Part shown: in pieces, positions 1 to 19,969 of the stretch
Numbering within the stretch: position 1 is the first letter of the stretch
Layout: each line of letters starts with the position of its first letter
Origin: a virus
Taxonomy: Duplodnaviria > Heunggongvirae > Uroviricota > Caudoviricetes
Reading direction: 5' to 3' (one strand)
IMG/VR virus record: IMGVR_UViG_2675903289_000008
Length of the DNA: 19,969 nt
Position numbers and translations under genes: made by a program
The notes under the pieces: generated by a model
Databases searched by the model: none
Seen by the model: only the letters and a program-made list of their open reading frames with translations
What the model was told of the DNA's origin: nothing

Positions 1-7
1 GATCTTT

Positions 8-247
8 ATGGCGCTGATGCGCAAAACCTTTGTCCCCCGCGAGGCCTTTGAAAAACTCTCCGACCGGGTTGAGCGGGTGGAGAGCCGGATTTCCGGCCTG
101 CCCACGCAGCAGGAGGTGAACAGACTCAATATCGAAATCACCACCCTGCGCGGTGAGCTTAAGGCCACCAATGCCACCCTGAAATCCGTCTCCCACCAGA
201 ACGAACTGCTGCTGGAGCAGGCTGTAAGGAAAAAACACAATGAGTGA
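8..247 (+). CDS. hypothetical small coiled-coil protein; may be 5'-truncated by the window edge
   Basis: 79-aa ORF rich in E/R/L/K with heptad-like pattern; its frame stays open back to position 2; stop overlaps next start (ATGAGTGA). Confidence 0.45.
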   Translation: MALMRKTFVPREAFEKLSDRVERVESRISGLPTQQEVNRLNIEITTLRGELKATNATLKSVSHQNELLLEQAVRKKHNE

Positions 248-530
248 TTTCATTACTGAAGATCAGCGTCTTGTCATTCTGCGGTCGCTGGCGGATTACA
301 ACGGCGAACTGGGCGAATCCGTGCTTCAGGACTGCCTGGATGATTACGGCCACCGCGTGTCCCGCGACACCGTTCACACCCACATTGCCTGGCTTGCTGA
401 GCAGGGACTGGTGCGTAAGCGCACGCTTGTTAACGGTTATTTCATCGCTGAACTGACCGGCCGGGGTCAGGATGTGGCGGAAGGTCGTGCCACTGTTCCG
501 GGTGTGAAGAAACCACGCGCAAGGGGGTAA
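240..530 (+). CDS. hypothetical protein, possibly winged-helix DNA-binding
   Basis: 96-aa ORF with enterobacterial-type codon usage, coupled to neighbours; helix-turn-helix-like stretch (VSRDTVHTHIAWLAEQGLVRKR) and basic C-terminus. Confidence 0.5.
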   Translation: MSDFITEDQRLVILRSLADYNGELGESVLQDCLDDYGHRVSRDTVHTHIAWLAEQGLVRKRTLVNGYFIAELTGRGQDVAEGRATVPGVKKPRARG

Positions 531-532
531 CG

Positions 533-1114
533 ATGGATAAGCCGACGCGTGGCCGTGTACGCAAGGTGGATTTGCTCCCCGACAGCATCCGTAAGCCGCT
601 GCTGGAAATGCTGCGTGAAAAACGCCTGACGCAGGTCCAGATCCGCGAGGAAATCAACCGTCTGATCCGTGAGGCAGGCCTGCCGGAAGAGCAGCAGCTT
701 TCACCGGCGGCCATCAGCCGGGAAGCCTCCCGTAATGAGCTGATTGCCCGTAATCTGCGTGATTTACGCGAGCAGACAAAAGCCATGATGGCCGAACTGG
801 GGGATAAGCCGACCGGTGAAACCACGGCACTGATTCTGGAGATGTCCCGTGCCCTGATGTACCGCCGTCTGCGTGCCGCCACCGAATCCCTGAACAGCGA
901 CAGCGATGTGGATATGCGCCTTATTAAGGACATCCTCCTGTCGGCACAGCGTGCGGAAAGTGCCGCCGAGCGCAGCATTAAGCGTGAAAAAGAAATCCGG
1001 GCCGCATTTGCTGAAGAGATGGCGAACGCCGTCACCGACGAGTTGCGCGGCGTGGATGGCATGAGCGAGCAGATAGAATTCCGTATCAGGCAGATGCTGC
1101 TTGGTAAGGCGTAG
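533..1114 (+). CDS. terminase small subunit (Mu gp27-like, DUF3486-type)
   Basis: 193-aa ORF directly upstream of the large terminase; N-terminal basic/HTH-like region, central coiled coil; AAGGGGG Shine-Dalgarno ahead of ATG 533. Confidence 0.7.
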   Translation: MDKPTRGRVRKVDLLPDSIRKPLLEMLREKRLTQVQIREEINRLIREAGLPEEQQLSPAAISREASRNELIARNLRDLREQTKAMMAELGDKPTGETTALILEMSRALMYRRLRAATESLNSDSDVDMRLIKDILLSAQRAESAAERSIKREKEIRAAFAEEMANAVTDELRGVDGMSEQIEFRIRQMLLGKA

Positions 1115-1124
1115 GAGGTGAATC

Positions 1125-1373
1125 GTGGTAACAGATAACCGCTCACTGATGAGTAGTGCTCATCAGAAGGCATTCAGTCTTGCAACACAGTTACCTCCTG
1201 AAACCATAAAAGCGTGTCGTGAGTTGACTGAACTCAGCATTGCCGGGGAAATATCCCTGGAACAACTGCATTCGCTGCTGGCAGGGGCTGTCACTGATGA
1301 GTTGAGTGGCGTGGACGTGATGACTGAAGAGCTTGAGTTCCGAATCAAAAGCATTCTGACAGGTAAAGCCTGA
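1125..1373 (+). CDS. small protein whose C-terminal ~30 aa copy the small-terminase C-terminal tail
   Basis: 82-aa ORF with GTG start 6 nt after AGGAGG (1113-1118); TGATG overlap with large terminase start. C-terminus AVTDELSGVDVMTEELEFRIKSILTGKA parallels small-terminase AVTDELRGVDGMSEQIEFRIRQMLLGKA. Confidence 0.55.
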   Translation: MVTDNRSLMSSAHQKAFSLATQLPPETIKACRELTELSIAGEISLEQLHSLLAGAVTDELSGVDVMTEELEFRIKSILTGKA

Positions 1374-3037
1374 TGAACAAAGCCAAAGAAAAGTCTCCTT
1401 CACTGATACAAATGACACCTCCCCGCAAAATTGATCTGTCCGGTGAAAAAGCCCTGCTGGGCGTGGATGTGCCGGACAGCCTTGATTTGCCCGGTGATAT
1501 GCCGGTGTTTCTGGATTATCAGGCCCGCTGGTTTGCAGATGAAAGTCAGGTCTGCATCGCGGAGAAATCCCGACGCACCGGGCTTACCTGGGCGGAAGCC
1601 GGGCGTAACGTCATTACCGCCGCAAAGCCTAAGCGTCGTGGTGGCCGTAATGTGTTTTATGTGGGGTCAAAACAGGAGATGGCGCTGGAATATATTTCTG
1701 CCTGCGCGCTGTTCTCCCGTGCCTTTAACCAGCTGGCAGATGCTGATGTGTATGAGCAGACATTCTGGGATCGGGATAAAAAAGAAGAAATTCTGACCTA
1801 CATGATCCGCTTTCCGAACAGTGGATTCAAAATTCAGGCATTGTCTTCCCGTCCGTCAAACCTGCGCGGTCTTCAGGGGGATGTGGTGATTGATGAAGCC
1901 GCGTTCCACGAGTCACTGGATGAGCTTCTCAAGGCGGCAATGGCGCTCACTATGTGGGGCGCACGCGTGCGCATTATTTCCACGCATAACGGCGTCGATA
2001 ATCTGTTTAATCAGTACATTCAGGAAGCCCGCGAGGGGCGCAAGGATTACAGCGTCCACCGCATAACCCTGGATGATGCCATTGCGGACGGGCTGTACCG
2101 TCGTATCTGTTACGTCACCGATCAGGAATGGTCACCGGAAAGCGAGCAGAAATGGCGTGATGATCTCTACAAAAACGCCCCGACCCGTGAGGATGCCGAC
2201 GAGGAATACGGCTGTATCCCGAAAAAATCCGGCGGTGCCTATATTCCTCACGCGCTTATTGAAATGGCGATGATTCGTGACATCCCGATTCTGACGTTTG
2301 AAGCCCCGGACGACTTCATCAGCCGTGCCGCATGGCTGCGTGAATCGGAAGTTTTAACCTGGTGTGAAGAACATTTAAAACCGCTTACAGAGAAATTAAA
2401 TCCCCGTTCCCGCTTCAGCTTCGGGGAAGACTTTGCCCGCACCGGTGACCTGTCCTGCTTTGTGCTGCTGGAAATCACCGAACTCCTGGCAAAGCGCGAG
2501 GTGTTTCGCGTGGAGCTGCGCAACCTGCCGTATGCCCAGCAGGAACAGGTGATGATGTACATCCTGACCCGCGTTCCGGCGCTGGTCGGTGCGGCGTTCG
2601 ACGCCACCGGTAACGGCGGCTATCTGGCAGAGGCCGCACTGCTGGCCTTTGGCCCGGACATCATCGACTGCGTGATGTTGTCGCCGAAGTGGTACGGCGA
2701 GTGGATGCCAAAACTGAAAGCCGAGTTTGAAGATCAGAATATCCTCGTCGCCCGCCATCAGACCACGCTTGATGATTTGCGCCATGTGAAGGTGGTGAAT
2801 GGTATCCCGCAAATCGACAAGGGGCGCACGAAGGACCAGAACGCAACGGCTGCGAACGCCCGCCGCCATGGTGATTTTGCCGTGGCACTCTGTATGGCAA
2901 ACCGGGCGTCATACATGGAGGGTTTCATCCTGGATGAATCAGCCTGTCAGGCGCTGCCGGAGCGGTCGCGGGCAATGGAGGGCGGTTATCGTGATGACGA
3001 TGAGGCATATCATGAATTTGATCGGGGGTGCTGGTAG
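1373..3037 (+). CDS. terminase large subunit (Mu gp28-like)
   Basis: 554-aa ORF; position after small terminase and before portal; acidic ATPase-like stretch (VVIDEAAF) and C-terminal nuclease-like region; coherent codon usage. Confidence 0.85.
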   Translation: MNKAKEKSPSLIQMTPPRKIDLSGEKALLGVDVPDSLDLPGDMPVFLDYQARWFADESQVCIAEKSRRTGLTWAEAGRNVITAAKPKRRGGRNVFYVGSKQEMALEYISACALFSRAFNQLADADVYEQTFWDRDKKEEILTYMIRFPNSGFKIQALSSRPSNLRGLQGDVVIDEAAFHESLDELLKAAMALTMWGARVRIISTHNGVDNLFNQYIQEAREGRKDYSVHRITLDDAIADGLYRRICYVTDQEWSPESEQKWRDDLYKNAPTREDADEEYGCIPKKSGGAYIPHALIEMAMIRDIPILTFEAPDDFISRAAWLRESEVLTWCEEHLKPLTEKLNPRSRFSFGEDFARTGDLSCFVLLEITELLAKREVFRVELRNLPYAQQEQVMMYILTRVPALVGAAFDATGNGGYLAEAALLAFGPDIIDCVMLSPKWYGEWMPKLKAEFEDQNILVARHQTTLDDLRHVKVVNGIPQIDKGRTKDQNATAANARRHGDFAVALCMANRASYMEGFILDESACQALPERSRAMEGGYRDDDEAYHEFDRGCW

Positions 3038-4626
3038 TGGGACGCATAATTGATCTTGACGGAAAACCTTTCTCCTTTGACCCGGAGATGCAAAGTACCG
3101 CGCTGGATATTCCGCAGATTGCCAGCCGTTATGTTGAGCATCCCGCCTCGGGTATCACCCCGAACCGGGCGGCGCAGTGCCTTCGCGGGGCTGAACGTGG
3201 CGATCTGATTGCCCAGTCCGATCTGGCGGCTGACATTGAAGAAAAGGACACCCACCTTTTTGCGGAGCTGGGCAAGCGACGTCTTGCCATTCAGGGGGTG
3301 CCATGGAGCATTGAGCCGCCACCGAACGCCAGCGCGAATGAGAAAAAGGACGCGGAAATGCTCGACGAATATCTGCATTCCGCAGACTGGTTTGATGCCA
3401 TGCTGTTTGACGCCACGGATGCCATCCTGAAGGGCTATTCCTGCATGGAAATTGAGCACGGGATGCTCGGTAAAATGCACATCATCCGCGCCATCCGCTG
3501 GCGTGACAGCGGGCATTTCTGCCTTAACCCGGATGATTTGAGCGAACTGCGGCTGCGTGACGGCAGCCATGCCGGGGTGGCGTTTCAGCCCTTTGGCTGG
3601 ATAGTGCATCAGTCGCGTTCACGCACCGGCTACGGTGGTGCGACGGGGCTTGTCAGAACGCTTATCTGGCCGTTCATTTTCAAAAACTATTCCGTGCGCG
3701 ATCTGGCGGAATTTCTGGAGGTGTACGGCCTGCCAATGAAGGTCGGGAAATACCCGTCCGGGGCAACACCGGAGCAGAAAAGTGCCCTGATGCGGGCGGT
3801 GATGGATATCGGGCGACGTACAGGCGGGATCATCCCGGCCGGGATGTCGCTGGAGTTTCAGGCGGCAGCGAACGGTCAGGCCGATCCGTTTGAAACCATG
3901 ATTTCGTGGGGTGAGCGTTCCATCTCCAAAGCAATACTCGGCGGCACGCTGACCACGGAAGCCGGAGACAAAGGCGCGCGCTCGCTGGGTGAGGTGCATA
4001 ACGAGGTGCGCCGGGAAATCAGGGATTCTGATTTACGCCAGCTGGCTGCAACCCTGAACCGCGATCTGGTGTATCCGCTGTATGCCCTGAACACCGCCCA
4101 CGCCATTGATATCCGTCGCCTGCCGCGTATCTGTTTCCAGACCAAAGAACCGGGGGATATCACCAAAATAGCCAGTGCGGTGATGCAACTCAGTGCGGGG
4201 ATGGATATTCCTGATCCCTGGGTACGGGAGCAGACCGGTATTCCACAGCCCACGCCCGGTGAAGCCATATTCCGTGTCCGTCAGAGCAGTAATGAACCGG
4301 CCATGCCTGACAGGGAAACGCTACCGGAAAAACAGGAAAAGACAGAACAGACGGCGCTTTCAGCCCGACTGCCGGAAGCGAAAAACACGCCGCGTGATGA
4401 ACTGGACGACATGGGGGACGCGGTGCCTGCCCGCCGCTTACAGGAGGCCATCGATCCGGTGCTGGAGCCGGTCATTGATGTCATCAGAACGCGGGGGCTG
4501 GCGGAGGCACTGGCAGACCTGCCTGCCCTTTACCGTGAAATGGATGATTCCCGCCTGATGACGCTGCTCAGTGATGCCATGTTTGCTGCGGAAATGAAGG
4601 GGATGCTGGATGGCTCAGGGGATTGA
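3037..4626 (+). CDS. portal protein (Mu gp29/H-like, DUF935-type)
   Basis: About 530-aa ORF after the terminase. GTG at 3037 sits 9 nt after a GGGGG run and overlaps the terminase stop (TAGTG); the ORF track start at GTG 3028 is the alternative. Confidence 0.8.
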   Translation: MGRIIDLDGKPFSFDPEMQSTALDIPQIASRYVEHPASGITPNRAAQCLRGAERGDLIAQSDLAADIEEKDTHLFAELGKRRLAIQGVPWSIEPPPNASANEKKDAEMLDEYLHSADWFDAMLFDATDAILKGYSCMEIEHGMLGKMHIIRAIRWRDSGHFCLNPDDLSELRLRDGSHAGVAFQPFGWIVHQSRSRTGYGGATGLVRTLIWPFIFKNYSVRDLAEFLEVYGLPMKVGKYPSGATPEQKSALMRAVMDIGRRTGGIIPAGMSLEFQAAANGQADPFETMISWGERSISKAILGGTLTTEAGDKGARSLGEVHNEVRREIRDSDLRQLAATLNRDLVYPLYALNTAHAIDIRRLPRICFQTKEPGDITKIASAVMQLSAGMDIPDPWVREQTGIPQPTPGEAIFRVRQSSNEPAMPDRETLPEKQEKTEQTALSARLPEAKNTPRDELDDMGDAVPARRLQEAIDPVLEPVIDVIRTRGLAEALADLPALYREMDDSRLMTLLSDAMFAAEMKGMLDGSGD

Positions 4627-5941
4627 TTTAGGTTATGCCGCCACGCTTCCCTCAAAAGAGACGGTGGCATACTTCCGCGCCAAAGGGGCGCATATCAGCT
4701 GGAACTGGTTCGAAACAGACGCGGATGTTCATGCCCGCTCATTCACGGCAGCAAAAACGGCACGGCTGGATGTGGTAACCACATTACAGGCCGAAGTGCA
4801 GCGGGCCATTGATGAGGGGATTTCACAGAAAGAATTTATCCGCACACTGACGCCACGCCTGCAAAAGCTGGGATGGTGGGGAAAGCAGATTGTGGTGGAC
4901 AGCGACGGTAACGCGGAAGAAGTGCAGCTGGGCAGTCCCCGTCGTCTGGCGCTGATTTACAACGTGAACACCCGTGTGGCTTACAATGCCGGGCGTTACA
5001 CGCAGATGATGAACAACACGGACACGCATCCGTTCTGGCAGTATGTGGCGGTCATGGACAGCCGTACCCGCCCGTCGCATTCCGCCCTTAACGGTCTGGT
5101 ATTCCGCTATGACGATCCGTTCTGGAAAACACACTACCCACCTAATGGCTGGAACTGCCGCTGCCGTGTGCGGCCATTGTCTCAGGCTCGTCTGGATGCA
5201 ATGGGGTTATCCGTTTCATCCGGTGAGGATCATCTCTCCACCCGCAATGTTGAGGCTGGCGTGGATAAACAGACCGGAGAAGTCAGAGAAATGCCGGTGA
5301 CCACATATTCAGATGGCACCAGAACCATGACACCGGATGTGGGCTGGTCATATAACCCCGGCTCGGCAGCGTTCGGCACAGACCAGGCGCTGATCCGCAA
5401 ACTGATCGAGGTGAAAAGCCCGGCGTTACGGGAAATGGTGGTTCAGGAGATGAACAACAGCCCGGAGCGGCAGCTGGCGTTCCGCATCTGGGCAAAAAAC
5501 ATCATGCAGACCCGGCGAGGTGGTAACGATATCCGCACGCTGGGCTTTATGACTGAAAGCATTGCGCAGGCAGTGGAAAGCCGGACGGGAACGCCACCGG
5601 CCCGCCTGCTGGCGATGAGCGGTAAAAATGTGCTCCATGCAGACAGTGTGAAACATCAGAATGACGGCATCGCCCTGATGCCAGAGGACTTCGGGCGCTT
5701 ACCGGCAATGCTGGCAAAGCCAAAAGCGGTGCTGTGGGACAAACGGCACAAAAATCTGATGTATATCGTGGAAAATAAGGATGGCAGTGTGCAGATTGCC
5801 GTTAATGCACCGTACAGTCTGAAACGTCAGCCCGACAAACTGGATGTGATTGTGAATGCTTACCGGGTTATCAATATGGATAAGCTGAAATCGGATATCC
5901 GGGGCGGAATGCTTGAGGTGCTGGAAGGACAAATTGATTAA
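4610..5941 (+). CDS. MuF-like head morphogenesis protein (Mu gp30/F, SPP1 gp7 family)
   Basis: 443-aa ORF with the MuF-type motif region (DSRTRPSHSALNGLVFRYDDPFW...PPNGWNCRCRVRP); follows the portal as in Mu. Confidence 0.85.
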   Translation: MAQGIDLGYAATLPSKETVAYFRAKGAHISWNWFETDADVHARSFTAAKTARLDVVTTLQAEVQRAIDEGISQKEFIRTLTPRLQKLGWWGKQIVVDSDGNAEEVQLGSPRRLALIYNVNTRVAYNAGRYTQMMNNTDTHPFWQYVAVMDSRTRPSHSALNGLVFRYDDPFWKTHYPPNGWNCRCRVRPLSQARLDAMGLSVSSGEDHLSTRNVEAGVDKQTGEVREMPVTTYSDGTRTMTPDVGWSYNPGSAAFGTDQALIRKLIEVKSPALREMVVQEMNNSPERQLAFRIWAKNIMQTRRGGNDIRTLGFMTESIAQAVESRTGTPPARLLAMSGKNVLHADSVKHQNDGIALMPEDFGRLPAMLAKPKAVLWDKRHKNLMYIVENKDGSVQIAVNAPYSLKRQPDKLDVIVNAYRVINMDKLKSDIRGGMLEVLEGQID

Positions 5942-6026
5942 CGGTCAGTGGCGGGGGTCGAACCCGCATACATGATCCACCCGGAGGCAGGCACCGACTT
6001 TACCAGTTAAGCGTACACTGACCGCC
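5942..6026 (-). other. tRNA-like structured element or tRNA remnant (minus strand); also a 9-bp inverted repeat on the + strand
   Basis: Minus strand reads GTCAGTG-TA-...CTGG...-GCGGG-TTCGACC-CCCGC-CACTGAC: 7-bp acceptor-like pairing, U8A9-like TA, D-loop GG, canonical T-arm. No anticodon stem could be folded and there is no CCA. Confidence 0.3.
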
Positions 6027-6062
6027 TGTTTATTTTATATTCATCCTTTATGCGGAGGCAAT

Positions 6063-6542
6063 ATGTCATCCATTGATGCCGCTGTCGTTGTTGACGTTAC
6101 GCGTCTCCAGCGGGTGTTTGCCCGGCTTCAGTTTGTGGGCGGCGGAAAAGACCTGGCCCGCAGTGTGGCGGAGAGTCTNNNNNNNNNNNNNNNNTCAGAA
6201 ATGGCGTTTGAACAGGAAAAAGAGCCGGACGGCGAACGCTGGCATGACTGGTCAGATCCTTACCGCAAGTGGCGTACCCGTAAGGGATACACGCCCGGCA
6301 AAATCCTGACACTGAACGGCGATCTGGCCCGCCGCCTGACCACGGATTATGGCGATACCTGGGCGCTGATTGGATCAAATGAACCTTATGCGGCCATTCA
6401 TCAGTGGGGTGGCCTGCCTGGTATGCCACCGGGACCGGCGGCCATTGGCGCACGTCCGTATATGGGCTTTGATCAGGTGGCAGAACAGGAGATCATGGAC
6501 GAAATCAGAAAACGCTTTAAAAAGGCCACAGAAACGCCGTAA
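6063..6542 (+). CDS. virion morphogenesis protein (Mu G-like)
   Basis: 159-aa ORF with GGAGG Shine-Dalgarno ahead of ATG 6063; sits between MuF and protease/scaffold as in Mu; reads in frame across the 16-nt N-run 6179-6194. Confidence 0.7.
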   Translation: MSSIDAAVVVDVTRLQRVFARLQFVGGGKDLARSVAESXXXXXXSEMAFEQEKEPDGERWHDWSDPYRKWRTRKGYTPGKILTLNGDLARRLTTDYGDTWALIGSNEPYAAIHQWGGLPGMPPGPAAIGARPYMGFDQVAEQEIMDEIRKRFKKATETP

Positions 6543-6719
6543 TGGTTTAAGGTATGCAAACGTATTACCTTACCCCCTTCAGGCGCGTGTCGTGATTTTC
6601 TAACCTGTATTTAACGGGCTTTAAAATCTGCGTGAAGCGCCTTTCTCATTTTTCCCCTGTCAGCACTTTCTGAAGTCCCGCAAAACCGGCCCCGAAAAAC
6701 ACCGGCTTATGCTGCCGGA
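6543..6719. promoter_or_regulatory. long G-I intergenic region: candidate strong gyrase site and/or late promoter
   Basis: 177 nt non-coding gap in an otherwise overlapping operon; TAAAAT -10-like hexamer at 6622-6627; hairpin CCGGC-N7-GCCGG (6702-6718) abuts the I start codon. Positional equivalent of the Mu G-I interval. Confidence 0.35.
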
Positions 6720-7922
6720 ATGAAGACGAAAAACACGCCCAAACTTGCTTATGCCATTCTGAATGCCATCAGCCTGTCCGCAGACGGGGACGGTGACTGG
6801 TGTCAGATCATGCCAGCCGGTCGGGTAAAGGCCCGTGACGGTCGCCCGGAAAAACCGGCGGAAGGCTGGCTGATTAACCATGCGGCCGTTGAGCGCATGG
6901 TATCCCGGGTTGTGGCGCTCAATCAGCCGGTAAAAATTGACTACAACCACCAGACCCTGATTAAGGGGCATCCGGCACCGGCTGCCGGTTTTGTCATGGC
7001 CTCACCGGAAAACTTCCGCTTCAGTGAAGAGCGGGGTTTTGAAGTGCGTCCGGACTGGAACCCTCCGGCCATTGAACACCTGCGCAATAACGAATTTCCC
7101 TGGTTTTCCCCGGTGATTGGTTATGACGAAATCACCGGTGAACCTGTTGAGCTTCGGATGCTGGCTATTACCGGTGACCCCGGTCTGACTGGCATGAATC
7201 CTGTCGCCGCACTGTCGGCGGATGACCTTTATAACGCCTTAAACCCTCCTTTAAAGGACACCTCCATGAATGAGCAATTACGCCAGTTGCTGACGGCGCT
7301 CGGTCTGACCGTGGCCGACGGTGACGAATTTACACCGGAACTGGGCACGGCGGCGCTGTCTGCCCTTACCGGGATCAAAACCCGTGCGGATGCGCACGAC
7401 ACCCTGAAAACGCAGGTTGCCAGCCTGTCGGCAGAGCTGGAAACCGCAAAAGGCACACCAACTGGCGGCACTATTGATCTGACGAAATACGTGCCCGTTG
7501 AGACGTATAACGNNNNNNNNNNNNNNNNNNNNNNNNNNNNNNNNNNNNNNNNNNNNNNNNNNNNNNNNNNNNNNNNNNNNNNNNNNNNNNNNNNNNNNNN
7601 NNNNNNNNNNNNNNNNNNNNNNNNNNNNNNNNNNNNNNNNNNNNNNNNNNNNNNNNNNNNNNNNNNNNNNNNNNNNNNNNNNNNNNNNNNNNNNNNNNNN
7701 NNNNNNNNNNNNNNNNNNNNNNNNNNNNNNNNNNNNNNNNNNNNNNNNNNNNNNNNNNNNNNNNNNNNNNNNNNNNNNNNNNNNNNNNNNNNNNNNNNNN
7801 NNNNNNNNNNNNNNNNNNNNNNNNNNNNNNNNNNNNNNNNGTCGGCTGAAGATATCGCCGCCGCCCATCTGCTGGGTAAAACCGAAGCCGAGTTCCTGAA
7901 AATGAAAGAGGAAATGCAATAA
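6720..7922 (+). CDS. head maturation protease/scaffold (Mu I-like)
   Basis: 400-aa ORF directly upstream of the major head gene (TAATG overlap); N-terminal protease-like region, A/L/T-rich helical C-terminal half; contains N-run 7513-7840. Confidence 0.8.
   Translation: MKTKNTPKLAYAILNAISLSADGDGDWCQIMPAGRVKARDGRPEKPAEGWLINHAAVERMVSRVVALNQPVKIDYNHQTLIKGHPAPAAGFVMASPENFRFSEERGFEVRPDWNPPAIEHLRNNEFPWFSPVIGYDEITGEPVELRMLAITGDPGLTGMNPVAALSADDLYNALNPPLKDTSMNEQLRQLLTALGLTVADGDEFTPELGTAALSALTGIKTRADAHDTLKTQVASLSAELETAKGTPTGGTIDLTKYVPVETYNXXXXXXXXXXXXXXXXXXXXXXXXXXXXXXXXXXXXXXXXXXXXXXXXXXXXXXXXXXXXXXXXXXXXXXXXXXXXXXXXXXXXXXXXXXXXXXXXXXXXXXXXXXXXXXSAEDIAAAHLLGKTEAEFLKMKEEMQ
7266..7922 (+). CDS. candidate nested scaffold protein (Mu Z-like) from an in-frame internal start
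   Basis: In-frame ATG at 7266 preceded by AAGGA; downstream sequence (MNEQLRQLLTALGL...) is helical and scaffold-like; Mu makes Z from inside I in the same frame. Confidence 0.35.
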   Translation: MNEQLRQLLTALGLTVADGDEFTPELGTAALSALTGIKTRADAHDTLKTQVASLSAELETAKGTPTGGTIDLTKYVPVETYNXXXXXXXXXXXXXXXXXXXXXXXXXXXXXXXXXXXXXXXXXXXXXXXXXXXXXXXXXXXXXXXXXXXXXXXXXXXXXXXXXXXXXXXXXXXXXXXXXXXXXXXXXXXXXXSAEDIAAAHLLGKTEAEFLKMKEEMQ

Positions 7923-8869
7923 TGCCTACCCCGATCACACCGGCGATGATCACCGCCCTGATGACGGGCTACCGTTCTGATTTTCAGGCCGGGATGTCCA
8001 TGGCTCCGTCTCAGTACCAGAAAATTGCGATGACCGTACCGTCCACGTCGAAATCCAACACCTACGGCTGGCTGGGGCAGTTCCCGCAGTTCCGTGAGTG
8101 GATCGGCTCCCGCGTCATCGAGAAGATGAAAGCCTATGGCTACGCCATCGTGAACAAAACCTTTGAAGGCACCGTTGCCATTAGCCGCGATGACTTTGAA
8201 GACGACAATCTTGGCATCTACTCCCCGTTGTTCCAGGAGATGGGGCGCGCTGCGGCGGCACAACCGGATGAACTGGTCTTTGCTGCACTGCGTGATGGTC
8301 TGAATGCGGCCTGCTATGACGGCCAGAACTTCTTTGATACCGAACACCCTGTTTACCCCAAAGTGGATGGCTCCGGTGATGCACAGATGGTCAGCAATAT
8401 GTTTGTGGCAAAAACCGGCTCTGTCGGTGCACAGGCGGATTACAGCGGCCCGGCCTGGTATCTGCTTGACTGCTCCCGCGCGGTAAAACCGCTGATTTAT
8501 CAGGATCGCCGCAAGGCCGAACTGGTTGCCCAGACAAAAGTCGATGAAGGCCGTGCGTTTACTGATAACGAGTTTGTGTTCGGTGCTTCCGCCCGTCGCA
8601 ATGTGGGCTACGGCTTCTGGCAGATGGCCTACATGATGCAGTCACCGCTGACGCTGGATGCGCTGTGGCACGGCTGGTCAGCCATGCGTGACTTTAAGGC
8701 TGACGGTGGCCGCAAACTCGGCATCAAACCCACCCATATTGTTGTCCCCACCTCGCTGGAAAAACAGGCGGTGCAGCTGCTGGAGCGCGAGCTGTTCGCG
8801 GACGGTAACACCACCGTCTCTAACGAGATGAAGGGCAAGCTGGAGCTGGTTGTCGCGGATTATCTGTAA
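7922..8869 (+). CDS. major head subunit (Mu T/gp34-like)
   Basis: 315-aa ORF following the protease/scaffold gene; start overlaps its stop; strong codon bias typical of a highly expressed structural gene. Confidence 0.9.
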   Translation: MPTPITPAMITALMTGYRSDFQAGMSMAPSQYQKIAMTVPSTSKSNTYGWLGQFPQFREWIGSRVIEKMKAYGYAIVNKTFEGTVAISRDDFEDDNLGIYSPLFQEMGRAAAAQPDELVFAALRDGLNAACYDGQNFFDTEHPVYPKVDGSGDAQMVSNMFVAKTGSVGAQADYSGPAWYLLDCSRAVKPLIYQDRRKAELVAQTKVDEGRAFTDNEFVFGASARRNVGYGFWQMAYMMQSPLTLDALWHGWSAMRDFKADGGRKLGIKPTHIVVPTSLEKQAVQLLERELFADGNTTVSNEMKGKLELVVADYL

Positions 8870-8876
8870 ACGGTGA

Positions 8877-8895
8877 GCCGGGCTTACGGCCCGGC
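8877..8895 (+). other. GC-rich hairpin directly after the major head gene
   Basis: GCCGGGC-TTACG-GCCCGGC, perfect 7-bp stem with 5-nt loop, 8 nt after the stop; no U-tract follows, so not a canonical intrinsic terminator. Confidence 0.4.
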
Positions 8896-8912
8896 CCCTG
8901 CGGAGGGCAAAT

Positions 8913-9266
8913 ATGAATGAACATCACACTGTGGCAGCAACAGATGATTCAGGCCTTCAGGTCAGTGGTGACAGTCCTGTCACGGTACTGGCAGAAGTGC
9001 GTTGCAGTCGTGCGCAGTTTCGTCGTGCGGGGTTCCTGTTCATGCGGGGACGCCAGCAGGTTGACGTCACCCCGGAGCAGCTTGCCCGACTGGAAGCGGA
9101 GCCATGCCTCACTGTACGAATACTACAGACGCCTGGTGATGATGCGGGAGCCGTGGCGGGTGTGGTTCATGCAGAGACCGGTGCAGATTTAGCCGAAGCC
9201 GGACAGGATGCTCCCCGGAAAAAGACCGGCAATAACGCCAGACAGGCGAAAAAGGCTCGCGCATGA
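8913..9266 (+). CDS. hypothetical protein (position of Mu gp35), basic C-terminal tail
   Basis: 117-aa ORF with GGAGGG Shine-Dalgarno; stop overlaps next start (ATGA); preferred codons (CGT, CTG, GCG) support this frame over the overlapping 8917-9192 frame. Confidence 0.6.
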   Translation: MNEHHTVAATDDSGLQVSGDSPVTVLAEVRCSRAQFRRAGFLFMRGRQQVDVTPEQLARLEAEPCLTVRILQTPGDDAGAVAGVVHAETGADLAEAGQDAPRKKTGNNARQAKKARA

Positions 9267-9682
9267 ATTACGCCACCGAAACCGATATGCGGGCACGTTA
9301 CCGCGAGGATTTGCTCAGGCCATTACTGGCCGTGCCCCGTTCGGATGAGCCGGACGCGCGCAAGCTGAACCGGGCACTGACGGACGCGTCTGCCCTTATC
9401 GACAGTTACCTGTCTGCCCGTTACACGCTGCCGCTGGCGGTGGTTCCGGCGGTCCTTGTTCAGCATTGCTGCACGATTGCCTTTTATTACCTGTGCGATC
9501 AGCGGGCATCCGATCAGGCGCGTGACCGTTACCGTGAGGCGCTGGCCTGGCTGAAAGATGTCATGAACGGTAACGTGCCGGTCGGCGTGGATACAGACGG
9601 TGCGGCCCCTGAATCCGGGGATTTACCGCAGGTGCAGTCTGATGCGGCGGTGTTCGGGCGCAACCAGAAGGGCTTTATATGA
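9263..9682 (+). CDS. head-tail junction protein (Mu gp36-like, DUF1320-type)
   Basis: 139-aa ORF, coupled at both ends by ATGA overlaps; position after the major head gene as in Mu. Confidence 0.65.
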   Translation: MNYATETDMRARYREDLLRPLLAVPRSDEPDARKLNRALTDASALIDSYLSARYTLPLAVVPAVLVQHCCTIAFYYLCDQRASDQARDRYREALAWLKDVMNGNVPVGVDTDGAAPESGDLPQVQSDAAVFGRNQKGFI

Positions 9683-10242
9683 TTACGGAAACCGAGCAAG
9701 CGTACATCGCCCGTATCCGTGAGTATTTCGGGAATGAACTGGTGTCAGTTGACACGCATCCCGGCGACTGGAGCGACAGTGTGCTGCGCACCATGCTGAT
9801 TAGCGCCCCGGCGATCTACGTTGCCTGGCTGGGTGCCGGTGAAGGCCGTACCCGTGGGCGTCTGGTCAGCCACTGGGTGTTCTACGTCATCGGCGACATG
9901 CTCAATGGCCGTGAGGTCAGCCGTCCCGGGCTTTATCAGATTGTGGCCCGCCTGATTACCGTGCTGGACGGCTTCAGAACCGAAAAAACCTCACCGCTTT
10001 ACTTTGAAAAGGCGGTCAACGGTTACACCGAAACGCAGGCCGACAGTGGCGCGGTGATGTATGCGCTTTATTTCTCCTGCGAGGAAATGATCGCACCGCT
10101 GACTGATATCAGCTCGCTGGATGATTTCCTGCGCCATTACGAAACCTTCACCGAACCGGAAGGCACACCGGAATTTAAGGCGCACATCAGCCTGCCAGGT
10201 GCAACCGCCGCCGGTGAAAAAGCCGGACCGTCAGAGGAATAA
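9679..10242 (+). CDS. head-tail junction protein (Mu gp37-like, DUF1834-type)
   Basis: 187-aa ORF, ATGA overlap with the preceding gene; position before the sheath gene. Confidence 0.65.
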   Translation: MITETEQAYIARIREYFGNELVSVDTHPGDWSDSVLRTMLISAPAIYVAWLGAGEGRTRGRLVSHWVFYVIGDMLNGREVSRPGLYQIVARLITVLDGFRTEKTSPLYFEKAVNGYTETQADSGAVMYALYFSCEEMIAPLTDISSLDDFLRHYETFTEPEGTPEFKAHISLPGATAAGEKAGPSEE

Positions 10243-10245
10243 CAG

Positions 10246-10683
10246 ATGACAACCATTTTTATCAAACCCNNNNNNNNNNNNNNNNNNNNNNNNNNNNNNN
10301 NNNNNNNNNNNNNNNNNNNNNNNNNNNNNNNNNNNNNNNNNNNNNNNNNNNNNNNNNNNNNNNNNNNNNNNNNNNNNNNNNNNNNNNNNNNNNNNNNNNN
10401 NNNNNNNNNNNNNNNNNNNNNNNNNNNNNNNNNNNNNNNNNNNNNNNNNNNNNNNNNNNNNNNNNNNNNNNNNNNNNNNNNNNNNNNNNNNNNNNNNNNN
10501 NNNNNNNNNNNNNNNNNNNNNNNNNNNNNNNNNNNNNNNNNNNNNNNNNNNNNNNNNNNNNNNNNNNNNNNNNNNNNNNNNNNNNNNNNNNNNNNNNNNN
10601 NNNNNNNNNNNNNNNNNNNNNNNNNNNNNNNNNNNNNNNNNNNNNNNNNNNNNNNNNNNNNNNNNNNNNNNNNNNNNNNNNNA
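10246..10683 (+). CDS. unresolved: start of an ORF running into an N-run (small Mu gp38-like protein and/or sheath N-terminus)
   Basis: ATG 10246 with GAGGA Shine-Dalgarno, 8 codons visible (MTTIFIKP) before the N-run 10270-10682. Confidence 0.3.
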
Positions 10684-12057
10684 ATGAAAGACACCACCAT
10701 TCAGGGGCGCGGTCAGCTTGATGTACCAGTACGTATTACCCGAGCTTCACAAGCAAGAGAACTCTGGGGGCGAGGTTCCATGATTGCACTGATGGTAGAG
10801 GAATTTATCGCCATTAACCCTGACACAGAGTTATATGCCATTGCACAGGGGGCTGGAACAGGTCAGTCCAGGGCATGCGTGATGAATATCATTGGAACAG
10901 CATTGGCAGACGGGGTGTTAAGTGTTTACATCGGCGGTCGCCGTTACCTCCTGCCCGTCAGTAAGGGGAAAAAAGGTAAAGAGCTTGTGGAAGAGCTGGC
11001 TAAGGTCATTAACGCTGACACTGATGCGCCATTCACTGCTATCGCAGCTGAAGTCAGTGGTGATAATGCTGAAGGACTTAAAGGGAGCATGGGGGTTAAC
11101 GCCCGCTTTATCGGTGAATGCTCAGCTCATGATTTACGGGTGAACTATTATGACGGTGAAACTACACCGGCCGGTCTTACGCTGGAGCTCGTCGCGCCAA
11201 CACAGAAGGCAACAAACCCCGATATCACCCGTAGCGTCTCAGGGATGGGGAATCGTCAGTACAACTACATCGTCATGCCCTATAAGGATGCGGCAAATCT
11301 CAAAATTCTGGCGGATGAACTGCTGAAACGCTGGGGACCGGTAAAAATGTCGGACGGTATGGTCTGGATGGCGCATACCGGCACCTTCGGTACGGCAACC
11401 AGTTTTGGTGAATCCCGTAATGACTTCCTGTTTACCTGCACTTCTATTCCTAAAGCACCAGAGCCGGATTATGTCTGGGCGGCCTCCATTTGTGCGGTCT
11501 GTGCGCCCTCCCTGTCAACGGATCCGGCCCGACCATTACAGACACTGGCGCTGCCTGCCCGTATGGCACCTGAAGCACCGGCTCGTCTGACGCGGGAAGA
11601 GCGAAACAGCCTGCTTTATACCGGCATGTCCACGGTGACCGTTGCGGCCGCTGATGTGGTGCAGATTGAACGTCAGGTGACGATGTACCGTCAGAATGCA
11701 TACGGCGAAAGCGATCCCAGCTATCTGGATGTAGAAACCATCTACACCCTGTCATATCTGCGTTATTCCCTGCGCACCTTTATCACGCAGCGTTTCCCGC
11801 GCCACAAACTGGCCGATAACGGTACTCCCGTCCGGCCCGGTCAGAATATCGTGACGCCGGAGATTATGACGCTCCAGCTGATTGCACTGGGGGAAGAATG
11901 GGTGGAACTCGGGCTGGTCGAAAATCTGGACACCTTTAAAAAGAATCTGCTCGTGGAGCGCAACACAAAAGACCGTAACCGTCTGGATGTGATGTGTACA
12001 CCGGATCTGGTTAACCAGTTCCGCTTCATGGCCGCGCAGATCCGTTTCATTTTGTGA
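10684..12057 (+). CDS. contractile tail sheath protein (Mu L-like); true start may lie in the upstream N-run
   Basis: At least 457 visible codons of a sheath-like protein, followed by the tube gene; ATG 10684 is the first visible start but the frame is open through the mask. Confidence 0.8.
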   Translation: MKDTTIQGRGQLDVPVRITRASQARELWGRGSMIALMVEEFIAINPDTELYAIAQGAGTGQSRACVMNIIGTALADGVLSVYIGGRRYLLPVSKGKKGKELVEELAKVINADTDAPFTAIAAEVSGDNAEGLKGSMGVNARFIGECSAHDLRVNYYDGETTPAGLTLELVAPTQKATNPDITRSVSGMGNRQYNYIVMPYKDAANLKILADELLKRWGPVKMSDGMVWMAHTGTFGTATSFGESRNDFLFTCTSIPKAPEPDYVWAASICAVCAPSLSTDPARPLQTLALPARMAPEAPARLTREERNSLLYTGMSTVTVAAADVVQIERQVTMYRQNAYGESDPSYLDVETIYTLSYLRYSLRTFITQRFPRHKLADNGTPVRPGQNIVTPEIMTLQLIALGEEWVELGLVENLDTFKKNLLVERNTKDRNRLDVMCTPDLVNQFRFMAAQIRFIL

Positions 12058-12065
12058 GGTAAGGC

Positions 12066-12459
12066 ATGAGCGGAAAACAGCATCAGGGCACGGCCACCAT
12101 CCGTGTGAACGGACAGGAGTACGCCACCCTTGAGGGAGCCACGTTCTCCCCGTCCGGCTTTGAGCGTGAAGTGGTGAAAGGCGCGAAAGTCTATGGCTAT
12201 CGTGAGAAACCCCGTGAGGCGACGCTGGACTGTAAATTTCCGGCTGGCGGAGAAGGTTCACCGGCTGNNNNNNNNNNNNNNNNNNNCACCGGCTGCCGAT
12301 GAAATCAACACCTGGACTGCGGTCACGATTGAGTTCGTGGCCGATACCGGTGAAGTCCATATGATGACGAAGGCCTGGAGCAGTGAACCGGCCTCGCTTG
12401 ACGGTGGCGGTGATATCTCCGCGAAGTTCGCCAGCGCCACCAGTACCCGTGTCCAGTAA
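12066..12459 (+). CDS. tail tube protein (Mu M-like), reading frame broken at 12268-12286
   Basis: N-terminal 67 codons in frame 0 and C-terminal about 57 codons in frame 1 are both protein-like; removing 28 nt (N-run plus the second caccggctg copy) restores one ORF of about 121 aa. Confidence 0.65.
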
Positions 12460-12473
12460 TCAGGAAAAATGCA

Positions 12474-12953
12474 ATGACCACACGTAAGAAAAAAACGGCG
12501 GTTTCTGACGAGGCCGTGATGGAGGCTATCCGGGATGTACTTGAAGACGGCGATCCCCGCACCGCCGGGCTGGCTGAACAGCTGGCGAACGGCTATGTGG
12601 ATCTGCTCGACGGTCTGCCGTTCGGGGAATCCCGTGAATACCGCGTCACCTTCCGCGAACTGACGGCGAAAGACAGCATTGACGCGGAAACCGAGGCCGA
12701 GCGTCTTATGGAAACCCGAAATGGCGGCCCGGTTCTGATAGCCTCGCCGGCACTGCGCGGCATTGCACTGCTGCGCCGTCAGATTGCCGCTGTTGGCCAG
12801 ATTGAGGGGCCATTGTCTCCGCGTCAGATCGGACAGCTCAGCGAGCGCGATCTCTCCCGTCTGATGGCGGCGGTAAGCCTGCTTGATTCCGCGATGGCAG
12901 GAAAGCTGGTCGCTGAACGGGGGCGACCAGATGCAGTGCCGGGATCAGATTGA
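12474..12953 (+). CDS. tail assembly chaperone (short form)
   Basis: 159-aa acidic ORF between tube and tape measure, the conserved position of frameshift-type chaperone pairs; AGGA Shine-Dalgarno upstream. Confidence 0.65.
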   Translation: MTTRKKKTAVSDEAVMEAIRDVLEDGDPRTAGLAEQLANGYVDLLDGLPFGESREYRVTFRELTAKDSIDAETEAERLMETRNGGPVLIASPALRGIALLRRQIAAVGQIEGPLSPRQIGQLSERDLSRLMAAVSLLDSAMAGKLVAERGRPDAVPGSD

Positions 12954-13077
12954 AGAAGCCGCAATTGTGCTGGGGATGGTGACAAAAAGCGGCCCGGAGT
13001 GGGCGCTTAACCTCCCCTTATCGCAGCTTTACCGGCACTGCCGACAGACCGAAAAAATTCTCAGAACGAAGCAGTAA
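12883..13077 (+). CDS. frameshift extension ORF of the tail assembly chaperone (long form)
   Basis: Frame 1 is open from 12883 to the stop at 13077, overlaps the frame-0 chaperone by 71 nt, has no start codon or Shine-Dalgarno of its own, and ends 3 nt before the tape-measure ATG. Confidence 0.5.
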   Translation: MIPRWQESWSLNGGDQMQCRDQIEEAAIVLGMVTKSGPEWALNLPLSQLYRHCRQTEKILRTKQ

Positions 13078-13080
13078 CCC

Positions 13081-15353
13081 ATGGCAAAAAACCTGAAAGC
13101 CTCCCTGATTGTCGATTTACTCGGCAATATTTCCGCCAAATCCCGCCAGTGGTCACAGGAGCTGGGGGCATTCTCCCGTTCCGGCAGGACGGGGCTGGGT
13201 GGTCTTGGAAATGCAGCACGCCGGGCCGGTCAGGAAACAGAGCTTGTTGGCTCCCGTATGCAGCGAACGCTTGCCGGTGTTCGTGGCAGTATCCGCACGG
13301 TAACGTCAGATTTTGACCGCCTGCAGGGCAGCATTACCGGCACCATCGGGCGGATAAGCAACNNNNNCCTTTACGGGATGCTGGCGGGAGGGGCTGCGGT
13401 CTACGGTTTTAATAAAGCCTTTATCCGCCCGGCCGCAGAGATGGAGAACTATATTCTGCGTCTCAACGCCANNNNNNNNNNNNNNNNNNNNNNNNNNNNN
13501 NNNNNNNNNNNNNNNNNNNNNNNNNNNNNNNNNNNNNNNNNNNNNNNNNNNNNNNNNNNNNNNNNNNNNNNNNNNNNNNNNNNNNNNNNNNNNNNNNNNN
13601 NNNNNNNNNNNNNNNNNNNNNNNNNNNNNNNNNNNNNNNNNNNNNNNNNNNNNNNNNNNNNNNNNNNNNNNNNNNNNNNNNNNNNNNNNNNNNNNNNNNN
13701 NNNNNNNNNNNNNNNNNNNNNNNNNNNNNNNNNNNNNNNNNNNNNNNNNNNNNNNNNNNNNNNNNNNNNNNNNNNNNNNNNNNNNNNNNNNNNNNNNNNN
13801 NNNNNNNNNNNNNNNNNNNNNNNNNNNNNNNNNNNNNNNNNNNNNNNNNNNNNNNNNNNNNNNNNNNNNNNNNNNNNNNNNNNNNNNNNNNNNNNNNNNN
13901 NNNNNNNNNNNNNNNNNNNNNNNNNNNNNNNNNNNNNNNNNNNNNNNNNNNNNNNNNNNNNNNNNNNNNNNNNNNNNNNNNNNNNNNNNNNNNNNNNNNN
14001 NNNNNNNNNNNNNNNNNNNNNNNNNNNNNNNNNNNNNNNNNNNNNNNNNNNNNNNNNNNNNNNNNNNNNNNNNNNNNNNNNNNNNNNNNNNNNNNNNNNN
14101 NNNNNNNNNNNNNNNNNNNNNNNNNNNNNNNNNNNNNNNNNNNNNNNNNNNNNNNNNNNNNNNNNNNNNNNNNNNNNNNNNNNNNNNNNNNNNNNNNNNN
14201 NNNNNNNNNNNNNNNTGGCCACACAGACGGCCTCAGCACTGAATCAGGGATTTGAGTATGCCAGAGATGCTGCGACCGGCTTTTACCGGGCCATTCAGAA
14301 AGTCAGGGAAACGCTTCAGGCACTGCGCGACGCCGGTTATGGCGATGCGCTGGATCGTATTGGTCAGGGTGCGCAGACCGCCGCAAAGTACCTGATGTAT
14401 ATGTATCTCGCCTCCCGTGCGCTGAAGGTGCTCAGGTTTGCAGGGACGGGGGCATTACGTCTCGGCGCAACCCCCTTACGCTATGGCATGGCGATGACCT
14501 CCGTGCTGACGTCGCCCTTCCGCAAACCGCAGACCACTGTACCGGGAACGCAGCCCGGACGCGCTGGCCGGTTCCTGAATTTCCTTACCGGGGTAAATCC
14601 GGCTGCCGTTCAGCCCGTGCTGGTCACCAACTGGCCTGCGGGTGGCCTGGCCTCAGGTGGCGGGGATGTGGTGGTCAGCGGTGACGGCAAAACCGTGCGC
14701 GGCCGTAAAAAACGCGGCCCCGGACGTGGACGGGGTGTCACGACCGTCGTGACTGCCGGTGAGCAACTGGCGGAGAGTGCCGGTAAACAGGGCTTCTTCG
14801 GTCGTATGATGAGCCGTGCCGGTGGTCTGCTAACGGCGGCCGGAAACCGCATGGGGCTGGGGCGTTTTGCCGGGCTGTTCCGTGGTGCCGGTCGGCTGGG
14901 TGGTGGTGCCCTGTGGGCCGGTGCCATGGCGGCTCCTGTACTGCTGGACAGCAGCGCCAGTGCAGCCGATAAAGCCGGTGCCGTGGGTTCTCTTGCCGGA
15001 AGTATCGCCGGTGNNNNNNNNNNNNNNNNNNNNNNNNNNNNNNNNNNNNNNNNNNNNNNNNNNNNNNNNNNNNNNNNGCGCGGGGGGCGGCTGCCGGTCC
15101 GGTCGGGGTTGCCATTGGTTCCACGGTGGGCAGCTATCTCGGTGATTATCTGGGGGGCTGGCTGACGCAGGCCTGGCAGAAACTGCGTGGCAGCAGTGAC
15201 GAAAACGGCGGACAGGCCACCGCGAAAACCGCCGCACGGGTGGAGCTTGTGGCCCCTGAAGGCTGGCGGGCGCGCAGTATTGATGTGGATGATACCGCAC
15301 AGCATGGCCTGGATGTGAACGTCTGGAACGGAGGGAACTATGGCCTCTACTGA
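13081..15353 (+). CDS. tail tape measure protein; frame discontinuity inside N-run 15014-15077
   Basis: Long Gly/Ala-rich ORF after the chaperones. After the mask the protein-like continuation (ARGAAAGPVGVAIGSTVGSYLGDYLGGWLTQAW...) is in frame 0 and ends at 15353, overlapping the next start; the ORF track's frame-1 end at 15165 is an artefact. Confidence 0.75.
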
Positions 15354-16584
15354 CACGCCGGGGCGTGGCTCCTTTCGTGGCGTACCGTTCCTGGTTTATC
15401 AGGAGCAGCGGGAACGGGGCGGACGTAACATTGTGCGCCGTGAATACCCACTGCGTGAAAGCGGCGGTGCGGATGATCTGGGGCCAAAACTCCCGGAGTT
15501 CACATTCACGGTTCTAGTGACCGGAGACGATCTTCAGACACAGCGAAGCCGCCTGCGTGATGCGCTGCGTGCACCCGGTGCCGGTGAACTGATGCACCCG
15601 GATTACGGCACGTTAAACGTGCTGATAAACAGCTTTGAAAGCCGTTATAACGCCAGCGAGCAGGGAACGGTTGAGTTCACGATCAACGTGATCCCCGCCA
15701 GTGACGATACCGCCCCTTCGGTGGCAGAAGATACGGCAGCTGCGCTGGAGCAGAAAAGCGGCTCAGCAATGAATCAGCTGTTTAACACACTTTCAGACGG
15801 CTGGACGGTGATTTCAGACGGTCTGCATGATGTACAGGCCATGACCGACACCATCAGCGATAAAATTGATGCGCTGGAGAATGCCGTTTCAGGGATGGGG
15901 ATTGTGCAGGATATCAGTGCCTTTACGGCCAGTTTTACTGCCCTGAAAGGGAATGCCGCCGCCCTGATTAATGCGCCCCGTCGCATGGCTGAATCGCTGG
16001 CCGGAATGTTTGCCGTGCTGGCGGGGCTGCCCGGCGATCCTTCCCTGTCGCTGACCGGAAAAGCCGGAACGCCGTCCGGCAGCCTGACCACAAACCGTGA
16101 CAGCACGACAGAGCAGGCCATGCCGCAGCTGTACCGCACACTTTCTTCCCTGCGTTACACCCTCAGCGAACAGGATGATCCGCAGCGCCTGATTGGTCTG
16201 ACGCCTGCGGCACAGAACAATATCCGTCTGCTGCGGAGCGTCATGCAGAGTGCAGCCCTGGTGTCGCAGGCGCAGACGGTCGGAAAACTGCTGGATCAGG
16301 TCATCCGGCAGAATACGACGCACGTTCAGGATACTGACCGTGCGGGCGGACTGGCCTGGCTGGAAAGTTCTGCTGATGTGCAGCGTATCAACCGGGATTT
16401 GAGCGATGCCATGGAACAACAGGTGCTGGATCTGTCCGCACAGGGCCATACCGGCACCGCCCTTGCATTACGTGATGCAGGGCTTGCGCTGACAGAAGAT
16501 TTAACCACGCGGAGCGTGCATCTTCCCGGTGCTTTTCAGGTCATGGTGCGAACCACCGAACCGGCACTGGTCACGCTGTACCGT
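15340..16584 (+). CDS. DNA circularization protein (Mu N/gp43-like); 3' end hidden in N-run
   Basis: GGAGGG Shine-Dalgarno and ATG 15340; about 415 visible codons in the position and style of Mu N; the gene most likely ends inside the mask 16585-16881. Confidence 0.65.
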
Positions 16585-16881
16585 NNNNNNNNNNNNNNNN
16601 NNNNNNNNNNNNNNNNNNNNNNNNNNNNNNNNNNNNNNNNNNNNNNNNNNNNNNNNNNNNNNNNNNNNNNNNNNNNNNNNNNNNNNNNNNNNNNNNNNNN
16701 NNNNNNNNNNNNNNNNNNNNNNNNNNNNNNNNNNNNNNNNNNNNNNNNNNNNNNNNNNNNNNNNNNNNNNNNNNNNNNNNNNNNNNNNNNNNNNNNNNNN
16801 NNNNNNNNNNNNNNNNNNNNNNNNNNNNNNNNNNNNNNNNNNNNNNNNNNNNNNNNNNNNNNNNNNNNNNNNNNNNNNNNN

Positions 16882-17836
16882 GGTCATCAGTGGCTGGCTG
16901 GATCAGGTCAGTCNNNNNNNNNNNNNNNNNNNNNNNNNNNNNNNNNNNNNNNNNNNNNNNNNNNNNNNNNNNNNNNNNNNNNNNNNNNNNNNNNNNNNNN
17001 NNNNNNNNNNNNNNNNNNNNNNNNNNNNNNNNNNNNNNNNNNNNNNNNNNNNNNNNNNNNNNNNNNNNNNNNNNNNNNNNNNNNNNNNNNNNNNNNNNNN
17101 NNNNNNNNNNNNNNNNNNNNNNNNNNNNNNNNNNNNNNNNNNNNNNNNNNNNNNNNNNNNNNNNNNNNNNNNNNNNNNNNNNNNNNNNNNNNGCTGACCC
17201 GTGCTGCCCGGCATCGCGGGGTGCTGGTGACCAGTAATGCTGACGGCGATCTGGTGTTCACCCAGGCAGGAAGCCAGCAGACGGACAGACTGGTGCTGGG
17301 AGATAACCTGCTTGATGCCGATTACAACACGGACTGGCGAGGACGATACAGCGAATACCGTGTCCGGGGACACGGGCGCGGTGGTGGCAAACGGGGAGAC
17401 AGCGAATCCGCCGCCCGTCTGGCAGCACCTGTGGGCGTCATCAGTGATGAGCAGATCGGCCGCTACCGGCCGAAAATCATCCTCGCCGATCAACAGACAG
17501 ACATCACCGGTGCACGGCAGCGTGCCCTGCGTGAAATGCGCCGTGCGATTGCCCGTTCAGAACGGTTTTCTGCCACCGTGCGTGGCTGGTTCCGGGATGA
17601 TGGCCGGTTATGGGATGTCAATCTGCTGACCGGTGTTTCAGCCCTGCGTTTCGGTATAGAACAGACTGAACTGCTGGTCTGTCAGGTGGAGTTTTTACTT
17701 GATGAGNNNNNNNNNNNNCTTGATGAGCATAACGGGGAAGTCACCCGGCTGGTACTGGCACCGCGTGACGGCTTTATCGTTCCGGCAGAGCCGGACAGTA
17801 AGGGCCGGGGTGGTTCCGGTGACGATGTTGATGCCT
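16882..17836 (+). CDS. baseplate hub protein (Mu P/gp44-like, P2 gpD-like); both ends masked
   Basis: Visible segment 17193-17836 resembles the C-terminal part of late-control-D-type tail proteins; contains a 21-nt in-frame direct repeat around N-run 17707-17718. Confidence 0.55.
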
Positions 17837-18231
17837 NNNNNNNNNNNNNNNNNNNNNNNNNNNNNNNNNNNNNNNNNNNNNNNNNNNNNNNNNNNNNNNN
17901 NNNNNNNNNNNNNNNNNNNNNNNNNNNNNNNNNNNNNNNNNNNNNNNNNNNNNNNNNNNNNNNNNNNNNNNNNNNNNNNNNNNNNNNNNNNNNNNNNNNN
18001 NNNNNNNNNNNNNNNNNNNNNNNNNNNNNNNNNNNNNNNNNNNNNNNNNNNNNNNNNNNNNNNNNNNNNNNNNNNNNNNNNNNNNNNNNNNNNNNNNNNN
18101 NNNNNNNNNNNNNNNNNNNNNNNNNNNNNNNNNNNNNNNNNNNNNNNNNNNNNNNNNNNNNNNNNNNNNNNNNNNNNNNNNNNNNNNNNNNNNNNNNNNN
18201 NNNNNNNNNNNNNNNNNNNNNNNNNNNNNNN

Positions 18232-18556
18232 CACAGCCGGAGATACGGGGGTGTATCACCATGAGGGGCACCGGATACGGTTAACAAAGGATGGCCGCAT
18301 TATTGTGACATGCAAAATGCTGGAGATTTACGCCGACGAGGGGATGCGGGTGGATACGCCGGAAGCCACCTTTACGGGCAATGTGACGGTGGATAAGAAC
18401 CTGCATGTTAAGGGTAATTTCGCGCTTGAGGGTACGGGGAAATCTCAGGGACTGTTCACAATGTCGGATGCCGTTATTGCAGGGATACGGTATTCCGGCC
18501 ATGTGCATCATGATAACGGCGAAGGCAGTAAGACAGGAGTGCCGGAGAATGGCTGA
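18232..18556 (+). CDS. baseplate central spike protein (Mu gp45-like, P2 gpV-like); 5' part masked
   Basis: 108 visible C-terminal codons in the frame ending at 18556; the stop overlaps the next gene start (ATGGCTGA). Confidence 0.55.
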
Positions 18557-18986
18557 TATTGCAATTGTGTGGGATCAGGGATGCGGTTCGCTGCAACTGA
18601 ACGGTGCCGACCTGCTGACGGATGACAGTCTGCTGACGGCCGTTCTGATTTCGCTGTTTACTGACCGCCGGGCGCTGGCATCGGATGAAATCCCTGACGG
18701 TACGCGCGACCGCCGGGGATGGTGGGGAGACAGTTTTCGCCCGCGCCCCATTGGCTCCCGTCTGTGGCTTCTCAGCCGGGAAAAAACGCTGGCCTCGGTG
18801 ATAAGCCGTGCCCGTGCTTACGCGGATGAGGCGCTGGGCTGGCTCAGTCAGGATGGCGTGGCGTCATCCGTGGTCTGTCATGCAGAACGTGTGGGACACG
18901 CGCGGCTGGCGCTTTCGGTGCGCATAACCCTGCCTGATGGTTCAGTGAGGCCCATGATTTTTTATGCTGATCTTAAGGGGGAGTAA
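18549..18986 (+). CDS. baseplate wedge protein (Mu gp46-like; P2 gpW / T4 gp25-like)
   Basis: 145-aa ORF from ATG 18549 (MADIAIVWDQ...); motif LLTDDSLLTAVLISLFTDRRA typical of gpW/gp25-like proteins; the ORF track's 18405 start is an upstream extension without support. Confidence 0.75.
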   Translation: MADIAIVWDQGCGSLQLNGADLLTDDSLLTAVLISLFTDRRALASDEIPDGTRDRRGWWGDSFRPRPIGSRLWLLSREKTLASVISRARAYADEALGWLSQDGVASSVVCHAERVGHARLALSVRITLPDGSVRPMIFYADLKGE

Positions 18987-19969
18987 TGCCTTATCAGCCT
19001 TTACCGCTGGCACAGTTAATCACGCAGACACAGCAGGATATCAGCCAGCGCCTGCCCGGCTCGCAGCCGGGTGTGAATGAAACCACCCTGAATGCCATTG
19101 CTTACGCTCAGGCAGGGTTATCTGCTCAGGAGCATGAGCATCTGGCCTGGATTGCGCGTCAGATCATCCCGACCGAAGCCGATGAAGCCGAACTGCTGAA
19201 ACACTGTGCATTCTGGGGCGTCATGCGTAAGCCTGCCTCTCGGGGGGACGGGCCGGTTCAGCTGATGCTGACCACGGATGCGGGGATCAAGGAAGGTGTG
19301 CTTCTCCAGCGAAGTGATGGCGTGGTTTACCGTATCACCACCTCCCTGACCGGTAAGGCCGGTACGCTGAATGTCAGTGTGGAAGCCGAAAGTGCCGGTC
19401 GTGCGGGGAATGCCCCGGCAGGGACAAAACTGACATTTATCACACCGCAGGCGGGGATCAACCAGACGGCCACGGTGACCGGAACGGGGATCACCGGTGG
19501 TGCGGATGTGGAAACCGTGCCGGAGCTGCTTTCCCGTCTGGTTTTCCGGGTGCAGAATCCACCGTCCGGCGGCACGCAGTATGATTTTGAACGCTGGGCG
19601 CGTGAAGTGCCGGGCGTGACGCGGGCATGGTGCCGCCCGGAATGGCCGCAGGCGGGCAGCGTGGGGGTAACGTTTGTTCAGGATAATAACCCGGACATTT
19701 TCCCCGGTGACGGTGATGTTCAGCGGGTGGCGGATTATNNNNNNNNNNNNNNNNNNNNNNNNNNNNNNNNNNNNNNNNNNNNNNNNNNNNNNNNNNNNNN
19801 NNNNNNNNNNNNNNNNNNNNNNNNNNNNNNNNNNNNNNNNNNNNNNNNNNNNNNNNNNNNNNNNNNNNNNNNNNNNNNNNNNNNNNNNNNNNNNNNNNNN
19901 NNNNNNNNNNNNNNNNNNNNNNNNNNNNNNNNNNNNNNNNNNNNNNNNNNNNTCTGGTTCTGCCGTCGT
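18986..19969 (+). CDS. baseplate J-like protein (Mu gp47-like; P2 gpJ / T4 gp6-like), 3'-partial
   Basis: ATG 18986 overlaps the preceding stop (TAATG) after AAGGGGGAG; frame open to the window end, so absent from the ORF track; sequence (…YDFERWAREVPGVTRAW…) fits baseplate J proteins. Confidence 0.8.
   Translation, partial: MPYQPLPLAQLITQTQQDISQRLPGSQPGVNETTLNAIAYAQAGLSAQEHEHLAWIARQIIPTEADEAELLKHCAFWGVMRKPASRGDGPVQLMLTTDAGIKEGVLLQRSDGVVYRITTSLTGKAGTLNVSVEAESAGRAGNAPAGTKLTFITPQAGINQTATVTGTGITGGADVETVPELLSRLVFRVQNPPSGGTQYDFERWAREVPGVTRAWCRPEWPQAGSVGVTFVQDNNPDIFPGDGDVQRVADYXXXXXXXXXXXXXXXXXXXXXXXXXXXXXXXXXXXXXXXXXXXXXXXXXXXXXXXXXXXXXXXXXXXXXXXXWFCRR

Follow-up and report, generated by a model that had tools for sequence, protein, structure and literature searches.

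Morons and the joints left by mosaic recombination are reportedly a concept of Hendrix and Juhala. A small gene next to the small terminase gene (TerS) has been described in Pseudomonas Mu-like phages: in JBD26, the late operon has atab (83 aa, plus strand) in the slot directly following TerS, and tab lies in the same slot on the minus strand (PMC10884400). In lambda and P22, the C-terminal region of TerS binds the N-terminus of the large terminase (TerL) (review PMC9611059). Small proteins that disturb the TerS/TerL partnership are encoded by satellites, such as Rpp of the E. coli PICIs, a terminase hijacker acting on the small terminase of the helper (PMC6739421), and small-terminase-blocking proteins of PICIs and SaPIs are mentioned in the same source as tab and atab (PMC10884400).

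The locus analysed here belongs to an E. coli Mu-like prophage, lies in a window of 19,969 nt, the whole stretch of DNA that was studied, and carries an open reading frame of 82 codons (ORF82) between the genes of a gp27-family TerS and TerL (Table 1). ORF82 occupied the same slot, strand and position as atab and had nearly the same size, and both genes are optional between near-identical phages. In contrast to ORF82, Atab has no TerS tail; the two shared no sequence similarity, and the window of ORF82 contained neither a minus-strand partner gene nor a promoter for one. Like phage morons, ORF82 was present in some and absent from other genomes that are elsewhere 95-100% identical, and it had a deviant composition, with GC below that of its flanks. 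Unlike morons, it lacked both a promoter and a terminator of its own (the search of 1-3200 on both strands yielded no promoter-like site, that of 900-1490 no terminator-like site), appeared to be joined to part of an essential gene, and would be wired into the translation of TerL. Compared with the gp27 family (DUF3486, PF11985), the last 28-31 residues of ORF82 copied the gp27 C-terminal tail, and ORF82 formed the same TGATG overlap with TerL as the gp27 of a sister prophage, but it had no similarity to gp27 residues 1-160, the presumed DNA-binding and oligomerisation part if gp27 is analogous to other small terminases.

Table 1. Features at the TerS/TerL junction of the window.
Feature	Position	Strand	Evidence or remark
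gp27-family small terminase (TerS), 193 aa	533..1114	+	PF11985, E 3.1e-33 (116 bits); phrog_426, E 8.6e-55
tail1, C-terminal tail of the resident TerS, residues 163-193	1019..1111	+	AVTDEL... motif from 1028
Hypervariable TerS/TerL junction patch	1087..1421	.	junction alignments and flank identities
Shine-Dalgarno AGGAGGTGA	1113..1121	+	overlaps gp27 stop TAG (1112-1114); AGGAGG at 1113-1118
ORF82, 82 aa, GTG start	1125..1373	+	phrog_30922; PGAP: hypothetical protein WP_000255659.1
ORF82 N-domain, residues 1-54	1125..1286	+	homologous to tail-less ORF67 of D-type prophage
tail2, putatively captured TerS tail, ORF82 residues 55-82	1287..1370	+	tail alignments
TGATG stop/start overlap of ORF82 and TerL	1371..1375	+	TerL ATG at 1373
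Large terminase (TerL), 554 aa	1373..3037	+	phrog_2, E 6.3e-43

The GTG codon of ORF82 lay 10 nt past the gp27 stop, the end of the frame fell on the start of TerL, and the first ~15 TerL codons (1373-1417) belonged to the variable patch. The Shine-Dalgarno (SD) sequence AGGAGG and the TGATG junction pointed out in the initial annotation were both present; the anti-SD duplex of ORF82 was calculated at -11.5 kcal/mol (gp27, -11.8 kcal/mol), and the distance from AGGAGG to the GTG was 6 nt. ORF82 is already an annotated gene in FORC_069. It matched phrog_30922, a family of unknown function, over positions 1-82 of 82 (E 7.6e-57) and no Pfam family at E <= 1, in the same scan that gave the neighbouring gp27 its 116 bits. 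The AF2 model (mean pLDDT 70.5) contained helices at residues 5-22, 25-39 and 45-60 with the tail as a flexible helix-loop-helix, and the product is most likely, as modelled, a small protein of four helices whose TerS-like tail is degenerate. Foldseek of this model against the PDB gave no match at E <= 0.001, and sequence searches of the PDB with gp27 and with ORF82 were both negative. An RNA element at the locus was ruled out since no Rfam family reached its gathering score across the whole window. Inspection of the sequence also excluded a gp27 readthrough fusion, owing to a TAA 7 codons beyond the gp27 TAG, and a frameshift fusion, owing to the lack of an X XXY YYZ slippery site upstream of TGATG.

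The survey of the slot in Mu-like prophages revealed four alternative junction structures (A, B, C, and D). The prophage flanks were otherwise 95-100% identical in all four types, so the difference was confined to the junction patch. The B-type junction carried ORF82. In the A-type prophage, TGATG joined gp27 straight to TerL, leaving a 259-bp gap exactly at the place of ORF82. The C-type prophage (strain CI5) was a deletion with 4 ORF82 codons left, and its 9-codon remnant ORF had the same SD and ended across the TerL ATG. In the D-type junction, the 67-aa ORF67 (P0012) directly followed an identical gp27, was preceded by the same SD, and was separated from TerL by a 120-nt spacer; this type was found in six metagenome or read-assembly contigs only and in 0 complete E. 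coli genomes, its specific segment being absent from the complete E. coli genomes searched. Given four structures in prophages so closely related, the boundary between TerS and TerL would be a hot spot of exchange in enterobacterial Mu-like phages, and in Pseudomonas phages this slot is the one occupied by tab/anti-tab.

Of the ~230 E. coli genomes in which this family of prophages occurred, 25 carried ORF82 and ~205 did not. No counterpart was present in Mu, SfMu or D108, and the gap from the gp27 stop to the gp28 start in Mu was just 7 nt, which agreed with the earlier remark that such a gene is not known from Mu itself. TerS abutted TerL in the relatives from Vibrio, Pasteurella and Pseudomonas as well as in Mu. 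Scanning a single genome per species gave no match, and the scans of IMG/VR and metagenomes returned ORF82 variants at least 94% identical and nothing more distant. The initial annotation had named absence from related phages as evidence against its reading of the gene, and the absences found here count in part against that reading. ORF82 is best explained, from this distribution, as a dispensable, lineage-restricted accessory ORF.

Similarity between the two tails was confirmed by BLASTP, in which gp27 residues 163-193 aligned with ORF82 residues 52-82 at 20/31 identical and 26/31 positive positions (E 1e-12), so the second small-terminase tail claimed for the 82-aa ORF is real. Residues 1-160 of gp27 had no similarity to ORF82, either in BLASTP, which aligned 163-193 alone, or in the multiple alignment, which showed nothing credible upstream; ORF82 is, on these comparisons, not a small terminase. 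The shared motif did not turn out to be a generic low-complexity helix; it is a TerS motif specific to the family, ELRGxDG[MI]SE[QE]LExRI[KR]xxLLGKA, and it is kept by gp27 homologues from E. coli, Salmonella, Vibrio, and Pseudomonas phages, which are elsewhere ~32-57% identical. Compared with these true TerS tails, tail2 contained the changes R->S, G->V, S->T, and L->T at four positions that did not vary among the true tails examined, which came from four genera.

At the DNA level, the two copies in the window were spaced by 259 nt and identical at 61/93 nt (66%), and the differences at the three codon positions numbered 7, 6, and 19, with a saturated pS of 0.79 and a pN of 0.21. The divergence of the copies at third codon positions was thus as described in the initial annotation, but its interpretation as an old duplication that protein-level selection has maintained was not upheld, because ORF82 appears to be a fusion in which this divergence was inherited. 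The tail2 protein was identical to tail1 at 19/28 residues and to the A-type tail at 21/28; its DNA was identical to the A-type (O157-type) tail at 66/84 nt versus 57/84 nt for tail1. Because tail2 would derive from a different gp27/TerL allele, its synonymous divergence would predate the fusion. Saturated pS with low pN was already found among true TerS alleles (tail1 versus the A-type tail, pS 0.56 and pN 0.11), so the third-position divergence was probably inherited rather than built up by selection on ORF82.

The rest of the protein had another source. Residues 1-55 of ORF82 matched the tail-less P0012 with 52.5% identity (E 2.6e-16). In a HMMER search against 1.84 billion representatives, the credible relatives of ORF82 were the E. 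coli family and P0012 only; no gp27 was returned, and the N-domain was otherwise an orphan. The GC and GC3 contents of the N-domain were 0.49 and 0.44, versus 0.56-0.59 and 0.63-0.69 in the flanks, and the junction patch was compositionally foreign, with a GC content of 0.36-0.49 versus 0.56-0.59. The A-type tail and junction aligned with tail2 and the ORF82/TerL junction. On these alignments, ORF82 is a chimera, with its N-part from a tail-less gene of the slot and its tail and junction from another gp27/TerL allele. The fusion would have been produced by recombination between diverged sister phages, in which residues 1-55 came from a small orphan gene of the same slot (ORF67 in another variant) and residues 55-82 from a second gp27 allele, which contributed its 3' end, its TGATG, and the first ~15 TerL codons. 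If so, ORF82 represents a cleanly reconstructable birth of a gene by fusion, in which an orphan accessory gene gained the 3' end of an essential neighbour and, with it, the translational link of that neighbour to the large terminase.

Two other origins were rejected. In-situ tandem duplication did not account for a tail2 nearer to the tail of another allele than to that of the resident and accompanied by the junction of that allele, nor for the independent tail-less homologue of the N-domain. The possibility that ORF82 is the C-terminal fragment of a divergent gp27 was dismissed because of the lack of similarity upstream of the tail, the lack of a Pfam match, and the lack of such a gp27 in the 1.84 billion representatives or in a word-indexed search of 5.8 billion. 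Neither the word-indexed search nor the tail-profile search returned a gp27 whose tail is identical to tail2. The direction could also be the reverse, with the B-type ancestral and the A-type derived via recombination between tail1 and tail2.

The reading we favour, with slightly better than an even chance of being right, is that ORF82 is an accessory fusion ORF in the hypervariable TerS/TerL slot which relays translational coupling to TerL. The calculated anti-SD energies of TerL were -3.8 (B-type), -3.7 (A-type), and -2.2 kcal/mol (C-type) in the types whose TerL ATG overlaps the stop codon of a preceding ORF, and -6.4 (D-type) and -6.3 kcal/mol (Mu) where there is no overlap. Since TerL in the window has almost no SD of its own, it would have to obtain its ribosomes from upstream. 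ORF82 would be translated efficiently from AGGAGGTGA, a site overlapping the gp27 stop codon, and, since it terminates on UGAUG, the ribosomes would be handed on to TerL, itself almost devoid of an SD. The overlap carried by the tail would in this way restore the gp27-to-TerL coupling that is otherwise broken by the inserted gene, and any docking of the ORF82 tail on TerL would be secondary and putative. The arrangement resembled that of coupled phage late genes with UGAUG or AUGA overlaps in that the stop of ORF82 overlaps the start of TerL and that TerL has no SD while the SD of the upstream ORF82 is near-perfect; it differed in that the upstream partner is apparently a chimeric accessory ORF, not a functional partner subunit. 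A coupling role would mean that selection holds the overlap and the start signals and keeps the frame open, and that the amino acid sequence is constrained only weakly.

Our results showed that these elements of ORF82 were maintained. All 26 genomic loci kept a strong SD (AGGAGG, AAGAGG, or AGGGGG), the start codon, the open frame, and TGATG, across 13 distinct haplotypes with up to ~12% nucleotide divergence, and the junctions of the C- and D-type had this SD too. The sole indel in the 26 loci was an in-frame deletion of 6 nt, and both length variants (locus L035 and database entry P0002) were in frame. Aberrant database entries were a frameshifted P0010, the N-terminally shortened P0008 and P0009 (49 aa), and a chimeric P0011, which may be artefacts of assembly or annotation. 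The ratio of nonsynonymous to synonymous polymorphism among carriers was 0.59 for ORF82 (p = 0.054 versus neutrality), 0.02 for gp27, and 0.10 for TerL, and it was 0.4 (p = 0.08) for the ORF82 tail. The pairwise omega in the ORF82 family was 0.18-0.62, and residues 17-55 were invariant in most alleles; an omega below 1 together with these invariant residues leaves room for a protein-level function of ORF82.

Such a function might reside in the tail. It is possible, although rather unlikely, that the ORF82 tail binds the N-terminal region of TerL that normally receives the gp27 tail and either competes in or regulates the assembly of the terminase, or serves as an adaptor whose tail is the cognate one for the A-like N-terminus that TerL has in this phage. 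The binding of TerS to TerL in lambda and P22 is in line with this, as are the retention of 20/31 tail residues and the flexible helix-loop-helix predicted for the tail, and the strong SD and the putative coupling would imply an ORF82 protein level comparable to that of TerL. Within the gp27 family, one tail type co-occurred with the TerL N-terminal motif PRKIDL..LGVDVP..PVFLxYQxRWF, which was missing with the other tail type, but this co-occurrence was observed in 9 phages of two clades and is inseparable from phylogeny. In the B-type, gp27 had a C/D-type tail end while the N-terminus of TerL (MN.A.E.SP.L) was A-like and physically joined to a tail2 that is A-like too, as if recombination had left the gp27 tail end from one lineage and the TerL N-terminus from another. 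On the other hand, tail2 was altered at the four positions invariant in true TerS tails, its polymorphism was not significantly constrained, and allele P0006 had a Pro inside the predicted tail helix; most sister phages had no ORF82, and its homologue ORF67 had no tail. The tail-profile search (~30 matches, all short) returned gp27 fragments and ORF82 family members only and thus no independent small protein with a captured TerS tail. The nearest precedent for a decoy or competitor is given by the satellite terminase hijackers, which, unlike ORF82, are encoded by satellites and not in the late operon of the phage itself, and which bind TerS, whereas ORF82 would mimic the TerS tail; no homology of ORF82 to them was detected in the family scans run. 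That ORF82 is a functional mimic of the TerS tail, with a tail matched to TerL after recombination and a role as adaptor, assembly regulator, or decoy against co-resident sister phages, is decidedly unlikely; if it held, ORF82 would be the first phage-encoded mimic of this kind, and a rapidly exchanging specificity patch would consist of the final ~13 residues of gp27 together with the first ~15-20 of TerL. Should the tail be shown to bind TerL, the locus would provide a natural entry point to the unstudied interface of gp27 and TerL and to the packaging specificity of transposable phages. Should it not bind, the locus is a caution that conserved residues with saturated third codon positions can be a legacy of diverged alleles and do not by themselves require selection on the new gene.

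The N-domain that ORF82 has in common with ORF67 might instead be the active part and neutralise a host or prophage factor during lytic growth, which would make ORF82 a gene of anti-defence or of competition between phages and its tail an incidental by-product of recombination. ORF82 and ORF67 shared the position, strand, and size of atab, the junction patch had the presence/absence pattern and foreign composition of a moron, the fast amino acid evolution of ORF82 is typical of arms-race genes, and the D-type spacer contained a 39-aa minus-strand ORF with an SD, overlapping the 3' end of ORF67. However, neither ORF82 nor ORF67 matched Atab (JBD26 gp30) or Tab in an all-against-all BLASTP at E <= 10, for which reason homology of ORF82 to the JBD26 pair was dropped, and PADLOC gave no match. 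No promoter-like site for a minus-strand partner was found in 1-3200 of the window or in the D-type locus, and the B-type had no partner gene and no conserved minus-strand ORF in the window; we therefore consider the anti-defence role quite improbable. It is also conceivable that the frame is open merely because both parental pieces were coding until recently, and that ORF82 has no role in coupling or as a protein and will decay. The polymorphism ratio of ORF82 was not significantly non-neutral, the chance of no stop codon from 52 random changes was estimated to be still ~0.1, the frameshifted, shortened, and chimeric entries exist, and most relatives lack the gene. Such a neutral scar is nonetheless highly unlikely in view of the signals and frame kept at every one of the 26 loci, the in-frame length variants, and the presumed need of TerL for ribosomes from upstream. 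Moreover, B-type elements were present at several places of a single genome (3 in JE86-ST05), which suggests transposition, so that these elements are presumably viable.

The C-terminal part of ORF82, the 82-codon frame between the genes of the small terminase (gp27, TerS) and the large terminase (TerL), is a diverged copy of the gp27 C-terminal tail, as proposed in the initial annotation, whose reading of the sequence was accurate and whose finding is real. Residues 163-193 of gp27 matched residues 52-82 of ORF82 with 20 of 31 residues identical (BLASTP, E 1e-12), and the two DNA copies, separated by 259 nt, shared 61 of 93 nt, with third codon positions holding 19 of the 32 differences (pS 0.79, saturated, vs pN 0.21). 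The motif, ELRGxDG[MI]SE[QE]LExRI[KR]xxLLGKA, is not a generic low-complexity helix but a family-specific element forming the C-terminal end of gp27 homologues in Mu, Salmonella, Vibrio, and Pseudomonas phages; outside the motif these homologues were only ~32-57% identical to the gp27 of the window. The strong Shine-Dalgarno (SD) sequence AGGAGGTGA (1113-1121), which overlaps the gp27 stop and precedes the GTG at 1125 by 6 nt, the TGATG overlap between the ORF82 stop and the TerL ATG, and the lack of a gene at this position in Mu also agreed with that annotation. As for its reservation that ORF82 might be absent or untranslated in related phages, the gene was missing from most sister phages, while the frame was open in all 26 carrier loci.

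The view of the two tails as an old duplication kept by selection on the protein was not supported in that form; their divergence arose while both were still tails of TerS proteins, in separate phages, and one was captured later. True TerS tails are also saturated at synonymous sites (resident gp27 tail vs the tail of the A-type junction form, pS 0.56, pN 0.11; A-type vs Vibrio tail, pS 0.71, pN 0.09), so the divergence between the resident tail (tail1) and the ORF82 tail (residues 55-82, tail2) predates capture, and the pattern of saturated pS and low pN is, on this comparison, uninformative on selection acting on ORF82. The relevant test is the variation within the ORF82 family (13 distinct haplotypes), in which 34 nonsynonymous and 18 synonymous changes segregated, giving a ratio of 0.59 (p = 0.054 against neutrality), with 0.02 for gp27 and 0.10 for TerL at the same loci. 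The ratio for the ORF82 tail alone was 0.4 (p = 0.08), and pairwise omega was 0.18-0.62. ORF82, narrow in distribution (E. coli only) and weakly constrained, neatly illustrates gene birth and the way in which allelic divergence can imitate selection.

Four alternative structures were found between the end of gp27 and approximately codon 15-20 of TerL, with the flanking DNA 95-100% identical among prophages. The C-type form is a deletion derivative of the D-type. The ORF82-specific segment was present in three copies on the chromosome NZ_AP022815.1 (JE86-ST05) and in two each on NZ_AP022811.1 (JE86-ST02) and NZ_CP166879.1 (strain 48), which suggests that the Mu-like elements carrying it are still transposing or that lysogenisation was repeated.

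Features of the window and forms of the TerS/TerL junction
Feature	Position	Structure or order	Matches or occurrence
gp26-like winged-helix gene	240-530	first in gene order	
gp27-family small terminase (TerS)	533-1114		PF11985, E 3e-33; phrog_426
ORF82	1125-1373		phrog_30922, E 8e-57; PGAP 'hypothetical protein' WP_000255659.1
Large terminase (TerL)	1373-3037		phrog_2
Mu-type portal		directly after TerL	
N runs 1-6	6179-6194, 7513-7840, 10270-10682, 12268-12286, 13363-13367, 13472-14215		
N runs 7-12	15014-15077, 16585-16881, 16914-17192, 17707-17718, 17837-18231, 19739-19952		
A-type junction		gp27 tail-TGATG-TerL; 259-bp gap precisely at ORF82 position	O157 Sp18-like prophage; ~205 complete E. 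coli genomes; also within two Stx phage records
B-type junction		gp27-SD-ORF82-TGATG-TerL	window; 25 complete genomes, 8 IMG/VR contigs, 8 metagenome contigs
C-type junction		SD as B-type; ORF reduced to first 4 codons, within 9-codon mini-ORF whose stop overlaps TerL ATG; TerL N-terminus differs	strain CI5; gp27 protein as in several B-type loci
D-type junction		same SD; gp27-SD-67-aa ORF (ORF67, P0012)-120-nt spacer-C-type TerL	six contigs from read assemblies or metagenomes; gp27 identical to that of the window

At its left end the window covers the late region of a Mu-like prophage from E. coli, and this DNA matched the FORC_069 chromosome at 99.9% identity. TerL had no Pfam-A match at E <= 1 and was recognised by PHROG profiles only (phrog_2, E 6e-43), its PGAP label being 'hypothetical protein'. 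Twelve runs of N mask 2,786 bases and give rise to artefactual dips in the GC profile (e.g. 0.27 at 13001-14000); ORFs reported across the runs are unreliable, while the region 1-3200 is free of N.

ORF82 is very probably a chimera, whichever the direction of events. Its residues 1-55 were 52.5% identical to ORF67 (E 2.6e-16), which continues into unrelated sequence without a TerS tail, and from residue 55 on it is a gp27 tail. Exhaustive HMMER searching of 1.84 billion representatives returned no other credible relative of the N-terminal domain and no gp27 containing it; ORF82 failed the tests for membership of the gp27 family except in the tail, and belongs, over its full length, to the uncharacterised phrog_30922. 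Tail2 resembled the A-type tail most closely (66/84 nt and 21/28 aa identical), ahead of the resident tail (57/84 nt, 19/28 aa), and what follows it is also A-like, both the TGATG junction and the N-terminus of TerL (MNKAKEKSPSL vs MNNAEELSPLL in the A-type). The junction patch was AT-richer than its flanks (GC 0.56-0.59), with GC 0.49 in both parts of ORF82 and 0.36 in the first 45 nt of TerL. In the simplest history, a D-like left arm and an A-like right arm would have been joined through an Ala-x-Ala microhomology. In the opposite direction, the A-type could have arisen by recombination of tail1 with tail2, because the first half of its tail resembles tail1 (41/45 nt vs 34/45 to tail2) and the second half tail2 (37-38/48 nt vs 33/48 to tail1). 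A near-perfect 21-bp palindrome, GGGCGCTGATTATCAGCGCCC, with two 10-nt arms and one central base, was observed in codons 6-12 of ORF67 (D-type locus L009, 5016-5038; window ~1139-1161), within codons 1-16, where the ORF varies most; in a scan it scored as a terminator-like minus-strand site. The M18-type ORF82 alleles (L004) have a similar palindrome, which is degenerate in the window.

The signals around ORF82 were kept in all 26 loci examined, including the SD (as AGGAGG, AAGAGG, or AGGGGG), a GTG or ATG start, the open frame, and the TGATG overlap. Frame length was 82 codons except in one of the 26 loci, where it was 80; both length variants seen, a 6-nt deletion (locus L035) and a 9-nt deletion (database entry P0002), were in frame. 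TerL had almost no SD where its ATG overlaps the upstream stop (anti-SD duplex energies of -3.8, -3.7, and -2.2 kcal/mol in B, A, and C) and one of moderate strength where no upstream stop overlaps it (-6.4 in D, -6.3 kcal/mol for Mu gp28), the values for ORF82 and gp27 being -11.5 and -11.8 kcal/mol. Relatives in Vibrio, Pasteurella, and Pseudomonas likewise have TerS and TerL genes that overlap or lie directly adjacent. These features suggest, for this family, translational coupling of TerL to the ORF directly upstream, which in the B-type would be ORF82; such coupling would account for the preservation of frame and signals while the amino-acid sequence is nearly free. On balance, ORF82 is probably a fusion ORF, dispensable and lying in a hot spot of recombination, whose tail was inherited from a second gp27 allele; its clearest conserved property is a putative relay of translation to TerL. 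At 3035-3039, TAGTG overlaps the TerL stop with the PGAP-annotated portal start, and stop/start overlaps thus span gp27 (in sister phages), ORF82, TerL, and the portal.

That ORF82 acts as a functional mimic of the TerS tail is unlikely. TerS C-terminal tails bind the TerL N-terminus in lambda and P22 (PMC9611059), and by analogy the gp27-family tail may do so too. The gp27 homologues fall into two tail classes, ...RGxDGMSEQLExRIRxxLLGKA and ...AGL[ST]xxxVxxxKxxLLGI[AV] (window; L008, L015-L019), and among nine phages compared the LLGKA class co-occurred with the TerL N-terminal motif PRKIDL..LGVDVP..PVFLxYQxRWF, which was lacking with the other class (AGLS...LGIA), a co-occurrence equally explicable by shared ancestry. 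In the B-type, gp27 bears a C/D-type tail end and TerL an A-like N-terminus adjoining the A-like tail2, an arrangement that makes an adaptor or competitor role conceivable. Against such a role, tail2 carries S, V, T, and T at four positions that are R, G, S, and L in every true tail examined, ORF82 is weakly constrained and absent from most sister phages, its homologue ORF67 is tail-less, and a tail-profile search, which returned ~30 short candidates, found no other small protein with a captured TerS tail. The AF2 model of ORF82 (mean pLDDT 70.5) consisted of three N-terminal helices and a low-confidence loop-helix tail, and had no structural neighbours in the PDB at E <= 0.001 (Foldseek). The tail class together with the TerL motif (window 1373-1500) marks a candidate interface between TerS and TerL across the entire Mu-like family.

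Accessory genes turn up repeatedly at the TerS/TerL boundary. In the Pseudomonas Mu-like phage JBD26 this slot contains anti-tab (83 aa, plus strand, directly after TerS, in the late operon) and tab (83 aa, minus strand, with its own promoter) (PMC10884400). ORF82 and ORF67 are like anti-tab in position, strand, and size but share no sequence similarity with it, and the window contained no promoter-like site on either strand of 1-3200 and no partner gene; ORF82 is therefore not a tab/anti-tab member. The D-type 120-nt spacer contains a 39-aa minus-strand ORF (MMLQTQLELLERYLSG...; L009, 5181-5300) with an AGGAG site, overlapping the 3' end of ORF67, a layout that recalls tab/anti-tab; no promoter was predicted for it and PADLOC gave no convincing match (best E 0.038, 10.9 bits). 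In Shewanella phage vB_SspM_MuM16-2 the slot is occupied by a largely hydrophobic 48-aa ORF (L019, 2585-2731), annotated as hypothetical and unrelated to ORF82, which overlaps both the TerS stop and the TerL start.

Follow-up and report, generated by a model that had tools for sequence, protein, structure and literature searches.

A conserved tRNA-shaped RNA without an anticodon loop lies opposite the F-G junction of Mu-like prophages

Why should a Mu-like prophage carry a tRNA-like cloverleaf between two of its late genes, on the strand opposite to both? The question is raised by a 19,969-nt stretch of viral DNA (the window) from the Caudoviricetes, IMG/VR record IMGVR_UViG_2675903289_000008. 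Gene F (4610-5941, plus strand), identified from the ORF list and the Pfam domains Phage_Mu_F and MuF_C as that of the MuF minor head protein, ends with a stop codon at 5939-5941. Gene G (6063-6542, plus strand), a virion morphogenesis gene of the Phage_tail_S family, starts at 6063 behind the Shine-Dalgarno sequence GGAGG (6054-6058, plus strand); a masked run of N lies inside it at 6179-6195. The first-pass annotation had described a minus-strand cloverleaf in a 121-nt gap between these genes, and the sequence bears out both the gap and the cloverleaf. Of the three readings offered there, a structured RNA has held up, while a decaying tRNA relic and a plus-strand terminator have not.

The core of the RNA, delimited with the Rfam tRNA family, a covariance model of our own and RefSeq, spans about 83 nt, closing stem included (6024..5942; descending coordinates denote the minus strand). 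The stem has 9 bp, formed by CGGTCAGTG (6024..6016) and CACTGACCG (5950..5942), and includes the 7-bp acceptor-like pairing noticed earlier, GTCAGTG (6022..6016) with CACTGAC (5950..5944). The bases TA follow its 5′ strand at 6015..6014 and open a U8-A9-C linker that leads into a D arm, GCTT/AACTGGTA/AAGT (linker and arm, 6015..5997), whose loop, AACTGGTA (6008..6001), contains a conserved GG. The place of the anticodon arm is taken by an arm recognized from folding and covariation (5994..5972). It consists of a 3-bp proximal stem, in which GTG (5994..5992) pairs with CAT (5974..5972), and a distal hairpin with a tetraloop, CUGCC-UCCG-GGUGG (5990..5977). A variable-loop equivalent, GUAU, and a T arm, GCGGG-UUCGACC-CCCGC (5967..5951), complete the fold (5971..5951). 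The TA at positions 8-9, the D-loop GG and the canonical T arm are all where the first-pass annotation had put them. Its remark that no anticodon stem folds is right in that the window copy has no anticodon-type 7-nt loop and wrong in that a stem exists, capped by the tetraloop. The absence of CCA is likewise borne out: the closing stem is followed not by an encoded CCA but by TTA, which is complementary to the F stop codon. Single-sequence folding energy is uninformative on either strand (z = -1.1 and -0.7), and what supports the fold is the comparison of relatives instead of thermodynamics.

A search of Rfam, suggested by the first-pass annotation, returns the tRNA family (RF00005) at 6022..5943 with 31.0 bits, above the gathering score of 29 (E-value 7e-5 when a 271-nt region is searched and 0.005 over the whole window). 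The alignment skips the anticodon arm as a 24-nt local insert. At permissive E-values the other Rfam matches in the window (STnc480, snoRNAs and DUF3800-III) fall far under threshold. ARAGORN, suggested in the same place, reports neither a tRNA nor a tmRNA in the window; on relatives it gives nothing or the inconsistent calls tRNA-???, Pyl and Phe. Our covariance model R1 matches 6026..5939 with 93.3 bits. About 230 E. coli genomes have a RefSeq ‘tRNA-OTHER’ at exactly this F-G spot, in prophages identical or related to the present one. A published description of the element was not found in the literature, and reports on Pas-sRNA, AcrIIIA1 and HnrS proved irrelevant to it. Databases hide the RNA as ‘tRNA-OTHER’, as a spurious ‘tRNA-Tyr’ or by leaving it unannotated; such loci should be counted neither as tRNA genes nor as evidence of integration at tRNA sites.

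Among 80 species-representative Mu-like loci, covariance-model searches matched 27 (R1) and 31 (R2), and all of these matches but one are antisense to F and located immediately beyond its stop. Hosts of the copies range from Enterobacterales to Betaproteobacteria and Desulfovibrio, and position and strand are the same in Mu-like phages whose F proteins share 34-75% identity. A context-free pattern scan of metagenomes found 27 loci, 21 with F and/or G relatives alongside in the same arrangement and four downstream of a satellite-type Mor. A minimum-free-energy fold census of all F-G gaps was too noisy and missed known members.

The first-pass annotation had named compensatory change in relatives as a check on the structure, and such change is found, in a spacer that relatives keep. 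In an alignment of 40 distinct matches (A4), which was fitted to the covariance model and therefore inflates pair counts, 98.6% of cells are paired and 18 of the 20 modelled pairs have changed on both sides, against a pairing of only 40-49% in slid controls. The smaller, hand-curated alignment A3 agrees: its 16 distinct variants are 98.4% paired, with double-sided changes in 10 of 20 pairs (0-2 in slid controls). Compensatory changes are present in all four helices. In the closing stem all nine pairs change on both sides across the 40 distinct relatives, even pairs 8 and 9, which have no counterpart in an ordinary 7-bp acceptor stem. The T stem changes from C-G to U-A in 16 of 40, and the proximal stem, which contains an invariant G.U, occurs as GUG/CAU or as GCA/UGU.

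The nucleotides that hold a tRNA together in three dimensions are conserved as well. In the D region of the 40 distinct members these are U8 (40/40), A14 (37/40), G18 (40/40), G19 (38/40) and A21 (40/40); in the T region U48, G52, G53, U54, U55, C56, R57, C61 and C62 are present in all 40 and A58 in 38. Each element of the tRNA tertiary set (U8, A14, G18, G19, U54, U55, C56, A58, G53-C61 and R15-Y48) is thus found in 37-40 of 40. The window copy would keep the elbow and core contacts U8-A14, A15-U48, G18/G19 with U55/C56, U54-A58 and G53-C61, and because all of these nucleotides are retained the RNA should adopt the L-shape of tRNA. Cloverleaves occupy the same slot in more distant Mu-like phages, and there Watson-Crick kissing loops seem to stand in for the D-loop/T-loop contact; if this is true, selection acts on the L-shape itself.

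The strand follows from the same alignment. It contains 60 G.U cells that become C.A mismatches on the plus strand, where pairing drops from 98.6% to 91.2%. Since these pairs and the D- and T-loop motifs are meaningful on the minus strand only, the RNA is assigned to that strand. It is preceded there by a promoter signal, found by a promoter scan and in relatives: a -10 box TAAAAT (6037..6032), 7 nt upstream of the stem, and a -35 box TTGCCT (6061..6056), separated from it by an 18-nt spacer. Relatives show the arrangement TTGCCT-17-TAAAAT, or, in Pasteurellaceae, Desulfovibrio and Betaproteobacteria, -35 boxes TTGACT or TTGATT at a spacing of 16-18 nt; other -10 boxes among relatives are TATACT, TATAGT and TATAAT. 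A -10-like hexamer stands 5-13 nt before the stem in nearly all of the 40 distinct members, despite differing surroundings. Part of the conservation of the -35 box may be owed to G, as the box overlaps its Shine-Dalgarno GGAGG.

A transcript is predicted, as are its ends and abundance; its likely primary start is 1-3 nt upstream of the stem, near 6025-6027. Where space allows, as in Gilliamella and Bisgaardia, an intrinsic terminator directly follows the RNA. In the E. coli copies, by contrast, the 3′ end of the RNA abuts the F stop and a terminator scan finds none, which weighs against the explanation favoured below. Family members share no conserved 3′ flank. Relatives contain no conserved ORF downstream of the RNA on the minus strand, and a 77-aa antisense ORF of the window (5932..5699) was rejected as it is not conserved among them. 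The shared place in divergent phages, the compensatory changes, the tertiary nucleotides and the conserved promoter argue together against a decaying relic; on this comparative sequence evidence, the element is a conserved working RNA and not a dead tRNA.

Can it decode? The curated RF00005 score is reached and the tertiary nucleotides are present, but the 5-bp anticodon stem with a 7-nt anticodon loop, the 7-bp acceptor stem, the unpaired discriminator and an encoded CCA are all missing. The terminal loop has 4 nt in 23 of 38 distinct arms and 7 nt in a single one, with tetraloops that include UUCG, UCCG, GAAA and GUAA. Nor is there a constant aminoacylation identity set. A G-1:C73-like pair, the mark of histidine identity, is present in the window and was rejected as an identity because only 21 of 38 members have it; the G3:U70 of alanine identity is missing from the window, where 3:70 is C-G. 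Given a capped hairpin for an anticodon loop, the lack of an encoded CCA and the pairing of the discriminator and the next positions, the RNA, as far as its nucleotides tell, cannot decode.

The RNA is not universal among Mu-like phages. Mu, a Yersinia Muvirus, Pseudomonas JD024, BcepMu and Kluyvera prophages are without it, and in these phages the two genes either abut or share 1-4 nt; Mu lacks the RNA because F and G overlap there. That Mu thrives without it speaks against the explanation favoured below. In Pseudomonas Mu-like phages the adjacent gap, from G to the protease, is annotated as an anti-CRISPR locus. No co-occurring partner protein gene was seen in the flanks examined. An arrangement in which the C-terminal part of F is a toxin and the RNA its immunity partner was rejected, the F proteins of RNA-less Mu-type phages being 58-59% identical over their full length. 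Carriers among isolated or inducible phages are the Sp18-type E. coli prophages and H. parasuis SuMu, in which the function is directly testable; the gene should be easily mutated, as it is intergenic and overlaps neither F nor G.

Copies are also found outside the head module. An 8-kb satellite-like island of E. coli (integrase, ash, icd, helicase and Mor) holds two in tandem, one of which RefSeq labels ‘tRNA-Tyr’. This call derives from a GUA within a perfect 16-nt palindrome, CAGCCUGUACAGGCUG, which is the arm of one satellite copy, and the only match to a tmRNA model is a weak artefact across the two tandem copies. With the covariance model, one large lineage of Mu-like prophages can be recognized, as can this class of satellite.

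Very probably, then, the locus is a functional, transcribed gene for a tRNA-shaped RNA that does not decode. As an overall explanation we favour, with some reserve, an independently transcribed, non-decoding mimic of tRNA. A sigma-70-type promoter would initiate transcription 1-3 nt before the 9-bp stem, which would enclose the D arm, the hairpin of variable sequence and the T arm. As the RNA points against the late operon, it may be made in the lysogen and in early infection, and late transcription across its promoter would lower it. The RNA would then act in trans by molecular mimicry, binding a factor that recognizes the body of tRNA through the acceptor/T helix and the elbow; since both of the ends attacked by tRNA-directed enzymes are sealed, it would not be consumed as a substrate. 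The role could be an accessory one in host manipulation, counter-defence or exclusion. The antisense position, kept across phyla, is what one would expect of a core part of the head module more than of an accessory gene that comes and goes. A decoy mechanism specifically is put forward tentatively. More speculative is the wider proposal of an ancient, undescribed family of L-shaped RNAs in the Mu-like head module of Proteobacteria and beyond, serving as sealed-end decoys or regulators of a tRNA-recognizing factor. Such a factor could be a tRNA-targeting immune nuclease, or the machinery of trans-translation and tRNA processing, which has a known effect on repression of Mu. Under this proposal, satellites that parasitize Mu-like phages would have captured the gene in tandem.

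The alternative that survives best, though unlikely, is a cis-antisense regulator of the late F-G mRNA, which would silence leaky late expression in lysogens or trigger processing of the F-G junction by RNase III; its working part would be the complementarity or an antisense read-through into F, and the tRNA fold would be a stabilizer only. Complementarity between the RNA and the late mRNA is perfect, the orientation and position of the RNA are conserved in all but one model match, and its promoter overlaps the ribosome-binding site of G. The Shine-Dalgarno and start codon of G, however, lie outside the RNA. Antisense action does not need the tertiary nucleotides and helices that are under selection, and tight folding slows pairing. 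Transcription of the E. coli copies, which lack a terminator of their own, may enter F, but the terminators that stand right after the RNA where there is room indicate that read-through into F is unnecessary. The satellite island, moreover, keeps two copies with no adjacent F-G target.

The arm suggests a second alternative, in which the tRNA body provides stability and processing and displays the hypervariable hairpin as the business end, for instance as a specificity determinant or as a decoy. The decoy would capture a protein that binds hairpins, a CRISPR repeat-binding nuclease being one example. When E. coli prophages are compared, identity amounts to 88-96% in the scaffold and 87-90% in the adjoining 3′ end of F but to only 43-68% in the arm, the distal part of which cannot be aligned. 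A scaffold so alike with an arm so unlike implies that the arm is replaced and does not drift, and some arms have loops of 6-14 nt. Most arms of the family, however, have 3-5 bp and UNCG or GNRA tetraloops, which are typical inert caps, and in Pasteurellaceae the arm is conserved and not hypervariable. The complementarity of the RNA of prophage Z887 to the rest of its 38.7-kb sequence is not significant (13 nt at best, with at least 13 nt in 12 of 200 shuffles), and a trans-antisense target within the complete Z887 prophage was rejected, the best match being at chance level. The satellite arm CAGCCUGUACAGGCUG may resemble the type I-F CRISPR repeat hairpin of E. coli, CUGCCGUACAGGCAG, a likeness confined to that arm; mimicry of CRISPR repeats was rejected as a general account, since this is a single resemblance and most arms are generic tetraloop hairpins. 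Display of a payload is accordingly held to be quite improbable.

Still less probably, the RNA serves F, G or the portal as a cofactor when heads are built or DNA is packaged, in the manner of the phi29 pRNA. Its synteny with the F-G head module, which is strict, ancient and common to several phyla, would suit such a cofactor, as would the copies in a satellite that presumably exploits Mu-like helpers. Yet the RNA opposes the late operon, so that its promoter would be run over at the time of assembly, and Mu, Muvirus, Casadabanvirus and BcepMu, whose F and G are homologous, assemble their heads without the RNA. We know of no evidence of RNA in Mu-type virions.

The first-pass annotation had also considered a plus-strand hairpin that is followed by a T tract and acts as a terminator. 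Watson-Crick helices are equal in the complement, and a T-rich tract does follow the 9-bp stem in the window. Whether taken as a terminator, a processing site or a stabilizer between F and G, an element of the late mRNA is nevertheless highly improbable. The scan calls no terminator at 5942-6045, and the plus strand does not have the makings of an intrinsic one. The T-rich tract is just the minus-strand -10 box TAAAAT read in reverse complement, and relatives whose box is TATACT, TATAGT or TATAAT have no T-rich sequence there; the G.U cells, among them the invariant proximal pair, are lost on this strand, as are the D- and T-loop motifs and the promoter; and G lies downstream of F in the same late operon, so that its expression needs read-through. 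Least credible, although the Rfam threshold is passed and RefSeq writes ‘tRNA-OTHER’ and once ‘tRNA-Tyr’, are a decaying pseudogene or integration relic, which is at odds with covariation in four helices, (nearly) invariant tertiary nucleotides, a promoter of its own and a position shared by distant phages that insert by transposition and not at tRNA genes, and a true decoding tRNA with an odd loop or intron, which is at odds with 37 of 38 arms without a 7-nt loop, variable arm length and sequence, inconsistent anticodon calls, no encoded CCA and a paired discriminator position.

How does a non-decoding tRNA mimic compare with known RNAs? With canonical and phage tRNAs it shares the acceptor, D and T arms, the elbow and core nucleotides, a score above the Rfam gathering threshold and, with the latter, its coding by a phage. 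It differs from a canonical tRNA in the 9-bp stem, the paired discriminator, the missing anticodon loop and CCA, and an extra C after A9, and it would lack a 5′ leader, as its own promoter stands immediately before the stem. The tRNA-Lys and tRNA-Tyr of phage T5 act in counter-defence against PARIS and retron Eco7. Septu is described as cleaving tRNA-Tyr (PMC13096335). In contrast to such phage tRNAs, the present RNA could not replace a cleaved host tRNA in translation.

The tRNA-like domain of tmRNA (SsrA) is also a tRNA mimic without an anticodon. In contrast to it, the D stem of the present RNA is complete and the equivalent of its anticodon arm is capped, while G3:U70, CCA, an mRNA-like domain and pseudoknots are absent, and neither Rfam nor ARAGORN finds a tmRNA-family match in the window. 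The tRNA function of SsrA reportedly affects repression of the Mu prophage, which would make it a precedent for tRNA mimicry in Mu biology. The Y RNA YrlA is said to contain a tRNA-like module, to be bound together with Ro/Rsr and to occur in phages too. Like the present RNA, it is non-coding and copies the D-loop/T-loop elbow for purposes other than decoding. In YrlA, however, the ends lie on the side of the anticodon stem and form the Ro-binding helix and the acceptor-like stem is closed, whereas the present RNA has the normal topology of tRNA. The window gives no Rfam Y-RNA match, and the neighbours are F and G, with no rsr or rtcB nearby.

Small structured RNAs of temperate phages and satellites offer another comparison. 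The C4 RNA of P1 and P7 and the CI RNA of P4 are small, processed, stem-closed immunity RNAs. The present RNA resembles them in its paired ends and internal hairpins, and it too is found in a P4-like island with ash and icd. They use single-stranded loops against targets in their own operon, however, whereas the loops here are D and T loops and a tetraloop; no C4 match appears in Rfam and no significant target in the complete prophage (13 nt).

A further comparison is with tRNA look-alikes that work outside translation, among them the vtRNAs/TMERs of MHV68 and mascRNA. In Bacillus cereus, a tRNA-Other has been described as a non-translational pseudo-tRNA (PMC3399842). The tRNA shape, the tool label ‘tRNA-Other’ and the separation from translation are points of likeness; the look-alikes have effects on the cell. 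These molecules differ in keeping an anticodon-type loop and/or gaining CCA after processing by RNases P and Z, and they are unrelated in sequence and context to an RNA with sealed ends and a fixed place in the head module. Mimicry of tRNA is a recurring strategy, seen in tmRNA, Y RNAs and viral tRNA-like structures, and host tRNAs are now known as a major point of conflict between phages and the immune systems of bacteria. The RNA between F and G would be a widespread phage RNA of this kind.

The window covers the late region (lysis, head and tail genes) of a Mu-like prophage. Prophages of E. coli JE86-ST05, JE86-ST02 and S1-CAM-01-A match the queried stretch at 100% identity, and about 150 other E. 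coli chromosomes match it at 95-99%. A 121-nt gap separates F, the MuF minor head protein gene (4610-5941, plus strand; Pfam Phage_Mu_F and MuF_C), from the virion morphogenesis gene G (6063-6542, plus strand; Phage_tail_S family). G contains a masked run of 17 N (6179-6195), and its ORF stays in frame over 6063-6542. On the minus strand of the gap (6024..5942) lies a tRNA-like element closed by a 9-bp terminal stem, CGGTCAGTG (6024..6016) with CACTGACCG (5950..5942). The 5′ stem strand is followed by a U-A-C linker, a D arm (GCUU/AACUGGUA/AAGU), a composite middle arm (5994..5972) standing where a tRNA has its anticodon arm, the bases GUAU and a T arm (GCGGG-UUCGACC-CCCGC). The 3′ end in the window carries no CCA; the next three bases are the complement of the F stop codon. 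The gap length, acceptor pairing, TA, D-loop GG, T arm and absent CCA described in the first-pass annotation are all borne out by the sequence, except that the pairing read there as 7 bp belongs to a closing stem of 9 bp.

The Rfam tRNA model matches 6022..5943 with 31.0 bits, above its gathering score of 29, and leaves a 24-nt unaligned insert in place of the anticodon arm. ARAGORN finds no tRNA in the window. The folding energy of the element is by itself unremarkable. In E. coli prophages of the window's type, the RefSeq pipeline marks an 80-88-nt ‘tRNA-OTHER’ at the same place and strand. The region is carried by 230 of 5426 complete E. coli genomes, among them O157:H7, whose copies are unannotated in RefSeq; one aligned O157:H7 copy shows a single difference, the T-loop purine change G57A.

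The alignment of spacers across relatives, proposed at first pass, revealed compensatory change. Spacers of E. coli prophage variants are only ~75% identical to one another, with invariant D and T loops and an unalignable middle. Their acceptor stems form a compensatory series (GUCAGUG/CACUGAC to GUCGGUG/CACCGAC to GCCGGUG/CACCGGC), and in the T stem GCGGG/CCCGC gives way to GUGGG/CCCAC. The structure tested comprised the 9-bp closing stem, the D stem, a 3-bp proximal stem of the middle arm and the T stem. In a hand-curated alignment of 16 distinct sequences it is 98.4% paired, with both-side changes in 10 of 20 pairs; slid 3′ partners give 0-2, and none of 500 shuffles reached the observed values. 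A covariance model built from this alignment was searched against 80 species-representative loci chosen only by an F relative of 34-75% identity. It gave 27 matches, 26 of them immediately past the F stop on the opposite strand. The matched genera are Citrobacter, Edwardsiella, Erwinia, Apirhabdus and Gilliamella, five Pasteurellaceae genera, Alishewanella, Shewanella, Catenovulum, Marinomonas, Marinobacter, Marinobacterium, Oleiphilus, Azonexus, Sideroxydans and one Desulfovibrio MAG. The matches served to build a second model, which found 31, including more divergent forms. Across 40 distinct sequences, 98.6% of cells are paired, with both-side changes in 18 of 20 pairs and 40-49% pairing in slid controls; fitting to the model somewhat flatters this pair count, and the independent curated result agrees. 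U8, G18, A21, U48, G52, G53, U54, U55, C56, R57, C61 and C62 are invariant (40/40), and A14, A15, G19, U20 and A58 nearly so (37-38/40). This retention of tRNA tertiary nucleotides shows selection on the tRNA L-shape, beyond mere hairpins.

Several Mu-like loci missed by the models still have an F-G gap of ~100-150 nt, in which a TATAAT-like box precedes a fold of a long closing stem and three hairpins. One distant group, partly detected by the second model, keeps a T loop, GGUUCGAGUCC, and has a tetraloop-capped first hairpin. A second group has non-tRNA loops in its minus-strand cloverleaves (relative loci L065 3829-3936; L071 3811-3920; L063 3497-3728; L083 3778-3884; L087 3778-3905; L097, at the 3′ end of its 3640-4267 gap). 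Here hairpins 1 and 3 have mutually complementary loops, CGGC/GCCG in most and UGCG/CGCA in L083. As a lead only, from few sequences and one compensatory case, this might be a kissing-loop substitute for the tRNA elbow. In L063 (~3600-3725) and another relative locus, L064 (~3950-4070), some 10-12 tandem copies of a CAGTCGT heptamer (minus-strand reading) separate the F-G cloverleaf from the start of the next gene. A divergent cloverleaf, with TTGATT-17 nt-TATATT in front of it, follows F in SuMu, an isolated phage of Haemophilus parasuis. In a Porticoccaceae MAG, a minus-strand stretch (L108 5320-5402) scores 61 bits with Rfam sRNA-Xcc1 (RF02221), whose gathering score is 53. It lies in a Mu-like head module, ~1.5 kb downstream of F, and is likewise a small RNA with a closing stem and several hairpins, antisense to the head genes.

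Apparently genuine tRNAs that share the T arm of the element, GTGGGTTCGACCCCCA, occur on large viral contigs, namely IMG/VR contigs L039 (74 kb) and L040 (43 kb) as well as L037 (71 kb) and L038 (131 kb). One combines the anticodon loop UUUAUAA with a long variable arm and encodes its CCA; the other is tRNA-Leu(CAA)-like, with the acceptor GTCGGTG/CACCGAC of some E. coli element variants. These tRNAs may hint at the origin of the scaffold, that is, the element outside its middle arm.

The middle arm has two stems, the covarying 3-bp proximal one and a distal one, often separated by an asymmetric internal loop rich in A. A stem does fold where the first-pass annotation could fold no anticodon stem, but it bears no anticodon-type loop. 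Among 38 distinct arms the terminal loop has 4 nt in 23 (UUCG, UCCG, GAAA, GUAA, CUUG and others), 3 nt in 6 and 7 nt in only 1. Gene finders applied to relatives report absent or contradictory anticodons, and the sole RefSeq ‘tRNA-Tyr’ label rests on GUA within a perfect palindrome, CAGCCUGUACAGGCUG. The discriminator position is paired, since pairs 8 (G-C, A-U, G-U, U-A, C-G) and 9 (A-U, C-G, G-C, U-A) of the terminal stem covary. This pairing, the missing anticodon loop, the lack of an encoded CCA and the absence of a constant synthetase identity set among family members all speak against a decoding tRNA. From one E. coli prophage to another, the scaffold keeps 88-96% identity, no less than the last 300 nt of F (87-90%). 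The middle arm, at only 43-68%, has been replaced. One subgroup has arm loops of 6-14 nt; a search for targets of one such RNA in the complete 38.7-kb prophage Z887, inserted in mhpD, gave nothing above chance.

Watson-Crick covariation is blind to strand. Three other features assign the element to the minus strand. First, the alignment has 60 G.U cells, with an almost invariable G.U at the foot of the middle arm, and pairing is only 91.2% when it is read as the reverse complement. Second, the invariant loops are D- and T-loop motifs on the minus strand only. Third, the promoter lies on that strand. A -35 box (TTGCCT, 6061..6056, minus strand) stands 18 nt before a -10 box (TAAAAT, 6037..6032), itself 7 nt upstream of the stem. 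In nearly all of the 40 distinct members the stem is preceded, at 5-13 nt and within differing flanks, by a -10-like hexamer (TAAAAT, TATACT, TATAGT, TATAAT or TATATT); distant genera have TTGACT or TTGATT as -35, spaced 16-18 nt. Transcription is therefore predicted to start at or just before the first stem base, without a 5′ leader. In Gilliamella and Bisgaardia, where the F stop is 20-25 nt away, a typical intrinsic terminator immediately follows the element. E. coli copies have no room for one before the F stop, and none is seen. No conserved ORF lies downstream on the minus strand. The element thus appears to be an independent gene with its own predicted promoter.

Mu-like phages exist in two states. 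In one, the element sits in a gap of 82-146 nt; in the other it is missing, and F and G either adjoin directly or share 1-4 nt. The second state is that of phage Mu, a Yersinia Muvirus, Pseudomonas JD024, BcepMu, Kluyvera prophages and others. Metagenome contigs were also scanned for the D-arm and T-loop pattern irrespective of context, which yielded 27 loci. F and/or G relatives lie alongside in unchanged arrangement in 21; two could not be placed, and in four the pattern follows one particular Mor-family gene at a distance of ~290 nt. This Mor setting is an island of 8 kb, integrated at tRNA-Ile beside mug in E. coli JNEC-KY179. Its products are an integrase and HTH, ash, icd-like, RepA-type helicase, SSB, PerC and Mor proteins, the last 44% identical to the Mor of the prophage. 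Two tandem tRNA-like genes end the island (L003 5996-6195, equal to L041 1507-1706), one of them labelled ‘tRNA-Tyr’. The second, labelled ‘tRNA-OTHER’, has a terminal stem of 5+5 bp with an interruption; both are preceded by GTGAAA-type repeats. The pair recurs in four further loci (L141, L144, L148, L150), and the island is present in about 12 E. coli genomes. It resembles a satellite of Mu-like phages, one which captured Mor as well as the element RNA. Taken together, these comparisons point to an element that is deeply conserved, repeatedly lost and captured by a satellite.

In Bisgaardia hudsonensis (L066) the element occurs twice in one locus (2277-2363, plus strand; 3835-3908, minus strand). 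Past the upstream copy lies an inverted remnant of an F 3′ end, suggestive either of a rearrangement or of two Mu-like prophages side by side. Among Pseudomonas Mu-like phages the gap between G and the protease gene is an annotated anti-CRISPR locus. JD024, with F and G abutting, holds AcrF2 and an aca-type HTH gene there (L124 3346-4011). The F-G interval of SuMu is 570 nt and contains an extra small ORF besides its cloverleaf (L126 5308-5456). Accessory functions therefore seem to be inserted preferentially in the spacers of the Mu-like head module.

Because the element points against the late operon and has an ordinary promoter, its RNA would be expected in the lysogen and at early stages of infection, with late transcription switching it off. 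The main rival explanation is a cis-antisense regulator, as the RNA is perfectly complementary to late mRNA; as the whole story, however, this does not account for selection on tRNA tertiary nucleotides, terminators immediately 3′ of the RNA or copies in the satellite. The element keeps the acceptor/T coaxial helix and elbow read by proteins and RNase P, and has none of the parts through which a tRNA is decoded, charged or cut. Mimicry of the tRNA body would thus be the most economical mechanism, with the RNA binding, and perhaps titrating, a factor that recognises this body. An accessory role is plausible, since Mu dispenses with the element, a satellite carries it and the adjacent gap in Pseudomonas phages is an anti-CRISPR locus. 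Two obvious candidate areas are tRNA-targeting immunity, known from PrrC, PARIS and retron Eco7, and Mu repression, which is affected by SsrA tRNA function. Septu is a further case of tRNA-targeting immunity (PMC13096335).

The locus is visible in RefSeq as a ‘tRNA-OTHER’ label, Rfam has no family for it except tRNA, and full-text literature searches turned up no description. Comparative support for a tRNA-like RNA is good. Although the features that define each specific family exclude it, the element belongs to the general kind of tRNA-like non-coding RNA, together with the tRNA-like domain of tmRNA, YrlA, herpesviral vtRNAs, mascRNA and B. cereus tRNA-Other (PMC3399842).

Follow-up and report, generated by a model that had tools for sequence, protein, structure and literature searches.

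The G-I interval of an Sp18-type Mu-like prophage probably pairs a strong gyrase site with a late promoter

Introduction

What occupies the 177 nt between the late genes G and I in a Mu-like prophage of the Sp18 type from Escherichia coli? We addressed this question in a single window, by which we mean the whole stretch of DNA analyzed (19,969 nucleotides; IMG/VR record IMGVR_UViG_2675903289_000008). A first-pass annotation of this window had likened the interval to the region between G and I of phage Mu, which holds the strong gyrase site (SGS), and had also placed a late promoter there. In Mu, the central gyrase site brings the prophage ends together. An SGS of this type carries, along its right arm, an extended series of phased anisotropic bending signals. 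The corresponding site of prophage Sp18 is reportedly cleaved by gyrase both in vitro and in vivo, with a 4-bp stagger.

Many gyrase sites were tried at the Mu center by Pato, and a review states that only the SGS of the Mu-like prophage from strain Sakai (Oram & Pato 2004, J Bacteriol 186:4575) promoted Mu replication (PMC10052514). The binding site of the Mu late activator, C, has been described as a 16-bp imperfect dyad centered at -43.5 in promoters without a -35 element (PMC2582627), with the consensus TTAT-N5-6-ATAA (PMC12867686). Here, we compare the window with Mu, with phage D108, with Sp18, and with more distant relatives to determine which parts of its G-I interval correspond to these two elements.

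Materials and Methods

Scans for I homologues returned 54 loci from viral contigs and 3 from genome contigs. The 55 loci compared include Mu, D108-like phages, Sp18-like prophages, and distant relatives from Edwardsiella, Apirhabdus, and Avibacterium. The G-I gaps of 20 representatives were aligned with MAFFT. The four Mu late promoters were reconstructed from the oligonucleotides given in PMC4461284, which end 20 nt past the mapped start. Position relative to the genome center was read from complete relatives, as the prophage ends lie outside the window.

Gyrase motifs were scored with a rebuilt approximation of the Sutormin 2019 matrix (PMC6379681), a symmetric ridge model trained on 498 published cleavage sites and their published scores within 250 kb of E. 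coli W3110. As a check of the register, G was found at position 0 in 75% of the published sites and C at +3 in 79%. Against held-out published scores, the rebuilt matrix gave an r of 0.89 (8-fold cross-validation) with an rmse of 1.3, on a compressed scale (10.2 for the Mu SGS fragment, vs the published 14.3). Among 36,588 Mu positions, it scored the SGS highest; with the original matrix, the SGS likewise leads in Mu, and in E. coli it takes third place (PMC6379681). The 133-bp Mu SGS fragment and the 133-bp printed consensus (Sutormin et al. 2019 supplement) were placed in a common register, which puts the Mu stagger at AATC, 17876-17879. Two other ways of scoring were dropped: use of the published 133-bp consensus as an exact match or W/S template, with which the Mu SGS did not rank near the top in Mu, and unconstrained or strand-aware regression on 231-498 site scores, which was unstable (cross-validated r 0.66-0.87).

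Results

The window carries the late region of an Sp18-type prophage

The window contains the late region of an Sp18-type Mu-like E. coli prophage. Its genes lie on the plus strand in the Mu order, with a large terminase-like ORF followed by the Mu portal (PF06074), F (PF04233), G, I, the T homologue (Pfam match to PF10124), and downstream head-tail genes. The N-terminus of the I product, MKTKNTPKLAYAILNA, aligns with that of Mu I, which makes the ATG at 6720 secure as the I start. Gene I would be the first gene under the predicted late promoter described below. The features discussed here are collected in Table 1.

The nearest relative found, at 98.5% identity over the DNA of the G-I region, was the prophage that sits in a fimbrial usher gene of E. 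coli FORC_069. The same region is ~94% identical to prophages of O157:H7 strains, including the Sakai copy annotated as "prophage Sp18, Mu-like phage." Against Mu DNA, only G could be aligned, at ~70%. Among 5,426 complete genomes of E. coli, 228 contain the Sp18-type element.

Twelve masked runs, totaling 2,786 N, interrupt the window (among them 6179-6194, 7513-7840, 10270-10682, 13472-14215, 16585-16881, 17837-18231, and 19739-19952). Gene G contains the 16-nt run at 6179-6194 and gene I the 328-nt run at 7513-7840, and the interval between them is free of masked bases. In the tail region, the ORF at 15340-18264 (974 aa) is an artefact in which the N and P homologues are fused across N-runs, and some of the intergenic gaps there are possible artefacts of the same kind.

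Table 1. Coordinates of the genes and predicted elements at the G-I interval of the window
Feature	Position	Strand	Basis or remark
Gene G (virion morphogenesis/neck protein)	6063-6542	+	Pfam PF05069 Phage_tail_S, E 5e-30
Predicted 130-bp gyrase footprint, Sp18-type strong gyrase site	6495-6624		Motif positions -63 to +66
Imperfect inverted repeat, center base 6560	6535-6585		Core AAGGTA-11 nt-TACCTT
Predicted 4-bp cleavage stagger, AGGTATGC^AAAC^GTATTACC	6558-6561		16 nt past G stop
Right-arm phased A/T blocks GATTTTCTAACC, TATTTAACGG, CTTTAAAATC	6594-6628		CTTTAAAATC holds TAAAAT, 6622-6627
Pyrimidine-rich spacer CCTTTCTCATTTTTCCCCT	6640-6658	+	Between gyrase site and promoter
Candidate box for late activator (C homologue), CTGAAGTCCCGCAAA	6670-6684	+	MAFFT alignment with Mu PI box
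Stem-loop CCGGC-TTATGCT-GCCGG	6702-6718	+	Adjoins I start codon; -10 hexamer in loop
Predicted -10 hexamer TATGCT of late promoter PI	6708-6713	+	Aligns with Mu PI -10 CAAACT
Gene I (head protease/scaffold)	6720-7922	+	Pfam PF10123 Mu-like_Pro, E 3e-47

A long G-I gap is shared across the Mu-like family

The first-pass annotation had described the G-I interval as 177 nt of non-coding DNA among genes that nearly all overlap. The 177-nt gap is real and is the longest in the window, though it has company: F and G, which overlap in Mu, are 121 nt apart here (5942-6062). That second gap holds a tRNA-like gene on the minus strand (5943-6022), opposite to the late operon, which matches Rfam RF00005 over its full length at 31 bits (gathering score 29) and whose anticodon-arm region is oversized. 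Just upstream of this gene stands a sigma-70-like promoter, TTGCCT-18-TAAAAT (6061->6032). ARAGORN called no tRNA on the window; PGAP lists the gene as "tRNA-OTHER" in FORC_069, and it is unannotated in Sakai Sp18.

Across the family, the G-I gap measured at least 174 nt in all 55 Mu-like phage and prophage loci; Sp18-group gaps span 174-177 nt, those of the Mu group span 196-209 nt, and the remaining gaps reach up to 676 nt. A long gap at this place is thus a family trait, beyond chance. The 676-nt example belongs to an Edwardsiella anguillarum prophage (L005/L033); it retains a gyrase-motif peak 13 nt past the G stop, as well as a short hairpin and the -10 layout before I, and its additional ~480 nt lie between these two. 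In the Sp18-type element records that we inspected, the G-I interval carries no annotation beyond the flanking genes, and no plus-strand terminator was predicted in the gap of the window.

The MAFFT alignment resolved two conserved zones within the gap. The first opens with a short AT..A(T/A) core 13-18 nt past the G stop, after which come three or four TTTT(A/G)AA(A/C)(C/G)G units spaced by ~21 and 11 nt. The second zone is the promoter. The Mu gap follows the same order, with the gyrase site on the left and the promoter on the right, since the Mu record has the end of G at 17859 and a gyrase cut site annotated at 17879/17880, and PI lies in the I-proximal third of the gap before the I start at 18056.

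The left part of the interval matches the Mu and Sp18 strong gyrase sites

The footprint at 6495-6624 was the best in-gap motif match whether the rebuilt matrix was applied in its PFM or in its regression version. Its best position, 6558, scored 7.0, and the adjacent 6559 (3.3) was the only other position above 3 in the left gap. By this approximate matrix, the score at 6558 belongs to the highest 0.17% over 250 kb of E. coli sequence and ranks 111th of 15,751 scorable window positions, and the equivalent Sp18 site, at 6.5, ranks 209th of 38,630 in its prophage. These are moderate scores, and sequence scoring alone would not single out the window site.

Comparison across lineages adds the evidence of position. 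The homologous place, 13-18 nt past the G stop, gives the best in-gap match for almost all unique gaps. Outside the Sp18 group, the site is usually among the top ten of its ~7-kb locus, and in most of the more divergent lineages it ranks first or second. Motif totals for 15 representatives ran from 6.1 to 13.1. Left arm, core, and right arm each scored above zero in these, apart from the cores of two loci (L039 and L044), which fell marginally below it. The Sp18 group has the lowest totals of the family (6.1-7.5, vs 9.7-13.1) because the first right-arm A/T block is missing; the right-arm partial score of the window has a z of 2.0.

The predicted stagger of the window aligns with the Mu stagger, though it may lie one base over, at 6559-6562. 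Around it sits the inverted repeat, whose 20-nt arms were 75% complementary in a repeat search. At a center of 6560.0, 17 of 30 mirrored pairs are complementary, compared with 5-12 at neighboring centers, matching the two-fold symmetry of a gyrase site. To the right, the phased A/T blocks form the best-conserved segment of the gap between Mu and the window. Anchored at the predicted center, the family shows A/T blocks at +15-24, +37-45, +49-55, and +60-66; the window lacks the first, and its other three occupy about +37-45, +49-55, and +60-66, places at which the published consensus for gyrase has A/T. Fourier analysis of right-arm periodicity gave p 0.09 for the window and p 0.004-0.39 over the sequences tested, values that are individually weak and that we did not use as main evidence. 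A T/C-rich stretch is found at the position of the spacer in all aligned lineages, and this spacer may extend the right arm distally.

The left arm of the predicted site would be supplied by G itself, as the last ~48 nt of that gene (6495-6542) double as footprint. The left-arm partial motif score within G was positive in 15 of 15 lineage representatives (z 1.6-4.1), and this segment includes a conserved ATCA(A/G)AAAACGC. The last G codons thus appear to serve two purposes, coding and gyrase left arm.

The first-pass annotation had proposed alignment with the Mu and D108 gyrase sites, and the left part of the gap, together with the end of G, did prove homologous to the Mu SGS. Both sites lie 16-17 nt past the G stop near the genome center, each is a local maximum of the gyrase motif, and their right arms share the block GATTTTyTAACCnGTATTTAACGG. 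Identity over the Mu footprint is ~57%. The sites differ in the first A/T block, where Mu has ATTTTTTAAAA at +15 to +24 and the window has CTTACCCCCTTCAGG instead, and in score on the rebuilt scale (9.7 for Mu, 7.0 for the window). The D108 site scores 9.0, and 5 of 196 positions separate D108 from Mu. The suggested location at the center of the genome was also borne out, with the predicted site at 47.2% of Sp18 (10972-49730 of L003) and 47.3% of the FORC_069 prophage, as compared with 48.7% in Mu.

The closest comparison is with Sp18, where the site likewise sits in the G-I gap (176 nt, vs 177 nt in the window). The two footprints are identical at 126 of 130 positions (96.9%) and have the predicted cleavage position and right-arm blocks in common. 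Two of the four substitutions fall in or next to the cleavage core, where the window reads AAACGT and Sp18 AAATGC. Over the promoter-proximal 60 nt, identity drops to 83%, a pattern that would be expected if the left part were under the stronger constraint. The replacement of the Mu SGS is reported for the Sp18 site (PMC10052514), of which the window copy is a 96.9% identical relative.

A candidate activator-dependent promoter lies next to gene I

All four late promoters in Mu carry a box, ccATAAcCCC, with its ATAA beginning 28 nt before a -10 located at about -13 to -8; Mu PI reads gcATAACCCCAGAT...CAAACT. In the 20-gap alignment, the Mu box (cATAACCCC) is matched in the window by cGCAAAACC, within the candidate activator box. 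As in Mu PI, the box ends 23 nt before the -10 hexamer and its 4-base core (GCAA) begins 28 nt before it. If transcription started at 6720, the box would span -50 to -36, with its center near the -43.5 of Mu, a geometry like that described for C sites. Both promoters stand upstream of I with a recognizable -10 and without a -35; in the window, no -35 match was found for TATGCT, and the sequence 17 nt upstream of it is ACCGGC (6685-6690).

The two promoters also differ. The core is GCAA in the window and ATAA in Mu, and the literal Mu C consensus, TTAT-N5-6-ATAA, is absent at the window promoter, where the 15-nt box stands instead. The ~25-nt leader of Mu is absent as well, leaving the -10 only 6 nt from the I AUG. 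Judged by its sequence, the predicted window promoter is a variant rather than a literal member of the C-dependent Mu late promoters. The late promoter most likely lies at 6670-6713.

Further support for this placement comes from other copies of the same arrangement. Between the C homologue and lys, Sp18 has CTGATATTCCGCAAAGCC...TACGCT, and in its G-I gap it has CTGAAATCCCGCAAAACC...TATGCT, with the same distance of 23 nt from CGCAAA to the hexamer. The lys -10 and the bases downstream of it are homologous to Mu Plys (TAGACTGCCATCAGAGAA in Mu, TACGCTGACTCAGAGAA in Sp18). A third Sp18 copy, CTGAATTAACGCAAA-22 nt-TATGAT (L003 45364-45406), lies between the invertase gene (gin) and ECs_4993; no match to it was found in FORC_069. 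This third copy precedes the gene for a 679-aa DUF6645 protein, at the position where Mu has Pmom. The composite pattern of box, spacing, and hexamer occurs on the plus strand only, before lys and I, plus after gin in Sp18. It is carried by Sp18, FORC_069, a Stx-phage-borne relative, all Sp18-group viral contigs, and L029/L030, and it had zero matches in 250 kb of E. coli K-12 W3110 and zero in Mu. A PP-type promoter was sought in the N gene, and none was found.

The putative activator would be encoded by a C homologue or Mor-family gene that lies directly upstream of lys in Sp18 and FORC_069, outside the window. The Sp18 product, ECs_4961, shares 39% identity with Mu C and 27% with Mor, and it has a different recognition-helix sequence. 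The changed box core would fit an activator only 39% identical to Mu C. In the Sp18-group annotations that we inspected (L003 20441-21445; L067 13548-14550), a single Mor/C-family gene precedes lys, where Mu has both mor and C; if true, this would imply a shorter regulatory cascade than in Mu. An ungapped comparison with Mu had offered CAAAAC (6681-6686) as a promoter element, a candidate that we dropped in favor of TATGCT on the strength of the multi-lineage alignment and the Sp18 lys promoter.

A hairpin abuts the I start codon

The -10 hexamer of the window lies in the loop of a short hairpin, for which RNA folding gave -9.6 kcal/mol (z -2.8). A hairpin abutting the start codon was present in 10 of 10 folded lineage representatives (z-scores -1.7 to -4.3), with equivalent positions seen in L029, L030, L033, L034, L039, L052, L058, and Mu. 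The stems themselves vary, comprising CCGGC/GCCGG, GACCG/CGGTC, TCCCCC/GGGGGA, ATGGTCCG/CGGACCAT, ATGGCCT/AGGCCAT, and CTGCTCA/TGAGCAG, and RNAalifold on the group with the short layout returned 5 pairs, 2 of them with compensatory changes.

In this short layout, TATGCT is followed in the Sp18 group by GCCGGA and then by the I ATG, so that a canonical start 7 nt past the hexamer is the A of the AUG. L029/L030 and Edwardsiella share the layout, with TACGAT, TAAGCT, and GACAAT 6-7 nt before the ATG. A start at or next to the AUG, as predicted from this spacing, would be unusual. The equivalent Mu hairpin has the published PI start within its 5' arm and could therefore form only in read-through transcripts. 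The layout suggests promoter-dependent translation of I. More specifically, transcripts from PI would be leaderless, while mRNA reading through from lys would fold the hairpin over the start, making translation of I depend on the promoter; we put this forward tentatively and regard it as doubtful. Under the leaderless reading, the short -10/hairpin layout would have arisen independently in the L029/L030 and Edwardsiella lineages.

Alternative readings of the interval

Three other accounts of the interval deserve weighing, of which the first concerns the placement of the promoter. The first-pass annotation was right in outline to expect a late promoter homologous to Mu PI in the gap, but its placement is not supported: it had named TAAAAT (6622-6627) as the -10, with which the leader of I would measure about 90 nt. 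As a -10 hexamer, TAAAAT is good, it is invariant in the Sp18 group, and L029 and L030 have GAAAAT at its position. In the alignment, however, it pairs not with Mu PI but with "TATGAAT" in the right arm of the Mu SGS, as the fourth phased A/T block, and it falls on an A/T position of the gyrase consensus. No activator-type box stands 28 nt upstream of it, several lineages lack it (L052, L058, and L034), and a simple sigma-70 scan of the plus strand of the gap reported no promoter-like site, TAAAAT included. We consider its use as the -10 quite improbable, and the late promoter is better placed next to I, at the activator box and TATGCT.

It is also unlikely that the gyrase site has decayed in this lineage, so that the left gap is a relic or spacer and the interval serves only as promoter and leader. 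The low Sp18-group scores (6.1-7.5, vs 9.7-13.1), the missing first A/T block, and the rank of 111th in the window would be consistent with such decay. Against it, the motif peak is still found exactly at the homologous position, the Sp18-group footprint is better conserved than the promoter part (96.9% vs 83%), and the Sp18 site is reported to substitute functionally for the Mu SGS (PMC10052514). As for an unannotated small gene or small RNA hidden in the gap, we give this almost no credence. The D108 record does carry a 42-aa hypothetical protein, "31.5," annotated over the gyrase site (L068 515-643; record 17914-18042), and two mechanically listed ORFs overlap the gap of the window, at 6370-6603 (+) and 6660-6971 (-). 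Both of these run into G or I in other frames, though, and the mechanical list has no ORF contained wholly in 6543-6719. The D108 ORF is probably spurious, because Mu, with 5 of 196 bases different there, has no such annotation. Rfam families matched nothing over 5800-6900 save the tRNA-like element in the F-G gap, and conservation among lineages in the 20-gap alignment takes the form of short phased blocks and promoter elements, with no reading frame. A gyrase site followed by a late promoter is the reading that we carry forward.

Discussion

Taken together, the comparisons make it likely that the G-I interval is a two-part cis region, SGS plus late promoter PI, derived from a common Mu-like ancestor. 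The gyrase-site reading is well supported by homology to the Mu SGS, by the motif peak, by the 96.9% identity to the experimentally tested Sp18 site, and by the central position. We infer gyrase cleavage in this phage, contact between the activator and its box, and the transcription start.

The first part, at about 6495-6630, would be an Sp18-type strong gyrase site made of the last ~48 nt of G and the gap's left two-thirds. Binding of a gyrase tetramer there would center cleavage at about 6558-6561, and the A/T blocks at 6594-6628, perhaps continuing to ~6658, would wrap on the GyrA C-terminal domain. From this position in the middle of a prophage of ~39 kb, processive supercoiling could extrude a plectonemic loop, which would join the two prophage ends for transpososome assembly after induction, a role established in Mu. 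At 6670-6720, the second part would be PI, a late promoter that depends on an activator. The C homologue of the phage is predicted to bind the box as a dimer and to help sigma-70 RNA polymerase open the -10, producing a transcript that would cover I, T, and the downstream head genes.

The biology involved is already known, including a 97%-identical copy of the site, and nothing here is new in principle. We make two modest additions. The gyrase-motif peak stays 13-18 nt past the G stop across lineages that share little sequence, and the late promoter of the Sp18 group appears to have a different activator box and to have lost its leader. Recognition of the site also aids annotation of the Sp18-type element. 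As the SGS is a favored substrate in work on gyrase mechanism, Sp18-type sites supply natural variants of a functional SGS. For the prophage itself, a central gyrase site of this kind would let a transposable element of 37-39 kb find its own two ends in the chromosome.

Follow-up and report, generated by a model that had tools for sequence, protein, structure and literature searches.

The question raised by this locus is whether the tail tube gene of a Mu-like prophage is broken in the organism or only in its deposited sequence. The window, that is, the whole stretch of DNA analyzed here, is the entire draft record CXCF01000059.1 (GCA_001251775.1; 19969 nt) and covers the late region, with the head and tail genes, of a Mu-like E. 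coli prophage. At 12268-12286 it carries exactly 19 Ns, with the 9-mer CACCGGCTG on either side (12259-12267 and 12287-12295), and the reading frame changes across the site; these features, first pointed out in a sequence-only reading of the window, are all present in the window sequence. That reading preferred a 28-bp tandem duplication that shifts the frame by +1, taken as a sign of a defective prophage or of a tube gene subject to phase variation, and kept an assembly or masking artefact as its fallback. Based on the comparisons described below, the feature is almost certainly a “negative” scaffold gap in a short-read draft assembly, with the tube gene intact beneath it, and not biology.

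The tail tube gene and its prophage

As written in the record, the Mu-like phage tail tube gene occupies 12066-12459 on the plus strand and is only seemingly split by the scaffold gap. The ORF list contains an upstream ORF (12066-12302, 78 aa), which begins at the tube gene ATG, enters the Ns and meets a stop at 12302, and a downstream ORF (12193-12459, 88 aa), which lies in a different frame. Removal of 12268-12295, which comprises 28 nt (the 19 Ns plus the second 9-mer), yields a single ORF of 366 nt encoding 121 aa, the true length of the gene, and the repaired junction reads ...GAGAAGGTTCACCGGCTGCCGATGAAATC...; the repair put forward in the sequence-only reading, a 28-nt deletion giving about 121 aa, is thereby reproduced on recomputation. 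The nucleotide sequence of the repaired gene is 100% identical to the tube genes of NZ_CP147059.1 (L001) and NZ_OZ547136.1 (L002), and its protein is the same as that of NZ_CP145714.1 (L003). The tube protein is already known, since it is identical to RefSeq WP_000015465.1, which is annotated “phage tail tube protein.” Pfam family PF10618 (Tail_tube) matches the repaired ORF with E = 1.4e-29 and 102.8 bits (cut-off 23), spanning profile positions 2-114 of 117; this match and the identical intact genes in relatives agree with the identity that had been proposed for the gene from the sequence alone.

Window ORFs and the relatives' annotation give the same gene order, from sheath to tube to Gp41_Mu tail assembly gene, with the gene after the tube gene (12474-12953) identified by Pfam as encoding the Gp41_Mu tail assembly protein. 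Both the family match and the placement between sheath and Gp41_Mu genes resemble phage Mu, in which the PF10618 tail tube family maps to the gene M region, between sheath gene L and the gp41-like assembly gene. Unlike Mu itself, however, the window represents a Mu-like prophage variant of E. coli, and the DNA similarity of Mu, D108, and SfMu to the window is about 66% across the sheath/tube boundary. Judged from these sequence comparisons, the real gene is an ordinary, intact 121-aa Mu-like tail tube gene.

At the level of the whole prophage, the window aligns over its full length, at 96-99% identity, to prophages in about 30 complete E. coli genomes. The annotated genes of these relatives include the Mu-type portal, F, protease, gpT major head, Gp36, Gp37, DUF2635, sheath, tube, Gp41 assembly protein, tape measure, DNA circularization, and baseplate genes. 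Identity to L002, the nearest complete genome, is uneven along the window (97.7% in the first 6.2 kb, 1-6178; 98.3% at 7841-10269; 99.3-100% from 10683 onward, to 19738), a pattern consistent with mosaic recombination among Mu-like prophages.

Two further features of the region were observed. The Gp41_Mu gene (12474-12953) is overlapped by a +1-frame ORF whose end, at 13077, falls shortly ahead of the tape measure gene. Tail assembly chaperones made by programmed frameshifting usually show this layout; only a 159-aa product is annotated for the 12474-13077 region in relatives. A tRNA-like element occupies 5943-6022 on the minus strand, antisense to its two neighbors, the Mu F-like minor head gene (4610-5941) on one side and the gpG-like morphogenesis gene (starting at 6063) on the other. 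This element reaches an Rfam tRNA score of 31 bits (gathering score 29) only in a permissive local scan and was missed both by ARAGORN and by the whole-window Rfam gathering scan; PGAP calls a tRNA-OTHER at the same place in relatives. Its acceptor, D, and T arms look good, but its anticodon region measures 24 nt vs. 18.

N-run lengths and overlapping contig ends

A stretch of CXCF01000059.1 fetched independently agrees with the window letter for letter, N-runs included, and the Ns therefore belong to the deposited draft scaffold. The window contains 12 N-runs, of 5, 12, 16, 19, 64, 214, 279, 297, 328, 395, 413, and 744 nt. True gap distances were obtained by mapping the 13 sequenced pieces ungapped onto the complete genomes L002 and L003. 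Every one of the N-runs exceeds the true distance between its flanks in these genomes (12 of 12), by 6 to 147 nt, with a median excess of 25.5 nt. Upstream of the tube gene, the 16 Ns at 6179-6194 stand for a true distance of 10 nt (excess 6 nt), the 328 Ns at 7513-7840 for 250 nt (excess 78 nt), and the 413 Ns at 10270-10682 for 391 nt (excess 22 nt). The 19 Ns of the tube gene (12268-12286) correspond to a true flank distance of -9 nt (excess 28 nt), and the 5 Ns at 13363-13367, in the tape measure gene, to -1 nt, the flanks overlapping by 1 nt (excess 6 nt). Farther downstream, 744 Ns at 13472-14215 replace 597 nt (excess 147 nt), 64 Ns at 15014-15077 about 2 nt (excess 62 nt), 297 Ns at 16585-16881 282 nt (excess 15 nt), and 279 Ns at 16914-17192 238 nt (excess 41 nt); the 12 Ns at 17707-17718 again have a true distance of -9 nt (excess 21 nt), and the last two runs, 395 Ns at 17837-18231 and 214 Ns at 19739-19952, stand for 326 nt (excess 69 nt) and 191 nt (excess 23 nt), respectively. 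Summed over the first 11 gaps, the excess is 495 nt, which is exactly the difference between window 1-19738 and its 19243-nt match in L002. The 28-nt excess in the tube gene lies well inside the range of the other gaps.

These measurements bear on whether the Ns could be a deliberate mask that database or contamination screening placed over real sequence without altering its length. N-masking of stretches does occur in some collections; however, the 495-nt excess relative to the relatives is spread irregularly over all gaps, which fits estimated gap sizes, and the Ns are already in the NCBI record itself. We consider such a mask exceedingly unlikely. The sequence-only reading had itself held that Ns of unfaithful length would undo its proposal, and against gap-free relatives all 12 N-runs are too long.

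The flanks of the gap are informative in their own right. The true distance is zero or below at three gaps: 12268-12286 (-9), 13363-13367 (-1), and 17707-17718 (-9). At the first of these, the copy of CACCGGCTG at 12259-12267 forms the final 9 nt of the left contig piece (10683-12267), which ends at L002 position 13661, while the copy at 12287-12295 forms the initial 9 nt of the right piece (12287-13362), which starts at L002 position 13653. The two pieces thus overlap at L002 13653-13661, with no conflict between the copies, and the same genomic bases have been written twice. The probability of a 9-nt match falling exactly at both gap edges by chance is about 4^-9 (roughly 4e-6); the match is not due to chance, and its cause is technical. 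The same artefact occurs a second time in a baseplate gene, where 17698-17727 consists of CTTGATGAG, 12 Ns (17707-17718), and CTTGATGAG again, the two pieces overlapping by 9 nt at L002 18793-18801. Because an exact 9-nt repeat of different sequence thus flanks another gap of this scaffold, the flank repeat in the tube gene is a technical and not a biological feature. The artefact at 17698-17727 adds a false 21 nt and keeps the frame, so that a frame check would miss it.

The comparison was widened to 26 related loci, drawn from complete and draft genomes and including 13 IMG/VR contigs and a single metagenome contig. In all 26, the flank distance at 12268-12286 is -9, and CACCGGCTG is single-copy in each. 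At the other gaps, the distance is constant across all loci in which both flanks were found exactly, with 15014-15077 left unscored. The overlap in 26/26 loci, together with the wrong N lengths at 12/12 gaps, bears out the assembly artefact that had been the fallback explanation, and the same 9-nt overlap of the flanks argues against the 28-bp tandem duplication that had been preferred to it.

The 26-locus comparison also bears on the suggestion that the tube gene is phase variable, which would require repeat-mediated slippage to add or remove copies of a short unit and so act as an on/off switch. The only points in favor of such a switch are the seeming direct repeat where the frame changes and the presence in the native gene of two CCGGCTG motifs 21 nt apart. 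The gene, however, lacks a repeat tract, CACCGGCTG is single-copy and its spacing invariant in 26/26 relatives, gene length is constant in 60/60 sampled complete-genome copies, and the second copy of CACCGGCTG is accounted for by the contig overlap. The probability that the gene is phase variable is, in our estimation, practically negligible.

Searches for a duplication in real bases

A true 28-bp tandem duplication, in which the Ns would hide 19 real bases at faithful length, would produce a +1 frameshift and turn the tube gene into a pseudogene of a defective prophage. In its written form, the sequence is arranged exactly as such a duplication would be, frame change included; in addition, defective copies of this prophage family exist, with L001 scrambled and L023 carrying a deletion. 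In L001 (NZ_CP147059.1, 927266-947938; strain JKHS016), the scrambled prophage copy retains a tube gene identical to that of the window, and beside a recombinase-family gene it shows numerous partial CDS, with fragments of the tape measure, portal, protease, and DNA circularization genes in inverted order. L023, a metagenome contig (ENA ERZ27269332 k141_122180), has a 560-aa protease product directly after an 82-aa hypothetical gene, at about 2317-4244, is without the terminase-like, portal, F, and G genes, and seems to have arisen from the prophage by deletion.

We searched for the duplication in real bases using a pattern of two CACCGGCTG copies separated by a spacer of 0-30 nt. No match was found in genome_contigs (species-representative genomes), metagenome_contigs (JGI), or viral_contigs (IMG/VR), in a scan that needs exact flanks, such that a diverged duplicated allele would escape it; as a positive control, the pattern does match the window itself. 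The left flank alone also gave no match in genome_contigs, the species-representative set being without this exact allele, and the single-copy junction is present in 13 viral contigs of IMG/VR. E. coli complete genomes gave 231 matches, from which 60 records were drawn by even sampling, and all 60 contain an ungapped tube gene of 364-366 nt that is annotated as intact. Likewise, in the closest lineages, a 121-aa Tail_tube gene sits at the expected offset in all 10 places that encode the exact Gp37 protein of the window. Comparison with the tube genes of related prophages, which the sequence-only reading had proposed as a check, thus returns the intact form with a single CACCGGCTG and argues against a duplication.

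The condition of the rest of the prophage was assessed against L002. Within the sequenced bases of 23 prophage genes we found 0 internal stops and 0 indels, which runs counter to the earlier suggestion of a defective prophage. The flanks of the gap are 100% and 99.3% identical to relatives whose tube gene is intact, and the remainder of the prophage shows no decay. Taken with the absence of any real-base instance from the three collections and the sampled complete E. coli genomes, with a count of 0/12 length-faithful N-runs, and with the recurrence of the same 9-nt flank-repeat structure at a second gap, these results weigh against the tandem duplication; moreover, nothing would lead an assembler to put its Ns precisely over the 19 bases that separate two copies of a repeat. 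We judge a true duplication of this kind very unlikely. Because the record shows only Ns at the 19 positions, there is an equally slight chance that the GCA_001251775.1 isolate carries a real 28-nt insertion or duplication in its tube gene and that the assembler, by coincidence, left this very site unresolved; if so, tail assembly would be inactivated in an otherwise intact prophage. Under the favored explanation, a negative scaffold gap, the isolate's own reads would be expected to span the junction without an insertion.

Proposed origin of the negative gap and its consequences

The left contig piece (10683-12267) stops on the very 9 genomic bases, CACCGGCTG, with which the right piece (12287-13362) opens, and we propose that scaffolding or gap-filling software left so short an overlap unmerged. 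The size of the N-run would then have been taken from an over-estimated paired-read gap, and the scaffold would contain 28 nonexistent nt (19 Ns and the extra copy of the 9-mer), giving rise to the apparent +1 frameshift. Sanger sequencing has confirmed negative gaps of this kind in draft assemblies, with real overlaps of 1 to 43 bp between adjacent contigs (PMC3504050). The tube-gene site shares with the negative scaffold gaps of short-read drafts its overlapping ends, an N-run sized from paired-read estimates, a duplicated flank, and a false length, and we see no difference in kind. In GapFiller, gap edges are extended base by base, and closure needs an overlap of at least 10 nt and a size within 50 nt of the estimate (PMC3446322); an overlap of 9 nt is just under this default minimum of 10. 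The sequenced islands between Ns in the window are as short as 32, 104, and 118 nt. The two 9-nt overlaps, the short islands, and the uniformly over-estimated gaps fit a pipeline of the GapFiller type, although the software itself is something we infer from these traits.

Other reading frames in the window are affected as well. A 603-aa ORF (10246-12057) reads through an N-run and presents a false DUF2635-sheath fusion, the two proteins being separate in relatives (95 and 500 aa), and a 974-aa ORF (15340-18264) reads through N-runs and presents a false DNA circularization-baseplate fusion, with separate proteins of 452 and 374 aa in relatives. Gene callers have already passed on the tube-gene artefact: a 78-aa truncated tube product with X residues is on record for the CXCF01000059.1 contig.

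The break in the tube gene has no biological significance, and the lesson that it offers is practical. In CXCF01000059.1, the lengths of N-runs are untrustworthy, and short direct repeats beside an N-run denote overlapping contig ends. Given the unreliable N lengths and the flank repeats, frame changes, gene fusions such as those of the 603-aa and 974-aa ORFs, and “duplications” that fall at N-runs should be discounted.

Follow-up and report, generated by a model that had tools for sequence, protein, structure and literature searches.

A predicted Mu-type −2 frameshift site in the tail assembly chaperone gene of a common Escherichia coli prophage lineage

The DNA analysed (19,969 nucleotides; this whole stretch is referred to as the window) comes from a Mu-like Escherichia coli prophage and spans its late region, with the head and tail genes. 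Matches to Pfam and PHROG profiles reproduce the gene order of phage Mu, namely the gpT major head protein, gp37, sheath, tube, gp41, tape measure protein and the baseplate proteins gpN and gpP. The window is a draft scaffold with twelve runs of N (6179–6194, 7513–7840, 10270–10682, 12268–12286, 13363–13367, 13472–14215, 15014–15077, 16585–16881, 16914–17192, 17707–17718, 17837–18231 and 19739–19952), in which the gap lengths are unlike those of the true sequence; positions 12474–13081 are free of gaps. The features of the tail segment are the following:

12066–12459, plus strand: tail tube gene, 5′ of the chaperone gene (Pfam Tail_tube matches both halves).
12474–12953, plus strand: tail assembly chaperone, homologue of Mu gp41, 159 aa, frame 0 (Pfam PF23746 Gp41_Mu; PHROG 508; BLASTP against Mu gp41).
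12919–12926, plus strand: putative slip site GG GGG CGA, with P-site GGG at 12921–12923 and A-site CGA at 12924–12926 (sequence and phase as at the Mu site).
12922–13077, plus strand: extension in the +1/−2 frame up to TAA at 13075–13077 (homology to the Mu extension; PHROG 12783; third-position bias).
13081–15165, plus strand: tape measure protein gene, broken by N runs (PHROG 973).

The chaperone gene runs from ATG at 12474 to TGA at 12951–12953. Its product was matched by Pfam PF23746 (Gp41_Mu) with E = 1.2e-32 and a score of 112.7 bits (cut-off 27), and by PHROG 508 (tail assembly chaperone) with E = 4e-44 over 12474–12953, in agreement with an earlier reading made from the letters of the window (the sequence-only reading), which had proposed a 159-residue tail chaperone in frame 0. 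The identical protein is common across E. coli and Shigella. An E-value of 6e-71 to PHROG 973 (tail length tape measure protein) identified the tape measure gene, which is interrupted by N runs at 13363–13367, 13472–14215 and 15014–15077. A tape measure protein is also annotated in a prophage of E. coli AF39, which is 99.5% identical over the 801 bases around the slip site and is annotated with the same order of sheath, tube, chaperone, tape measure, gpN and gpP genes. More widely, 228 of 5426 complete E. coli genomes contain matches of at least 80% identity. The RefSeq annotation of the AF39 prophage carries no feature in the 127 bases between the annotated chaperone and tape measure genes. 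A promoter and terminator scan of 12000–13400 returned nothing, which fits a single operon.

Some apparent features of the window are artefacts of the N runs. The tail tube gene appears as two ORFs (12066–12302 and 12193–12459); the intact relative has it as one gene of 121 aa, and only the assembly gap at 12268–12286, the edges of which are duplicated, splits it here. A 603-aa ‘sheath’, extended at its N-terminus and joined to the upstream DUF2635 gene, and a 974-aa gpN–gpP ‘fusion’ have the same origin, and the tube, sheath, DUF2635, gpN and gpP genes are all separate and intact in the 99.5% identical AF39 prophage. RefSeq further annotates a ‘tRNA-OTHER’ in that prophage, between the genes for the minor head protein and virion morphogenesis, at a position that corresponds to approximately 5943–6022 on the minus strand here. 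ARAGORN detected no tRNA in the whole window, and an Rfam search of the whole window at gathering thresholds, including this minus-strand segment, gave no match.

A second ORF overlaps the chaperone gene in frame 1, which is +1/−2 relative to the chaperone frame, and is open from stop to stop between 12877 and 13077. Its TAA at 13075–13077 ends 4 nt before the tape measure ATG at 13081, in line with the layout given in the sequence-only reading; the overlap of 71 nt given there holds if counted from TTG 12883, and the open frame itself overlaps gp41 by 77 nt. Within the overlap, the 0-frame codons at 12915–12926 read GAA CGG GGG CGA, so that five consecutive G residues occupy 12919–12923 and a tRNA on GGG 12921–12923 would be able to re-pair two nucleotides back on GGG 12919–12921, with coordinates and codon phase as originally noted. 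A −1 shift was considered as an alternative and rejected: the −1 frame offers no more than 21 open codons (12917–12982) and closes 99 nt before the tape measure gene, too early to reach it.

Runs of five or more G occur 22 times in the window, and the octamer GGGGGCGA occurs twice against 1.09 copies expected from shuffled sequences. By these counts the G-run is not beyond chance when taken alone, and its significance lies in the comparison with relatives. The second copy of GGGGGCGA is at 10766–10773, within the gene for the tail sheath, and has the codon phase of the slip site (TGG GGG CGA). A −2 shift there would lead into a +1 frame that stops after four codons (G-E-V-P-stop), and if the octamer alone were slippery, a small fraction of truncated sheath protein would arise from this position. 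This copy may be a chance occurrence, about one octamer being expected per window.

The closest characterized counterpart is the gp41/FS-gp41 pair of Mu (Mu_41/Mu_56; UniProt P0DJY4), and both chaperone and extension are homologous to those of this prophage. BLASTP gave 50% identity between the chaperone and Mu gp41 (E = 4e-35), and the extension is 52% identical to that of Mu (E = 1e-21). When the conceptual fusion protein was used as a tblastn query, Mu, SfMu, D108 and Mu-like phages of Yersinia were each matched in two pieces, corresponding to two frames. In both Mu and this prophage, the chaperone gene lies between the tube and tape measure genes, the same +1/−2 frame relation holds and the extension comprises 51 codons; the one in Mu ends 15 nt before the tape measure gene. 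Mu reads CAA GAA CGG GGG CGA GTG (the site at 1861–1867 of L001, equivalent to 23960–23966 of AF083977), and AACGGGGGCGA is identical and in the same phase in the two. They differ in the N-terminus of the chaperone, which is longer here (159 aa vs 144 aa in Mu), in the 0-frame tail 3′ of the slip site (10 codons here vs 8 in Mu) and in the base 3′ of CGA (C here vs G in Mu). The fusion product is annotated in the Mu record, whereas it is unannotated for this prophage.

The Mu −2 frameshift yielding FS-gp41 was reportedly described by Xu, Hendrix and Duda in 2004. The GenBank note to the joined CDS Mu_56 reads ‘verified -2 translational frameshift in PMID 15469818’, and Mu is listed as a case of −2 frameshifting in the review by Atkins (2016; PMC5009743). 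Lin et al. (2012; PMC3458567) and Firth et al. (2012; PMC3498833) also treat it as such, the latter as the only natural programmed −2 case then known, with an efficiency of approximately 2.2%. The sequence-only reading had put forward a tail-chaperone frameshift into the +1/−2 frame at the G-run and had pointed to a −2 shift proposed for Mu; the first is supported here, and the record and these reviews confirm the second. In chaperone type, gene position, overlapping ORF, slip sequence and coding extension, the present locus agrees with the Mu gp41/FS-gp41 family. On this comparative evidence, we regard the slip region as a genuine, if predicted, programmed frameshift site, orthologous to the known −2 site of Mu and belonging to a common E. 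coli prophage lineage. What is new is an unannotated member of the Mu −2 frameshift family; the kind itself was already known.

The survey of relatives drew on the locus in seven additional phage genomes and in 80 contigs of IMG/VR. It comprises 57 distinct slip-site regions; besides the IMG/VR contigs, their sources are Mu-like phages and prophages with Escherichia, Yersinia, Pasteurella, Klebsiella, Vibrio, Shewanella and Alteromonadaceae as hosts. The gp41 proteins, which extend down to 35% identity to this chaperone, form 21, 13 and 7 clusters at 80%, 60% and 50% identity, respectively, with one spurious match left out. An in-phase 0-frame GGG CGA is invariant (57/57 distinct relatives), and the +1 frame remains open for 48–52 codons in all of them, ending at or just over the start of the tape measure gene. 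The codon 5′ of GGG CGA is CGG in 48 of the 57, AGG in three, AAG in four, CAG in one and TCG in one, so that GG before GGG is kept in 51 (about 90%), and only four G precede CGA in the six distinct relatives with AAG, CAG or TCG. What stays constant across the family is the core G GGG CGA. In the own genes of this DNA, GGG accounts for 27% of glycine codons and CGA for 6.6% of arginine codons, and the invariance therefore operates at the nucleotide level and is not explained by a conserved R-G-R alone. The chance of GGG CGA is 0.018 per lineage; over the seven lineages that fall below 50% identity it is about 6e-13, a rough estimate in which common descent is disregarded.

The loci with four G are L030, L032, L033 and L035 (AAG GGG CGA), L037/L038 (CAG GGG CGA) and L070/L071 (TCG GGG CGA), and their extension ORFs are intact, at 50–52 codons.

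The extension, which is matched by PHROG 12783 with E = 1.4e-37, comprises 51 codons counted from GGC 12922, or 50 from GAC 12925 if slippage is in tandem. Substitutions were counted in the +1 frame, downstream of the 0-frame stop, against relatives with 84–91% chaperone identity, with these results:

L002: third position 8, first 0, second 2; synonymous codon changes 8, non-synonymous 2.
L019: third position 8, first 3, second 0; synonymous codon changes 7, non-synonymous 2.
L028: third position 11, first 1, second 2; synonymous codon changes 11, non-synonymous 3.

The bias towards third positions indicates that the extension is under protein-coding constraint. No NCBIfam family matched the fused protein, and the fusion product of this prophage, in all junction versions, was absent from a collection of 15 billion proteins on exact-sequence look-up. 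The practical value of the finding lies here: the fusion ought to enter the annotation as the product of a −2 frameshift, following the present Mu entry.

By analogy with Mu, a minority −2 shift on GG GGG CGA very probably takes place in this prophage and leads to a fusion into the +1 frame. Most ribosomes would stop at 12951–12953 and release the 159-aa chaperone. A minority would shift with GGG 12921–12923 in the P site and the rare CGA 12924–12926 in the A site, moving two nucleotides back on GG GGG CGA and then reading on to TAA 13075–13077, to yield a fusion of about 201 aa that corresponds to Mu FS-gp41. The published Mu model has both tRNAs slipping, tRNA-Gly from GGG to GGG and tRNA-Arg (anticodon ICG; 3′GCI5′) from CGA to GGC, where its pairing would be better than in the −1 frame (tandem −2 slip on GG GGG CGA; Lin et al. 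2012, PMC3458567). A 2025 preprint reports that, in a purified cell-free system, the Mu 10-mer alone produces a 14% shift to the +1 frame, with a reporter that does not distinguish −2 from +1 (bioRxiv 10.1101/2025.10.02.679949). We infer the occurrence of the shift in this prophage, its −2 rather than +1 direction, its efficiency and its role in assembly; the direction and the junction residue rest on the Mu experiment.

The possible routes differ at the junction. A −2 slip in the P site only would give …A-E-R-G-G-D-Q… (201 aa), a tandem −2 slip …A-E-R-G-R-D-Q… (201 aa) and a +1 slip …A-E-R-G-D-Q… (200 aa). The junction E-R-G-G-D-Q put forward in the sequence-only reading is accordingly that of the P-site-only −2 version, whereas the published tandem model predicts E-R-G-R-D-Q, with RGRDQMQCRDQIE as the expected junction peptide. 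For Mu itself, the databases disagree by exact-sequence look-up: GenBank UIW09302.1 has …QERG-G-EWL…, in which the glycine matches P-site-only slippage, and UniProt P0DJY4 has …QERG-R-EWL…, in which the arginine matches tandem slippage. The same look-up found the +1 junction version of Mu absent from public databases.

The +1 slip is the only serious rival. Slow decoding of CGA would leave the A site empty and allow the P-site tRNA-Gly to move from GGG to GGC, with GAC read next and a fusion one residue shorter, at 200 aa. Such a route would draw on a codon that is rare here and invariant in the relatives, and it would accommodate the six distinct relatives in which the two bases needed for −2 vary and the core is reduced to G GGG CGA; the 2025 reporter assay is compatible with either direction. 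Set against this, the move from GGG to GGC is a wobble mismatch for E. coli tRNA-Gly(CCC), and the GG before GGG, which a +1 slip does not need, is retained in 51 of the 57 distinct relatives. The Mu record and several reviews moreover state that −2 was verified for the identical sequence. We consider a +1 slip improbable, and the −2 shift remains the preferred reading.

A related question is what drives the shift across the family. Since the G-run is cut from five to four in six relatives, perfect −2 re-pairing in the P site is not universal. The driver could be the A-site CGA and its tRNA-Arg(ICG) next to a G-rich P site, in place of perfect re-pairing of tRNA-Gly on five G, a reading that draws on the invariant core G GGG CGA and from the intact extension in the AAG, CAG and TCG lineages, and that we hold to be doubtful. 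If it were true, some lineages may shift +1 or use a mismatched −2 slip, and the Mu junction residue (Gly or Arg) would be informative on the mechanism. Natural −2 frameshifts are rare, and the relatives gathered here, including the variants with four G, constitute a ready-made natural mutagenesis series for the mechanism.

Three explanations of the two-frame layout remain, namely independent initiation, transcriptional slippage and an indel artefact, and the comparison with relatives speaks against every one of them. An independent start at ATG 12931–12933, which is in the extension frame 7 nt after GGGGG and could use the G-run as a weak Shine–Dalgarno sequence, would give a separate 48-aa protein and no fusion, and D108 and some E. 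coli records indeed annotate a separate small ORF of 48–60 aa there. This ATG is, however, not conserved: it is replaced by CTG in Mu and by GCG in the 84%-identical relatives, and in many relatives none of ATG, GTG and TTG occurs within the first 20 extension codons. The absence of start signals noted in the sequence-only reading is upheld in this sense, namely that no start codon is conserved among the relatives, although ATG 12931 is present here. The +1 ORF is furthermore conserved from the slip site onward (G-[DE]-W/Q...), and the fusion is verified in Mu according to the Mu record. These points make separate initiation very unlikely.

Slippage of RNA polymerase on the five G, with two G added or one dropped, would provide a minority of in-frame mRNA and a product no different in length from that of the −2 (or +1) ribosomal shift, and the homopolymer it calls for is present. 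We give it very little credence: five G are fewer than the runs known for productive bacterial transcriptional slippage, only four G are found in some relatives, and the strict codon phase and the invariance of CGA would be left unexplained. Cases of transcriptional slippage are reviewed in PMC5009743.

Finally, the notion that a one-base indel, by mutation or sequencing error, broke a single longer chaperone gene might be entertained for a gapped draft assembly, and IMG/VR contig L062 has single-G deletions in two G-runs with the ORFs in one frame, but it is effectively refuted by the comparative data, with the two-frame layout and the octamer found in all other relatives, among them phages with complete genomes and 99.5% identical prophages in finished E. 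coli chromosomes. In L062 (approximately 1840–1925), the sole contig without the octamer, one G is missing from each of the two runs; the first deletion puts chaperone and extension into a common frame, which the second then disrupts. This exception is most likely a homopolymer sequencing error and not biology.

The general arrangement is shared with lambda gpG/gpGT and P2 E/E+E′, in which, as here, the tape measure gene closely follows the chaperone gene, which is overlapped by a second ORF (PMC5009743; Mu record note). In those systems a minority of ribosomes produces the extended protein, which sets a fixed protein ratio for tail assembly, and the role here is presumed to be the same. Both lambda products bind the tape measure protein, the extension recruits the tube subunit and the frameshift efficiency fixes their ratio (PMC5009743); by analogy, the chaperone and the fusion of this prophage would both bind the tape measure protein, the extension would recruit the tail tube subunit, and a low, fixed ratio of the two products would be needed for assembly. 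The mechanism is different, as lambda and P2 use a −1 shift on an X_XXY_YYZ heptamer, whereas G_GGG_CGA does not fit this pattern and the −1 frame closes after 21 codons, so that an extension of the lambda G/GT type is not found here. Lambda G has no detectable sequence similarity to this chaperone, and the only match, to Pfam Phage_TAC_7, falls below its cut-off. The arterivirus nsp2TF likewise arises from a natural −2 ribosomal frameshift (PMC5009743), but in a eukaryotic RNA virus, on another slip sequence and with a protein trans-activator, and is unrelated in sequence and function.

A stem-loop or pseudoknot 3′ of the slip site, as in the lambda G/GT type, is also not found here. The 70 nt 3′ of CGA fold no better than shuffled sequences in this DNA (z = −0.58) or in Mu (z = −0.42), the fold of 12900–13030 has z = −0.83, and the consensus fold of 15 enterobacterial relatives reaches −5 kcal/mol, with no supporting covariation (covariation term +0.2). 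No conserved stimulatory structure was thus found in the clade of this prophage and Mu, in keeping with the reported activity of the short Mu motif by itself.

In the single-sequence fold of this DNA, a 9-bp hairpin, CTGGTCGCT/GGCGACCAG, surrounds the slip site, with 12906–12914 pairing with 12922–12930. An equivalent stem is absent in the 84%-identical relatives and weak in Mu, as judged by eye from the aligned sequences. This candidate was dropped because it would be melted with a ribosome on the slip site, and it is probably incidental.

Single-sequence folds of 22 relatives were examined for downstream structure. Relatives of the Pasteurella-phage type (L003, L073, L076, L078, L080, L083, L084 and L085) have an 11-bp hairpin that begins about 6 nt 3′ of CGA, with compensatory changes at four pairs (CAA/TTG vs CAG/CTG). 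This hairpin, absent from the clade of this prophage and Mu, may be a clade-specific stimulator. Strong folds at the same spacing were also found in one Vibrio phage sequence (L006, z = −6.5) and in a Shewanella phage sequence (L007, z = −4.9).
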